A stretch of 64,000 nucleotides of DNA. Origin: Stegostoma tigrinum (Eukaryota). The notes beneath the pieces were generated by a model, which saw only the letters and a list, made by a program, of their open reading frames with translations, did not search any database and was not told the origin of the DNA. This document shows, in pieces, positions 1-64,000 of this stretch. A program made the translations under genes and the position numbers. The stretch covers positions 11,262,867 to 11,326,866 of the forward strand of contig NC_081387.1 of NCBI RefSeq assembly GCF_030684315.1. The letters run 5' to 3'. Positions within the stretch are counted from its first letter, which is position 1. Each line of letters begins with the position of its first letter.

Positions 1-62
1 TGCGCACTATTCACTGACCATCATTCTAACCTTGCCTGTTCTTTGTATAGACTTTCGCACAG

Positions 63-191
63 GTAATGAGGGGAACAGCACAGCCGAGTCCAAGTCAAAT
101 ATCTCTCTTTTTGTGTTTGCAATGGCGGTGGAGTTGTCTCTCCTGTTCATCATGGTGGTTCTCGTCATTGTCATGCACTGCCAAAAGACTG
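63..191 (+). CDS. NCR3: NCR3/NKp30-like receptor copy 1, transmembrane exon (upstream exons outside window)
   Basis: Acceptor cgcacag| at 62, donor |gtaaca at 192, phase 1-1, 129 nt. Encodes GNEGNSTAESKSNISLFVFAMAVELSLLFIMVVLVIVMHCQKT. Same length and boundaries as the TM exon of copy 2 (53207-53335). Confidence 0.8.
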
Positions 192-221
192 GTAACAATC
201 CGAATTTGTGTGCCTGTGAGT

Positions 222-815
222 ATCATAGTCACATCATCGGACAGCACCGAAACAGGCTCCCAATTCCGCTCGCCCATGTCAGCCAGGTTTTCCACACTAA
301 ACTAATCCTATTTGCCTCATTTTGGCCCATAGCCCTCGAAGCGTTTGCTGTTCATGTCCCTGTCCAAATGTCTTTCCAGTGTTGTAACTGCAGCACTTCC
401 TGCTGGCATTTCATTCCGTATGCGCATCACCCTCTGTGTTTACAACGATGCCCCCTGCAGTCCCGCTCGATGGTTTTCTCCTCTCATTTTAAACCTATGC
501 CGTCTAGTTGTGAGCTCCCTTTCTGTAGGGAAAGTACCTTTTTAGTATCCTTGCCCCAGTAGACGAGACGTATGCAGTTCTCCAAAAGTGTTCTGTACAG
601 CCACAATATGACATCCCAACTCCTATACTCCACGCACTGACCAATGAAGTCAAGTATGCCAACTGACTTCTTCATCTCCCTAACTGCCTGCGATCCCACT
701 TTCAAGGAAGTATATGCTTGAATCCTTTCTGGTCTCTGTTCCATAACACTCCCCAAGGCCCTACCATTCACTACGTATGTCCTGCCCTGGCTTGTCTTAA
801 CAGGATACAACATCT
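222..815 (-). mobile_element. CR1-type LINE 3' fragment (intronic)
   Basis: Minus-strand ORF 484-813 contains FIGQCVEYRSWDVILWLYRTL, the CR1 ORF2 C-terminal motif seen in other copies in the window. Confidence 0.75.
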
Positions 816-1105
816 CATTGTCGGGGTATGAACGGTGCTAACTTTGCAAGTTTTAACCTGTAAGTCGGCCAGGTTGAGTTGGAACGCTGGCTATAAACTC
901 CCCGAGCCCGTTCACTGATTCGCTTTGAATTGGGAGTCGTGTTGTGGCCCTGGGTGGCTGAAAGCAGCACAGCCTCCCTCACATTGGGCTATTTCTCAAG
1001 AAGGGAGTTCAGTCAACTTGGACGACACATTATGTCAATAAGGAGTGAACTTAATTATGGGCTCAGAAATTTAATAATTCTGTTCCCACTTTCCTTTCTC
1101 CACAG

Positions 1106-1273
1106 CCACTCCTCAGCAACCCGAAAGGTAACCGGCTGGATAGAGTCAGTTATTTGATGCCCGATCTGGTATTTCGCTTGTTATCTGTGATTTCTTCAAC
1201 ATCTCACTTCCCTGCTGTACATTTTATTTTTGCTGCAGGCCAGTTCCCCTGTACGCAGAGATGTATAAAGGAG
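1106..1273 (+). CDS. NCR3: NCR3-like copy 1, cytoplasmic micro-exons 1106-1127 (ATPQQPE) and 1239-1273 (RPVPLYAEMYKG)
   Basis: Splice signals tttcctttctccacag|...aag|gtaacc and tttttgctgcag|...gag|gtgagt. Sizes 22 and 35 nt match the paralogous exons at 54258-54279 and 54392-54426, and the phases are compatible. Confidence 0.7.
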
Positions 1274-1710
1274 GTGAGTAACACAGAGAAATATGCATAA
1301 TATCTCGGTTTATAGATTGAATTTGACTTCTCTTTGATGGGGTGGCTAATTGTATCTTTTGATAGTTCTAATCTGAAAATCTGTCAGAAACTAGAGATTA
1401 ACGATGACTTGGAGAATGCCAAGGGGTCATATAGATTTTCTCTCTTAACTCGGCGAATCACTGTTATCTGGAATACATTGACTGATGGGGAAACATGAAA
1501 TACGATAAGAGGAATTTTCGCCGAGAAATAGATGTTTCAAAGGAGGCGAGTTGCAGGATTCATTGGGAAAAAAGTAGCAAATTGGGCTTGATTGGCAGCA
1601 CTTTTATGTTGCATCCTATAATATTACGGTGTCGGGTACTGTATTTTAATGTATAACCTTAAGTGGAGTTTGTTGAATTATACGATATTAATCGCTTCTC
1701 TGTTGCCTAG

Positions 1711-3636
1711 AGACAGGGTGTCTAGTGTTCGCTCTGAAAGCAGAAGAACCGACCTGATACATAACTCCAATTATAACATCAGTGAACTTGGTAACTTGGT
1801 TGTCAATATTTCCAGCTAGTTTGTAGCCATTGTCATTGTGCAGATGGAGATAAAGAAGCGAAGACTCTTGTAGCACAGTCATAGAATACCCCTGGTTTAA
1901 CAGGTCTGGGATCTAGTCCCACCTGCTCCAGAGGTATGTTGTCGCCTCTCTGAGCAGATTGGTCCAAACACATCTGGATAAATACGCAAAGCTCGGGGTA
2001 CCGCTTGCTGTTTATGATGATGTGTGAGATTTTTCAGCTTGCTCCGCTGACTTGCATTGTGTTCCTTTCCAGAGGCAAGTTTCAGGCAGAGCTACAGAAA
2101 ACTGGCAACAAGTAGAAATATCGGAATTCAACAGAGGGCAGTCAAGGAAATGTGTGAAATGAAAGCGGAATGGTCCAGGAATCAACAAAAAACAGAGGGC
2201 ACTCAGGTTTGAGATGAGGAAAGACCGCTTCACGAAGGGTGTTGCATATCAATAGTTTTCTCTTGTCCCGATAGTTCGGTCAATGAGTTGATTAGAGACG
2301 GAGATCGGTAGATGATTCAGCTCTTGATAAACCAAAGAGCATGGTTGGTGGGAAAAGGAATTGATGTCGTTGGCCTAGACGTTTGTACCAACATGCACCG
2401 ACGTGCTATTACAGATATCTGGGATGCGATGGGACTTGTACTGAAGTCGTCTGCCCCAGAGATTGGGACACTCCGAATGTCTCATAGGCTCTACCATCAT
2501 CAACTGCTTCATCAATGACCTTGAGAGCTCATCAAATGCTCTCAGAATTTAATGGGCCACTGGACCCGAAGCGTTAACTTTGATTTCTCTCCACAGGCGC
2601 TGCCAGACCCACTGAGTATTTTCTCTCTATTTCTGTTTCTGTCTCAGTATTTGTTCCGTTGTCCATCTTCCATGTTTTGTTCTCGCTGTTGTTTCCATTA
2701 AGGCCGAGATCAAACTCGTCTTTGCTGTCGCAATTCAGCGTCTCGTCTGTTAAATTTTAATGGTTTCTTCCTAACTCACACGTCTGTTATCTGTTTAGCG
2801 ATTAATCACTTCTTTCATATCCGATGAAGCACATGCAAACGCTCTTGTTTATCAAATATTGTCTCTTGTTCTTATTCTGATTCCAGAAAGTATTTCTCCA
2901 ATCTCTGCATCAAGTCTCTCGTTATTTTTTTTCTGCTGTGAGTTCCAAGATCAGTTTTAAAGAGATGATACTTTGAGTCTCAGTCCTGAGTGCCTGCACT
3001 CCAGTGATCTTGGTTTCAGTGTCCTTTTAACTCGTATTTGACCTCTTGAGTCACTTCGAATGTACTTGCAGGTTGGAGGTTATTGATGTTGCTGAACAGC
3101 GTGTCTCAGGTTGCGTTTTGAACGCTGCACTGTTGCTGACTCGCGGCTCTATACTCGATTTGCACCAGTTCACGCCAACGCTTTAACCTCAATAGGACGA
3201 CGACGGGATCCAATACACCGGGAGCAATGCGCAGGAGGACAGTCGATGTGAGGGCCCGGTGAATGACAGACAGTGACCGTGGGCGCAGTGAAGAAAAAGC
3301 GGCAGAAACGATTCAGCTTTGTGAAACACCGCCAGGGGGTGATAGATGAAGCTCTTCCCCCACCTCTCCCTCCCACCACCACCCAGTGATCTCGCCCTTA
3401 ATTTCTCTGGAGACTCTGCCAGGCGGCCGAAGTTGGAGTGCTGGTGTTGCAGGGAATTGTTCCCCAGTCGAACAGCTTCTGAGTGAGTTCCATCCGTTTG
3501 CGCACATGTTGCAAGGACTTGCAAACTGAAATATATGTAACATTTAGACCGCTCGGTATGAGTTGTAAAATCTTGCTGCCTTTGCTCGATATGTTTTCAC
3601 CCTCACTTTTGAACGGTATCGTGCCACTCAAATAAA
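1711..3636 (+). other. NCR3-like copy 1, degenerate distal tail exons (1711-~1757 and from 3196) and 3' UTR with AATAAA at 3631-3636
   Basis: Homologous to copy 2 exons 55027-55067 and 56597 onward. The 1711 exon is 5 nt longer, has lost its GT donor (ctg|atacat) and reads ETGCLVFALKAEEPT*. The last exon has a 1-nt deletion relative to copy 2. The polyA signal is conserved in both copies. Confidence 0.55.
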
Positions 3637-5289
3637 CAGGTCGAAGCAAATGCTAAAAATACAGTGAATGTCTTCTATGTTCGCCCTCGTCCGTATCCAC
3701 ATGCACCCAGTTTCGGTCCACAACTCCTCAGGCTTCTTTTTAAAAAAATCTAATTTGAAAATAAAACGGGGAGAACTGAAGGACGGTCTACCTGTCCCAA
3801 ATGCCTGTCTGAAGGAGACATTCTGGCATCTGTGTGACAACACCTCTGTGTAAGAGAAACGGCACAGAACCACCTCTCTCCGAAAGGCACAGTACTGTCA
3901 CATGTTGTCAACCTTTTCTTTCCTCTTTGCTATCATTCAGTTTTGAATATGTGTCTCTCTTTGGCTCCTAAAGAGTGGGAGAGAGAGAGATATTCAACTC
4001 AGAGATCATAATGCCAGTATTCCTCATGACTAAGATGCTGATGTTTTAAGGATTTCGAAACTATTATTCCCGACACCACTGGGTCCAATCCTTCCCTCCC
4101 TCGAGACACTGACATTAGGGCCACCAGCAATGACAGGCCCGTGTGAGGCATGTTTTAACCAATCTGCACAAGAGGTGTTAGTGCATACCCTTGGAGCAGG
4201 TGCGAGCTGAACACATCTTTTAGCTCAGAGGCAGTGACGGTCACATTGTGCCACAAAAACGCTCATCTCCTTGTGAAGTTAGTGACGTTGCAGGACTGGG
4301 TGGTGATGTTATTCCTCTTTGTGGCGTCAACGATGACGCAGGGCGCCAGGAACACCCACATCCGGATGACGTAGAGAGTTGTCATCAATGAGGTAGAGAA
4401 GGTCTAACATCAGTGTGATAACGAGGGGACCAGTGGGAGTCAAGGCAGGTCGATTGGGCTGAATGGCTTACTCCTGTTCTTGTACATCTGCGTTCAACTG
4501 TTGCCTGGTTCACAGTAGCCCTTCAAGTTAGGAAACCTGCAGTCCTTGTCTGGCCTGCCTAATGTGGCTCAAGCCCCACAATAACGTGGGTGTTTCTGAA
4601 GGGCCCTCTGAAAATGTCCGGACTAACCCATCAGAAAAGGGCAGCAAATACTGGCATTTGAACCTATGCAAGAATACCACGAATGAGTAAACTAAAAGTT
4701 ATGAGCTCCCATCCCAGGGAGTCTGCACCCCAAAGTATATCACCTCATCTGATGCATTTGAGGACGGGCAGGGAAATGGAGTTAGGCTACACCATCTCAT
4801 CGGGTAAGATCTCATTGAATGGCAGAACAGGCAGAAGGGGCTGGATGGCCACCTCCCGTTCTTATGTTGCAAATGCTTGCTGTGTGCAAATTTCCGCTGG
4901 GCCTAAAATACTTGGCGGGGGTGGGGTGGGGGGAAACTCATAGGAGTAACGTGATTTGGGAGGGTCTGATTCACCAGACAAAACAAAGAATTTTGGGAAA
5001 ACTGAGCAGGCCAAGCAGCATCTATGGAGAGAGAGAGAGAGAGAGGGAGAGAAAGAGCGAAAGTTTCGAATCCAGCAACCGATCCTCAGAATTGGTAACA
5101 ACAGCTGTCTCAACTTAAATACTGAGTTCCGTGACTGAGGAATCAAGGACTAAAAGCCAGGTATTTTAGTCAAAGTTTTTTTTTGATCTTCAAAACTTGA
5201 AACTTATAAAAGTATCAACGTTGTCCTGAATTATCACAGGAATAAAAACATTCTAACTGAATTTACTGTGACTTTGATATTCCTTCCAA

Positions 5290-5677
5290 CCGGAAGAACT
5301 GCGAATGTCGGAAATCAGAAACAAAGCAAAGTTGCTGGAAAAGCTCAACAGACCTGGCAACATCTGCGAACGAGAAAACAGAGTTAACGTATAGGGTCCA
5401 GTGACCCTTCCTCAGAACCGTTCTCAGAAACGCTAACGTTATTCCAGAACCCTCTCCCCATCCCCCTCTCTGATGAAGGGTCTAGGCCCGAAACGTCAGC
5501 TTTTGTGCTCCTGAGATGCTGCTTGGCCTGCTGTGTTCATCCAGCCTCACATTTTATTATCTTGGATTCTCCAGCATCTGCAGTTCCCATTATCACTCAG
5601 AAACGTTAACTCCGTTTTCTCCTTCGCAGATGCTGTCAGAGCTGCTGAGCTTTGCCAGCAACTTTGTTTTTTGCTCC
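5290..5677. mobile_element. Palindromic Penelope-derived short element (family B) interrupted by a family A Penelope 3' end
   Basis: Arms caaagttgctggaaaagctcaacagacctggcaacatctgcgaa..gagttaacgt (5327-5390) and their reverse complement (5603-5670). The insert 5438-5595 is flanked by ctcagaaacg(c/t)taac at 5423-5437 and 5596-5610. Confidence 0.75.
5466..5500 (+). ncRNA. Minimal type I hammerhead ribozyme motif in Penelope 3' end
   Basis: CTGATGA (5470-5476), stem II gggt-ctag-gccc, GAAAC, then GTC cleavage triplet. Stem III is reduced to palindromic ACGT and stem I is only about 2 bp. Confidence 0.6.
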
Positions 5678-6194
5678 AGCGTTTGCAAACATCCTGATTG
5701 TACGCACGCAACCATTTATTGATTAAAATCGCGCTGGTCAGATCTATGTGTCATTCAGCGCATTTCTGCATGTTTGAAATCCACCATATGGGGCAATCGG
5801 ATCGAGCAAACTGCCTGAGATTCGAAGCCAATGCTGTCATGAACAGAAAGCAGAAGAATCCAGACGACTCCATTCTCCCTGAATTAATTCACCATTTTAT
5901 TAACAGCCCTTCCCTCAAAACACGCTCCATTACCGTTCTCACGTGTTTGTGCATAGCCTTCAGGGAGATTTAATGCCTCTCCTGCTGCCTACGCTCCCCA
6001 TCTTGAAAATAAAAACGAACAGGAACGAGAGGACCGATCAGCTCAACTTGCTGTGCTGGCAACTGATTCAATCGCCGGTTTTCCGCGGACATCTACTTTT
6101 TCCAATTTTAGTTTGTTTTGCCGATGTATTTTCCGACCAGAACAAATGATTTGTTGCCTTTCACAGGGTCAAGGTGCATTTTCGCATTTTTGAA

Positions 6195-6450
6195 CTCCAC
6201 CTGCAAGTTTCCCTCCAAACTACCCAATGTCCTGTCTTGGAGATATTATGACTTTCCTTCACTGTCGCTGAGTCAAATTCCAGAAATTCGTTCCCTGGTG
6301 GCATTGTAGATGAACATACAGCCCACGGACTGCAGCGGTTCAAGAAGGCAGCTCACCACGACCTTCTCAAGGGGGCAATTAGGGACGAGCAATAAATGCT
6401 GGGCCATGTCAGTGACACCCACCTCCCATGAGTAAATAAAAATTAAAAAA
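6195..6450 (+). mobile_element. 3' end of a CR1/L2-superclade LINE (second family)
   Basis: acctgcaagtttccctccaa... matches the end of the LINE fragment at 43980-44035. Ends in gcaataaatgctgg and an A-rich tail. Confidence 0.55.
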
Positions 6451-7026
6451 ACACTACCCTAACGTTCCTTGTGGAGGGGGCTACCCATCAATAACCTAAA
6501 AGTTACGCACAGAGAGTTGTGAAGGTAAATGTGCACATGTTAATGGTAGCACACAGGTGGCCGTGAGATTTCTGCACTTTCAGATCAATGACTGTCAGAT
6601 TTTGCTTCATTTGAAGCACTTTGGGACACGCTCCTGCATGAAACACTTGAGATAAATACAACTAAATTAAAACAGAAAGTGCCAAGGAAACGCAGCAGCT
6701 CGAACAGCATTTGTGCGAAGACAAACAGTGCCAATGTTTCAAATCCGCTGCAACGCCGGTCTGAAGTATGACCTTAAGAGGTCATTTGGCGAGAGAAATG
6801 GCTTTAACGCCGGCTTCAGCATTCGACTTTGACTGGACTGCATCATGATCCTTTTTCTCCGCGAGGGGACCCTGTAAAATAGAACTCACACGATGGCGCC
6901 GCTAACTTTATTGGCGCAGTTCCAACAAAGCGGATATACACCGAGATGGGTTCGAATAAAGAGGTGTTTCTTTTTGTCTGGCACAGACACGATAGGCCAA
7001 TGGGCCCTTTTTTTTTCAAGAAACAT

Positions 7027-7322
7027 TAGATTCCCTACAGTGTGGAAACTGGCCCTTCGGCCCAACAGGTCCACACGGCCCCTTGATGCATCCCACCCAG
7101 ATCCATCCCCCTATAACTCACACACCCCTGAACACTACTGGCAATTTAGCATGGCCGATCCACCTAACCTACACATCTTTGGACTGTGGAGTCACCCGGT
7201 AGGAAACCCACGCAGAAACCGGGAGAATGTGCAAACTCCACACAGACAGTCGCCCGAGGCTGGAATGGAACCCGGGGCCCTGGCGCTGTGAGGCTGCAGT
7301 GCTAACCACTGAGCCACCGTGT
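7027..7322 (-). mobile_element. HE1-type tRNA-derived SINE
   Basis: The reverse complement begins cacggtggctcagtggttagcactgc (A box), then gggttccattcc (B box), then gtctgtgtggagtttgcacattctccc. Several copies occur in the window. Confidence 0.85.
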
Positions 7323-7689
7323 TTGTCCTGTAGATTACTGTGACTCGATTACTCTAAAGGTGACTGGAAACCTTCAAGTTAATTCATGAGCTAGTTGGCT
7401 GGAGTATGAATAGAGTCATTTAACCAACAGCTTCAATTCCACTTGAGAGGTCAACATCAAGACCATTCAACACAACTAACTGAGGTTAACGAGTGAAGTG
7501 AATAGAGTCAACTGATATTTACACTTCTGCAGGAAAGGGTATACATTTATTACAAAGAACAAAAGTGAGTAATATTAATGATTTTAACTTCTACTATTTG
7601 CTGGGCTGACATGAAAAATTTAAAATGTTTACCCAATAGAAGCATTACTTTGCAAAATGCTGTGCAAGGGGAGATCCGCAATAATGCAG

Positions 7690-8010
7690 GATCATAGACC
7701 CCGAGGGAAACGTTATAAACTTCTGCAATTTGTCCACAAAGTCGAGTGACGAGAAAGAATTTCAGGGGGCTGAGTAGGCAGTCTTATGGGGCACCTCTGT
7801 TGAGGATTATCATGCAGGTGGTGTTGTTGCCTGTTCTCACTGGTTGCAGTCTGCTGGGTGAGCAGGTCGAGGGGCCAGTTGCACTGGGAGGAGCACAGAC
7901 CTTGGTGTGGAGTTTGGAGATGAGTTTGGCTAAAATTGTAGAGTTGAAGGCGGATCTGTCATCAATAATTAGAAGCCTGACATCGGGATCCCTGTTATCG
8001 CGATGAGTAT
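7690..8010 (-). mobile_element. Degenerate non-LTR retrotransposon RT fragment
   Basis: The reverse strand has a GAP..CLLSPL-like RT motif (ggggctgagtaggcagtcttatggggcacc on +). Confidence 0.45.
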
Positions 8011-8607
8011 TAGATTTTTCAAAGCCTGTTTATTTAGTCCAGTAATAGTGTCACACAACACATTGGAATGTCTTCTTAATGTGAAGGTGACCTTCGTCCC
8101 TGCTAGGCTGTGCAGTTGTCAGGCTTACTGATACTGTCTCAAACAGATGCCATTGTGGGAGGCAATTTGGTAAGGGTGAGGTCCAGCTATATTTCGCCAT
8201 CTTGTTCATTCACACATGAACTCCTACAGAGCCAGTCTTATAATTAGGTTCTCAGGGCATTTGCAGAAGATAAAAGCCCCTTGTGTAAAGGGTTGCATTT
8301 TAGCATGGATAGAAGATTTGCTGGCTAACATGAAGCAGAGTGAATGTGTGAATGAATTGTTATCAAGGTAGCAAGATGTAATGGGAGTTTCATAATGTTC
8401 ATTACTGAGACTCAACAGTTTACAATTTCCATGAAAAGTTGTATGAAATTTGCTGATGACACAAAGCCATGCCGGAAGATAGTTTGTGATGAGGATAGAA
8501 ACGGGTTACAAAAAGGTCTTGACAGTTCAAATGAGAGACCTGTGAATTGGCAATTGGAGTATAATGTGGGAAAATAAGAAATTATCTATTTGACAGAAAC
8601 AATAAGG

Positions 8608-9181
8608 AGATTGTATAGGATTTTGGTTCAGCCACATTTGGAGTACTGTGTACATTTCTGGCCGCCACATTACCAAAAGGATGTGGATGCTTTGGAGAGG
8701 GTGCAGAGGAGGATGTTGCCTGGTATGGAGGGCTCTAGCTATGAAGAGAGATTGAATAGATTAGGATTATTTTCACTAGAAAGAGGGAGATTGAGGAGGG
8801 ACCTGATTGAGGTCTACAAAATCATGAGGGGTATAGACAGGGCGGATAGCAAGAAGCTTTTTCCTAGAGTGGGGGATTCAATTACTAGGGGCAATGAGTT
8901 CAAAGTGAGAGGAGGAAAGTTTAAGGGAGATATGCGTGGCAAGGTTTTTATACAGAGGGTGATGGGTGCCTGGAACGCGTTGCCAGTGGAGGTTGTAGAC
9001 GCAGACACGTTAGCATCTTTTAAGATATATTTGGACAGGTACATGGATGGGCAGGGAGCAAATGGACACGGACCGTTAGAAAATAGATGACAGGTAGGAC
9101 AGAGGATCTTGATCGGCGCAGGCTTGGTGGGCCGAAGGGCCTGTTCCTGTGCTGTAGGTTTCTTTGTTTCTTTGTTTCTTT
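8608..9181 (+). mobile_element. Young CR1 LINE 3' end inserted in an older CR1 (8240-9860)
   Basis: ORF 8590-9090 LYRILVQPHLEYCVHFW...LGLFSLERGRLRRDLIEVYKIM...WNALP, with a (TTTCTTTG)n 3' tail. The older flanking copy has KFADDTK. Confidence 0.9.
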
Positions 9182-9912
9182 GAGGAACATTTACCAAGTA
9201 GTGAGATATTGAAGTGTTTGAAGATGCACTGAGAAAAGGGTGTCCTTGCTCATGAATCCCAAAAAGATCAGAATGAGAGTGAAGTAATTGGGAAAGCTAA
9301 CGGAATGATATCATTTATTGAGTACAGTGGTATGGAGGTTACACATCAATTATGCGGGGCACAGGCAAGCCTGCATCTGGAGTGTCATGCACTGTGTTGG
9401 TGACAACATGCATAGGAATCAGTTTAGAGAATGAAGTAGATTAATACCTGAGATTGGTAGGTTTTCTTCTGACCAAAATTTGGACAAGATAGTCTTATAT
9501 CAATTTGAATTCAGAAAACAGCAGGCAATTTGCTTGAATAGTAAAAGTTCCTGAGAAATCTTATCATCTTAAATGTTCCTCTTTTGATAGAACCTAGAAT
9601 GAAGTTTAAAAATCAAGGTGACCCATTTTGCAATAGAAAGTATGTGAACATCTTTCTCTAGGAGGGGCATGAATCTTTGGAACATGTTTTTGGAAAATGG
9701 CTGGAAGCAGTGTTCCTGAATATTTTTTAAGGCAGAGCTGGTTAGATTCTTTACAGCCCCTCAAGTCCCTGCTTATTTGGTAAGATTGGAATGTACATTT
9801 CAGGTTGTAATCAAATCAGCCATGTGGGAATAACAGGTTTACATCCCATCCTGGTATATTTATTTGAAAATAGAAGTAGATTTGTTGATGGGAAACAGTG
9901 AGACTTTTCTCT

Positions 9913-12641
9913 TTAGTTGTTCGCATTTGCTTTATTAGTCAATTGAATAATTAATGCAAATGGATAATGCACTGCATTTTTCAAATGCTGTCTGAACCTG
10001 GACTGAGTCACCCCATAAATGAATGCATTTGTACAAGAACTTATTTCCGTCAGCATAACTCCTACCTGTTGGAAAATATATAAAGATTCATTGTAGTTCT
10101 GTGGATTAACTCCAGCAATGTTATAATATAAGAAGTTTAGAACACATAAAAACCACAGGAGTATGAAACTGCCAGATATGGCGAAGAGTAAAATCATAGG
10201 CTTTCTCCTGCTTTCCATTTCTGGGTCAGGGTGATCCTCTGTCTTGCTCTGATTCATCAGTCTCTTACGGACTCGACTTGTCCCTAAAATATGTCTGACT
10301 GTGAGAGCATTTAATAATAAAATTAAAACAAATGGGATTGATGGGGTTAAAACCCTATCAAACCAACTAAATGCTACCCAACCAGGATCACTATAATAGC
10401 TTGGCTTTGTATTACAAAACCAGGGAACATTATCAATTTCTTTTACAGGTTTGTATACAAAGTAAAAAGGCATGTTTTTAAAACAGAACAAAATAAATGT
10501 TGTTCCTAGAACTACAACCACAGTTTTCTTGGTGCAGTATTTTATTTTCAGCTTTCGATGACAAATGGCCACAAAACGGTCAAAGGAGAATGCGATGGTG
10601 AACCAGACAGAACAGTCTCTCTATATATAAAACAGGACAATGAGGCTACGACATACAGGTGTAATGCTCAAAAATGATCCTGGAAAGTAATACAAGCTGA
10701 CCCATAAGAGTATGAACTCAAGGATAGTGTACTGTAGATCTGCTGTTGCCATGCTCACAAGGTAGCAAGTGGTACAGGTGGAAAGGCCACATTTTCCACA
10801 GGATAAGATCAAAATTGCCACTAAATTAGCTGTAAACAAGAGAAAAGAAAGGTGATTACTGATCAGATGTTCTCTTTGTTGGAGTCCAGTGAGCAAATAC
10901 AGGATGCCTAGCACTCCATGTGGGTTGGGCTTTAGGGAACACTTTCAAAATTCTCTAACCTGATTGCAGTGAGTTTTCATCCGGGATCACTCGAGTTAGT
11001 ATATGGGATGGACAAACACCAATGCTGAGGAGGCACATTGCCAGTTTATGTATTTTATTGAAGCTATGTTCCTCATGAAGAATAGCAAAGCAATCATGGT
11101 TTAAATTTAGTACATCTGCAGAAATCAGTGATACAAGGGGAGAGATGTGTCTCGGTAGAGGAGTTTCAAAGTGGTGGTATGTAGGCTCATCAAGTGATTC
11201 AGCAGGAAAATGAAATTTTAGAGACAATCGTAGATGAATGGAGTGTCAAAAAGGGAAATTTCATCCAAGCGAGGTTTCTGTGTATAATTTTGGTCTCCTT
11301 CTCTAAATAATGTAATTATATTACAAGCAGTTCAATAAAAGATTGACTTGACTGATTCCAGGTTGAGCAGGTTGGCCAATGTCAGCTGGAGTTTAGTAGA
11401 AGAAATGATGAACCTATTAAAACATACAGTCGCTCCAATGTTCCACACACAGTGACCGGTCTCAGAGTGCTGATTAGGGCATTGACTCTGGTTCTGGAAC
11501 TCACTGCCATGTCAGACCTCAGAGCCCCGCCCACATCTGTGAAGAAAATTAGAAGGAATGCTGATTGAGGAGATATTTCATCTTCTGGTCAAGCGTGGAA
11601 CAAAGGGACACAGTTTCAGAAAGAGTGGTCTTTGATGTAGATCTCGGATAGGGAGATTTCTTTTAGTCTGTAGAATTCTCTTTTCTCCAGAGAACAGCTG
11701 AGGCTGGATTATTCACTACATTCGAGGCTGATTTTGAGAATTTTGTGTTGAAAATGGATTCTACCTGGTGTGGATAACAATGAAAGCAGAGTTGAGAACA
11801 TGACACATCATGTGTGCATTCTTCAACATATGATAGCTGAGTTCAATGGTGTGAAGTCTCTACCTCTTCTTGATTTAGGATGTAATCTGGTCTGTAGCTT
11901 AAATTCTGGACAGCAAGCTTTTACCTATTTTATTTCACACCTTCTTGTTTCACTCCATTTCATGACCCACTTGCGAGACAATTTGATATTGACTGGGTAT
12001 AATCACCATTTTCCGAATGGACCATAGGAATGTCATCCCGTCAGAGAGAGACAACCGATAGCTATTTAATCTGAGTGCCCCATACCTCAGGCAAAGGAAA
12101 AGGTTGAGAAGGATGGTAACCTCAGCAGGTGCCGGAATTGAACGCACACTGTGGGTGTTAATCTGCATTGCAAACCAGCCACCCAAGCTAACAAACCTTC
12201 TGCATTGACTCATGCTCCCAGTGATAATGTGTTCACTGTGTCAGAGGTTCTACTTGGATGAATGATCCCCATGAAGGATAATACTGCAGTGACTGACGCT
12301 CCCAGTAATACTTCCCCTCGGCAGTTCTAATATACTGAGTGTTCCACAATGCATAATAATTCGGTGAGCTTTTGCAGAACAGATATGTTTATTCTCATTT
12401 TAAGGATGGAATAAAATCAAAAGGCTATTTCAGGAAATTTGAGTTTAAAAAAAAATCATTGATTAGGGTCTGCAGAAAGTCACTGTTCAATCAGAATGCT
12501 ACATTATGAGCCATTGATTGAAAATCTGAGAGTAGCTCTCCCATGCATTTACACACTGTCAATGCTCTTTGTCACTTACCAGGAACGCCGATGATTGAGA
12601 GCCATGTAATACATTTTCCTGAAGTTGTTAAATGTTTCCAT
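9913..12641 (-). pseudogene. GPR139-like: GPR139/GPR142-like class A GPCR pseudogene (exon 1 12641-12580, exon 2 10829-9913)
   Basis: Exon 2 reads ANLVAILIL...MATADL...PVC...FSFDRFVAIC...SSCTNAFIY with an in-frame TAG at 10623-10621 in TM3. Exon 1 (METFNNFRKMYYMAL/IIGVP|gtaagt) carries a frameshift. TATAAA at 12706-12701. Confidence 0.85.
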
Positions 12642-12979
12642 GGTTTCCTGTGTAAAGTGATCTGTGCCTTCTGAGAGAATACTTTCTCCAAGCTCTTTAA
12701 TTTATAGGGAGTGGAAATCTCCGTGGGGTCTTTGATGTTGTAACATCATGCAAATGCACCTGTTATTTTTGAAATTATACACAAATACATTGCATCAGCA
12801 GTAGTAGCTCCCTGTCATGATAATAAATATTTTGTGTTGAAATTTTATGCAAGTCCCAACTTCAGGCAATTTTGACAACACAGAGTTGTGGAAGAACATG
12901 AATACAGCTCTGTCAAAACAACTGATCTTCCCTCCAAACATCATCAAGCCCAGCTCTTAATTTCATTCTGTTTCAGTGC

Positions 12980-13520
12980 TGTCCTACAGGCTAATATGTC
13001 CCCCAAACTGATACAATCCTTTGAACTGCTTTGAACAAACTTTGAAACTAGTATTGGTCCTCAAAATGAGACAGGCTGTCAAACAGCTATAACCTCTCAA
13101 AACTGACGTTTTCCCTCAACCTGGTAAGTCCCTCCAAATGATCTAGGCTCTCAAATGGATATAGCCTCTCAAACAGTTATGGCAATTCAAAATTATGCAA
13201 GTACATCTAATTTAAACTAACACTACCCCAAAAACTGGTACAGAACATCAAACTGATATGGACCACCTGAAACCATTACAGTCCATTAACCTGATATAAC
13301 AGCCACAAACCAAAGCCACCCTTCAAACTGATGCAACCTGTGCCCAAACCAATACAGACCATCAAAATGATATACCCTCCCACAAACTGATACAGCCTAA
13401 GCAACAGATACAGCCTCCTCCAAACTGATACAGATCATCACACTGATACAGTGCCCCAGAACCAATGTGGACCACCAAACTGATACAGTCCGCCCAATCT
13501 GATACAGACCATCAAGCACA
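12980..13520. repeat. Degenerate ~20-21 bp minisatellite (core aaactgatacag)
   Basis: Recurrent caaactgatacagcc / aaactgatacagaccatc units, densest at 13230-13515. Confidence 0.7.
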
Positions 13521-13789
13521 CACAGCTGCTCAGAATAAGGAGCAGGTCACTCAGAACTGAGACAAGGATGAATTCCGTCACAGAAGTAGTGGTGACTCTT
13601 TGGATCTCTCCCCCACGGGGTCAGAGGGCTGTGGGAGCTCTACTGTTGAATAAGTTGAAAAGCACAGACGTTGATAATTTCCTTCATATTAAAGCAATGA
13701 CGGGCTCAGGGATAATGCAAGGAGACATTGTTGTTGTAGAGTGTCAGACAGGATCCCTGTGAACAGCAGATCAAGCTCAAAGAGATGAA

Positions 13790-14490
13790 GGAAAATCCTT
13801 ACGTACCATGGCTGGTGCAAGATGACAGCACATTCTTTTGGTTTTGGAACACTCCTCGTCACATTGGGCCAAATAGTCTCCTTCCATGCAGTTGGCATTT
13901 CTATGTCTGCTTTAGTCTGCACAAGGCAGACAACATGATGAGTGATACGTTGAGAGACCCCCAGGGGATGTTGAAATTTCTACTTTTAAACTTTGATTAC
14001 GCAGCTATCTCAATGTAATCCCAAAATCTGATTCAAGTTCCATTCCTCGTTTCGAAGACGGTTTTGAAAAGCGGGTGACTAAATTGGACTTACTTACAGG
14101 ATACCGGCAAGTACCTTTATCCAAACGAGCAAAGACAATTTTGGCCTTTGTGACACCGAATGGAATGTACCAATTCAAAGTCATCCCTTCCGGTGTGAAA
14201 AAAGCACCAGCCACATTAGAAATACTAACTAACAGAGTCATTTTGGGATTATCCAGTTGTTGGTTTGAATCGATGACCTGGTGATTTTTAGTCACACATG
14301 GATGGAACATTCCCAACACTTACTGGAATTGTTTGATAGAGATCGGGAGTTGCACTGAAGCTGCTTAAGAGTGAGTTTGCAAAAGACCAAGTCATCAGTC
14401 CTGAGCCATGTCTTTGGATGTGGGCAGATGGCCTCATGGGATATGAAAAGACATTTTATTGGGAATTTCCCACACCATCAACGAAGAATT
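13790..14490 (+). mobile_element. Gypsy LTR retrotransposon pol (RT) remnant
   Basis: ORF 14075-14284 TKLDLLTGYRQVPLSKRAKTILAFVTPNGMYQFKVIPSGVKKAPAT matches Ty3/Gypsy RT motifs (LDL..GY.Q; F..MPFGL.NAP). Confidence 0.85.
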
Positions 14491-14514
14491 CATCTTAAAA
14501 GGATGACATCACAC

Positions 14515-15815
14515 TGTTGTAGAGTTATTAGAGATGTATTGCACAGAAACAACCCCTTGCACTCAACATTGTCCATGATGACCACATATGCTAAATTAAT
14601 CTACCCCCATTTACAAGCATTTGGCCCATACCCGTACAGAAGCTTTGTAAATGTTGTAATTGTACCAGCCTCCACCACTTCCCCTGGCAGCTCAATCCAT
14701 ACATGCACTGTTGTCTACATTAAAAAGTTGCCCCTGAGGTCCCTTTTACATCTTTCCCTTCTCACCTTAAGCCTATGCCCACTAGTTTTGGACTCACCTA
14801 GCCTGGTGAAAGGACTTTGACTATTCACCATGGCCTTCATGTTTTATAAACCCCTTTGAGAACATCCATCCACCTCTGAAGCTGAAGAGAAAATAGTCCC
14901 AGCCGATTCAGCCTGTGCTTGTGGGTCAAACCCTCCAAGCCTGGCTACATCCTTATAAATCTTTTCTGAACTCTTTCTTATGGCAAGGAGATCTGAAATG
15001 AACACAGTATTCTAAAACGGGCCTAACCAATGTCCCAAGCTGGGACAACATGACCTTCCAACTCCAATGCAATGACTAATAATGGCAAGGGTATCAAATG
15101 CCTCCTTCTCTACCGTCTGTACTTGTGGCTACACTTTTGAGGAACCATGTACCAGCACTCCAAGGTCTCTCTTCTCAGCAACACTCTGAGGGTCCTACCA
15201 GTATATATATATATACCCTGCTCTGATTTGCCACACCAAACTACAACACCTCACATTTATTTCAATTGAACTCCATCTGCTACTTCTTGGCCCTTCATCA
15301 CTTCTGTTCAAAGTCCCTATGTACTCTGAGCTAATTCCTTGGCTGTCTACTACACTACCAATTTTTGTGTCATTGGTAAATTCACGAACCATACCTTCTA
15401 TATTCATATCCGATTCATTTATCAAAATGACGACAAGCAGTGGACCCAGCACTGATGACTGTGAAACACTGCTGGCCTCATGCCTCCAGTCTGAAACTCC
15501 ACCCTCCACCATCAGCTGCAGTCTCCTGCTTTCGAGCCAACTTCTTATAAGCAGTTAGTTCTGCCCGTATTCCATGTGATCTAACCTAGTGGACTAATCT
15601 ACCTTATCGAAAGCCTAACTGAAATCCACTCTGAAAATGTCCACCGTTTTGCCGACATCAATCCTCTTCATAACTTCAAAGTTCTCAATTAAGTTAGTGA
15701 GATACGATTTCCCACACTCAAAGCCATGTTGGCTATCCCGAATCAGTCATAGCTCTTCCAAATGCACGTTTTTCCTGTCCCTCAGAATCCTCACCAACAA
15801 CTTGGCCACCACTGA
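14515..15815 (-). mobile_element. CR1 LINE ORF2 remnant
   Basis: Minus ORF 15195-15512 MVEGGVSDWR..SSVSQSSVLGPLL..INE...FTNDTKIG (RT motifs). Confidence 0.85.
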
Positions 15816-15818
15816 TGG

Positions 15819-16433
15819 TGTGATCATACTATGGGTTTAAGCGGTATTTTGGCCTTTTTGTTTGAAGAGCTTTTTTTAAGGCACAGGTGGTGACCAGTCT
15901 GTCAGAGTAAATTTGTGAGTTCTAGTTTTTGTTTTGTAATGTTGGAACTATAGGAACAACCTGATTTGCTGTGGTCACACTCTCTCAGAACCTTGACTTC
16001 TAGTTTTTTTGCTTCCAGCAGTTGCCATTGAGGTTGTGAAGAAGTGAAAGCTTTTACTTTCCTTTTGTCAGTTACATCTAAATGTTGACGATTTGTATCC
16101 TGCTACTGGAATTGCATGTGAGACAATCTGTTTACTGAATGTGCATTTCATCAAGGGGGTGTTTATGGGAAGTTACTACATTGGAACTGTTAATTAGTGT
16201 TAGTTGCTGCATCTATTATTCCCCTACATTTTTCAGTAGAGATACGTTAGTCCAATTCTTTTTCTTTTGCAGTATTTTAGCTATAATGGTTGAATAAAGT
16301 GTGTTTTGCTTTAAATCCAGGAGACTGACCAATTGAATTGTGTCTGGAACACAAAACTTGACAATCACCTTTAAAATAAGAAAAACAAACAAAAGTTATG
16401 ATGTAGACTCTGGGGTTTTGTCAGGTGTATAAC
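15819..16433 (+). mobile_element. Possible solo LTR
   Basis: Begins tgtga, ends tataaca, has an internal AATAAA near 16293, and interrupts LINE sequence. No TSD was confirmed. Confidence 0.3.
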
Positions 16434-18229
16434 AAAGTGTAAATCAGGTATAAACTTAAGCAAGCCATGTTGCAATTGTATAGAACTTTCCAATTACCAC
16501 TAGAATGAGAATGAGCTTTTATTTTCATTTGGACTTAAGTACAGAGATGGAGGAGTACAGTGAAAAGAATACTGTATTTCCAATCACAACGCCATCTTAG
16601 GTGCAAGATACCCAAGTACAAAATCATGGGTTGAAAACCAGAAAAGTAAATCAGTTGAAAGTACAATATTACTGTTCTTCTCACATAAAATAGTCATGAA
16701 GAAATAAAGTTATTAGTCCCAAATTACCGTCAATATTTAAAAGGCCTTTGAATTAGTACATGAACAGCAAAGGCTGGTAGGGGTCTGTGCAGGCCCGTGG
16801 GGCTAGTTTAGTTTGGGGCTATGTTCTGCATGGACAATAGGACAGAAGGGTCTATTTCCATGCTGTATGACTCAATGTCTCTATGCCAGAAACATGTATT
16901 CATTTACAGGGTAGAATGACAGAATCTTTAAGCTTGCTTGTGTCTACTTTGACCTTTGAATTAGTGCAACTGCACAAGTATGTAATCACCAAGTGATTTA
17001 TATCTCAAGTTATGCACTGGCAAATATTGTCCACGTGAACACACTTAAAATAGGACCAGAAGTTTCCACTTATACTATCACCCTTGGCAGTGAGTTCTAG
17101 CTCATTACACTCCTCTGATTTGGTAACGTTTTGCTTTTGTTGGTCTGCATTTCTTGGCCAAAGCTGTAAATCGATGTCTCCTAATCCTTGTACAGATAAC
17201 AGAGGAATGGCTTTTCTCAGCTAATATGATCCAAAGTTTTCATAACCTCTGCCACCTCTGACAAGCATGATTTGGTCATGAAATGTACATGAACTATTCT
17301 AAATTACTTGCTTCTGAGGAGTTTGTTTGCAGACCATCAGAACAATAGCAGCCATCGCCTGGGTGTCAGAAGAGAACAAGGGAAAGAAGTCAAATAAGTA
17401 ACAAAAAAGAGAAGGAAGCTGGAATCTACACAAAAATGATAATAATGATGAGAAAACACTCTGCCATCAGGATGGAACAGTATATATGTCATACTGTTTT
17501 GTAAATTGCAACTGATCTTCACCTTTCGCATACAGATTTATGTGTCTTTGTCTCAAAGATGCTCCATGACTGAACTTAATTTCCACTTCCAACCACAGTG
17601 CTAGTGTGATGTTATAATCCAAGTTGATGCTAATCCTGGAGAAGTTAGATACCAGTGAAAAGCGATTTGATAGATCATAAGTTCAATTTAACTGTTGGGC
17701 AGTTTTTTGCTTAATCACTGAACATATTCACACTAGGCTGTCAGTGTTCCTTAAAGCAAATTTAGGTCAGAAAAGTAAACAAAAATAAAATGTTGTGCAT
17801 GTAGCAGCTTAGAAGTAATTTAATATGAATAGTAAAGTAAACTTTCTATCTGTTTCCCAGCAAATACTTTAGTGATACTCAATTCCAGAGGAACATTGTT
17901 CTGTTAGTAATTTCCTTTTATCACTCATTCTTTGAATTGCTGCCTCTGAGAGAGCTGAAATAGTTTTTACCTCCTTTTCAGTTCTGAAACCTGAACCTCT
18001 TTTCAGTTCTGACAACGTGATTACATCCAAAATTTCACTATCCAAAGCACTTCAGCTAGAGTAAACTTTTCTCCTGAACTGAGCTGCAGATTATTTTCAA
18101 CAGAAGTCAAAACGAAACTAAAGATCCCAGGCCTGTTTTGTCTGTTTGTTGAAAACTCAGTAGTATAACTATTTCAGCAAATAACAATTTCTCTCTGCCC
18201 CCTGTAGCACCAGCACATACTTCATTAGA

Positions 18230-18670
18230 GTTTGTGTGCTTCTTTACTCATTCTCCTAGATTTGTCTAAAGCCTGCTGCAGCTCCCCACCTCGACATCAT
18301 CAACGATACCCACTTTTCCCCTTATCCTTGTGCCATCCACAACCTTAGCAACGATACTGTTGTTTCCTTCGCCCAGATCATTGTTATACAATGTGAATAG
18401 TTGTGGTACTAACACTGAGAACTGTGTTCCTCCACTCGTCACCAGCTGACCCTTTTATCCCACTCTCTACCTTCTGCCAGTCAGCTTATCCCATAATCAT
18501 GCCAGTATCTTGTGCCTAATCCTGTTATCTTATCAAGAGGCCTCTCATGTGACATTTTGTAAAAAGCCTCATGGAAATCCAAGTGGATGACATCCACTGG
18601 CTCACCTTTGCCAAACTTGCTCATTACCTCCTTAAAGAATTCTACCAGATTTTTAAGGCATGACTTCCAA
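18230..18670 (-). mobile_element. CR1 LINE RT remnant
   Basis: Minus ORF 18481-18687 SCLKNLVEFFKEV...GEPVDVIHLDFHEAF. Confidence 0.75.
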
Positions 18671-20145
18671 AAGATAGCAGATTTCATTCAGTATATGACA
18701 TTTGTGAAACAGAAACAGATGGGTGCTGGCAACAATTTCTGTTAGTTTCATACCCGTAATTACAGAGACTAGCTTTCAAATACAGATTTCATTAACTGAA
18801 CTCAAATTCTGCCAAGCTGCTTTTGCAGACTTTGAGTGCAAATCATCAACGTGTTAGCCTGGATCCCTGGATTTCCAGTCTTGTGACAATACTGTTTATG
18901 TCACTTATTTCCCCATCACATATTCAAGTATATCAAATCCATTCTTAGAGATGATGTAGCTGTGGAACTAATGCGAATGTCTTTCTGACCACTAGAAAAT
19001 TTACCTTTCACAGAACTGCAATAAGAATCCGCCTGCCCCTGCCTGAAAACTGTAATTCCCAAGTCATAATAATGCATATTCTGCCGTTTATTACAAAAGG
19101 AGTGAAATCACAAAATATTGTAGAAGAGTAGGCTTATTCATTGGTTGTATAAATGTCCAAAGATGTTGCTATATGGAATTATAGAGATATTTGAAAGTTT
19201 CCATCATTAGGGATTGTTAGTTAAAGTTCAAATTCATGGAACCAAATGTGAGTTGAAATTACATGAGCAGAAAGTAATACAGAAAGACGTAGAGACTCTG
19301 TTTCCAAATTAGGGCCATTGGGCTGAAAACATTGACTGTGTTTTCTCTTCGTGGATGCTGCCAGACCTGCTGAGTTTCTCCAGAAATTAAAATTTTCGCT
19401 TGAAAGAGAGTAAAGATACTGGGCAAGTATTCAAGCCATCAGGACGTGAACAGCCACATGTTGTGAAGACCCACATTGCGACCGGATTATATACTAATAA
19501 ATAAAATAAATGATGCATTGAAAAAAATACATAGGTTTACAGATATCAACGTAATGAGCAATATTGTAGTTGGTACAGATGGAAACATGAATTGACAGAG
19601 ATACTAATCAATTCACTGAATGTTTTAAACTTTGGCAAATTGAGTTCAACATTAGCAAATAGGACGTCACTTATTTTGGACCAATGAAGAATAAAACAAG
19701 GTGTTTTCTAAACAGTGAAAAATCTGAAAATAGTGGAGGTCCAATGTAACTTGAAGTGCAGGCATATTAATCATTTAAATGCTACAGACATGTAGATAAT
19801 TGAAGATAATCATGAAAAAGCAAATGGAACACTTGCCTGTACAGCTAGAAAGCTAGAATGCAAGGAGGCAGTAGATATATTTCAGTTTGCTGGAACATTG
19901 GTTGGAACACACCTAAAATGTTGTGAGCATGTCTTGATACCAGACCTGAGCAAGGAGCTTTGGGCTCAGAGAGAGTGCAGATACAGTTTACAAGAAAGAT
20001 GCTTGAACTTTAAAATGGAAGCAGGGTTGCTTCCAGTGGAATTTGGAGGATGAGTGTAATATCATCGAAGTTATGTTAGTGTCAAGGCAGGCCAAGTGAA
20101 ATTTGCCCTTGTCTGGAATTTACAACAAGGGAACAGATGTTAACA

Positions 20146-21047
20146 ATTGCAGATGACACTAAAGTCGGTGGAGTGGTGGACAGTGTGGAAGAATGTTGCA
20201 GGTTGCAGGGAGACTTGAATAAACTGCAGAATTGGGCTGAAAAGTGGCAAATGGAGTTCATTGCAGATAAATGTGAGGTTATTCACTTTGGGAGGAATAA
20301 TAGGAAGGCAGAATACTGGGTCAATGGAAAAATTCTTGGGGTGTGAATGTGCAGAGAGATATTGTTGTCCATGTACATAGATCCCTGAAAGTTGCCACCC
20401 AGGTTGATGGTGCTTTTAAGAAGGCTTACGGTGTGTTAGGTTTTATTGGTAGAGGGATTGACTTCCATAGCTGTGACGTCATACTGCAACTGTACAAAAC
20501 GCTAGTGCGGCCTCATTTGGAATATTGCGTGTAGTTCTGGTCGCCCCATTACAGGAAGGATGTGGAAGCATTGGAAAAGGTGGAGAGGAGATTTTCCAGG
20601 ATGTTGCCTGGTCTGGAGTGAAGGCCGTATGAAGAAAGGCTGAGGGACTTGGGTCTGTTCTCATTGGAGAGAAGGAGGCTAAGAGGGGACTTAATAGAGA
20701 CATTCAAGATGATCAGGAGATTAGATAGGGTGGACAGCGAGAGTCTTTGTCTGAGGATAACGATGTCAGCTAGTAGAAGGGGGCATAGCTACAAATTGAG
20801 GGGTGATAGATTTGAGACAGATGTCAGAGACAGGTTCTTTACTCAGAGAGTGGTAAGGGCGTGGAACGCTCTGCCTGCCAATGTAGTGAACTCAGCTGCA
20901 TTAGGGGCATTTAAACAGTCCTTGGATAAGCATGTGGATAATGATGGGATTGTGTAGGAGGAGGGGCTTAGATTAGTTCACAGGTCGGCGCAACATCGAG
21001 GGCCGAAGGACCTGTTCTGCATTGTATTGTTCTATGTTCTATATTCT
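20146..21047 (+). mobile_element. CR1 LINE 3' portion
   Basis: ADDTKVGGVVD...LYKTLVRPHLEYCV...LFSLERRRLRGDLIETFK...WNALP, with a (TTCTATG)n-type tail. Confidence 0.92.
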
Positions 21048-21819
21048 AATCGAATTCAAACTTTAATAGAGTGCTATCAGGAAAGATTTCTTCATCACAG
21101 TAGAACAGAAATTGGACAACATCTGCTAGTGGAAATTAATTCTACAACAATGATTAATTTTAATATCTCCTGTGCAAACTGTTTCTGAATTAAAGTTTTT
21201 AATGATGACGAGGCAAAAGTGATTGACATGGAGTTAAGCCCCTTGAGCATAGTCTCTTGGACTGTTTGGTCCCACTCCCATTCTTCAAATTCACTTTCTG
21301 CAGCAATGTGAAACAAAAACTGAAATTTCTGGAACACCTCGTAACATTGAGTTCAGTGATGCTTCTGTAGCAACATGCGCAACTGATTCCATTTTTTTCT
21401 GCTCACACCTCTCTTGTGACATCCCAGATAACTGTTCTCCTCTCCTTTGAAGGAAATAAACAGGCATTGGAACATGTCCACTAATCCTCCCCTGCTGGAT
21501 TCTACTATCTTACTGAAGTCATGAGAATAGTCGTAATTCCGACCAGTGCTGTTAACTGTTTTAAGAAAAAAAATAAACTGGAGCATTGCCTGGAAGTTGG
21601 AAGATTCCTGCAAGGTCATTAATATAACCTATTACCAGAATATTGGCAAGAGCCAATGGCAAGCTATCATGGCCTGAGAATTCAAAGTATGACTAAAGTG
21701 GGCTTGGTATTGGTGCAGAATTTGTTCCAAAGATATGATAGGCAGAGGGCAATTTACATTTGATTCAGTGAAAATAAGCATTGCTGATTAACTGACAGCA
21801 CTTCAATTGGAGTCATTAT

Positions 21820-22150
21820 TTTGAATCATACAATCCCTACAATTTGGGAACATGCCCTTCAGCCCAACAAGTATGCAGTGAACCTCAGAGCATCCCACTC
21901 AGACCGCCCCACAACCCCCGCCGTAATCTACACATCCCTGAAACACTACAGGCAATTTAGCATGGCTGATCCACCCAAGTGCACATCTTTGGACTGTGGG
22001 AGGAAACCAGATCACCTTGAGAAAACTCATACAGGTACACAGGGAGAATGTGCAAACCCCACACAGCGAGTCAATCGAGGCTGGAATCAAACCTGGGTCC
22101 CTGGCGCTGTGAGGCAGCCCTGTTAACCGTCGTGCCATCATGCTGCCCCA
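21820..22150 (-). mobile_element. HE1-type SINE
   Basis: Same sequence family as 7027-7322. Lies about 120 bp downstream of the GPCR stop codon. Confidence 0.8.
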
Positions 22151-22268
22151 AATGTTGAGACTGTTAGTGCAAATTATCTAATCTTAAAATGTATTTCATT
22201 TGCAGGATCAAATCTGAATTTAATATGGCTTTGTTAGATCGTTATTGTAGCACGTTTCCCCATTCAGA

Positions 22269-24649
22269 TCACTTTTGAATGAGAGTGAAGGGATATTTGA
22301 GGGCACGCAGTAGCTCCTGCCTGAACTTACTCTGGGTCACTGCATAAATGGCCGTGTTAGTGCAGCAGCTCAGAAGCTGAAGCATAATTCCTACTTTTTC
22401 ATAAATTTCGTAAGGGCTAAGTAGAGATGTGAGAAGAAAAAAATATGTCATTCTATAATACAGGAAATAAGTGACAGTTGTGATCCAGAGCAGGATAAAG
22501 CTGCCAGATATTGCAAACAGTAAAATGATGGACCTTTTACGATTCTTCATCTCAGGGTCTCTGTCATTGCTCCTGTGGACACGGAGGTTCATCCGCGCCT
22601 GACTGGCCGCTAAAATATACCTGACAGTGAGGATGTTCAAAAGCAAAATCAATAGGAATGGAAGAATGGGAGTTAACAGCTGTTCAATCCAAGAAAAAGC
22701 CATTGCTGCAGTTTGAAAGTGAACCACTGGTGATACAAAGCAACCCCGTGCTATGTTGTTCACTCGCACATGGGGAATGTACAAGAAGGCCCAGGGAATG
22801 TTCTTTAAACAGAAGAACAAGCTCATTGTAATTGTCACCACAAAAGCAGTTTTCACTGTGCAATATTTGGATTTTATCTTGAGACAGCAAATGGCTACAA
22901 AACGATCAAAGGTAAAGGCGACTGTGAACCAAACAGAAATGTCGATGGCAGTCGAAGAGAGGAACAAAATTACTCTACAAACGGAAGTGTACAGCAGCAG
23001 GGAGTCCCACCAATAAATCACGGCAATCCGATATAACGTTACGTTAAAGACAACCACCATGAAATCTGCTGTCGCCATGGCTACCAGGTAGTGAGAGATG
23101 CATTTGGAGAGATCGCATTTCCCCTGACTCAGGACCACAATTGCGACCAGGTTCACTGTGACAAATAGAAAAGAAATCAGTTACGTAAGAGGCTGGGGTG
23201 AATGATAATGCGTAAAATGCCATGGCATTGTCATTTTATTTTCTCTCTGTGTTCTGATCTTCTCTGTTGTAGGTGCTAGTCATGTTGGTAGAACGAATTT
23301 GCCATGACTTACCGGGGCAGTGCTGAAACCACTTCCTGAAGTCTTTATTAATTTTATAAGGTCCACAAAGATTCCTCAATTGATTCAATCTCTGGACCCA
23401 GGTTGACAGAAAGCGCACTGACTTCACAGATTGGAGAGAGAGAGAAAGTGTGCTCCTGCATGTTGGAGAGCAAACGGCTTGACTGAATCTTACTCCTATC
23501 TCTAAACTGTGCAGTCACTTGAAAAAATAAACACAGGCCTGTTTTCAGACAGAAGACATTTGTCTTTGTGCATCTGTCAGTAATCCATAATCTAATCTGC
23601 TACTTTACCAATCAACACTTCATTTGTATGCAACCTCTAGGCTCCAGTTGCAAACACTGCTGCATCTAACAGCTACACAAGTAGTACACACAGTGAAAAT
23701 CAAATTATTCCCTTTCTGTACACATCGATATTCATGGTTATTAGAACCCTGAGACGTAGTAGGAGTATCAATTGGGTCAACCTGTTTGGCTCGGCATTCA
23801 ATCAGGACACAGCTGATCTGATCACCTTCAATTCCGTGTTCCACACTGTTCCTCATGGGCCTTGATGTGCACAGTCTTTTCAAATTGAAGAGTCACATTG
23901 GGCATCTGGGCCAATTATTTTTTGTTTGAGTCTTGAGGTTATCTCCCTCTAGCCAACTACAATCCAGTAGCAGAGGTAAAGTTGGACAGCACTGAGCATA
24001 AATCTGAGCAGGAGAGAGTCAACACTCGCAGGAGTTAGAAAAGCTCTATGATTAGGCTAATGAGTGTGTGGTTAAAAGCAGATTTTTTTTAAAAAATTGG
24101 TACAATAAGTAAAATAAGAACGAAGGCAACAACCAAAATGAAAAGGAGTGGGAGAGGAGAGGTGAGATGCCTCAGATAGTGTATTAGAGAAGAAATTAAG
24201 GTTAGAGATATTAGAAGACAGTCAAACTAAGCGCAAAACTTTGCAAAATAAGACAATATCAAGATTCAAAATGAGTAAGAACTTAAACAATACTGTGATG
24301 GGATTGATCAAGAGTGGTGACGTAACTGAGATTTAAAGAGAATAGAAAAAGAGTAATGACTGATGATAAGTGAATGTAATCTTGTTTGCATTATGATGAA
24401 TTTAATCTATTGAGAGAAGGCAACACCAATGAAAAGAAATTGTGAGGGGGAAGACAAACTGTTCTGAAAGTGAAATCAATTTCTATAATGGAGATGGCTA
24501 AGTGAGAGCAATGCTCACGGATTTAGAAATCAATACAATGCCACCACTGGAACAAATTTCACAAGTATGTAGCACTTACCAGGCACTCCAACTCCAGCAA
24601 GGATAGGATAGTATATGGATGCAACCAGAGACATTTCTGTCCAAAACAT
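22269..24649 (-). CDS. GPR139-like: GPR139/GPR142-like class A GPCR, intact, 2 exons (24649-24580, 23155-22269), 318 aa
   Basis: Exon 1 MFWTEMSLVASIYYPILAGVGVP|gtaagt splices in phase 1 to cacag|(V)NLVAIVVL. Seven hydrophobic segments, MATADF (TM2), FTFDRFVAIC (TM3), ECL2 Cys and SCCTNTAIY (TM7). Confidence 0.92.
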
Positions 24650-24728
24650 TTTCAATTTACTATGAACTCCTGTTCTGGTAAAGGCGATCAATATAACTGT
24701 GAGAATAGCAGGCAAATATTGAGGCCTT

Positions 24729-24734
24729 TTTATA
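24729..24734 (-). promoter_or_regulatory. Candidate TATA box of the GPCR gene
   Basis: TATAAA about 80 nt upstream of the ATG. An equivalent TATAAA is present in both paralogs (12706-12701, 40772-40767). Confidence 0.55.
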
Positions 24735-24944
24735 GTGAATTGAGTCCTTCATGTTGTTGTTAGACTGCATCCCTCAGCGAGTATAACCCAAATGGAACAG
24801 ACAAGGCTCTCATTGCACCTGGGTTTTCCCTGTAGGAGTCATTAAGCAAAGGTACACTTCATCTACACCTATGGGAACAAGAGCAAGATGTTGAAATAAT
24901 AACACATTACATTCTGCCTTTAAACCAAGTTAATGATGAATATT

Positions 24945-25150
24945 AAATAAAAACTGAAAGAACTGTGGTTCCTGCAAATCAGTAACAAAAACAGAACAAA
25001 GGCAAAGTTGCTAGCAAAGCTCAGCAGGTCTGGCAGCATCTGTGAAGGAGAAAACAGAGTTAACATTTCGGGTCTGGTGTCCCTTCCTCAGAACAATAAG
25101 TTCTGTGGAAGGGTAACCGGACCCAAAACGTTTACACTGAATTTCTCCAG
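24945..25150. mobile_element. Penelope-derived family B element with two divergently oriented hammerhead-like motifs
   Basis: Minus strand gttCTGAGGAagggacaccagacccGAAATGTTaactc (25094-25057). Plus strand degenerate gttctgtggaagggtaaccggacccaaaacgtt (25100-25132). The left arm matches the 63545-63650 element. Confidence 0.65.
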
Positions 25151-25230
25151 AATGACCTTTCCTTACATGGCATGAATGAGCAAATGCTGGACAGGCTCAG
25201 TATACCATAACAATGCAGTAAATAGGAGAC

Positions 25231-25445
25231 GGGGAGGCATGGTAGCTCAGTGGTTAGCACTGGAGCCTCACTGCTCCAGGGACCCAGGTCCAATTGCACC
25301 TTGGGGCGATTGTCTGTGTGGAGTTTGCACATTCTCTGGGCAATACAGTTTCTTTCCACAGTCCAAAGATGCGCAGCATTGGGTGGATTGGTCATGCTAA
25401 ATTGCACACATTACCCAGGGATGTTTAGGTAGGTAAGTTAGATGT
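25231..25445 (+). mobile_element. HE1-type SINE
   Basis: ggcatggtagctcagtggttagcactg...gtctgtgtggagtttgcacattctc. Confidence 0.8.
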
Positions 25446-25924
25446 CAGGTATCCGTGAGACATTATAGGCCTATAGCTTGTGCTGCTATTAACAAGATCT
25501 TGTTTGATTTGATGCATTATCTCCCTTCTCCCAATAAAACAAAAAAAATCTGACTTCTCAACCTTATATGTGTCCAGCAAAAGTGCACCAAACACTTCTG
25601 TGGTAGAGGATGTATCTCTATATTCACTGGTCAAGGAGCTCAATCTCATGATGTGTACCCTTTGAATCAGCTTCTTATGTTCTGAATAAAAGTCTGAGGC
25701 TTTGGCTACTAAACTGATGCGATAACTCTGTTATGTCTATTGATGCTGCATGACCTGCTGAACAGTTTCAGCAAGTACTGTTGTTCTGACATTAAATCGT
25801 CTGGCTCAGTGAGATCACTAAGCATTCTTATAAATTCCAGAGTCCCGGCACAAATCAGTTGACTGCAGCCCCACCTTCAACACCATTATCCCCCACAGAA
25901 TAACTTCAAAAACTGTGTGACCTT

Positions 25925-26957
25925 GGTCTCGGCCCTGGCCTCTGCAACTGGATCCTTAGCTTTCTGACCCACAGCCCGCAATCATTGAGGATAGGTAACT
26001 GCACCTCCTCTGCAGTAACACTCAACACTGGAACCCCCCAAGGGTGTGTCCTCAATCCCCCACTATGCTCTCTGTACACCTACAACTGTGTTGCCAAATT
26101 CTGAATGAATGCCATCTACCAGTTTGCAGCTGACACCACTGTAGAGGGACAGATATCTAACAATGAAGAGTCAAGCTACAGAAGGGAGATAGATGGCTCG
26201 GTGACATGGTGCAATGAAAACAAAACGTCAGCAAATCTGAAGAACTGATCATCGGCTACAGAAAGGAGGGAGGAGAAGACGCTCCCGTCTGTATCAACGG
26301 ACCTGATGTTGAGAGAGTGAAGAGCATCAACTTCCTTGGGGTGATGATAACCAACAATCTTGGCCTGGATTTCACACATAAATGCAACAGTCAAGAAGGC
26401 ACAACAACACCTGTTCTTCCTCAGGCGGCTCAGCAAATTTAGCATGTCCATAAGGACCCTCACCAGCTTCTGCAGATGTACATTGAAAGCAAACTGTCAG
26501 GATCCATGACGGCCTGGTATGGCAACTGCTGTGCCCAAGATCATGGGAAACTACAGAAGGTTGTGAGCACAGCCCAGGCCATCACGGAAGCCAGCCTTCC
26601 TTTCATGGGCTCTATTTACATGAGCCACTGACACAGAAAGGCAGCCAACATCAAAGACACATCGCACCCTGGCAATGACCTCCTCCCACCTCTTCTGTCA
26701 GGCAGAAGATACAGAAACCTGAACACATGCACGAGCAGGTTCAGGAACAGCTTCTTTCCGCCATTATCAGACTGCTTAAGGGACTGTAGCCTCAAATAAT
26801 GTAACCTGCTGTGAAACTTGTATGCCTGTAAACCTTTTCGAACTGTACATTGTTACTTGCTGTGATCTGCCTGTGCTGCTCATAATCAAAGTTTTTTTCA
26901 CTTAACTTTGGCACATATGACAATAAAACCAGACACAAAATTAAATCAAATCAAATG
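25925..26957 (+). mobile_element. Rex1/Babar-like LINE 3' portion
   Basis: Translates as [22 protein letters not shown]...QFAADTTVEGQISNNEESSYRREI...TWC, typical of Rex1/Babar RT. Ends with AATAAA and an (AAATC)n tail. Confidence 0.75.
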
Positions 26958-27324
26958 ATTAGAAAGAAACTCCAAGAATTAATTTATTGAACCTTGGCTG
27001 TTTCTGCTTAAAAAGCTGAAAATTCATCCTCGGATTTGGAGAACAGTGAGCAGCACAATATTTCATGTGTGAGCTTACATTGTGTCTCACACATCTCACG
27101 TGTGAGATGATCAACACTGCGACCTCAATATAAAGGAGTATTCGCCTTCCTGAGAAGCAGGCAAATAGGAAACTTTGGTTGGGCAGCGTTATTAAGAATG
27201 GAATGTATCATTGCGGTTCAGAAGAGTGATATAAATGCAATAGATCATGGTATGGGAACAGTTTGCGTGGAAGTAACAAAAAGCAAGGTAAAGATGTCAC
27301 AGAGAGACAGCAAGAGCTACAGAT

Positions 27325-27570
27325 ATTGGAGTCAGAGACAACACAGTGCGGAGCTGGAGGCCAGGCAGCATCAGAGAAGCAGTAAAGTTGACATTTCAGG
27401 TCAGGACCTTTTCAGAAATGGGGAGGGAGAAGGGAACTCAGAAATAAATAGAAAGAGGAGGGTTGCAGATGGAGAAGGTAGGTGGGCTGGTGACAGATGA
27501 GTGCAGGTAGGAAGTGGTGGGGATTGGTCAGTGGAATTGGAGAGGTGGATAGGTGGGAGAGATAGGTTGT
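27325..27570 (-). mobile_element. Degenerate Penelope-like 3' end
   Basis: Purine-rich segment plus ggccaggcagcatc..gttgacatttcaggtcaggaccttttcag, colinear with the reverse of the Penelope 3' UTR at 32610-32900. Confidence 0.55.
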
Positions 27571-27574
27571 GTCC

Positions 27575-30550
27575 ACATAATTCCTCGACTCAGTGTTATG
27601 AGCAATAAAGGAATGTGTACTAAAGACCTTATTAACCGAGCCATCTATATGTGATGCAAGCTTCAGGAAATTATTTACTTCAATCTCTATGTCTCTGTAT
27701 TCTACAATACTACCCAAGGCCCAACTTTTAATTTTATAAGTCCTGTCTTTGTTTTTTTTCCCACCAAAATGCAATACCTCAGATTTTTCCGAATTAAACT
27801 TCATTTGCCACACTTTAGCTCATTGACCCAATGGATCAAAATCTCTTTGTAATTTTGTATCATCTTCTTCACTCTTCACTGTATGGCTAATGTTGATGTT
27901 ATCCACAAACCTACTTACTATGCCTTCTATATGCTCCCCTAAGTCATTTATGAAAAGGTTAAACAAAAGGGGACCCAACACCAGTCCATGTGGAACATTG
28001 CTGGTCACAGTCCTCCAGCCTAAAAAACAACCCTCCATCATCACCGTCTCCTGCCTTTAAACCAATTTTGTATGCAATTTGCAAACTCACCCTGAATCCC
28101 ATGTGACCTTACTTTACTAATTAGTCTACCTGGTCAAAGACATTATGAAAATACAAGCAAATAATGTCGGCCGTTCAGCCCTAATCAATATTCTTGGCTA
28201 CGTCCTCAAAAAGACTCAATCAAGTTTGTGAGATATGATTTCCCAAGCACAGAACCATGCTGACTAGCCCGAACCATTTCTTGCCTCTCGAAATGCATAT
28301 GAAACCTATATTTTAAATCCATAGACCTGGCCTGTAGATCAAGTCCCTGGAGTTTTGTCCACGGTTATATCTTCTGAAGTGTGAACTGTTTTCAAAACAT
28401 CAATATTTATTTCCCTGAGTCCTCTAGCCTCCATTTCTTTCTCCATGGGAAAAACATATGCAAAATCTTTATTTGATAAATCTCCTATCTCCAGAGGTTA
28501 AACAGAATGATGACCTATTTGATCTTTAAGAGGCCCGACTCTCTCTCTCGAGTCGTCTTTTTCTCTTAATATACTTGTAGATTCTCATTGAATTTTTGTG
28601 AACACTAATTGCCAAGGATATTTCATATTGCTGCTTTACCTTCCTGATCAACCTCTTAAGAATGCCCCTACACTCTTTGTGCTGATCAAGAGATGCATTT
28701 GAACACTGTTGTCCACATCTAACCATCCTTTTTTCCCTTCTTGACAGAACCGCAATATTTTCATTCATCCCTTGTTCTCTAATCCTACCCACCTTTCCTT
28801 TCACTCTCACAGGAACATTAAGACTGAACTTTCACACTTTTGAAAACCTTCCTCTTATCAGACTTCCTTTCCCCTGTAAACTGTATATTTTAAACAATGT
28901 TTGAAAGGTCTTCTCATGCCTATAAAATGTGCCTTACGATTAAAAACTTCAACTTTTATGTAAGGCTCATCCTTTTCCATAATGATTTTAAAACAAATGG
29001 AATTATGATGACTAGTCTCAAAGTGTTCCCCTCCTATCACTACAGTTACTAGCCCTGCCTTATCACCCAAGAGAAGTTCAAGTTTTGCTCCTTCCCGATT
29101 AGGAACATATACGGTTTGTTAAAGAAAATTTTCTTGAGCACAATTAACAAAGTCTTCATCATCCAAACCTTTACCATGATGATATTCCCAGTCAATGTTT
29201 GAAAAATTAAAATCACCCACTATTGTAACCCTATTATTCTTACACGTAACTGAGATCTCTCTTCATATCTGGTCCTCAATTTTCTTCTGAGTAATGGAGC
29301 ATCTATTGTACATCATGGTGATCATCCTTTCTCATGGCTCAAATTTCAACGCATAATAGCATTGCGAGATCATCCAGAAATATCTTTTCTAGTTACAACA
29401 GTTATGTTTTCCTTAACCGAAAAAAACCACACAACTCCTCCTCTTTTGACTCTCTATCCTTTCTGTAGCATTTGAAACATATAGCATCAAACTGGAACAA
29501 TGAGCTGTCTGTCGCTACCATACCTCAGCCAAACATTTTTACAGCAATAGCTATGATATCCCAAACCCATGTTCCCAAACATGCCCTGACTTCATCAGCC
29601 TTACCTGTAAGACTTCTTGCATTGAAATAAGTGCATTTTAATTTGTCAGTATATCACTTTGTTCTCTGACTTGCTATTGTCTGTCTTTCCTATTTAACTT
29701 ATTCTTGACAGCATCAAAACCATTCTCATCTATCTTTCTATTTACTCTGCTACTTTGAAGCCCTCCAATCCCTCCCTAATTACTTCCCTGAATAAAATTA
29801 GCAAATCTTCCCACTAAGATATTGGTCCCATTCCTGTACTGAAGACAGTCATTCTTTTCGAAGAGGTCATTTCTGCTGCAGAAGAGATCCAAACCTTCCA
29901 AGGTACTCAACCCCTGAGCATTATAACACCTCTTTACCCATTGATTTATCTCCATTATCCTTTTATTCTATCCATCATTTGAACTTGGCAGTGGCAGTAA
30001 ACAAGAGATTACCACTTTTGAGTTCCTGTTTTTTAATCTTCTACCTTAACCATTGTATTTACCGTGTATTTCCTTAATCATTTCCTTAACTGTGTCATTT
30101 CTACCAATGTGTATAGTAGGTTCTGGCTTCTCACTTTACTCTTGAATTGTTTTGAGGTGCTGTTAATTCTGGCACCAGGAAAACAACATAATAAGCTGGA
30201 TTCATGCCAACTGCCATAGAATCTCGTACTGGTGCCTCTAACAGGAATGTCCCAAAAACAATCTCTTTTAAAATTTTGTCAAACCTGTCTTATGTATGAT
30301 TCAAACCCAGTGCTCAAGATCTGACTGCCTCATCTTTTTCCTTATGAGAGACCATGCTTTTCATCAGTACCCAAAACTGAGCATTTGTTTGAGAGAGGAA
30401 TAGCCACGGGAAATGTCTGAACTCTCTTCTTACCTTTCCTGATATTTGACCATATTTCTGAGTGATCTGCTGTGTAATGACATCTCTAAAGCTATTATCC
30501 ATCCAACTCTGTTCTTGGATTCCCTCATTGGCATTCGGCCTAAAAGGAAG
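27575..30550 (-). mobile_element. Long degenerate CR1 LINE (endonuclease/RT region)
   Basis: Minus ORFs 27412-27813 (WQMKFNSEKSEVLHFG), 27820-28044 (VPHGLVLGPLLFNLFINDL) and 28858-29070 (GEHFETSHHNSICF). Confidence 0.8.
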
Positions 30551-32665
30551 CAGCTTACAATACAGCCTCATGTGTATAATAATTTACCTTTCCTTACCAA
30601 ATAATTAATTTTCTGCACGCAAAAAAAAGTTGAAAAAAGTCAAATGCATAAACCTTAAATGAAAACAAGCATTTTTCTGAATAACCAAATTTTAAACAAA
30701 GACTCATCATCAAATGGTCCAGCTGAAATCTCTCAGTCTTTGGATATAAACAAGAACCTCAGCCCAGAGCTATCCATGTCTAGGCCTCTCCAAATGCTCT
30801 GTAAGCACAACTTCGTTATTTAAAAAAGTAAATCTCTTTAGCGATTTCAAAGAAATTCTCTTCTGCGCCGATAATCTTTGAGGAAAAAGTCAAGCAGTGT
30901 ATGTGTAAACCTCCCCAAAAGGCCCATTCACAGAAATCCATTCAAAAAAGAATTGCGCACTTTTTGTTGGCATTTTTGAGTATGAAGTAAGTAAAAATGA
31001 TCCAAAATAAAGGTCATATTCTACTGAAATATAATGCATTTAAGAAATCTCGAAGTACATCTTGAAAAATGCCTTCTGTCTCAGGAACCACCATTCCTCA
31101 GAAGCTTGACAGAATAAATGCCGAGAGGATGTTTCCCCTCATGGGAGAGCCTAGGACAAGAGTGCACGTCTTCAGAACTAAGGGGTTGCAATGTAAGATT
31201 GAGGTGAGTAGGAGTTTCATCATTCAGTTAGTTGTGAGTCTTGGGTACTTCTTTCAACAGAGAGCTGTGGGTAGCTCTGGTATATTTAAGGCTGAGGTAG
31301 CTAGATTCTTGATGAGGACAGGAATCAATGGTTTTAGGGAAAGGGTTGGAAAGTGGATGTGAGCAAGATCAGATCCACTATTATCCTACTGATTGACAGA
31401 ACAGGCTCAAAGGACCAAATCACCTGACCGTGATCCATTTTCATGACGGCCTTATGGCTATATCTCTGCTTCACAAAAGAGCTGTGGAATGGTGACAGCA
31501 TCTGCTGTTGACATCAAGGTGAAATGTAACTGAGTGTGCCTTCAGGTATCCTTCAATACTTGGTTAATGAGAATCATAAGTAAAACTGTCTGATGATTCA
31601 CCTTGTATCTTACACAAAGGAAGATGGTTATGAATATTGGAAATCAGTCAGCTCAGCTCTAGGGCTACTGTGCAGGTGTTCTTATTGGCACCAAATCCAA
31701 AAAACACCCACTCTCTTCACACTGTCACTTAGTAGCAGCAGTGTGCACTCTCTACAAGGTGCACTGCAGAAATTCACAAAAAAATTCTGAGGTAGCAGCT
31801 TCCAAGTAACAACTTCAATCGAAAAGGCCAAGGGCAGCAGAAACATGGGAACACCAACACCCGAAGTCTCACTGTAACAAGAGAGCAGCCCTATGATCTG
31901 GTTGGGTTATGGCTGCTCTTTCCTTTACTCCTTTAAGACAGACTTTGTTTTCTGTAGCCAGTTGATATACAGAAGGTTTTTAATATTTGGCTAAAGCTCA
32001 GCTGGGTTCATGTTGTCCGTTATGTCTCTGGACGGAGGGGCGAGCTCATCTGAACTGGGAAGCTGAATTTCCCTGTCCATTTCCTGTAGCATTGGAAATC
32101 CTTGCCTTCCCATCACTCACCATCTCCCTTTTGAAATCTAAATTTGTGTCTAATCGCACTACACTCTCCTCAGCAGTCAATTACAGATGTTAACCAGTGA
32201 GTGCATCTCTACACATCTTCTGTGGCCTTTAGTTCCATGACTGTAAACTTAAACTGATGCCCTCTGTTTGTCAATGCAATGTGATCTCTCTCTTCTGATG
32301 TGCTCTGTTCAGACTCCTCAAGCATTTGAGTATTTTCAAGGATGAGAGCATGTAACACCATCATATTGTCCATCCAACTGCTGTTCTCCCTTGCTCTGGG
32401 TTCCATCCCAAAACATTGTTCAATCCTCCCATCGTTCTGCATTCCATCTTCAGCATATATAATTAACAGTAACTCTGCTTTCTCTTCACAGATACTGCCA
32501 GACTTGCTGAGTTTGCTTGGCAATCTTTCTTAAAATTTATTTTTGACTCTGACTGTTCCTAGCTCCCATCCGTTATGGTCGAACTTCATCTGAGATGCTC
32601 CATCATTTAATAAAATGTGAGGCTGGATGAACACAGCAGGCCAAGCAGCATCTCAGGAGCACAAA

Positions 32666-32700
32666 AGCTGACGTTTCGGGCCTAGACCCTTCATCAGAGA
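32666..32700 (-). ncRNA. Minimal hammerhead ribozyme motif (left arm)
   Basis: The reverse complement reads tctCTGATGAagggtctaggcccGAAACGTCag with an intact core. Confidence 0.6.
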
Positions 32701-33385
32701 GGGGGATGGGGGGAGGGAACTGGAATAAATAGGGAGAGAGGGGGAGGCGGACCGAAGATGGAGAGTAAAGAAGATAGGTGGAGAGGGTGTAGGTGGGGAG
32801 GTAGGGAGGGGATAGGTCAGTCCAAGGAAGACGGACAGGTCAAGGAGGTGGGATGAGGTTAGTAGGTAGCTGGGGGTGCGGCTTGGGGTGGGAGGAAGGG
32901 ATGGGTGAGAGGAAGAACCGGTTAGGGAGGCAGAGACAGGTTGGACTGGTTTTGGGATGCAGTGGGTGGGGGGGAAGAGCTGGGCTGGTTGTGTGGTGCA
33001 TTTGGGGGAGGGGATGAACTGGGCTGGTTTAGGGATGCAGTAGGGGAAGGGGAGATTTTGAAACTGGTGAAGTCCACATTGATACCATATGGCTGCAGGG
33101 TTCCCAGGCGGAATATGAGTTGCTGTTCCTGCAACCTTCGGGTGGCATCATTGTGGCAGTGCAGGAGGCCCATGATGGACATGTCATCAAGAGAATGGGA
33201 GGGGGAGTGGAAATGGTTTGCGACTGGGAGGTGCAGTTGTTTGTTGCGAACTGAGCGGAGGTGTTCTGCAAAGCGGTCCCCAAGCCTCCGCTTGGTTTCC
33301 CCAATGTAGAGGAAGCCGCACCGGGTACAGTGGATGCAGTATACCACATTGGCAGATGTGCAGGTGAACCTCTGCTTAATGTGGA

Positions 33386-34726
33386 ATGTCATCTTGGGGC
33401 CACTTCCTACAGACTAAGGGGGTGGCCATGGGCACCCGCATAGGCCCCAGCTATGCCTGCCTCTTTGTAGGTTACGTGGAACAGTCCCTCTTCCGCACCT
33501 ACACAGGCCCCAAACCCCACCTCTTCCTCCGGTACATTGATGACTGTATCGGCGCCGCCTCTTGCTCCCCAGAGGAGCTCGAACAGTTCATCCACTTCAC
33601 CAACACCTTCCTCCCCAACCTTCAGTTCACCTGGGCCATCTCCAGCACATCCCTCACCTTCCTGGACCTCTCAGTCTCCATCTCAGGCAACCAGCTTGTA
33701 ACTGATGTCCATTTCAAGCCCACCGACTCCCACAGCTACCTAGAATACACCTCCTCCCACCCACCCTCCTGCAAAAATTCCATCCCCTATTCCCAATTCC
33801 TCCGCCTCCGCCGCATCTGCTCCCACGATAAGACATTCCACTCCCGCACCTCCCAGATGTCCAAGTTCTTTAAGGACCGCAACTTTCCCCCCACGGTGAT
33901 TGAGAACACCCTTCACCGCGTCTCCCGCATTTCCCGCGACACATCCCTCACACCCTGCCCCCGCCACAACCGCCCCAAGAGGATCCCCCTCGTTCTCACA
34001 CACCACCCTACCAACCTCCGGATACAACGCATTATCCTCCGACACTTCCGCCATTTACAATCCGACCCCACCACCCAAGACATTTTTCCATCCCCTCCCC
34101 TGTCTGCTTTCCAGAGAGACCACTCTCTCCGTGACTCCCTTGTTCGCTCCACACTGCCCTCCAACCCCACCACACCCGGCACCTTCCCCTGCAACCGCAG
34201 GAAATGCTACACTTGTCCCCACACCTCCTCCCTCACCCCCATCCCAGGCCCCAAGATGACATTCCACATTAAGCAGAGGTTCACCTGCACATCTGCCAAT
34301 GTGGTATACTGCATCCACTGTACCCGGTGTGGCTTCCTCTACATTGGGGAAACCAAGCGGAGGCTTGGGGACCGCTTTGCAGAACACCTCCGCTCAGTTC
34401 GCAACAAACAACTGCACCTCCCAGTCGCAAACCATTTCCACTCCCCCTCCCATTCTCTTGATGACATGTCCATCATGGGCCTCCTGCACTGCCACAATGA
34501 TGCCACCCGAAGGTTGCAGGAACAGCAACTCATATTCCGCCTGGGAACCCTGCAGCCATATGGTATCAATGTGGACTTCACCAGTTTCAAAATCTCCCCT
34601 TCCCCTACTGCATCCCTAAACCAGCCCAGTTCATCCCCTCCCCCAAATGCACCACACAACCAGCCCAGCTCTTCCCCCCCACCCACTGCATCCCAAAACC
34701 AGTCCAACCTGTCTCTGCCTCCCTAA
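33386..34726 (+). CDS. Penelope-like RT (C-terminal half) plus GIY-YIG endonuclease, uninterrupted but N-truncated
   Basis: QTKGVAMGT and FLRYIDD (RT), LTFLDL, Cys-rich linker CNRRKCYTC, NVVYCIHCTRCGFLYIGET..RFAEH (GIY-YIG), GIN. The ATG comes from the inverted arm. Confidence 0.88.
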   Translation: MSSWGHFLQTKGVAMGTRIGPSYACLFVGYVEQSLFRTYTGPKPHLFLRYIDDCIGAASCSPEELEQFIHFTNTFLPNLQFTWAISSTSLTFLDLSVSISGNQLVTDVHFKPTDSHSYLEYTSSHPPSCKNSIPYSQFLRLRRICSHDKTFHSRTSQMSKFFKDRNFPPTVIENTLHRVSRISRDTSLTPCPRHNRPKRIPLVLTHHPTNLRIQRIILRHFRHLQSDPTTQDIFPSPPLSAFQRDHSLRDSLVRSTLPSNPTTPGTFPCNRRKCYTCPHTSSLTPIPGPKMTFHIKQRFTCTSANVVYCIHCTRCGFLYIGETKRRLGDRFAEHLRSVRNKQLHLPVANHFHSPSHSLDDMSIMGLLHCHNDATRRLQEQQLIFRLGTLQPYGINVDFTSFKISPSPTASLNQPSSSPPPNAPHNQPSSSPPPTASQNQSNLSLPP

Positions 34727-34946
34727 CCTGTTCTTCCTCTCACCCATCCCTTCCTCCCACCCCAAGCTGCACCCCCAGCTACCTACTAACCTCATCCCAC
34801 CTCCTTGACCTGTCCGTCTTCCCTGGACTGACCTATCCCCTCCCTACCTCCCCACCTATACTCTCTCCACCTATCTTCTTTACTCTCCATCTTCGGTCCG
34901 CCTCCCCCTCTCTCCCTATTTATTCCAGTTCCCTCCCCCCATCCCC

Positions 34947-34981
34947 CTCTCTGATGAAGGGTCTAGGCCCGAAACGTCAGC
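34947..34981 (+). ncRNA. Minimal hammerhead ribozyme motif (right arm)
   Basis: CTGATGA 34951-34957, stem II gggt/gccc, GAAAC 34971-34975, GTC 34976-34978. Confidence 0.6.
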
Positions 34982-35759
34982 TTTTGTGCTCCTGAGATGC
35001 TGCTTGGCCTGCTGTGTTCATCCAGCCTCACATTTTATTATCTTGAAATCTCCAGCATCTGCAGTTCCCATTATCTCTGCTCCATCATTTGTCTCTTTCT
35101 TGTCCTTTGCTAACCCACCACAACCACTTCCAACGCCACCAACCCTTTGTCATTCTGTCTGCCTTTTCAGATTATTCTGTTTCCTGGAATATTTATTTCT
35201 TGGTGTTGTTTTGAGCATGTAACAGAGGCAGTGATTTACCATTTGAGACAACAGTTCTCTTAAGTTTGTGAACTCTTTGCACTTTCAATTTTAGTTTTTT
35301 TTTAATGATTGCCTGCATAGACTGTATTGATACAGCACTCACTGTCAAATTCTACCCCCTCCTGTTGCACCCTACTGGCTCTTGTCCCCATCGCTATCTG
35401 TGACCTCAGCTTTCTTTTGTGATATTTATATACTTCCCTTTAACCCAACACATGTTCACTCTTGTTTATTTAAAGCCCATTACCAAGGCCAAATCATAAT
35501 CCTGGAACCAGGAGTTTTATTAGTACTCCTACCGTCACTTGTCCTGTTGTCACCCAACTCTCCAAACTCACTTTGCATCATGAAACACTTTGTCTCTTAC
35601 CATGAATTCCAAACATTACCACTTTTTCAGTCAATATTCCTTCTGAATTATATATCCCCTCAAGTCTCACTGTCAAAGATTAACATGCTCCTGTATCTGT
35701 TATAATTTTAATTTCTTTACCTCCTCCTCCTGGCATGTACGAATAAACATTATCCTCAC

Positions 35760-36560
35760 AAGCAAATACTTAAAAGGAATCTGACACTTCCTTCCGAAAC
35801 ACTCATGATTGGGTTATGCATTCAGTTACAGCTTTTTCACTTCAACTATGCTATCCTTTACCACTTCAACACTTCTCCTGTTTTTCCGCACCCTTCTTCC
35901 TAGTGCTTTTGTTTTCACATCCTGCTACTTCATCTCGGCTGCTTTATTGTAATGAGAGCATCTGAGCTTTTTTTTCATTATTTCTCTACATGTTTTCCTT
36001 TTTTTCATCCAGTGATAAACTACCTTTACTGTCTTCAATGAGATCTACTTGCCCCTTACCACCTGATGATTTTGCTCTTCTGTAATTTCTATCCCTCACA
36101 GAATAAAATTGACGATGGAAGCCCAACTTTGATTTATGAAAAATTCATAATTATCAGTCATCTCCACTGTTAATCTTGAAATTTTAATACAGTGCTCTTC
36201 CACCTGAGTTCTCATTGTTTCAAGAAGTGAATTTTTGATCAGCTCCAAAATAATCGTCTCTCTGAGACCGTCATATGTTTGATTTATTTTTCATGCCTTT
36301 AGCCACGTATCAAAACAATTTTGTTCGATCCTTTTAAACTTAATATATGTTTGACCAGGGTCCTTCCTTAAATTCCTGAAATGTTTTCTATAGCCTTCTG
36401 GCACTAGTTCATATAAACTTAAGTTGGCTTTCTTCACCTCCTCATACTCCCCAAATACCTCCGCTGTGAATACCTCACAAGCTCTACTTACTAACTTACT
36501 TTGGATCACCAATATCCACATGGTCACTGGCCATTTCATTTTTTTAGCCCCTTTCTCAAA
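35760..36560 (-). mobile_element. Gypsy (Gmr1-like) gag remnant
   Basis: Minus ORF 36291-36539 KWP..W..VIQSKL...YEEVKKA.L..YELVPEGYRKHFRNLRK resembles SCAN-related Gypsy capsid. Confidence 0.7.
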
Positions 36561-36566
36561 TAAAAT

Positions 36567-36800
36567 GTCTGTCTGTGTGGAGTTTGCACACTCTCCCCTG
36601 TGTATGTGAGGGCCTCCCGCTTCTCAGGTTTCCTCTCACAGTCCAAAGATGTGCAGGCTAAGTGGTCATGCTAAATTGCCTGTTGTGTTCAGGAATGTGC
36701 AGATGAAGTGGGTAATATGGGGATGAGTCTTGGTGATACGTTCTGAGGGTCAGTGTGTATTTATTGGACTGAAGGGCTTGTTTCCACACTATGGGGATTT
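36567..36800 (+). mobile_element. 5'-truncated HE1-type SINE
   Basis: tgtctgtgtggagtttgcacactctcccc...cagtccaaagatgtgcagg. Confidence 0.7.
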
Positions 36801-37553
36801 GATGAATGTATGATTCTAATTCAAGCTACTTCATTTCAATTTGAATTTTTGCCATTTTCAAAGAATGTGATGGCTTTTCCAGCAACTGAAAATGTCAAGC
36901 TATTTTTACAACTGTCTCCACTTTGTGCACAGATAAATGTCTGCCAATTCCAAAATCTTTGACCTTGTGAAATCTTTAAATTGAGTGGTGAGAGATATAG
37001 GACAGATGTCAGAGGTAGGTTCTTTACTCAGAGAGTAGTAAAGGTGTGGAATGCCCTGCCTGTAACAGTAGTAGGCTCGTAAAGTTTAAAGGCATTTAAA
37101 TGGTCATTGGATAAATATGGATAATAATGGAATAGTGTAGGTCAGATGGGCTTCATTTTGGTTTCACAGGTCAGTGCAACATTTGGGCCACACCTGAAAT
37201 AATTCAAGCAATTATGAATACTACACTTCAGCAAGAAGGTATTAGATGTGGGTGGAACGCAGATTCCATTTACAAGAAAGGTGATTTTAATGATAAAATA
37301 ACAGCCTGCGAAAAGAGGTAAAGCAAATTAAAGTTTCATTTCCTGGAAATTGACAATGTTACAATGTGTTTGAAAAACCAGAATAAATTTGAATTTGACC
37401 TAACTTTGTTGGCTAATGAACTTGAGAGAAACATTGTTTGTCATGCGGTTGAATCACTTTTCATAACAGTAGATGATCATTTTGAAATGGAGTTGAGTTG
37501 AGGCATTAAGGAAAACATATCTAAGCTCATTGAAGCACTTTTCCTCATTGCGA

Positions 37554-38936
37554 TCACTTACAAATGAGAGTAAAGGGATATTTGAGGGCACACAGCAGCT
37601 CCTGCCTGAACATACTCTGGGTCACTGCATAAATTGCCGTGTTAATGCAGCAGCTCAGAAGCTGAAGCATAATTCCTGTCTTTTCGTAAGTTTCGTAAGG
37701 GCTAAATAGAGATGTGAGAATAAAGACATTTGTAATTCGATAATGTAGGAAATATGTGACTGTTGTTATCCACAACAGGATAAAACTGCTCGATATTGCG
37801 AAGAGTAATATAATGGACCTTCTGCGATTCTTCATCTCAGGGTCTTTGTCATTTTCTCCATTGCTCCTGTGGGCCCAGAGTTTCTTTCGTGCCTGACTGG
37901 CCACTAAAATGTGCCTGACAGTCAGGACATTCAAAAGTAAAATCAGGATGAATGGTAGAGTGGGAGTTAACAGCTGTTCAATCCAAGAAAATACCATTGC
38001 TGCAATTTGAAAATAAATTACTGGTGATACAAAGCAGCCCCATGGTCTATTGTTCACGAGAGCATAAGGAATGTACAAGAAGGCCCAAGGAATGTTTTTT
38101 AAACAGAAGACCAAGGTCAATGTGATGGTCACCACGGTAGCAGTTTTCTCTGTACAGTATTTTAATTTTAATTTCTGACAAGAAATGGCTACAAAACGAT
38201 CAAAGGTAAAAGCAACTGTGAACCAGACAGAAATGTCGACAGCAGTTGGAGAAAGGAACAAAATAAATCTACAAACTGGAGTGTACAGCAGCAGGGAGTC
38301 CCACCAATAAATTGCAGCAATCTGATGTAATGTCACATTGAAGACAATCACCATGAAATCTGCTGTCGCCATAGCCACCAGGTAGTGAGTGATGCACTTA
38401 GAGAGACCACATTTCCCTCGACACAGGATCACAATTGCCACCAAGTTAACTACGAGAAAGAGGAAAGATAACAGTAAGAAAACAGTCTGTAGTTGACAAT
38501 AATGTAGCAACTAGCATGGCAATTAGCATCATATTTTATCTTTCTGTTATTGTCTTCTCTACTGAAGCTGTTAGTTACCTTGGTGGAATAAACGTGTCCT
38601 GACTCACTAGGGTGGCGCACAAGTTAAGCCCATTGCTCCTGGAATCTTTCCAACCATTACAAATTTCATGAAGCCTACAAGGATTCCCCAACTTACCTGT
38701 TTTTTGATCCAAATTGACAGAAAGCATGGGCCAAGTTTCTGTACTTAACAATATTTGCTGCTATTAAAAATTAAATAGAGCCAAGACACAGGTGCATAGT
38801 TCAAAACCAGAGCCATACAATGCTACTACTTAAAATTTTAATACAAATATAACTTAGCCTCATGTGGATGCAGAGATGTGCACAGACACACACATGCAGA
38901 CACAGGCACACATAGACAGGCAGAGAGACAGGCGTG

Positions 38937-39000
<64 letters not shown>

Positions 39001-40690
39001 GACAGACACATAAATATTGATTGGAAAATAAAGGCTGTAAATGAATGGATCACTGGGAATGCAATTCAGTGGTTTCTGTTTTCAAAATGATTCTGTGCTT
39101 CTTGTGCTGGTCAAAATGCTGTTTCTCAGTCATCCGCACCCCCCCCCCCCCCGCCCCCGCTTCTGATTCCACTGTTTTCCAAGATGCAAAGAGTGTTTGA
39201 TCCAATGACAAATGCCACAAACTTAATCATGAAAATTCATAGCACCTACTGAATAAAAAATAAGCTGGTTTTCTTCAGGTTTAAAGCCACTCACTGTGCA
39301 CAATGGCAGAAGACAGACAGAGAGAGCTCCTGACTGGTAGTTATCTAATGGCTTCTCAGTATATTGCTCTCATCCCAAGATGTTCCGTTCCCTGAGAACA
39401 AATCACATGGGTGATGATGTCTGCCATTGGTAACTGATCAGTAATTCACAACTTAATTTGCTGCTTTGGCCAATTCTATTTGTATACAAACTGTTGGCTC
39501 CAGTTCATCTCTAAAATTGCTGTAATCAATACTGGTGTAAATAGAGTTCACAATAAATCTCAAATTATTTGCCTACATGCAGAAATCCTTGGTTTTTGAA
39601 ACCCTAAGATGAAGCAGTAGATGCAGGACATTTGTTCAATCAAGTCTACTCTGTGATTCAATCAGTTCTCAGCTGATCTTATAATCTTCAACTCTATATT
39701 TTCATCTTTGCCCCATGGCCCTTGATACTCACAGTCTGTATAACCTGAAGTCGTAGTGGACTCGCCAACCTTAAGGGCATTTAAATGGTCATTGGATAAA
39801 CATATGGATGATAATGGAATAGTGTAGGTTAGATGGGCTTCAGATTGGTTAAACAGATTGACATAACATCAAGGGCTGAAGGGCCTGTACTGCGCTGGAA
39901 TGTTCTACGTTCTATGTTCTATCACTTTGGGCACCACAACCCTTTTTTGCAGCTTGAGTCTTTTAGATGACTCCTCATTAGCCAACACCAGTACAAGAGG
40001 AGAGCAAAAAAGGCGGATAGCACTGAGCATTCATTATTTACAGGAGCGAGACAACAGCCACATAAGGATGAAGGAGAGATGATCATTAGGCTTATAACTG
40101 CAAATTAAAATAAAGCAGAAGAAAGCAAACACAATGTGTGTCATAAATAAAATAAGTGGCAAGGCAACAACAATGATAAAAGGGAATAGGACAGGAGAGG
40201 TGAAGTGGCGGACATAAAAGTGTGAGTTAGGAATTAAATCATGACTAGAGATATCAAAACAACAGGCAAGTTAACATTCAAATGGTTGTGAGTAGAAAAT
40301 AAATGAACATCAAGATTAAAAATAGGTAAGAGAGTAGACAACAACAAAAATAGAGAGGTGACAGTACTGATATTAAAAGACAATGAAGAAAGAGTAATGA
40401 CTAATGATAATGAAATGCAATCTTGTTGACAATACAATGTAATATGTCAGAAAGAAGGCAACAACAAAAATAAAATAGAATATTAGACAGACAACTAAAC
40501 TTTCTGAAAGTGAATGAAACTTCAGTCCTGGAAATCTTTAAATGAGATCAAGGCTCACAGACTTGGAGATCATTATAATTGCTCTGCTGGGAATAAATTT
40601 CACAAGAATATAGAACTTACCAGGCACTCCAACTACAGCGAGGATAGGATAGTATTTGGATGTAATTGGAGACATTTGTGTTTGGAACAT
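37554..40690 (-). CDS. GPR139-like: GPR139/GPR142-like class A GPCR, intact, 2 exons (40690-40621, 38449-37554), 321 aa
   Basis: Exon 1 MFQTQMSPITSKYYPILAVVGVP|gtaagt splices in phase 1 to ctcgtag|(V)NLVAIVIL. 7TM with DRF and SCCINTAIY. Close paralog of 22269-24649, including intron and upstream sequence. Confidence 0.92.
38935..38998. repeat. (CA)n microsatellite in GPCR intron
   Basis: Direct inspection. Confidence 0.97.
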
Positions 40691-42319
40691 TCTAAGTGTG
40701 CTGTAAAATCTTGTTGTGGTAGAGATGATTGATGTACTTTTGAGTATAAGGCAAAAATATTGAGGTTTTATACAGTAAAGCAAATCTCCAGTGATGCTGT
40801 AAACCAGCAGCCCTAATTGAATTTGAATCAAGGCACGAAATATTCAAATCCCTTATTCCAACTGGGTTTTCCCTGTGGAAGGCATTAAGCAAAGATAAAA
40901 TTTCATCTGCACCTTTGGGAGCAACAGTAAGACCTTAAAATAATAACGCAATATATTCTGACTTTAAGCCAAGTAAATAATGAAGATTACTTCTAAAGTT
41001 AAGTGGCAGTGGTGATCATTGTATTTAATGTCTGGAAACGTTTTAGCCATATTCTTTACCTCTATATCATGTGTCTCCCAAATATCTAGCTCTTGTTCAT
41101 ATTGTAACTCTATCACCCCAATTTTCCACTGTGACAAATGGCACATGGCAGTGTCTCCTATCCTGTTTGTTCATATTCACTTGGTTTTTCTTCCTTTTGA
41201 TTATATTCTTCACTCCAGAATGATCTCTCCCTCACATGGTGTGAAAGGGAAATGATAGACATTCTCAGTAAGCAATAAAAATTTGAGAACTGAAAAATAT
41301 GACAATAAAACTGATTGAATTGAGTTGAACTCAAGGAATAGTCCTACAACTTGTGCTGCTATTCAACAAGATCATGGCTGCATTTTTGTTTGAACTCCAC
41401 ACTCCTCATCTCTCCAGATATCCCTCGATTACTTATCATATTTTAAATGAAAAGGCTCTTTGTTTTTTTTCCAGTCTTAATGTTATTCAATAATAGAGCA
41501 CCAAACATTTTGCAGCAGAGAATTCCAAATATTCACAACCACCAGAGTAGACAGATCTCTCCTCATGTCAGTCCTAAATGATTGACTGCTTATTGTGAGG
41601 ATGTGTCTCCATGCTCCCCAGCTCAGGGACTCAGTCGCTGAATCTATACCATTTGGTGCATCTTCTGATGTTCCGTGGAAAGGTCTGAGGCTTTGCCTGT
41701 TGATTTAATATGTTAACTCTGCTTATATCCGCTGATGCTGCATGACCTGCTGAGTATTTCCAGCAATATTACTATTGCTATTACCAACTGAGATTCTGTG
41801 TCAGTGAGATCACCTATTATTCTTATAAACTCACAGCCTGGGCCTAAATGTGAATGATCTAACAATTAAAGTAAAACTTCCTTGTTCGATTATAATAATT
41901 ATCTTCCAATAAAAGGACTAAGATTCCTCATGGAATGCTGCATCTGCACACTTATCTTTTATATTTTAGATCTGAGTACACAGAGGTTTCTCTAAACACT
42001 TTAACTTTCAGAGTTTAGGAAATGTTCCGCTTTTTTCGGCTTCAAAAGAAATTAAACAACCTCCTTACACTGCAGTCTGCTGTGATCTTGGTACCAAAAC
42101 ATTTAAACTCATCGAGACTTCTTACCGTTTATTGTTTCAAATTCATATCATATAATTTCACCCGGTTTATATCATCAACAAAATTGGTGACTTTAAACGC
42201 ATCTGAGACAAAAATTGAGATTCCAGCTCCAGTTCCTCATGAGATTTCACGAGGAACAACTGATCAATTTGAAAAAGCATCAGTTATGCCTGCTGTCTGC
42301 TTCCTCTCTGTCATACATT

Positions 42320-42560
42320 CCTACAGCCTGGGAGAGGTATGCAGCAAGTCAGTAAGACTGTGCAGCACACTGGGGAGAGTGTGCAGAGAATCAGTATTGC
42401 AATGAAGCAGGCCAGGAGGAGTGTGTGACACGTCAGCGTCACTGCAGCAAGTCAGCATCACAGTGAAGCAGACTGGGAGAAATGTGCAGCAAGTCAGCAT
42501 CACAAGGAACAGCCTGGCAAAAGTGGATATGTGTGAGAAGTGTAACAGAGGCAGGAGATC
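42320..42560. repeat. Degenerate tandem repeat (core gcagcaagtcagcatcaca..ctggga)
   Basis: gcagcaagtcag recurs near 42341, 42444 and 42486, with related units in between. Confidence 0.55.
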
Positions 42561-43389
42561 ATAAATGCAGAAAGGAAACCGTTCAACCTGTTCTTCTGTG
42601 TCATAGCCAAAGCATGATGTCATTGGAAAACAAACAGGTGATGTGTGTGTGTGTTTTTAATCACATTCTTTTGAAAGGCCATGCGTTTTAGTTCAGGTCA
42701 TGTCAGTACTTCTGAAGGGTAGAGTTAGGAAAATCAGAGTTAAAATATTCAGAGGTAGTACCTGAGGAGTTGCGAATGCTGCTGAAAATTGTACAGTCAT
42801 TATGCTTCAAACATATTCAAATTAATACATTATATGGAATAGAGATTTCTGGGCAGATAATGTATATGGCTGTACTGTGCTGGAGCTGATGGATAATAGT
42901 GTGATCCATGTTGAACACCATCTTGATGAAGTCTTGGATGCTTGATTGATTTCAGCTCAGATGGTCAGGGAGTGGAGAGTTACTTGAACACTGTTTCATA
43001 TTCAGACATATCCCTTAGATTGATGAGATAAAATTTGGGCACTGATTAGGGACAAGAGAATATGACTGTGAATGAGACAGGTATTGGAATGTAGAAATTA
43101 GTATTGGCCGAGACTCAACCAGTGTCTTTGTGAAATAGATACGAGGTTATTGTTCCTGTGTGGGGGTGAGCACAGACTGCTGGGAGGTTAAGCAAACTGA
43201 CCAAAGCAGCATGACACAGGCAACTGGGTGGAGAAAAGCGGAATGTAATAGAATGATGATGGCATATTACCATGGGAATACATTCTGTTCTCTGCAGAAA
43301 ATACAAAGAGTGCCTTTTTGGTGCCAAAATTCAAGGCACCTCTCTTCTGAGCCAAACAGGAGTTTGAAATGAAAGGGGAAAGAAACAGT

Positions 43390-44040
43390 TATTGTTGTCA
43401 ATGTGTGAAGCAACTTCAAAGGTAGGGCTTGGATAAAGGTTCTTCTGAGGGATTATGTGCAGCATGATGATTGTACAATTTTCAGCAGCCTTCGCAACTC
43501 CTCAGACACTAATCATTACCTCTTGATATTCATTGACATTGTCACCACTGAATCCTCCTCTATCAACAGCCTGTGGCTTGTCTTTGACCAGAAACTCAAC
43601 TGGACTCACCACATAAACACACTGGTTACAACAGCAGGTCAGAGTCTTGGAAAATACTGCAGCATGTTATCACCTCCTGACACCCCAAAGCCAGACCACC
43701 ACAAGACAGGAATGTGACGGAATACTTCCCACCCACCGGGGTATATGCAGCTCCAACAACATGGAAGAAACTTGACACCATCCAGGATAAAACAGTTTGC
43801 TTGATCAGCACCACATCCACAAGCGTCCATTTCCCTCCACCAGTGACACTCAGCAGCAGCAATGTGTACGACTTACAACATACACTGCAGAAATTCACCA
43901 AAGATCCTTTTCCTGCATTTTTCAAACCAATAACCATTGACATTTAGAAGGACAAAGGCAGCGGTCACATGAGAACACCAACTCCTGCAAGTTCCCCTTC
44001 AATTCACTCACCATCTTGACTTGGAAATATTTTGTCATGA
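43390..44040 (+). mobile_element. CR1/L2-superclade LINE 3' fragment (second family; related piece at 31490-31870)
   Basis: ORFs with DQKLNWTHHINTL and AAPTTWKKLDTIQDK. Shares gcagcag..tgca..tacaa..cactgcagaaattcac with 31730-31780. Confidence 0.65.
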
Positions 44041-44414
44041 TATATTGTGAACCTCTCCAGACCTTTTCCATCCATTTGTTACACCAGTTTGTCTCTCTTT
44101 GTGACCTTGTGTCTGTGACGGTATGCAGGGTTTGTTTGTCTATAGATAGCAGTGAAAGTTTTAACTGTCAGAGTTAGATGTCCAAAGTTTGTATTGGTGT
44201 CACTAAAGTTAGAACCTATTTTTCTGGACTAAAGAATATTTCTTGTTAAATCAAAACCTGGCCCATACTTTCTGTTAACATGAATTGATCAACAGGTAAA
44301 TTGAGGACGTTTGATGCTGTAATAAAATATTTAAATTTTGGGACAGCTGAGCTTTATTTCCAGTGTGATAATCCAACGGGACATGACAAGGAGCATTCCT
44401 GCACTTCCCCTTCA

Positions 44415-44755
44415 TTATTCATTCATGGGATGAGGGTGTCACAGGCCAGGCAGCAGTTATTGTCCATCCCTTACTGCCCAGAGGGCAGTTAAGAGTCAGC
44501 CACATTGCTGTGGGGCTGGAGTCACATGTCGGCCAGGCCAGATAAGATGGCAGTTTCCTTCCCTACAGGAAATTAATGAACCAGATGGGTTTTTCCTGAC
44601 AATGGAATCACAGTTGTCACGTGATTCTTGTTTCCAGATATTTATTGATTTCAAACTTCACCATCAGCTGTGGTAGGATGTCAACCTGTATCCCCAGAAC
44701 GTTCTCCAGGGATAATAAATCCAGTGGATAACATCACTCGGCCATCGCTCCACGA
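44415..44755 (-). mobile_element. tRNA-derived SINE (non-HE1; related copies ~4500-4690 and ~48375-48710)
   Basis: Shared body ctggttcattaatttcctgtagggaaggaaactgcc...ctggcc...gtgactccagccccacagcaatgtgg. Its 3' tail resembles the LINE end at 6370-6450. Confidence 0.55.
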
Positions 44756-45629
44756 TCCCCGTCATCAGTTGCTCAGTGATTTGGACTGGGCTGAGCTGAG
44801 TGGAGCGGTGGTTTGCCACACAGAATGTGTTCTGCTCACTCACTGGCGGATAGATCCTCCTTATCAAACTCTCTCCTCACCCGAGGTCTAGCGGCGCTAA
44901 GGTTAAACAACCCTCCGTGTCTCTTTAATGAGAGAGAAGCCCTTAGACCCTGCAGTGCTGAGGCGACTTTTACTTTTACACCTGCATGCTGTACCTGAGA
45001 CCCAAGGACTAAAAAAGGAAGAGAGTTGAGAACAAAATTGTCCCAAACGTTAAAATCTAATGCAAATATTGTAGGTATCTGATTCTCACCAATTTCTGTC
45101 AGTTCCCATGTTGCTAGCTTCCGGTCTGCTTTGGCACCGTTTACATGCGTTTTTGCTACTTGTCAATGAGGCCTTGCTTACTTGCTTACCTCTCGCCAGA
45201 ATATTTATAGAACAGCATCTGCAAGAGCATCTGCTCACTGAGGTTAAGAAGTGACACTCGGCAACAGCAAAGCCTATCGGCATTGACAAAGCCTGGGCGT
45301 CTCAGTGGGACGTGTGAAAACTGAAGTACAGGGACTACGTGCGACCTGACAGCTCAACCTGCTGTCGTTCACTGCGCAGCGGGCAACCTGTCAACGCCTC
45401 CGGTGCAGAACGGCCTCATTGTGCTCCTTGTCTCAACTGCACGCACCATGCAGTTCCGGGTCCAGGCGGTCAGAGTGAGGCGGAGGAACTAAAGGAAATT
45501 AACAGGGAGATGGTACATAAGAGGAATTTCAGGAGAAACACAGCAGGTCTGGCTGCATCTGTTCAGCGAAAGCAAGGTGTCTGCTGTGAACAAGGATTTC
45601 TCGAAAAGCTAGGCAGGTAAGTATTAGGC

Positions 45630-45880
45630 GTGTAGATAGATAGATGGACAGATAGATGGACAGGTAGATACGTACATACCTACATATATAGATGGATATA
45701 GTTGGGTAGATCNNNNNNNNNNNNNNNNNNNNNNNNNNNNNNNNNNNNNNNNNNNNNNNNNNNNNNNNNNNNNNNNNNNNNNNNNNNNNNNNNNNNNNNN
45801 NNNNNNNNNNNNNNNNNNNNNNNNNNNNNNNNNNNNNNNNNNNNNNNNNNNNNNNNNNNNNNNNNNNNNNTAGATAAGTG
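45630..45880. repeat. (TAGA)n-type simple repeat running into an assembly gap (N 45713-45870)
   Basis: Direct inspection. Confidence 0.9.
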
Positions 45881-47339
45881 GACAGCCACATGATGAAACA
45901 GATTCTTCAAACTGCATTTATCATCGATTTGCGGATAGAATAAGCGCAAAAAAGTAAAATTTTGATGAATGCTGTGGACCCATCTAATTTATTCGTCGAT
46001 TTCTCTATGTTCTCTGCCTATGACAATGGTCTGTACACAAGTAGCCCAAGATCCTTCTGATCCTGCACTCACTTCAGAATTGAACATTTACTCTCCACGC
46101 GGCCTTCTCATTCCTCATGCCTTCTTTGAATCAATTCATTTTCCTGCATTGATCCGATTTGACCCTGCCACTTGCCCTTCTGTCCCGCTGTGTTTTTAAT
46201 TATAAATTATATCGCTCTCCTGCTCACTGTTAGCAATAGTTCTGATAGAAAGTTCTGAAAGGAAAGGTTTGCAAATTCCCTGCACTGGTTCACTGAGTCA
46301 TTTCTCTCACCGATTTCTGAGTTAATCACATGAGCTATTGGCCTGGAGTCGAGCAAACGACAAAACTATTTGTTTCGTGAGGCCTGCGTAAATGAAAGCC
46401 CTTCCGACAAGTCCCAGCTGTTTTAAAAGATGCAAGAAGAAGGCATCGACAGCTGCCTTTTGGGAATTGCGTTCCTGGTCGAATCTATCATTGCTCGCTT
46501 TGAGAACCACTTTATGACTTAGTCGTGACGGACTGTTGGAAATAATTATTGTAGATACATGGAAACATGGAAGATCAGCCACGATCTCATTGAATGGTGG
46601 AACAGGTTCGAGGGTCTGAATGGCCTACCCCTGGTGCTCTACTCTTATGTCTTTTCATTTCAGTCATGAATGCACAATGCAGGTAACTGAATTTTCAGCT
46701 ACCATTATTATCCACCTTACTGGTTACAATGTTTCATGTTAGAAACGCATTCCCCCGCCCCTCATTGCCCTTCACACCACCACTCTCTATCACCTCACTG
46801 CAACTCTAACCTTCCTACCTCAGCAAAAATTCTCACGTTTCAAACATGACTTTCCAGTTCATAACAAATAAGAGCACATTCACTTTTTTTTCTGATGCTG
46901 TTCTTTTTTTTTCTTCAATGCATTGCCAAGTCTACCTTTTAACATTTATCCAAGTTACCCTGCCTTGCCTGTAATTCCGTGCTCTCTCTCTTCTCTCTCT
47001 CTGCCTCCTTTCCTGGACAGGTCTGCTACACTCCATCACTTCCAACTCGAGTGGACTAGCTGGAGAAAGGAAGGGATTTTGGAAACTCATCACCAGCCTC
47101 TCCACTATCGCACACCTTCTTTCCCTAGGGAATCGAGTCGTGGGGATTCGTGGGATTTTGTTTCTCTTTTCAGTTTCTCGGGAACTTTTTTTTTCTCCTT
47201 GTTGATTTTGCTGGGAGAGTGTGCCTGTGCCCAAAGGCATGCAGCTTGCCCATGAAAGCAGCATTTGCACGTCAACCAGCAAGAGAGCCAGTGAGGGGCA
47301 ATTCCATCCATCATTGCCCGCCTATCCCCGTCTGGAGGG

Positions 47340-47930
47340 AAAATTGAGTTCGAGAGGTTATGCTGCAGCTCCATAAAACCTGGTTAGACTACACTTGGAA
47401 TATTGTACTCAGTTCTGGTCATCTCATTATAGGAAGCATATGGAAGCTTAAGAGAGGGTGCAGAGGAGGTTTCTCAGGATGCTGCCTGGAATGGAGGGCG
47501 GGTCTTACGAGGAAAGTTGAGGGAACTAGGGCTTTCTTCATTGAAGCGAAGAAAGATGAGTGGTGGCTTGATAGAGGTGTACAAGATGATGAGGCATAGA
47601 TAGAGTGGATAGCCAGATACTTTTTTCACAGGGCGGAAATGACCAATATTGAGGGGGCATAATTTTAAGGTGGATAGTGGAAGTTATGGGGCAGATGTCA
47701 AAGGTGGGTTCTTTACACAGAGAGTGGTCACCGTGTGGAATGCGCTGCTGGCAGTGGTCGTGGAGTCAGATATATTAGAGACATTTAAGCGACTCTTGCA
47801 TAGACACAAGGAGGATAGCAAAATGTGGGATATGCGGGGTTGTTTGATTTTTCGAGGATAATAGGTCGACACAACATCGTAGGCCGAATGGCCTGTACTG
47901 TGCTGTACTGTTCTATATTTAATGTCCTAC
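47340..47930 (+). mobile_element. CR1 LINE 3' end
   Basis: MLQLHKT.., RGHNFKV...GFFTQRVVTVWNAL, and 3' UTR ggccgaatggcctgtactgtgctgtactgttcta. Confidence 0.85.
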
Positions 47931-50057
47931 GTGCTAAGTTAAATATCACCTCTGAGCACAGATAGGAGAATCCGTCGGGTGCTGTTATGGGACTTGGGGT
48001 CTATATGTGTTTTTTTTTTGGTCTCGCTCCAGGGTATGTTGGAGTCTCAGGCGGGTGGGTTGTACATGCTTACAGCCTAGAAGCAGACTATTCGGCCCAC
48101 TGAGGTGCACATTGTCCCCTGAAATACCAAACACTCCCGGATTTTTCCATAGCTTTGAAAATGAACTCGCTTCAAGGACATGTCAACGTGAGCATGGCTG
48201 ATCTTTACTTTCCTGCCCGCTCCCCGTAACCCCAGTGATATTACTCTCCACGTGGCCAACGCCCAAGCTCAGTACAGTCCCTGTCCAAGATTGCATCTAC
48301 CCCGAGTCTGCCCATTTCTCCAGTTCTACCCTGTTTGCGCTGAAGTCAGTTACAGCGCCTTCTTGAGAGCGTGGACGGTGGCGCAGAGACAATGTCACTG
48401 AACTGGTCAATCCAGAGGCCAATGGGGCAGGTTTCAAAAGGCATTAAAAAATCAAAATTCCAGCAAGTGCTGTAATTTGAATGAGCAAACGTGGGGTATA
48501 AAACTCACGTCAGTGATGGTGACTGCGAAAACTATTGTTTACAATCGCCCCACGGGTGAGAGTCAGTCTTAGTGGAGCCTGCAGAGCCGCCCCTTTATGA
48601 TTCATGCTCGACTGCCCGGTGAATGGTCTGAGAACGCAGCCACGCTGCAGATCCATTAGATTTGCGACACAAATGCTGACCTTTTCAGCAGAGTGTCCAT
48701 CCCACAAGGAAAATAGTTGTTTGACCAGTCTCTACCACGAAGCGCCCTTCTAAAAACTTGTCCATTCATGCAATCTCATGGGGGATGCCTTCAAGAACAG
48801 CTGGACATTTTGAGGTGTGAAATGCTTTATTACCCTGTCCAACTCTATTTTGATTCAATCCACACCGTCCCCCCTCACATTTGTCACGTAAATATTGCCC
48901 TCATCAGGCTTTGCTTGTTAATGGTTCCCTGACCATGTGGCTGTTTTTCCTGGTGGTGCAAGTGTAGTAAAGCGGTAACTGTTTACAGGGTCACTGCATC
49001 TACAAACACAACCACGGCGTGCAGGGGGAGCTTAGGGGTTAAAAATAAAAGTTGAATCGTACAGGACAGAAGTAACCGTTTGGAGTATGAAATCTATGAA
49101 CATTAACGTATATTAATACCTGCATTCGCCCATTTTCCCGCACTAGGCCCAAAGCCTTTAATGTTATGACACTGCAGTTGCTGATCCAAGTACTTTTTAA
49201 GGGTTATAGGATGCCCGCCCTCAACTACCCTCCCAGGCAGAGCGCCCCTCATCTCACACCACACTCTCGGTGAAACAACCTTTTCTCAAATCCAGCACCG
49301 CTCCCCCCAGCACACCCCTTACCCACCAACCCTCTATCCTTTCATTTTAAAAGTGTACCTCTTGTGATAGACTCTTCAGCAAAAGGGTACAGCTGTTTTC
49401 TATTTACCCTGACCATACCCCTCACAATCTCATACACTTCTACCATGTACCCCACCACCTCACCCCCCAACCCCCACTAACTGTCTCTGCTCTGAAGAAA
49501 ACGACCTGAGTTTACGGAGTCTCTCTGCAGAACTGAAGTGTTCCAGCCATCACAACATCTTGGCTGATTCCCTCTGCCCCTCCTTCCCGTGCAATCACCT
49601 CCCTCCTGCCGTGTGCTGACTAGATCTGCACGTACTACTCTCGCTGTGGTCAAACCAAAGTGCTGTACAGCTCCAACATGACCTCGTTGCTGTTTTAGTC
49701 TGTGCCTTAAGTGATAAAGGCAAGTGCCCTGTGTGTCTTCTGAACTCCCCAATGTCCCTCTCCTACCACCTCCACGGAAATTTAGACAAGTTCACTCTGC
49801 CTTTATAGCTTCTTAGAGTCTCTCCATTCATTGAATACTCCCTTGTCTTGTTCCAAGTCTTATGCGTGGGTTTAGAAACATAAACTGAAACTATTTGTCT
49901 GCGTGAGAAAAAAAAACGAAACGCTTGCTGTCTGTTTTCTTGTGTTTTTCCCGCCCCCATATCCGGAAATAGAACAGAAGTTCATTGGTCTGTTGAATGA
50001 CTCGTTTGTGCCAATCCATACGTTACTTGCATTATCAATCGACCAGCTGCAGGGAGA

Positions 50058-53000
50058 ATGTACTGCATTACAGTTACCTGGATCACCGCTGTACTCTCAG
50101 GTAAGCAGGTTAAGACATGGATTGGCACAAGGCTCGCACTAGCATGCATGATGTATTCTCAAATTTTTGCCTTTTTTGAAGCCGAGGCACCTTAATATCT
50201 TGGGGCTGCAGTTAATACATGCTGCCTGATCAACACGAACATATCTCCAAACGGAAATTCACTGAGGCAGTTGCTTTACAGAGACGCTTTGCAGTGACTT
50301 ATGGTGAACTGAAGTGTTTAATTGAAGGGCTAACAGCGCAAAGGAAAATACAGCGTCGATATTGGAAATGGTAGGATAGGCAAAAGATGAGTCAAATATC
50401 ACTGGTTAAGATGAGCAAGGAGTTGAGGATAGTCCTTGATACATAGGCGCATCGAGAAAAGGAATGAGAGCAGTGAATTGTTCTCCTATATACCCAGTCT
50501 CAGTGAATGAATAGCCGCTTTCTCCGCCGTAGGATTGCAGGATGCTTTTCATCCAACAGAATCCAAATATGCCCTATTCCTTACAACTTAGGGTGGGAGA
50601 GATGCAGTGCTGCTGAATGTAAGCAAGCACATTGCTCGATGGTTTTCTGCGCAACCCTGATTAACTGGAGCCGTTTAAGGGAACAAATACAGATGCAGAA
50701 AATAGGGGCAGGTGTCGGAGTTCGACCGCTGTAGCCTGCTCCACCATACATTCTGTTCGTGGCCAATTACCTAACACAACGGCCTGCTCCTGCTATAACC
50801 CTATATGTTTCACTCCTTTTAGACCAAAGTGTATATCTAATTCCTTTTTGAAAACAGTTGATGTTTTGGCCTCCGTTGCTTTCTGTGGCACAGAATTCCA
50901 CAGGTTCACCGCTCTCTGGGTAAAGACGTTTCTCCTGTTTTCGATGCTAAATGGACTACCCCGTATTCTCAGACTGGGACCCTGATTCTGGCCTCGCCAA
51001 CTGTCGGGAGTACCCTTCCTCGTTTACCATAATATCTAGTCCTGTTTCTATGAGTTCCCTCCCACCATCTCTTAGTTCTTAGTTATAATCCTAACACAAC
51101 CTTCCCCTAGTTCTTCATTTGAAGTCATAGATGTGCACTGTCTCCGACATACTAAACATTTCCTTGACCAGGCATTTACGAAAATTGATAAACAGTTCTG
51201 AACGAAGCGTTCACAGGTCATTTATTGTGCCTAATGCGCCGTTCAACGCCTGGTAATATCTCTACATGAAAGGAGGAAATTTGTTTAACTGGGATAGTAC
51301 TCCTCAGTAGCACGGTGATGCGGGCGAGGAGACAGTTTTGCAGTGGTACGCAGATCGCATAGTGCCCATTTAACACTATCGATCTGAACAGAAGCAGCTT
51401 CCAACTGGAAGGTACATGCATCACGCTGGTGAAATCCGAGATGGTTTTATTTTCTGTTTGGGATTACTTCACTCTTCTTAGTTATATGAAAAAAAAAGAA
51501 ATGATACTTTGTCGGGGACAACCTGAAACTTGAGTTAGCTTATGAGATTCGGACGAACATCAAGTTGCAACATAGAAATGGGATCCATTATCAGAAGAAT
51601 TTAACGATAACCATCACGTGGAGCAAGTGATAGGTCTTGAATGTGCCATGATAAGCATAATTTGGATTAAAACTGGAATTAAATAATGTGTTTTTAGAAA
51701 AGAAAAGGAATGCAGTTTTTTTGAAGTTTGTCTTACCCACTTACAGCAGTTGCTGTTGGAAATATCACAGTTATTCAGAGCCCGGACTCTCTCACCAAAA
51801 CGCCGGGCCAGACAGCGCGCCTGGGCTGTACGTATCAGGGACCCAGCGGCATCGGCAGCTACACGTGGCACCGGGGGAACAAGCGGGGGAATGAAGTCTC
51901 CAACAACACAGCGGAGTTCCGAGGCCGGGTGTTGGCGGCGGGCCAAGGGGATTTCAGGGACAGGAGAGACGCCTCGATCAGAATCGTTGATCTGAAACCG
52001 GAGGACACCGGGTTCTATATCTGCGAGGTGGCTTTCATGGGAATGCGGGAAGCCTATGGAGCAGGGACCACACTGACAGTGACGCGGGGTAAGTGCGGGG
52101 CAGCCGAGTTATTCCTAACGAAACAATATGGACCTAATCATGGAAATTCATTCCAGTAATGTATTTCTTTTCGTCTTTAGGCAAACTATCCACTCTGTTA
52201 ACCCAAACTGCTATCTCTACAGTAACGACATCAACCTCAGGTACCCCTTCAATTACCACACTATCCGGGCTTGGAATGATCAATATCTTGCAGTACCTGA
52301 CTCAAAATCCTGTTATGCCCTCCCTAATAAACACTGTAGGTGTGTAAGAACAGATAAACCACCGTGTTGAGGCGGAAACAAGGAGTTCGAAACTGTCCCA
52401 CCGTGTAATGACATTATAGCTGATCTGTAAAATAACGTCATATATCTGTCTTTGGTATTTAACCTTTGCATAACAAAAAATACTCCCTCAGATTTAAATT
52501 AACAGCAGATTTAGCATCCACTACAGTTTTGTGTGGAGAGCTCCAAATATCTACCACCCTTTGTATGTAGAGGCGCTTCCTGATATCTCTCCTGAACGGT
52601 CTGGCCTCAGTCTCAGACTATGCCCCTTAATTCCAGAAAACTCGCTCAGTGGAAATAGTTTTAATCAAGTGGCTCGTCATCTTCAGAAGGAAGCCGCTTT
52701 AGAGGTTCACAATGAATACTGAACTTCTCAGCGGTGGCTGAATTCCCCAGAAGTAATGATTGAGATTATTAAAATTGGATTTCAAACAGTTTTGGGCAAT
52801 CGTTTAACAAGTAATCGGTCATTGGGTGCAAGTGGGGAATTGGAATGCTAACGAGGGCAATAGATGGGACTTGGGGTATTTCAGCGGGTGAAATAACACC
52901 CGGCAACCAATGGCCCGAAACTGATAGCAGTGTCTTAAAGTTCCTGAATTAACGTCCCGATTGTGCCCCCTGAAGAATTGGAAACTCTCCTTTCGGCCGC

Positions 53001-56000
53001 TATGTCAGTTTATGTTTTCAATCGATGATTAAGTTCGATCAAGGCCAATGAAAAATATTAGTTATGGGCTCTGACAGTTAACGATTCTGTTATCACATTC
53101 CTTTCTCCACAGCCATTCCTGCGCACCACACAGAGTTGAAACGTTGCGCACTATTCACTGACCATCATTCTAACCTTGCCTGTTCTTTGTATAGACTTTC
53201 GCACAGGTAATGAGGGGAACAGCACAGCCGAGTCCAAGCCAACTGTTTCTCCATTTGTGTTTGCAATGGCGGTGGTGGTGCCTGTCCTGATCATCATTGT
53301 CGTGACAGTTATTGTCAAATACTCCCGAAAGACTGGTAAAAAAAATATTAATTTGCCTCAGTATGTCGTAGAATTATACGCGATGGAACCAAACCTTTTA
53401 GTCCACTCTTCCACGCCAACTGGTTTACCAAACTGAACTCATCCCATTTGTCCACGTTTGACTCAGAATACTTTAAATCTTTCCTGTTCACGTTCCTGTC
53501 GAAGTGTCTTTTTAAGTATCGTAACTATACCTGCATTTACCGCTCCCTCTGGTAGTTCATCCCACATAAGAAGCACTCTCTGTGTGAAACGCTGCCCCTC
53601 CGGACCCTTTTAATTTTTTTCCCTCTCACATTAAACCTGTGCCCTCTAGTTTTCAACTCCACTACTCTCGGGTAATGACCTTTACATGTTCTTCCTTTTA
53701 ATGTTCTGGACGACCAGAACTGTATGCCATACTCCAAAAGTGGCCTCACCGACGTCCTGTCTAATGGCAACATGACATCCCAATACATCGAAAACTCAAG
53801 GCTCTGAGCGATGAAAGTGAGAGTGCCAAACGCCTTCTTCACCACCCTCTCTATCTGCTCCGTCAGTTTCAAGGAAACATGTACCTGAACCCCTCGCTCT
53901 CTGTGTTCCACACGGCCTTGCTATTAACTTCGTAAGTCCTGTTCTGGTTTGTCTTACTAAACCTCGCGTATTGTCATTACGAGCGACACTAACTTTGCAA
54001 GTTTTCACCTTATAAGCCGGCCAGGCTGAGTTGGAAGGCCGCCTATAAACGCGTCCGATTCTGCTCATCTGTTGCTTTGAATTGAGAGTAGAATTGGGGC
54101 TTTCGGTGAGTGAAAGAAGCGCTGCCTCCTTCACGCCAGGCCATTAGCCAGTTTCAGCTGATGTGGTTAATGTGTCGGACACATTATATCTGTAAGAAGT
54201 AAACTCAGTTATGGGCTCTGACAGTTAACGAACTTTATCACATTCCTTTCTCCACAGCCATTCCTGAGCAACTCGAAAGGTAACTGGCTACAATAAAATC
54301 CGTTATTTAATATCCAGACTAGCATTTCCTTTGTTGTCTGCGTTTTCTTCAACATCTAACCTCCGTGCTGTCCTTTTATATTTTGTAACAGGTCAAATCC
54401 CCTATATGCAGACATCCATGACAGAGGTGAGTAACGCAGGGAAATATGCGTAATATCTCATTTGAAACAAATACTGGTTTAATGCAGTGATTTCGACTTC
54501 TAATTGATGGCGTGGTTAATGGATTTACCTGTAAATTATAATCTGACAATCTGTCAGGAACTAGAGCAGAAAGATTCATGACGACTTGGAAAAAGCAAAG
54601 AGAGAACCTGTGGATTTTCTCTTCTTTCTAACTCAACGAACCACCATGATCAGGAATACATTGGCTGGTGGGAAGGCTGGTGGATGACGACGAGCTAAAC
54701 ATTCACTGTGAAACAGGCGTTTACTTGAAAGGAGACCAAGTGCAGGATTAAATGGGAAGTGGCACTGATCGGCAGCACCCCCAGAGGGTTAGCCTGTGCA
54801 GGACTGGCCGAATGACCTCCCTGGGCTCGACTGATTGTATAATCCAAGAGCCCTTGCTCCCAGCCTGTCATTCAATAAGAAATATTTGACATTGCCGTTT
54901 ACAAGCATGCTGCTTTCAAATAAGCCATGTTGTATCGGAATTATAGCGCCAGATGCTATATTTTACTGTATAAGTTCAGTCAGGTGTATCAAATTAGACG
55001 ATACTAATCCCCTCTCTGTTTTCCAGAGACCAATTCTGCTCGCTTTGAATGCAGAAGAACCGATCTGGTATGTAACGTTAATTACTCAATGATTCAACTT
55101 GGCGAGCTGCTTGTTAATATTTCCAGTTAGATTATAATTATCGTAATTGTGCAGCTCGAGTTAAAGAAGCGAGACTCTTGTAGCACTGCCTCGGAATACC
55201 TCTGGTTCAGAAGATCTGGAACCTTGCCCCACCTGCTCCAGAAGTGTTGTAACCTCTCTGAACAAATTGGTCCAAACACATCTGGATAACTAAGGAAGGT
55301 TCGGGGAGTAGATTGGTCTCTCTGGGAATGGGTGTGAGATTTTCAGCTTTCCACACTGGCTTGCATTGTGTCCCTTTCCCAAGGCAAGTTGCGAGCAGAG
55401 CCGCGGTATTGGCAACGAATAGAAGTATCGGAATTCAACAACGGGGAGCCCAGGGAATGTGTGAAATGGAAAACTGAGAAGGATCCAGAATTCAAAAGAA
55501 AAAGAAAAAGCTCGTTTGAGATGAGGAGAGAGTTTTTCACAAGGAGTGTTGCAACCTTCGGGTGGCATCATTGTGACACTGCAGGAGGCCACCGGATTTC
55601 TCTAGCCCAGATTGTTCGCTCAATGAGTTCATCACACACTGAGATCGGTAGATTAGTCAGATCGTAAGGACGGAAGAGGGCATGGTGGGCGGGAAAACGG
55701 ATTTGACGTATCCAGGTTTTTAACCGACCCGTTCAGGCATGCTATTACACAAGTCTGGGATTAGATGGGATTAGAAGTAGGGTCTCCTTGCTCAGAGCTT
55801 TGCACACTACCAATATGGCGTGGACCCAACCACCGTCAACTGCTTTATCAATGACCTTGGAAGCACACCTAGTTATCTCAGTGCGTGAATGGTCACTGGA
55901 CCCGAGATGTAGTCTCTGATTTCCCTCATAAGACCTGTTGACATTTTCCAGCAATTTCTGTTTCAGTCTCTCAGTATCTATTGGGTGTACAGAAAGTGGG

Positions 56001-56635
56001 TGTTTTTGTTTTGCGACAATGTACTGTGTATTCGTAATTCTGTCTTCCATTGAAGCGTGTCTAGTTCTAAACTCTACCACGTTTTGTTCTCGTTATTTTG
56101 GTCCTAAAATAAGCTCTGGATCAAACTTCGCTGACACGTTTCAGCATTACAACTGTTAACTTTAAGGGGTTAATTTTAGCTGAAATTGTGCATTAGCTGT
56201 TTTGCAATCAATCTCCTTATTATACCCTTTGAAGCAAAATCAAACGCTCTTGTTTATTTCAAGGGCTTAGCAGATATTGTCTCTCGTTACTACTTTAAAC
56301 CAGACTGCTTTTCACCAACCTCTGCTCCAAATGCATCGTTACTTCTTTCTGCTGTCGTTTCCGAGCATACTTTTAAATAGATGACTCTGCCGTCCTGAAC
56401 GATTGCGTCCCCTGTTCTTGATTTTAACGGTCGTTTATTGAATAATTGACATATAGAGTCACTTTGATTGTGCGGAGGATGGTGTTATTTGCTTGAACAG
56501 CGTGTCTCAGGTTGTGTTTTAGACCCTATACTATGTTTGACTCGTGGTTCTGCACTCGATTTGCATCTGCTAATGCGAACGCTTTAACCTCAACAGGGCG
56601 ATGGTGAGGCTCTGTACACAGAGATCAATGCGTAG
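50058..56635 (+). CDS. NCR3: NCR3/NKp30-like Ig receptor copy 2, 8 coding exons (50058-50100, 51747-52088, 52181-52240, 53207-53335, 54258-54279, 54392-54426, 55027-55067, 56597-56635), ~236 aa
   Basis: All junctions are GT-AG with compatible phases (sum 711 nt). Signal peptide MYCITVTWITAVLS/AVAVG, V domain, S/T stalk, TM, and tail AIPEQLERSNPLYADIHDRETNSARFECRRTDLGDGEALYTEINA*. The stalk exon could alternatively end at 52339. AATAAA at 57032-57037. Confidence 0.75.
51747..52088 (+). CDS. NCR3: VJ-type Ig V-set exon of the NKp30 family
   Basis: LGCTY...IGSYTWH...EVSNNTAEFRGRV...DASIRI.DLKPEDTGFYICEV...YGAGTTLTV mirrors human NKp30 motifs (IGSVTWF, EVRNGTPEFRGRL, GNGTRLVV). Phase 1 splice sites ttacag| and |gtaagt. 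Confidence 0.92.
53365..53960 (-). mobile_element. CR1 LINE 3' fragment (intronic); further CR1 pieces at ~49060-49855 and ~50680-51100
   Basis: Minus ORF 53537-53911 VVKKAFGTLTFIAQ...VRPLLEYGIQFWS...TRGHRFNVRG. Confidence 0.8.
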
Positions 56636-57261
56636 GTAGGCAGTCGATCGAAGACCCTGGTGAGCAAACAAACGGTGGTGTACGCCACAGTGAAGAAAGA
56701 GCGGCAGAAACCATCCATTCCTGTGAAAGATCGCCACAGGGCGATAGATACAATCTCCTAAGACATTCCCCCGCCTCTCCCACCAGCAATCACCCGGTCT
56801 TTCTCCGTTAATTCCGACAGAAACTCTGGATGGCGCCTGGAGCTCGGGTGCTGGTGAGAGAAAATTGCCACTACTTGTCCCCCTTGCTGAGCGAGCTCCG
56901 TCCGTTTACGAACCTGTTGCAAGGACTTGCCATCTATTGAACATTTAGGCTGTTAGTTGTTAGTGGTGAACTTTTGCCGCCTTCGTATGAGATACCTTCA
57001 CCCTCCTTTTTGAGCGGTGTCGTGCCACTTAAATAAACAGGTTGAAGCAAATGTTAGAAGTGCAACCAACATCCTGAGTGTTCATGCTCGTCGCTATCCA
57101 AATGCACCCTGTTTCGTGACATAGACCCACCAGCATAATCAGAATCCGGGCGCTATTGATAGTTCCTAACATTCCCTGGCAGTCGAGCCAAGTTGTCCTT
57201 TTGTCAATTACTGCTTTGTTTAAAATGACAATCTTAAATTCAGTTTAACGGAAGGGCACTC

Positions 57262-57800
57262 TGTACGTGTGTGTGTACCTGTGTCNNNNNNNNNNNNNNN
57301 NNNNNNNNNNNNNNNNNNNNNNNNNNNNNNNNNNNNNNNNNNNNNNNNNNNNNNNNNNNNNNNNNNNNNNNNNNNNNNNNNNNNNNNNNNNNNNNNNNNN
57401 NNNNNNNNNNNNNNNNNNNNNNNNNNNNNNNNNNNNNNNNNNNNNNNNNNNNNNNNNNNNNNNNNNNNNNNNNNNNNNNNNNNNNNNNNNNNNNNNNNNN
57501 NTGTGCGTGTTTGTGTGTGTATCTGTGNNNNNNNNNNNNNNNNNNNNNNNNNNNNNNNNNNNNNNNNNNNNNNNNNNNNNNNNNNNNNNNNNNNNNNNNN
57601 NNNNNNNNNNNNNNNNNNNNNNNNNNNNNNNNNNNNNNNNNNNNNNNNNNNNNNNNNNNNNNNNNNNNNNNNNNNNNNNNNNNNNNNNNNNNNNNNNNNN
57701 NNNNNNNNNNNNNNNNNNNNNNNNNNNNNNNNNNNNNNNNNNNNNNNNNNNNNNNNNNNNNNNNNNNNNNNNNNNNNNNNNNNNNNNNNNNNNNNNNNNN
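57262..57800. repeat. (GT)-rich simple repeat with assembly gaps (N 57286-57501, 57528-57800)
   Basis: Direct inspection. Confidence 0.9.
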
Positions 57801-58233
57801 AAGAACAGCCATGTGCGGCGGTAATGACAGAGTCCCTGCCGTGCAGAAAGAGGCATTTCAGCCCATCAAGTCCTGACTGGCCCTCGAAAGTATATCCAGC
57901 CCCCGGCTCAGCCCCGTAACTTACCCTTTAACCCGACTTTTCCCATGGCTAACCCACCTAGCCTGGACACTATGGGACAATTTCCTATAGTCAATCAATT
58001 TAACCTGAGCATCTTTGGACTGGGGGAGGAAACAGAAAAGGACAGGGGAGAACGTGCAAGTATAAGGCGACATTTTCTGGCATCTTCAGTGAATGGACCG
58101 CGGGAGATAAGGGAGCCAGTTCCCTTGGGATTGCTGGAGAGGCCAAAAATAACTGCAGATGCTGGAATCCAGATAGACAATCAGGAGGCTGGAAGAAAAC
58201 AGCAGGCCAGGCAGCATCTGGAGGTGCGGAGCA

Positions 58234-58436
58234 GAGATAATGGGAACTGCAGATGCTGGAGAATCCGAGATAACAAAGTGTGTAGCTGGATGAACACAGC
58301 AGGCCAAGCAGCATCTCAGGAGCACCAAAGCTAACGTTTCGGGCCTAGACACTTCTAGGCCCGAAACGTCAGCTTTTGTGCTCCTGAGATGCTGCTTGGC
58401 CTGCGGTGTTCATCCAGCTCCACACTTTGTTATCTT
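58234..58436. mobile_element. Palindromic non-autonomous Penelope family A derivative inserted in a related older element (58143-58485)
   Basis: Arms 58234-58349 and 58354-58436 join at gggcctaga-cact-tctaggccc. Flanked by ggaggtgcggagcag (58220-58234) and ggaggtaaggagcag (58437-58451). Confidence 0.85.
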
Positions 58437-59036
58437 GGAGGTAAGGAGCAGTCAGGTTTCGGCTATCACCATTCTTCAGGACTGCGTTGACTGCTGCTTT
58501 ACTCCAGATGCTCCCTTGGGAATGTAAAGCTGATTAATTCCGGACGCCTTTTAGGAAGTTCTTCCTGATAAAAAGGCATCATCGCAGGCGAAGGTAAATG
58601 TTGGTCTTCAGCATCGCAGCGTGTAATGGATGGAAGGTTCCTCCGTGTCCCACAGACTTCACCGTAGTTTTCCCGCATCGGTTAGAGTTCTGTATGACTT
58701 TTCCAGCTCATTCTCCCTACCTCGCCACCGATCACCGCGCCCCCCCCCCCCCCCACCCCCGATCGACAGACTGCGCAGTAAATGCCTTGAAATGTAGCCA
58801 TTACTCACTGCTGCATTACGGAAAAATATAACTGCAAATTTTTGCCACTTCCCATTTTTCCCTTTGGGTTTTGATTTGATACTCTTGAGCTTCCCCTTTG
58901 GTCACCCTGACGCTCTATACCAGCAGCGCCTTCCATGACTCGGGGCGACCCGTTAAATTTTACCTCCAATGAAATAGATCCCTAATTAGAATGGGAGTTG
59001 AAAAATAAGGCTGAAATGCAGAGGAATTTCATGGGA

Positions 59037-60209
59037 TAATGGGAACTGCAGATGCTGGAGAATCCAAGATAACAAAGTGTGAAGCTGGATGAACTCAGCA
59101 GGCCAAGCAGCATCTCAGGAGCACACATTCCTCACACCCCGCCCCCGCCACAATCGCCCCAAGAGGATCCCCCTCGTTCTCACATACCACCCCACCAACC
59201 TCCGGATACAACGCATCATCCTCCGACACTTCCGCCATCTACAATCCGACCCCACCACCCAAGCCATTTTTTCATCCCCACCCCGTCTGCTTTCAGGAGA
59301 GACCACTCTCCGTGACTCCCTTGTTCGCTCCACACTGCCCTCCAACCCCACCACACCCTGCACCTTCCCCTGCAACCGCAGGAAGTGCTACACTTGCCCC
59401 CACACCTCCTCCCTCACCCCCATCCCAGGCCCCAAGATGACCTTCCATATTAAGCAGATGTTCACCTGCACGTCTGCCAATGTGGTATAGTGTATCCATT
59501 GTACCGGGTATGGCTTCATCTACATTGGGGAACCCAAGCGGAGGCTTGGGGACCGCTTTGCAGAACACCTCCGCTCGGCTCGCAATAAACAACTGCACCT
59601 CCTAGTCGCGAACCATTTTAGCTCCCCCTCCCATTCCTCAGACGACATGTCCATCATGGGCCTCCTGCAGTGTCACAATGATGCCACCCGAAGGTTGCAA
59701 GAACAGTAACTCATATTCCGCTTGGGAACCCTGCAGCCCGATGGTATCAATGTGGACTTCACAAGCTTCAAAATCTCCCCTTCCCCCACTGCATCCCACA
59801 ACCAGCCCAGTTCGTCCCCTCCCCCCACTGCATCACAAAACCAGCCCAGCTCGTCCCCTCCCCCCACTACATCCCAAAACCAGCCCAGCCTGTCTCCGCT
59901 TCCCTAACCTGTTCTTCCTCTCACTCATCCCTTCCTCCCACCTCAAACCACACCTCCATTTCCTACCTACTACCTCATCCCGCCTCCTTGACCTGTCCAT
60001 CTTTCCCGGACTGACATGTCCCCTCCCTACCTCCCCACCTATACTCTCTTCTCCATCTTCGGTCCGCCTCCCCCTCTCTCTCTATTTATTCCAGAACCGT
60101 TTCCCCATCCCCCTCTCTGATGAAGGGTCTAGGTCCAAAACGTCAGCTTTTGTGCTCCTGAGATGCTGCTTGGCCTGCTGTGTTCATCCAGCTTCACACT
60201 TTGTTATCT
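59037..60209 (+). mobile_element. 5'-truncated, decayed Penelope family A copy with short inverted 5' arm
   Basis: Linker and GIY-YIG region with stops. Inverted arm 59037-59124. TSD aggaatttcatggga at 59022-59036 and 60210-60224. The hammerhead core is mutated (GAAA to AAAA near 60137). Confidence 0.9.
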
Positions 60210-62645
60210 AGGAATTTCATGGGAAGAAGTTTCACTTTTAACAGCTCAACAGTGATATTATGGAAAACCTATATGTGAAATCAGGGAAGAGCTACGAAAA
60301 AAAAGGGTCCCTTTGGGTCAGTGGATTGATTGAATAAGCTAGGGCCACAAACTTCCTCGCTGAGTCCACGTTTTAGAAACTTCTAACAAGCAAACAAATC
60401 GAGGTACTAAACTCATTCTGAGGACAGATATAAAGGATATTTTCGGGCTCCCCTTGTGGCGATATGGTAATGCCCAAGTCCAGCCTGTGCTAGATGTGTG
60501 TAATAACCTCTCGGAATACGTCGACAGAAAAAAAAAACAGGTCAATTATTTCAGTTCTAGAAAAGGATACTGAGGGAGCATCTTGTGATGCACTCGTAGT
60601 GTCCCTACATCTAAGGCAGGAAGCCTGGCATCTAGTCCCACCTTGTCCGCAGATGTGTTAGAATACATCTGAGCATGTTGCTTAAAATATCTATTGATCA
60701 TAGCGACTGCAGGTGACCAAAACATGTGACCAGTTTCACTAACAGACCAAGTGGAGCATCCATTTCCAATGTGAAACCAGGTCACAATGCAGACTAACCA
60801 ATTCCATGGAGCACTTTCCTCTGTCAGATGCGATCCGATCTTTACATAGTCTAAAACCAATTCCGGGTGTCACAAAGTACTCTGACAGCAGGGTCCACTT
60901 GGATTCAGGCGGTCATGCTTCAGTCATAATCATATTATATTCTAACTCTAATTCTAATGGTGAAAACCAAAATCTAAAAGCGTAACCCAGTCCTAATGCT
61001 ATCCCCGAGCGACAGCACACTATCATAATCTTTAACGGTAAGACCCGAACCCATCCGGCCAATCCACCTCCAACCACTAGAAGATTTGGTCAGCCATCAC
61101 AGATTATCCCAACAAGGAGCTCCGAAGTGATTTTTAAAAAAAGTATATCCCCAGAAAATGCAAAACTTAATTATGATGCCCATGCTGAACAGACAACAAA
61201 GACATTCGACCATGTCCATTTAAATTGGTTTATTATAACCACAGGATGACAGCGGAATTTAGCACATTATCTTCTCAGCTCCATACATACTGCTGGCCTG
61301 CCTCCTGCTTCCCACTTTGTCGCACTAATCCAAGCAGTCAGTAGCTCTTCCACAGTGTATGGCTTTTCTAATTATGGTGGATTGATTCCCACAGAGCTCC
61401 TATTTGTGTACTTCATTTACAAGGGCTCTTGGCTACCCGATATCAATCACTTGTTCTATCTCATTGGTGCAAACTCCAAAGCAGAACAATGCTTGGAATA
61501 ACCTTCCCGCTCATCGTAACGCTATTCACAGGTCATTTTGTGGTTTGATGTTGTCCTTTAAATCCTGCCAGAGATACTTGTTGATTTTTTAAAAAATAAA
61601 CTGAGTCCACCTTTTTAGTTCAGGAATGGGAACAAAGATTCGTGTAACCTCAAGCTGACTTTCTGGAACACACCATTCTCCTTTCTTGTGGACAGACCGG
61701 AATCCTCCCCGCTTTGAAATATAGTAGAGGCAGCCTAGGCCCGAAGTATTATAATTCTTTCAAGGCAAGTTTAAGGCGCTGCGTTCCGCGTGTAATTTGA
61801 TCAGTCCACCACTAGGCTTTAAGAAAAACATACTTTATTCTTACACCACCGTAAAAATTCAATGACGAGAAGAACTGGCATAACTTTAACTCTATTGAAA
61901 TACCTTCCAGAATAATATATGATATCACGACGGATCATCAGCTGCTCCAATATTGGCAGCATCCCACAGACATACCCTTCGGCAAAGCGATTAGGAAAAC
62001 AGTGTTATTCTCACGTGCTGTCTTTCTCTAGTTCAGCCAAAATAAATATTGCAAACAAAAAGGAAATGTGCCTCTTTTATTTCTACCAGGACAAACTTTC
62101 ACTCCAAGTCGTCACTAGCAGCAGGGAGAGCTCTGCATAATTAACTCCAGCAGCCAGTTAACTCGAAATGAAACTTCTGTGCGAGTCTGGCCCTGCAGTC
62201 TCGCGCTTCTTATGTCTATGTTTTTAAACAAAGGTAGAACTAAAAAATTCCAACAACCAGACATTCTGGCACCACACCTCTCTCTTAAATGCACAGTCCT
62301 TCCACCTCCCCCACCCCCTCCACCACCACCCCGCCACGTAAATCAGTTGTGATTTCCTCCTTCCCATCATCCACTCTGGCTTGTAAGGAAAGATTCCTTG
62401 AAAGGAGGAAAGAGACATTGAACTTGGAGATAACAACACTAGGATTTCTAGTGACTGGGGCTGCTAACTCTTAAGATTTTCAAAGCTCCCATTCCTGACT
62501 TCAGTCAGTCAGTCCAATCCTTTCCTTGAGTCTCTGGGCTCACAGCCATCTGCACCTCAAGTCCCATGTGAGATAAACCCTAATCAACCTGCCCAGAGAT
62601 GGGTACGACATATTTCTGGCTGTGGTGGGACTTGAACCCGGATGG

Positions 62646-62847
62646 CCCCCTGACCAGTTGAGGAAGGCTCCAGCTGAACCCAGTTACCAGATAGGGCCCC
62701 TTTTTCTATTCTGGACGAGGGGTTTCATACGGTGGGGAAAGGCGCGGTGGGGAAAGACCACGGTATGGAACACCTCGTCCAGAATAGAAAAAAGGGCCCT
62801 ATCTGGTAACTGGGCCCAGCTGGAGCATTCCTCAACTGGTCAGGGGG
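62646..62847. repeat. 90-bp inverted repeat with 22-nt spacer
   Basis: 62646-62735 pairs with 62758-62847 with 7 mismatches. Confidence 0.92.
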
Positions 62848-63048
62848 ACAACGGGGACTGTGCGGGGAGACGACTGCTGGGGAATATCCTTTGCTTTGTT
62901 TTTCTTTTCTTATTTGTTTTGTTTTTGCCTTTAGTTGGTGTACGTACCCCCTGGGTAACCCGGAGCGGCTTGCATGACTGGGTGGGTGTATAAATGTTTT
63001 ATTTTCTGTACATTCTATGAATAAAGTATATTTTTTCAAATAAAATAA
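62738..63048 (+). mobile_element. Probable Tx1/L1-clade LINE 3' end
   Basis: KARWGKTTV resembles, from recollection, the ORF2 C-terminus of a Tx1-type LINE. T-rich 3' UTR, AATAAA near 63020 and an A-rich tail. Confidence 0.45.
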
Positions 63049-63539
63049 GGTGACGGATTGTCTGAAAACGAACCTTCCAGCTCAGCGAGCAAACTCCCAT
63101 CAGGGATTCAAGTTAGAGGATGGCTATGATAGTACTGGAGAGGATACGGGAGAGATTTATCTGAATGTTGCCTGGACCGGTGTGTTTTATTGATGCGGAG
63201 AGATGGGACGCACTGTTTTCCTTAGAGCAGAAGAGATTGAGAAGGGTCGTGACTGAGATGTATAAAATTATGAGGGACACAGAGTAGACATCAAGAAGCG
63301 TTTTCCCTTTTTTGTGGAGGGGTCAATAACTAGGGGACGCAGATTTGAGGTAAGGGGCAGGAGGTTTAGAGGGGATGCAATGAAAGCCTTTTCACGTTGC
63401 GTGTGGTGGGAATCTGGAACTCTCTGCCTGTCGGGATGGTAATGACAGAAATCCTCACAATATTTAATAAGCATTTAGATGTGCAGCGAAGTGCATGTGC
63501 CAAGTGATGGAAAATTGGCTTATAAAAGTTAGGTACGAA

Positions 63540-63787
63540 ATAAAAACCGAAAGAACTGCTGATGCTGTAAATCAGGAACAAAAACAAAGTTGCTGGAAAA
63601 GCTCAGCAGGTCTGGCAGCATCTGTGAAGGGAAAAACGGGGTTAACGTTTCGCGACCGGTGACCCGAAACGTTAACTCTGCTCTGAGTTCTGAGGAAGGG
63701 TCACCGAACCAGAAATGTTAACTCGGTTTTTCCCTTCACAGATGCTGCCAGACCTGCTGAGCTTTTCCAGCAACTTCTGTTCTTGTT
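63540..63787. mobile_element. Palindromic Penelope-derived family B element with hammerhead motif, inserted in a CR1 3' end (63130-63870)
   Basis: Arms ~63577-63652 and ~63711-63787 are reverse complements. Plus-strand gagttCTGAGGAagggtcaccgaaccaGAAATGTTaactc has a 5-bp stem I (gagtt/aactc). Imperfect TSD ataaaagttaggtac / acaagagttgggtac. Confidence 0.8.
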
Positions 63788-64000
63788 ACAAGAGTTGGGT
63801 ACTTGTTTTTGACTGGAGTGGACCCGATGGACCGAATGGTCTTTTAGTGTTATAGATTTCTATGAGTCGATGATTCTAAAGGTGACTGGAAATGTTTAAG
63901 TTAAGTCATGAGTCAGTTGTCTGGAGTATCAATAGAGTTGTTTAACCCACCGCTCTTTGGATTCAACCAGAAAAAGCCAATATCAGTGTAAATATTATTC

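Follow-up and report, generated by a model that had tools for sequence, protein, structure and literature searches.

Probable gene conversion over the ectodomain exons of two NCR3-like genes of Stegostoma tigrinum, one of which is now a pseudogene

The NCR3/NKp30 family, marked among other things by binding of B7H6, is said to comprise several divergent subtypes in sharks, which Kinlein et al. reportedly set out in 2021. NCR3 is a non-rearranging, MHC-linked VJ gene (PMC12227049, PMC10751288), and NKp30 has an Arg in its transmembrane (TM) segment (PMC6514059). Paired receptors in which conversion has occurred and one partner is a pseudogene are already described (PMC5701461, PMC2832619), and for CD300C, signalling through a TM Glu, conversion with CD300A and frequent loss are reported in PMC12447643. 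The two NCR3-like genes of S. tigrinum compared here, copy 1 and copy 2, work like the conversion step of such paired receptors. An abrupt change in their identity at base 95 of the analysed DNA probably marks where a tract of 1.5-1.8 kb ends on its 3' side; this tract was likely transferred from copy 2 into copy 1, which is now a pseudogene.

Family identity and duplication of the two copies

The window, the whole stretch of 64,000 nt under analysis (G000:C44:11262867-11326866), was compared together with flanking DNA on both sides, and upstream coordinates are given as w = genome position - 11262866. The V exon of copy 2 encodes a V-set domain (Pfam) of VJ-type within one exon that ends in a G-x-G-T motif, a J-like G strand, and the best PDB match of this domain is human NKp30 (E 8e-14). 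The closest protein to copy 2 is nurse shark NCR3 QTT61898.1 (P0003), at 89% identity, followed by proteins from bamboo sharks (81%) and from horn shark and catshark (66%), and on these protein comparisons copy 2 is the orthologue of QTT61898. The combination of a non-rearranging V-set and a J-like G strand in a single exon with NCR3 proteins as nearest relatives, both among the top PDB matches and in nurse shark, is that of the NCR3/NKp30 family; the TM Arg by which activating NKp30 proper pairs with CD3zeta/FcRgamma is absent, with Arg or Lys in the TM of neither copy. A genome search recovered the TM/tail modules of copies 1 and 2 only, and no third.

Both copies belong to a tandem duplicate, seen as a 53-55 kb diagonal, which includes 7TM receptor genes and has a background identity of ~67-72%. 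Five rhodopsin-family 7TM exons, putatively GPR139-like and some of them with stops, are interleaved with the NCR3-like genes within this duplicated cassette. Past the breakpoint, 28 of 53 residues agree between the two copies, which share 27/52 and 26/52 with bamboo shark, and nurse shark P0003 is matched by copy 2 at 47/53 residues and by copy 1 at 30/53. Since the copies are as far apart here as each is from bamboo shark, and copy 2 is so close to nurse shark, the duplication predates the nurse shark split.

Table 1. Coordinates of the two copies, the conversion tracts and neighbouring elements (plain numbers are positions in the window; G000:C44 numbers are genome positions)
Feature	Position	Strand	Remarks
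Tract B start, copy 1	about G000:C44:11261186		upstream of window
Broken V exon, copy 1	G000:C44:11261203-11261543		within tract B
SINE, 317 nt	G000:C44:11261773-11262089		interrupts tract B in copy 1
Tract B 3' end, copy 1	1..94	+	62 nt intron and 32 nt of TM exon coding stalk
Stalk and TM exon, copy 1	63..191	+	frame open; unconverted from 95
Glu codon in TM, copy 1	131..133	+	GAG; copy 2 GTG, Val
Tail exon 1, copy 1	1106..1127	+	splice sites intact
Tail exon 2, copy 1	1239..1281	+	YAEM (YxxM); read-through stop of short form
Tail exon 3, copy 1	1711..1756	+	5 nt longer than that of copy 2; donor GT lost
Decayed ITIM exon, copy 1	3196..3350	+	frameshifted; degenerate first motif, second Tyr lost
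Tract A, copy 1	G000:C44:11256360-11258200		w-6506 to about -4650
Tract A, copy 2	48186..49800	+	non-coding; ends ~260-280 nt 5' of ATG
Leader exon, copy 2	50058..50100	+	outside tracts A and B
Tract B, copy 2	51730..53238	+	likely donor
VJ-type Ig domain, copy 2	51747..52088	+	single exon, intact; PDB match human NKp30
Ser/Thr-rich hinge exon, copy 2	52181..52240	+	matches nurse shark NCR3 residues 129-149
Templated copy of tail-exon-1 acceptor, copy 2	53062..53122	+	not in copy 1; cryptic acceptor 53113
Stalk and TM exon, copy 2	53207..53335	+	TM uncharged
Tail exon 1, copy 2	54258..54279	+	
Tail exon 2, copy 2	54392..54434	+	read-through stop; end resembles nurse shark QTT61898
Tail exon 3, copy 2	55027..55067	+	splice sites intact
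ITIM exon, copy 2	56597..56761	+	TAG 56633-56635 precedes ITIM VVYATV 56675-56692
7TM exons, window	9913-10851, 22269-23210, 37554-38510	minus	Pfam 7tm_1
7TM exons, outside window	G000:C44:11247461-11248369, 11230507-11231334		
Inverted-end element	32608-35083		794-nt ends 99.2% identical; 448-codon open frame, no Pfam match
TM-Arg NCR3-like gene	G000:C44:11342641-11342967; TM exon near 11338888	minus	convergent orientation to copy 2
Two V exons (L008)	G000:C44:11933757-11934086, 11936061-11936398		86% to copy 2, one broken
NCR3-like gene (L020, L021)	G000:C44:11834683-11842680		three near-identical tandem V exons, TM Glu
Second NCR3-like cluster (L027-L031)	G000:C44:20.15-20.36 Mb		at least 5 V exons; one TM Lys

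The break at base 95 and the conversion tracts

A sequence-only reading of the window had placed a sharp breakpoint between the two paralogues at the start of the TM exon, and the breakpoint is real: positions 1-94 equal 53145-53238 in every letter, base 95 is the first mismatch, and the maximum-likelihood change-point falls on base 95 (2dlnL 308; support 90-99). With upstream DNA added, the exact run is 95 nt long (w0-94) and begins one base ahead of the window. The 62 nt of intron that had been counted within the run is correct given a TM exon beginning at 63, which is most likely its start since the hinge-stalk junction of nurse shark P0003 lies there; an alternative AG lies 12 nt earlier in the same phase. 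Identity past the break had been put at 75-85%. It is 76% in the rest of the TM exon (23 differences in 97, Fisher p = 8e-13 against the tract), and the estimate is too high for the introns, with 300 differences in 884 in the intron after the TM exon (66% identity) and 1065 in 3431 over the whole of 192-3700 (69%). A 94-nt match has a probability of ~3e-15 at 30% divergence and of 0.056 at the rate of the tract itself, so the 100% identity of 1-94 is not special and represents the end of a 97% tract.

This tract, tract B, has an identity of 97.0% (44 of 1461 columns differ) on a background of 66-72%, and extends from w-1680, which is 17 nt 5' of the V exon and corresponds to 51730 in copy 2, to base 94 in the TM-exon stalk. 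Its 5' end is supported at -1693 to -1674 and its 3' end over the same 90-99 as the change-point. Alignment of the upstream DNA, the check that had been proposed for copy 1, gives 97% identity to copy 2 across the V exon, hinge exon and stalk, which make up the mature ectodomain, and both limits of the tract lie at ectodomain edges. Near-identical ectodomains on divergent TM/tail modules are thereby borne out in the DNA (97% vs 66-76%). Identical runs reach a length of 211 nt, compared with a maximum of 71 in 2000 permutations, and such a bounded tract in an old duplicate indicates homogenisation by gene conversion. Exons account for ~19% of the gene with its flanks, and the ends of tract B are both in or beside exons, an arrangement with a rough, post hoc probability of ~3%. 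The SINE that interrupts the tract in copy 1 has best relatives of 94-96% identity among the 40 scored of 7584 candidates.

A second tract, tract A, is 96.6% identical (54 differences in 1576) and ends outside exons, and the DNA between tracts A and B is 72% identical (525 differences in 1887). Since the non-coding tract A has been homogenised to an equal degree, conversion was not limited to the ligand-binding half, and tract A shows that exon anchors are not required for conversion. Patches of 85-87% identity lie within both tracts, which would suggest more than one conversion event.

Coding potential and decay

Copy 2 has a gene model of leader, V, hinge, stalk plus TM and a short tail with an end like that of the nurse shark protein, and all splice sites are intact. 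ITIM and YxxM elements were recognised by their general consensus motifs. An ITIM-type last exon was found in both copies, sharing 19/35 residues with bamboo shark in copy 2 and 15/35 in copy 1. That of copy 2 is in frame and has intact splice sites, its first motif is non-canonical, and its stop is that of the assembly sequence; that of copy 1 has lost the upstream donor and both ITIM motifs and contains frameshifts. A canonical ITIM is present in no predicted translated tail of either copy. Relatives from bamboo shark, catshark and horn shark (P0002, P0004, P0005, P0006) combine a TM free of charged residues with two ITIM-like motifs encoded by the last exon, and a charged TM residue occurs in 0/7 TM-bearing proteins of the subfamily (P0002-P0009, without P0001 and P0010), some of which are isoforms of one gene. 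The ancestral state of one shark NCR3 subfamily was thus a tail with ITIMs and a TM without charge, in contrast to mammalian NKp30. The YxxM motif is ancestral rather than gained, as seen from nurse shark and bamboo shark.

Reading tail exon 3 through its donor yields an ITIM-like motif, a candidate that was rejected because orthologues splice to a further exon. A 50-nt gap near base 0, considered as an exon lost from copy 1, was likewise rejected, as it corresponds to a copy of the downstream acceptor of copy 2. This templated segment is 94% identical to the acceptor of copy 2 itself (54207-54270) and 84% identical to that of copy 1, and its acceptor lies 94 nt before the TM acceptor, with pyrimidines at 17/21 vs 14/21 positions. 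If used, the acceptor is predicted to shift the frame and yield a TM-less, possibly secreted product.

In copy 1, a CAG of the V exon has become the stop TAG, Gly replaces the conserved Ig Trp, one nucleotide is deleted and the V donor reads TT instead of GT, and because of the stop, the deletion and the lost donor, copy 1 is unable to make the ectodomain. With two other V exons as outgroups, 8/9 differences in the V-exon region are derived in copy 1 and 1/9 is ambiguous, and all four of these lesions are among the differences. At least 5 substitutions fall on the copy 1 branch, for which the intron rate predicts 3.7 (P 0.31), so that change in the V exon since conversion appears to fit a neutral rate. 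The unconverted short-form exons of copy 1 are intact, for which P is 0.013 had the gene been dead since the duplication and 0.09 had it been dead for half that time, suggesting that copy 1 probably remained functional through much of its past. Its TM contains a Glu that is one transversion from Val and lacks a conserved Pro, and dN is 0.29 vs a dS of 0.25 over the 53 codons past the breakpoint. No orthologue of copy 1 was found in the protein collections searched, and a weak search by TM exon gave 11 candidates, none of which was scored.

A working pair, in line with the paired-receptor signature named in the sequence-only reading, is not supported, given the broken copy 1, the absence of Arg or Lys from both TM segments and the lack of a translated canonical ITIM in either predicted tail. 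The locus is not a paired-receptor member today, since two defining features are lacking: copy 1 is not intact, with a stop, a frameshift and a lost donor, and the only remaining ITIM, in copy 2, lies behind a TAG in the assembly sequence. As for a charged TM residue or an ITAM, copy 1 has a TM Glu and a YxxM, of which the Glu is private and may be a product of decay. There is no opposite-signalling pair in the current assembly, and the locus would at most be the remains of one.

Origin of the tract

From the observed tract with its two ends, the 66-72% background, tract A and the lesions, a history of interlocus gene conversion may be proposed, in which a break in copy 1 would have been repaired by copying copy 2, 53 kb away. 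The tract ends could have been anchored in exons as the only stretches alike enough to pair, with the introns copied along; exon anchoring alone would produce a tract that ends at the start of the V exon and in the stalk. The direction from copy 2 to copy 1 is suggested by the nurse shark orthologue P0003, to which copy 2 is equally near before and after the break (101/113 residues in V and 47/53 past the breakpoint), a comparison that relies on one outgroup protein, not DNA. Copy 1 would have persisted as a receptor with a short tail long after the duplication and lost its function around when the conversion took place, and once its binding domain and upstream DNA matched those of copy 2, it may have become redundant or may already have been failing. 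This explanation is weakened by tract ends in or beside exons, for which a selective advantage of matching ectodomains accounts no less well than exon anchoring does, by a tract A converted without exon anchors, and by the probably long life of copy 1 (P 0.013), with its TM Glu.

Selection of this kind is central to the alternative that the locus is the fossil of a true pair, in which copy 1 was an ITIM-less, activating-type derivative of an inhibitory copy 2, conversion under selection matched the ectodomains, and copy 1 died once the pressure ended, a fate common for CD300C and SIGLEC16. The coincidence of tract B with the mature ectodomain, the uncharged TM and two ITIM-like motifs of relatives P0002, P0004, P0005 and P0006, and the precedent of CD300C agree with such a pair, as do the loss of both motifs, the frameshift and the lost donor in copy 1, the short form of which stayed open, and the survival of VVYATV behind one stop in copy 2. 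However, the Glu is private and a single transversion from Val, with no charged residue in the seven relatives, and horn shark P0030 combines a TM Glu with an ITIM-like motif, so the residue is no clear activating mark here. The missing Pro, the dN and dS values, an ancestral YxxM and an ITIM exon in copy 2 that is just slightly nearer to bamboo shark also argue against it, as do the lack of a copy 1 orthologue in the collections searched, a V exon that was unconstrained after conversion and decayed immediately, and the non-coding nature of tract A. A fossil pair is accordingly somewhat unlikely. Its wider form is that an activating/inhibitory pair arose within the shark NKp30 family when an ITIM-bearing ancestor gave rise to an ITIM-less Glu/YxxM copy, that conversion limited to the stretch from V exon to stalk held the ectodomains alike, and that the genome was caught just after the collapse of such a pair, with the activating copy dead and the inhibitory copy truncated; this is put forward tentatively and is rather unlikely. 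If true, the life cycle of CD300A/C and KIR type would extend back to cartilaginous fish.

Two further alternatives bear on short-read contigs, which were taken from four runs of two samples, one of which may be the source of the assembly. A living pair with a null allele, where the sequenced animal represents a dead copy 1 haplotype and an intact one segregates as for SIGLEC16/SIGLEC16P, has its precedent in PMC5701461. An exact contig covers the stop, the Trp change and the deletion in 3/4 runs, all from one sample, and for the second sample, with 92 in 100 of the run covered, a contig with the stop and frameshift is not listed, a point in favour of a null allele. The donor lesion, however, is exact in 4/4 runs and both samples and stands at a single-copy depth of 18.4 in the second sample, where the copy-2-type contig across the frameshift has a depth of 16.3, also single- and not double-copy, and four separate lesions and a SINE require long neutral decay, which makes this alternative quite improbable. 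An assembly collapse or mis-join at 94/95 is more improbable still and hardly credible: no short-read contig crosses the 95-nt identical run and reaches unique letters at both ends, leaving the phase across it unsupported, but the tract is 97% and not 100% identical and contains copy-specific indels. Both versions are present at similar depth in 4/4 runs (contigs of 166 nt, one with 0 and the other with 9 differences), and since contigs of both samples contain both, the collapse that had been raised as a concern does not apply. Copy-1 contigs lie on either side of the run in 4/4 runs, and the contig downstream of it begins 30 nt ahead of base 95, the base at which the graph forks. Whichever the phase, two similar ectodomains sit on two dissimilar TM halves. 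Conversion from copy 2 into copy 1 remains the preferred reading, and it provides a clean, datable case in which a gene of a known family of shark receptors underwent ectodomain-bounded conversion and then died. A conversion signature alone does not prove a paired receptor; if relatives keep an intact copy 1, they would allow paired-receptor function to be tested in the oldest of the jawed vertebrates.

An NCR3-like gene with a TM Arg lies ~23 kb past copy 2, has a V domain of 39% identity that is not converted, and resembles bamboo shark XP_043533794.1 in its TM; it is likely an activating NKp30-type member. The two V exons of L008, at 11.934 and 11.936 Mb, have no flank similarity and no TM exon in 26 kb downstream, and match copy 2 exactly over stretches of 37-51 nt, a hint of mid-exon conversion across 620 kb. 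The TM Glu of the L020/L021 gene also occurs in the horn shark relatives P0012 and P0030. In a V-domain tree for cross-species concerted evolution, support at the relevant nodes is low (47-64), with 4 species-grouping vs 5 locus-grouping sites. The inverted-end element in the window has related pieces at 58151-60218 and 5439-5597 and looks like a young DNA transposon derivative.

A weak literature search, with the shark NCR3 family papers outside its scope, returned no published conversion in shark NCR3. The conversion tracts and decayed ITIM exons of copies 1 and 2 were not found in the literature searched, a scope that did not extend to Kinlein et al. 2021, and among the papers listed, none was by its title on paired receptors with an ITIM in cartilaginous fish. 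Kinlein 2021, Flajnik 2012 and Ohta and Flajnik 2015 may already describe an ITIM-type shark NCR3 or the present pair. The process is known and the example is new. Within the shark NCR3 family, QTT61898.1 is like copy 2, at 89% both in V and past the breakpoint, with the same hinge and the same short C-terminus, and copy 1 is without a counterpart. Mammalian NKp30 provides the best PDB match to the V domain (PDB 3NOI) and differs by the TM Arg reported for it (PMC6514059), which neither copy has. CD300A/CD300C, as described in PMC12447643, are like the two copies in having one V domain, ectodomain conversion and an ITIM-less TM-Glu partner that is often lost, but their Glu is conserved and has been tested and the ITIMs of CD300A are kept, whereas here the Glu is private and the ITIM of copy 2 lies behind a stop. 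SIGLEC11/SIGLEC16(P) and CEACAM pairs likewise have tracts over the binding exon and a pseudogene partner, and opposite signalling and co-expression are reported for them (PMC5701461, PMC2832619), whereas the present pair is known from genome sequence alone. Dog CEACAM1/28 is similar in that conversion extends also over upstream DNA (PMC2832619).

Follow-up and report, generated by a model that had tools for sequence, protein, structure and literature searches.

The locus raises the question of what kind of receptor is encoded by a gene of the NCR3 (NKp30) family that has an uncharged membrane anchor and a tyrosine-bearing tail spread over several exons. The gene lies in a window of Stegostoma tigrinum DNA (the whole stretch of 64,000 nucleotides that was analysed; contig NC_081387.1, positions 11,262,867 to 11,326,866 of the forward strand). 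In the first-pass annotation it was taken for a receptor that signals independently of adaptors, possibly as an inhibitory or endocytic receptor. Judged from its sequence, this MHC-linked shark gene, with its uncharged anchor and a stop codon before the ITIM, is read here with moderate confidence as probably derived from an inhibitory receptor of ITIM type and since disarmed. What is new is that a stop in the last exon removed the ITIM; no new mechanism is involved.

Gene model and splicing

Splicing by coordinates of eight GT-AG exons with compatible phases resulted in an open frame of 240 codons, reaching from the ATG at 50058 to the TAG at 56633-56635. The features of the gene and of its tandem copy are listed by position in the window.

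1..3715, + strand: broken tandem copy, transmembrane (TM) and tail exons; its leader, V and stalk immediately precede the first window position (L020)
50058..50100, + strand: exon 1, leader, 43 nt, phase 1; the N-termini of P0002 (nurse shark) and P0004 (bamboo shark) align
51747..52088, + strand: exon 2, single unsplit VJ-type Ig domain of NKp30 type (Pfam, PDB, tree)
52181..52240, + strand: exon 3, Ser/Thr-rich stalk, 60 nt; shared with nurse-shark P0002 but not with the bamboo-shark models
53060..53125, + strand: near copy of 54207-54270, which spans the splice acceptor and the start of tail exon 1
53195..53335, + strand: exon 4, membrane-proximal stalk and TM (TM 53254-53316)
54258..54279, + strand: exon 5, tail micro-exon c1, 22 nt; segment also in P0002, P0004, P0005 and P0001
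54392..54426, + strand: exon 6, tail micro-exon c2, 35 nt, with NPLYADI (54396-54416)
55027..55067, + strand: exon 7, tail micro-exon c3, 41 nt; segment also in P0004
56597..56635, + strand: exon 8, coding part, with ALYTEI (56609-56626) and TAG (56633-56635)
56636..56761, + strand: vestigial tail past the stop, 41 open in-frame codons, ending with TAA (56759-56761)
57032..57037, + strand: predicted candidate polyadenylation signal, the first AATAAA past the last exon

The donors of the gene model agreed with the consensus at 6-8 of 9 positions. No lesion was found in the first seven exons, and one stop in the last exon is the sole disabling lesion of the coding sequence. Two acceptors have in-frame alternatives. 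In exon 2, a tandem acceptor is located 3 nt further in; in exon 4, a second acceptor at 53207 matches the residue at which the TM exons of the nurse-shark and bamboo-shark proteins start, and the product may therefore comprise 236 rather than 240 amino acids. Skipping of any single tail exon shifts the frame, and skipping of c1 plus c2 or of c1 plus c3 retains it. The near copy of an acceptor at 53060..53125 is missing from the corresponding place of the tandem copy; if used, this candidate would shift the frame and lead to a stop ahead of the TM, giving a product of 180 amino acids.

The structure is not a chance arrangement, because in other sharks orthologous proteins contain these tail exons, spliced in identical frames. 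None of the 15 joints listed (43 in total) matched a predicted exon junction; the four runs were genomic-DNA-like, with contigs crossing the introns, and this result carries no weight for or against expression. The earlier claims of a complete spliceable gene and of tail exons of 22-41 nt were borne out, the latter by the same segments in orthologous shark proteins. The proposed gene end at 56761 had to be corrected: it is a second stop, 41 codons beyond the real protein end. It had also been expected that annotation would miss the small exons; this applies to GenBank GCC38504.1, which appears to skip two of them, but not to the RefSeq models XP_043533718, XP_067865395 and XP_038671257, which include the tail.

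V domain, family placement and chromosomal setting

The exon at 51747-52088 contains the entire V domain with a J-like GxGTxLxV end, and it holds the only V-type motif of the window. It was recognized as Pfam V-set (E 7.5e-15). The four best matches among 703 PDB sequences were all human NKp30 (E 9e-14 to 1.6e-13), followed by a match at 3.9e-10, in agreement with the NKp30-type VJ domain noticed before. Nurse-shark NCR3 QTT61898.1 shares 98 of 110 V residues.

In a V-domain tree of 64 rows, from which 15 rows of the shark's own genome (14 close duplicates, plus one on a long branch) and a row containing stops were omitted, the gene was sister to QTT61898.1 with a support of 96/89, and its end branch was short (0.036). 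The other four species joined them in a starred clade. A wider shark clade took in the second nurse-shark NCR3, QTT61904.1, at 95/79. The V domain fell outside the TCR/Ig-like V rows of its own genome, which had been assigned by visual inspection of their sequences. The phylogeny thus favours the earlier assignment to NCR3, and the gene is likely the ortholog of nurse-shark QTT61898.1. The link to mammalian NCR3 is less firm than this placement with shark NCR3. The 64-row tree did not resolve it; in a 26-row tree built without CD28-family rows, shark and mammal/sturgeon NCR3 were grouped at 92/88, not starred, and a grouping of sharks with SIRP was not rejected (p-AU 0.41).

Matches to MHC class I (PF00129) were found in the genome 34 times, and all 34 were located on the contig of the window (C44). 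The nearest is at 11.148 Mb and the gene at 11.313 Mb, a distance of about 165 kb. A search for MHC class II beta yielded no match anywhere in the genome and was uninformative. With the V domain as query, 16 genome matches were obtained, likewise all on this contig (16/16). The tandem copy has a stop and a frameshift in its V exon, broken donors and a decayed last exon. It is about 65-78% identical to the gene over most of its length and 92-98% identical over V, stalk and the adjoining introns, and this difference suggests recent gene conversion. Another near copy (L004) is interrupted by a stop in its V. A neighbour on the other strand, about 19 kb past the gene, has Arg in its TM exon and a V exon with an identity of only about 38%; a further paralog of the same genome has Lys in its TM. 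For the 77% paralog L002, neither tblastn nor a hydrophobicity scan revealed a TM exon within about 19 kb downstream. An arrangement of this sort is typical of paired-receptor clusters with birth-and-death turnover.

Membrane anchor, tail motifs and the last-exon stop

The TM (53254-53316) contains no R, K, D, E or H and is identical to that of the nurse shark at 20 of 21 residues. As it lacks charge, pairing with CD3zeta/FcR-gamma is not predicted. The uncharged TM reported before was found again, and signalling without ITAM adaptors of the CD3zeta/FcR-gamma type agrees with it. An uncharged TM in shark NCR3 is already known from GenBank, where QTT61898.1 is named NCR3.

About 51 residues follow the TM in the predicted product. 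NPLYADI (54396-54416) and ALYTEI (56609-56626) are present at the places given for them. The translated tail was compared to the canonical patterns (I/V/L/S)xYxx(I/V/L) for ITIM and TxYxx(V/I) for ITSM, and no match to either was obtained, position Y-2 being Pro in NPLYADI and Ala in ALYTEI. As a basis for an inhibitory receptor, the two motifs found no support: neither is a canonical ITIM, and NPxY is shared with the nurse shark alone. A reading of the two remaining tyrosines as an ITAM was ruled out by their spacing of 27 residues, counted on the translation.

NPLY, YADI and YTEI are motifs of endocytic type. YxxPhi is a sorting-signal consensus, and both YADI and YTEI fit it. NPxY occurs in the gene and in the nurse shark only, which is one of the four other species with a model that reads c2 in this frame. 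At the position of NPLY, DPLY is found in the bamboo shark C. plagiosum, DPIN in the horn shark, DRLC in the catshark and VPLY in the tandem copy, the c2 tyrosine being absent from horn shark and catshark.

The only canonical ITIM of the gene, VVYATV (56675-56692), lies 14 codons beyond the TAG. Neither the stop at 56633 nor an ITIM between two stops had been recorded in the first-pass annotation. An open frame of 41 codons can arise by chance (about 11%), and the argument for a vestigial tail thus rests on homology. The segment after the stop is retained in four other shark species (two bamboo sharks, horn shark and catshark). It is identical to bamboo-shark P0004 at 23 of 38 residues, compared with 24 of 45 in the tail before the stop; an identity that is as high behind the stop as ahead of it argues for a recent stop. 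In the column of the stop, Gln is present in the two bamboo sharks and the catshark and Arg in the horn shark, and in the broken tandem copy the codon is CAG instead of the TAG of the gene. A recent change of CAG to TAG would be the simplest account of these sequences.

Each of the four species with a full-length tail has kept both tyrosines of the last exon and one or more canonical ITIMs. The motifs are VQYAEI and MVYAKV in both bamboo sharks, VQYATL and VLYATV in the horn shark (the exon is missing from one of three isoforms), and MQYAQL and VLYATV in the catshark. ALYTEI corresponds to VQYAEI, VQYATL and MQYAQL.

An assembly error as source of the stop was rejected, as TAG was present in all four runs and in both alleles. 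It was unchanged in single bridging contigs of runs X2, X3 and X4, and in run X1 it was carried by both arms of a two-allele bubble (depths 4.4 and 4.7, both under 5), which differ at 56612 and 56637. The runs belong to one study with at most two samples and are possibly the source of the assembly itself, so the stop may be an allele rather than fixed. Two protein searches, returning five and six proteins, contained no relative nearer than the nurse shark.

Under the preferred explanation, the ancestor would have carried two tail tyrosines in ITIM or ITIM-like contexts and would have bound SHP-1/SHP-2. The change of CAG to TAG would have removed the distal motif, and the proximal motif would have lost its hydrophobic residue at Y-2 (VQYAEI-type to ALYTEI). 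A stop located in the last exon should spare the mRNA from nonsense-mediated decay, and the predicted product is a type I membrane protein of 236-240 amino acids. This product would still bind ligand, with phosphatase recruitment weak or none. Since the remaining YADI and YTEI fit YxxPhi, it would most likely be a weak brake or a ligand decoy cycling from the surface, acting beside an activating-type paralog with a TM arginine. Loss of an inhibitory motif is a common type of event in fast-evolving immune gene clusters. Against the explanation, the tandem copy is wholly decayed, and the gene may accordingly be on the same path. Moreover, ALYTEI could still bind an SH2 domain, and only the consensus speaks for phosphatase binding by the ITIMs of the relatives; ITIMs that fit the consensus do not always function, for which NKp44-1 is an example (PMC6514059).

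Competing explanations and known systems

The best of the alternatives, although unlikely, is early decay: the nonsense change abolished the function, and the gene is following its tandem copy towards pseudogene status. Damage affects both ancestral motifs of the last exon, use of the duplicated acceptor ahead of the TM would shift the frame, and the surroundings contain a copy with stop, frameshift and broken donors as well as L004 with its V stop. This is opposed by the first seven exons, which are free of lesions, by the similarity to the nurse shark (V 98/110, TM 20/21) and by the short end branch of 0.036.

Less probable, and doubtful, is a truncated protein that is still inhibitory via ALYTEI, perhaps together with PLYADI, as non-canonical phosphatase sites, which comes nearest to the first-pass annotation. 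The proximal tyrosine and its +3 Ile are retained and aligned with bamboo-shark VQYAEI, and the relatives tolerate Met at Y-2 in one of their two motifs. Neither remaining motif fits the ITIM or ITSM pattern, however, and horn shark and catshark have no tyrosine in c2. For binding, tandem-SH2 phosphatases as a rule require two sites. As a precedent in favour, fish PD-1 has non-canonical ITSMs that may still inhibit, according to a CD28-family paper (PMC11599192).

A broader reading, in which an ITIM-type NKp30 paralog of one shark lineage was re-purposed as an endocytic decoy by gain of NPxY and then shedding of the ITIMs by two routes, within an ancestral MHC family of paired activating and inhibitory receptors whose inhibitory arm was lost by mammals and would be seen here while it is being lost, is improbable. 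As part of that reading, the two routes would be the last-exon stop described here and the intron-retaining end in the nurse shark. A selected endocytic ligand scavenger of the nurse shark and S. tigrinum lineage, in which NPxY was gained and the ITIM exon was then dropped, is very unlikely. NPLY is confined to these two species, and neither the deposited nor the predicted protein extends to the distal ITIM. Yet a single change of D to N creates NPLY, its conservation is limited to two sister species, and the nurse-shark end may merely represent an incompletely spliced cDNA or a partial model.

Least probable of all is continued production of the ITIM by stop-codon read-through or by an alternative splice past the TAG, for which the open frame past the TAG, conserved at 23/38 with a perfect ITIM, the AG of the TAG as an in-frame acceptor position and weak GT donors (5/9 and 6/9) flanking the stop could be cited, but the TAG is followed by G, a context of efficient termination, its AG is without a preceding pyrimidine tract, the allele at 56637 destroys one of the two flanking donors, and a recent stop explains the conservation equally well.

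With respect to earlier work, no description of an ITIM-tailed shark NCR3 was found in a literature search, the likeliest sources (Kinlein et al. 2021, Flajnik 2012, Ohta and Flajnik 2015) being outside its reach, and the searched terms did not occur in the elephant-shark genome supplement (PMC3964593); the class may already have been described in the literature. In PMC12227049, MT914154-161 are cited as nurse-shark NCR3 genes, and NCR3 is treated as a VJ gene linked to the MHC.

When longer proteins were searched, five shark proteins were obtained: QTT61898.1 of the nurse shark, XP_043533718 and GCC38504 of bamboo sharks, XP_067865395 of the horn shark and XP_038671257 of the catshark. Nurse-shark QTT61898.1 is identical to the predicted product at 181 of 212 residues and has the same leader, V, stalk, uncharged TM, c1, and c2 with NPLY. 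In contrast to the gene, which has two more tail exons, it ends after c2 with an apparent read-through into the intron. Onward translation of the intron after c2 of the gene gave the C-terminus DRGE-stop, identical to the end of QTT61898.1. The deposited sequence is therefore without the ITIM exon, either as a retained-intron cDNA or because the lineage ends early, and the subtype may consequently have been taken as motif-poor although its relatives are of inhibitory type. The RefSeq NCR3-like models of bamboo shark (XP_043533716/718), horn shark (XP_067865393/395) and catshark (first half of XP_038671257, whose 469 residues seem to be a fusion of two genes) share the V clade, the uncharged TM and the tail exons. 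They differ in that they continue through the distal motif, with two last-exon tyrosines and at least one canonical ITIM, and have no NPxY. The stop in S. tigrinum is thus a natural loss-of-ITIM variant that can be compared with the bamboo-shark form.

More widely, among 25 proteins whose names were looked up, an ITIM-pattern hexamer after a TM window without Arg/Lys was found in 11, which come from sharks, a ray, sturgeon and lungfish (P0001, P0003, P0004, P0005, P0016, P0027, P0035, P0038, P0065, P0092 and P0132; P0011 was excluded as its hexamer abuts the TM).

Mammalian NKp30 (NCR3) resembles the shark gene in its single IgV domain, as best PDB match, and in its MHC linkage. The human gene is located in MHC class III, and the mammalian receptor pairs with CD3zeta/FcR-gamma through a TM arginine, its tail having no signalling capacity of its own (PMC6514059); isoforms of NKp30 are discussed in PMC12272517. 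The shark gene differs in having neither the Arg in the TM nor the short tail. Mammalian NKp30 is a single activating receptor; the shark NCR3 genes comprise charged-TM forms and uncharged, ITIM-tailed forms near MHC class I, and these two forms bear on the balance of NK-type recognition in early jawed vertebrates.

Paired receptors such as SIRP alpha/beta, long- and short-tailed KIR and teleost NITR are clustered paralogs with either a charged TM and a short tail or an uncharged TM and ITIMs. Their ectodomain exons are homogenised among copies, and truncations and pseudogenes are common. The shark gene differs from these families in its V lineage, SIRP rows forming a clade of their own in the 64-row tree, although the grouping of sharks with SIRP was not rejected. 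As the neighbour with Arg in its TM is only about 38% identical in V, the counterpart is not a near-identical pair. The MHC-linked V genes of Xenopus include both charged-TM and ITIM types.

Tandem copy of the gene and intervening sequence

Besides the NCR3/NKp30-family gene (window 50058-56635), the window and the adjoining part of its contig were found to contain the following sequences.

Window 1-3715 and, outside the window, L020:5457-9998 (together G000:C44 about 11258450-11266580): disrupted tandem copy
Window 9913-10620, 22269-23180 and 37554-38510, minus strand: three extended open reading frames that match Pfam 7tm_1, the rhodopsin-family 7TM receptors
Window 33380-34726, 8578-9090 and 59083-59490, plus strand: frames resembling retroelement remnants

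In the tandem copy the V exon carries a stop and a frameshift, the donors of V and of tail micro-exon c3 are gone, and the last exon is decayed. Identity to the gene is 92-98% over V, stalk and adjoining introns and about 70% in other parts, an unevenness that suggests recent gene conversion between the two sequences. The 7TM receptor frames sit between the gene and this copy. The retroelement-like frames are presumably Penelope-like and CR1-like; a Pfam search of the first two gave no match.

Splicing and the last exon

A near copy of the acceptor and exon start of tail micro-exon c1 was located at window 53060-53125, 82 bases upstream of the TM exon; it is not present in the tandem copy. If this putative acceptor were spliced to, the product would comprise 180 aa without a TM segment. 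The C-terminal residues of nurse-shark QTT61898.1, deposited as NCR3, equal the translation of window 54392-54435 running into the intron after c2, and because of this match the deposited protein may represent an incompletely spliced cDNA without the ITIM exon.

The last exon of the assembly was compared with four genomic sequencing runs of one study, and differences were found at these positions.

Window 56612: Leu/Val, directly ahead of the proximal tyrosine
Window 56637: T/A, 3' of the stop, the A form yielding the Glu codon found in relatives
Window 56728: silent change

Other NCR3-like sequences on the contig

Further NCR3-like sequences were located outside the window (L numbers denote stretches of the same genome).

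L022:1968-2096 and 5839-6180, minus strand (G000:C44 about 11338770-11342980): paralog with Arg in the TM exon
L017:9258-9599 and L018:1561-1937, minus strand: V exon with 77% identity to V of the gene, and a neighbouring V copy with a stop
L025:4654-4992, L025:7433-7795 and L026:211-573: three nearly identical V exons in tandem
L009 and L013-L016 (G000:C44 20.15-20.36 Mb): second cluster, five divergent V exons

The Arg-bearing paralog and the gene are oriented tail to tail, and V of this paralog shows ~70% identity to a bamboo-shark protein annotated SIRP-beta-1-like. For the 77% V exon, which adjoins a V copy carrying a stop, no TM exon was found within ~19 kb downstream; it may be a remnant, or may encode a secreted product. 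The spacing of the tandem V exons (about 2.8 kb) and their near identity suggest either one gene with several V exons or a recent triplication. The second cluster lies ~9 Mb from the gene, and one of its V exons is likely the ortholog of nurse-shark QTT61904.1, with Lys in the TM exon.

What the first reader, a model, noticed from the sequence alone, without database searches (positions are those of the whole stretch)
56597..56761. Perfect ITIM hidden in frame just behind a TAG stop in copy 2
Seen: the last exon reads GDGEALYTEINA-TAG(56633-56635)-VGSRSKTLVSKQTVVYATVKKERQKPSIPVKDRHRAIDTIS*. The frame stays open 41 codons past the stop and contains VVYATV (56675-56692), a canonical V-x-Y-x-x-V ITIM. 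The paralog has CAG at the TAG position, so the stop is one C-to-T change away. The AG of the TAG is also an in-frame phase 0 candidate acceptor, though without a pyrimidine tract. Inference: the ancestor was an ITIM-bearing inhibitory NKp30, now switched off by a nonsense allele or toggled by readthrough or alternative splicing.
Basis: partly seen in the sequence, partly recalled or inferred. Interest (0 to 1): 0.82.

Follow-up and report, generated by a model that had tools for sequence, protein, structure and literature searches.

The report
Shark NKp30 loses its inhibitory tail
A shark immune-receptor gene of the NKp30 family has a stop codon that likely cuts off an inhibitory signalling motif which related sharks' gene models still encode; nothing found suggests the stop is bypassed, so the hidden motif is likely a relic.

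Summary
The gene is an eight-exon, MHC-linked NCR3/NKp30-family receptor (V domain, stalk, uncharged TM, tyrosine tail), closest to nurse shark NCR3. Four of five shark homologs found carry this last exon. All four read Q or R at the stop position and have two ITIM-like motifs, so an ITIM-bearing ancestor is supported for this shark lineage. The fifth (nurse shark) ends earlier, in a retained intron. The toggle idea has no support: the stop lacks the CUAG and CARYYA readthrough contexts, there is no unusual RNA structure, and the 56636 acceptor is the fifth AG after the branch point with 35% pyrimidines. A neutral simulation keeps frame and ITIM intact in about 50-70% of runs at 5-10% substitution, so their survival needs no function. 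The proximal ITIM has also lost its -2 residue, and the paralog is a pseudogene. Best reading: a nonsense change that likely silences an inhibitory tail, as is known for short-tailed KIR, but without the charged TM residue. Whether it is fixed or polymorphic is open. The main shark NCR3 papers could not be read.

The parts
50058..50100 (+). leader exon of copy 2 (ATG at 50058)
   Evidence: RNA joint 50100 to 51747 in organism C run X7
51747..52088 (+). single-exon VJ-type V domain; 89% identical to nurse shark NCR3; best PDB hits are human NKp30
52181..52240 (+). Ser/Thr-rich stalk exon, shared with nurse shark NCR3
   Evidence: RNA joint in X7
53061..53126 (+). duplicate of the 54208-54271 acceptor region (AG ending 53112), upstream of the TM exon; if used it would put a stop at 53208, before the TM helix
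   Evidence: absent from copy 1 and from the organism B contig (table 5c); use untested
53207..53335 (+). transmembrane exon, no charged residue in the helix
54258..54279 (+). cytoplasmic exon 1
   Evidence: RNA joint 54279 to 54392 in X7
54392..54426 (+). cytoplasmic exon 2 with NPLYADI; reading on into the intron gives RGE-stop, the end of the nurse shark protein
55027..55067 (+). cytoplasmic exon 3, ends in phase 0
   Evidence: RNA joint 54426 to 55027 in X7
56570..56596 (+). branch-point-like CTAAT at 56570 and first downstream AG (acceptor for 56597), 33 of 40 bases shared with copy 1
56597..56632 (+). coding part of last exon; ALYTEI at 56609-56626 is the decayed proximal ITIM
56633..56635 (+). 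TAG nonsense codon; homologs have Q or R here
56636..56758 (+). 41 formerly coding codons, now likely 3' UTR
   Evidence: 23 of 38 residues identical to C. plagiosum
56675..56692 (+). VVYATV, canonical distal ITIM behind the stop
   Evidence: consensus as given in PMC12151841
56759..56761 (+). TAA closing the post-stop frame; aligns with E in C. plagiosum
57032..57037 (+). AATAAA poly(A) signal, matched in copy 1 at 3631
63..1756 (+). copy 1 (pseudogene): TM exon with Glu in the helix, cytoplasmic exons 1-3, exon 3 donor reads AT
   Evidence: its V exon lies just upstream of the window (L018) with a TAG, a frameshift and a TT donor
3196..3360 (+). copy 1 last exon: CAG at 3232, a frameshift, and the distal ITIM tyrosine lost

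Best explanation
The TAG at 56633 is a nonsense change in the last exon of an MHC-linked shark NCR3/NKp30-family gene, and it likely ends translation there, leaving the distal ITIM as an untranslated relic. Shown: gene anatomy, the stop, the sense codon and ITIM-like pair in homologs, the uncharged TM helix, the broken paralog. Inferred: the ancestral protein was an inhibitory receptor whose two phosphotyrosine motifs, about 22 residues apart, bound the tandem SH2 domains of SHP-1/SHP-2. Because the stop is in the last exon, the mRNA would escape exon-junction NMD (general knowledge) and give a 236-residue protein with a 51-residue tail. That tail keeps NPLYADI and ALYTEI but no canonical ITIM, and the protein has no basic TM residue to bind an ITAM adaptor. 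It would therefore be a weakly signalling or non-signalling ligand-binding receptor, not an activating one. The post-stop codons look intact because the change is likely young, not because they are still read.
For: Column of the TAG: Q in C. plagiosum, C. punctatum, catshark and copy 1, R in horn shark. Distal motif: VLYATV in catshark and horn shark, MVYAKV in both bamboo sharks. Proximal motif: VQYAEI, VQYATL, MQYAQL. Post-stop identity to C. plagiosum is 23/38, similar to the exons before the stop (26/42, 18/33, 6/12). Neutral simulation: frame open to the ITIM and ITIM intact in 71% of runs at 5% substitution, 50% at 10%, 37% at 15%. Organism C contigs differ from the window by about 10-15% in introns (table 8, e.g. 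29 of 278, 59 of 404), so roughly half of that bounds the window lineage if the stop is younger than that split (inference). Other signs of relaxed constraint on this tail: 5 of 9 ancestral sites changed in the 12 residues before the stop, including the -2 and -1 residues of the proximal ITIM, and a duplicated acceptor before the TM exon. Readthrough and acceptor features are absent. Precedent: short-tailed KIR lost inhibition through a stop codon in the proximal ITIM (PMC2213150, passages). Only one other copy of this exon exists in the genome by DNA search, the pseudogene.
Against: No RNA or protein of this species was seen: no RNA holder was laid for organism A. The genotype at 56633 in other individuals was not obtained. 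The post-stop codons are not more changed than the pre-stop ones (5 of 17 ancestral sites against 5 of 9 and 11 of 27), which fits a young stop but also continued selection. No DNA of orthologs was on hand, so dN/dS was not computed. The homolog tails are database gene models whose transcript support I did not see. The 1:1 ortholog (nurse shark P0002) ends before this exon, so the base at the stop position in that lineage is unknown. SHP binding is inferred from motif alone; an ITIM match need not recruit SHP (NKp44-1, PMC6514059 passage).
Confidence: 0.7

Rival explanations
1. The stop is one allele of a polymorphism: long-tailed (CAG, inhibitory) and short-tailed (TAG) forms segregate in the species, possibly kept by balancing selection as in paired NK receptors. 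This differs from the best explanation only in population status.
For: The four best DNA holders each lack 4-6 of 50 sampled words of 56560-57040 (shares 0.88-0.92), which fits one or two differences somewhere in the stretch or gaps in cover. Contigs of both samples differ from the window at 55552-55589, so the locus varies. The distal ITIM is pristine.
Against: The missing words cannot be placed, and no row for 56633 was shown (996 rows not shown). The adjacent E-to-V change, the decayed proximal ITIM and the duplicated acceptor suggest longer relaxation of the tail.
Confidence: 0.14
2. The last exon is a minor product anyway: the main transcript would stop in the retained intron after 54426 (RGE-stop), as in the nurse shark protein, so the tail was already dispensable and the TAG has little effect. 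Compatible with the best explanation.
For: Nurse shark P0002 ends RGE and the window's intron gives the same end. Copy 2 and P0002 are sisters with support 100/97. Horn shark also has a model with an alternative tail lacking ITIMs (P0007).
Against: RNA contigs of organism C bridge 54426 to 55027 and cover the last exon. GE-stop follows from the GTGAGTAA donor itself and is also in copy 1.
Confidence: 0.12
3. Programmed readthrough or A-to-I editing (UAG to UGG) yields some full-length ITIM-bearing protein.
For: The frame is open for 41 codons with an intact ITIM. In the local fold the A of UAG is unpaired between paired neighbours. UAG followed by G resembles a viral class named in PMC4132726, which needs a 3' pseudoknot.
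Against: The context is UAG-GUAGGC, not UGA-CUAG or UAG-CARYYA. Folding z-scores are -0.27 for 56597-56790 and +0.05 for the 70 bases after the stop. None of 19 inverted repeats covers the stop. The best duplex for the stop region ranks 13 of 19 among tiled probes. The stop is not conserved in any homolog, unlike the validated mammalian cases. Pseudoknots were not modelled.
Confidence: 0.04
4. An alternative acceptor at 56636 skips the stop and swaps the ALYTEI-ending tail for a VVYATV-bearing one.
For: 56636 is in phase 0, matching the donor at 55067.
Against: It is the fifth AG after the CTAAT at 56570 (AG ends at 56596, 56608, 56621, 56623, 56635). Its -20..-4 stretch is 35% pyrimidine, against 53% at 56597 and 59-88% at the six other acceptors; 83% of 4101 window AGs score as high. 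The AG is ancestral.
Confidence: 0.03
5. The T at 56633 is an assembly error and the gene is an intact one-ITIM receptor.
For: A single base makes the difference, and it was not checked against reads.
Against: It is a clean substitution outside a homopolymer, and long-read assembly errors are mostly indels (general knowledge). It sits beside other lineage-specific changes.
Confidence: 0.04

Closest known systems
Nurse shark NCR3 (QTT61898.1, P0002); shark NCR3 family of Kinlein et al. 2021 (title only seen, in reference lists)
   Same: 89% identity in the V domain, same stalk, TM and first two cytoplasmic exons; sister to copy 2 in both trees; MHC-linked.
   Different: The deposited nurse shark protein ends RGE-stop in the intron after exon 54392-54426 and shows neither ITIM. 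The window's gene model goes two exons further and stops at the TAG.
Bamboo shark LOC122541165, catshark LOC119975537 (N-terminal half), horn shark XP_067865393/395
   Same: Same V-TM-tail layout and same last exon, with a pair of tyrosine motifs.
   Different: They read through the position of the TAG and keep both motifs; they lack the stalk exon.
Human NKp30 (NCR3)
   Same: Best PDB sequence hits, E about 1e-13; single VJ-type V exon; MHC linkage.
   Different: Human NKp30 has a TM arginine that pairs with CD3zeta or FcRgamma and a tail without signalling motifs (PMC6514059 passages). This gene has no charged TM residue and a long tyrosine tail.
Short-tailed KIR (KIR2DS/3DS) and activating Ly49
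   Same: Loss of inhibition by a stop codon at an ITIM in a duplicated NK-receptor family (PMC2213150 passages); gene conversion between neighbours (97-99% tract at about 51750-53230).
   Different: Short-tailed KIR also gained a TM lysine for DAP12. Here there is no basic TM residue, so it is a loss without a switch to activation. Unrelated protein family.

Membership tests
NCR3/NKp30 family | single exon encoding a VJ-type V domain | tested here: met
   exon 51747-52088, V-set E 7.5e-15, ends GxGT-type J motif
NCR3/NKp30 family | closest named or solved relative is NCR3 | tested here: met
   nurse shark NCR3 89%; top four PDB hits are human NKp30, ahead of SIRP and TCR
NCR3/NKp30 family | linkage to the MHC | tested here: met
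   all 36 MHC class I matches are on contig C44, the nearest about 166 kb from the V exon
NCR3/NKp30 family | 1:1 orthology with mammalian NCR3 rather than NCR3H or another paralog | tested here: inconclusive
   V tree resolves a shark clade (96/98) but not its link to tetrapod NCR3; no mammalian row was included
NCR3/NKp30 family | binds B7H6 | not tested
   no binding test or model was run
Activating NKp30 (mammalian type) | basic residue in the TM helix for an ITAM adaptor | tested here: not met
   TM exon has no charged residue in the helix; requirement from PMC6514059
ITIM inhibitory receptor (ancestral state) | (S/I/V/L)xYxx(I/V/L) in the translated tail, usually paired | tested here: met
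   for homologs: each of the 4 with the last exon has at least one canonical motif; the second has M at -2 in three of them
ITIM inhibitory receptor (this allele) | canonical ITIM in the translated tail | tested here: not met
   only PLYADI and ALYTEI lie before the stop
ITIM inhibitory receptor | phosphorylation and SHP-1/SHP-2 recruitment | not testable with these tools
   needs a cell assay
Programmed stop-codon readthrough gene | leaky context (UGA-CUAG, UAG-CARYYA) or a 3' structure | tested here: not met
   pseudoknots not modelled
Programmed stop-codon readthrough gene | stop codon conserved across species with coding constraint behind it | tested here: not met
   homologs have Q or R at that column; the nurse shark ortholog could not be read there
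Short-tailed paired NK receptor (KIR2DS-like switch) | ITIM lost by stop codon plus gain of a basic TM residue | tested here: not met
   first half met, second half not

The most novel reading that the evidence does not exclude
Sharks keep an ancient, MHC-linked, two-ITIM inhibitory NKp30, and in this species a single base at 56633 works as a live on/off switch for the inhibitory tail, either as a balanced long/short allele pair or by regulated bypass of the stop. That would be a KIR-like paired-receptor switch caught at its first step in cartilaginous fish.
Probability: 0.15. Interest if true: 0.7.

Novelty: new variant of a known kind. Interest (0 to 1): 0.36.

Why it matters
NKp30 is described as an activating receptor that signals through a TM arginine. 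A shark NCR3 clade with an uncharged TM helix and paired ITIM-like motifs in three shark orders suggests that the family also held inhibitory members early on. This matters for how NK-type recognition of B7H6-like ligands began. That part rests on public gene models and may already be in papers I could not read. The stop itself is likely ordinary birth-and-death decay: copy 1 is dead and copy 2 has lost its canonical ITIMs, so by the searches run here this genome holds no intact copy of that tail. It would become notable if the stop were a maintained polymorphism.

Tried and rejected
No RNA holder was listed for the stretch; this says nothing on expression. X7 proved to hold spliced contigs of another organism. 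Run X5 (organism B) had no cover at 54082-54573 and 56050-57033, which is no evidence of absence. Readthrough, editing and alternative-acceptor features were looked for and not found. dN/dS was not computed, as only proteins of orthologs were available; DNA identity to the pseudogene copy is flat (73% intron, 75% post-stop, 73% UTR) and uninformative. Three word-based protein searches gave only 5-6 shark proteins each. The profile search gave 495 hits at E up to 0.001; 150 were listed, 65 ids were scanned for TM and motifs, and 20 were named. P0016, inside the V clade, has no ITIM in its model, which counts against a universal ancestral tail. Chance as an explanation of the motif was rejected by homology. 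Papers not held: Kinlein 2021, Flajnik 2012, Janes 2023, Ohta 2015, Ohta 2019; their texts and supplements may already describe these tails. The scan's earlier findings held nothing. No structure or complex was predicted, since a fold would not decide between the rivals.

Full report
Observation. 56597-56632 reads GDGEALYTEINA, TAG follows at 56633-56635, then 41 open codons with VVYATV at 56675-56692 and TAA at 56759-56761. The paralog at the start of the window has CAG at 3232 in the aligned place. VVYATV fits the consensus (S/I/V/L)xYxx(I/V/L) as given in PMC12151841 (passages). By chance, 51 of 6169 stops in the window's six frames are followed by 41 open codons with such a motif, and 0.35% of 100,000 shuffles.

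The gene. Eight exons join in frame with GT-AG ends: 50058-50100, 51747-52088, 52181-52240, 53207-53335, 54258-54279, 54392-54426, 55027-55067 and 56597 onward. They give 236 residues before the TAG, with a 51-residue tail. RNA contigs of another organism (run X7, organism C) bridge four of the seven introns among the joints shown: leader-V, V-stalk, cytoplasmic 1-2 and 2-3. They also cover the last exon. The joint into 56597 was not among the 15 shown, and 55 were not shown. X7 has three extra letters at the 54279-54392 joint, which fits the one extra residue of the nurse shark protein there, so organism C is likely near that lineage (inference). The V exon is a V-set domain, 89% identical to nurse shark NCR3, and its four best PDB hits are human NKp30. 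All 36 MHC class I matches in the genome lie on the same contig, the nearest about 166 kb upstream. The TM helix has no charged residue. Human NKp30 signals through a TM arginine (PMC6514059, passages).

Homologs. The V-exon search returned five shark proteins. Four carry the last exon: two bamboo sharks, catshark and horn shark. All four have a sense residue at the column of the TAG (Q, Q, Q, R) and two tyrosine motifs: VQYAEI and MVYAKV in both bamboo sharks, MQYAQL and VLYATV in catshark, VQYATL and VLYATV in horn shark. By the strict consensus, the distal motif is canonical in 2 of 4 and the proximal in 3 of 4; the others have M at -2. The fifth, nurse shark P0002, ends RGE, which is what the window gives if the intron after 54426 is retained. 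Results against a uniform picture: horn shark isoform X3 has a different tail without an ITIM, P0009 is V-only, and P0016, inside the same V clade, has no ITIM in its model. All of these except the nurse shark entry are database models, and I did not see transcript support for any of them. In a TM-plus-tail tree copy 2 is sister to nurse shark NCR3 (100/97), copy 1 is next (80/85) and bamboo sharks lie outside (the nurse shark row fills only 49% of columns). The V tree agrees at 90/89 within a shark clade of 96/98. A profile search also found NCR3-like proteins with similar motif pairs in lungfish, bichir, sturgeon, newt and gecko, but the V tree does not tie them to this clade. So an inhibitory ancestor is supported for galeomorph sharks and only suggested beyond them.

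The paralog. Copy 1 is a pseudogene. Its V exon, just upstream of the window, has a TAG, a one-base deletion and a TT donor. Its third cytoplasmic exon has an AT donor, and its last exon has a frameshift and has lost the distal tyrosine. The two copies are 96-99% alike from about 51750 to 53000, still 91% in the next bin, and about 70-79% elsewhere, which points to gene conversion. A DNA search of the genome with the last exon found only these two places, and a protein search with the post-stop codons found only the window; both score only the best candidates.

Is the stop bypassed? Readthrough: the context is UAG-GUAGGC. Validated vertebrate cases have UGA-CUAG, conserved across species, and plant-virus cases have UAG-CARYYA (PMC4132726, passages). 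Folding is ordinary: z -0.27 for 56597-56790 and +0.05 for the 70 bases after the stop; pseudoknots were not modelled. Editing: none of 19 inverted repeats in 55000-57280 covers the stop, and its best duplex ranks 13 of 19 among tiled probes. Alternative acceptor: 56636 is the fifth AG after the branch-point-like CTAAT at 56570 and has 35% pyrimidines, against 53% at 56597 and 59-88% at the other six acceptors; 83% of 4101 AGs in the window score as high. The acceptor at 56597 is itself weak by this measure (43% of AGs score as high), but it is the first AG after the branch point and 33 of its 40 upstream bases are shared with copy 1.

Why is the relic so clean? Post-stop identity to C. plagiosum is 23/38, against 26/42, 18/33 and 6/12 for the exons before the stop. 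Copy 2 has changed 5 of 17 inferred ancestral sites after the stop, 5 of 9 in the 12 residues before it, and 11 of 27 in the three small exons. In a neutral simulation without indels, the frame up to the ITIM and the ITIM itself survive in 71% of 20,000 runs at 5% substitution, 50% at 10% and 37% at 15%. Organism C contigs differ from the window by about 10-15% in introns (table 8), so a stop that arose after that split leaves an intact motif as the expected result (inference). The counts are too small to exclude continued selection. Other changes point to relaxed constraint: the proximal ITIM lost its -2 and -1 residues, and a copy of the 54208-54271 acceptor has been inserted at 53061-53126, absent from copy 1 and from the organism B contig; if used it would stop the protein at 53208.

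Mechanism. Inferred: the ancestral tail was phosphorylated at both motifs and bound the tandem SH2 domains of SHP-1 or SHP-2, as described for PD-1 (PMC12151841, passages). The stop lies in the last exon, so the mRNA would escape exon-junction NMD (general knowledge). The protein would keep NPLYADI and ALYTEI, lose the only canonical ITIM, and have no adaptor-binding TM residue. It would be a weakly signalling or decoy receptor. I put this at 0.7. A segregating allele (0.14) is the main open rival: the four best DNA holders lack 4-6 of 50 sampled words, but these cannot be placed, and the base at 56633 in other samples was not obtained.

Known and new. ITIM loss by a stop codon is on record for short-tailed KIR, where it went with the gain of a TM lysine (PMC2213150, passages); here only the loss is seen. 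Nine searches of the library on NKp30/NCR3 in sharks, ITIMs, XMIV and NCR3H listed no paper whose title or abstract start describes an ITIM-bearing shark NCR3. Passages read in PMC12227049, PMC12272517, PMC11599192, PMC6514059, PMC10751288, PMC11999971 and PMC10450919 did not describe one either. PMC12272517 states that human NKp30C carries an ITIM, while PMC6514059 says only NKp44 has one. The primary papers (Kinlein 2021, Flajnik 2012, Janes 2023, Ohta 2015 and 2019) were seen only as titles in reference lists, and their texts and supplements were not held, so novelty of the inhibitory shark NCR3 is unverified. From recall, not from a call: the Xenopus MHC-linked XMIV genes, relatives of NKp30, were described with ITIM or charged-TM forms.

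Verdict. The switch is most likely a plain nonsense change in a family under birth-and-death turnover. Interest 0.36; 0.7 if the base proves to be a maintained on/off switch (probability 0.15).

Noticed in passing
window 53061-53126: A 94% identical duplicate of the 54208-54271 splice acceptor sits about 95 bases before the TM exon of copy 2. It is absent from copy 1 and from the organism B contig. If used, it would give a stop before the TM helix, that is a secreted or NMD-sensitive form.
   Followed up: partly
window 51750-53230 and L018:8300-10000 plus window 1-90: Gene-conversion tract: copies 1 and 2 are 96-99% alike over the V and stalk exons but about 70-79% elsewhere.
   Followed up: partly
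window 63-191: The TM helix of pseudogene copy 1 has a glutamate where copy 2 has valine; acidic TM residues recall CD300c (recalled), but the copy is broken.
   Followed up: no
window 55552-55589: Contigs of both organism A samples and of organism C replace these 38 bases with a few others, so the window's haplotype has a small insertion here.
   Followed up: no
window 9916-10944, 22272-23180, 37557-38510 (minus strand): Three single-exon ORFs with seven-TM, GPCR-like sequence lie between the two NCR3 copies; the first is split by a stop near 10620. Family not tested.
   Followed up: no
window 33380-34723 (plus strand), related pieces at 32656-33413 and 59083-60208: A 448-residue ORF that looks like reverse transcriptase plus GIY-YIG endonuclease of a Penelope-type retroelement (label from recall).
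   Followed up: no
G000:C44 11.34, 11.83-11.94 and 20.15-20.36 Mb (L004, L006, L008-L017, L036-L040): At least two further clusters of NCR3-like V exons on the MHC contig. The gene at about 20.30-20.32 Mb has an open last exon ending in IVYAAV, a canonical ITIM.
   Followed up: partly
P0001: The catshark model LOC119975537 appears to fuse this receptor with a downstream V-TM gene.
   Followed up: no
P0034, P0042, P0019, P0049, P0054: Lungfish, bichir, newt, sturgeon and gecko NCR3-like proteins have uncharged TM helices and pairs of ITIM-like motifs at similar spacing; orthology with the shark clade is unresolved.
   Followed up: partly
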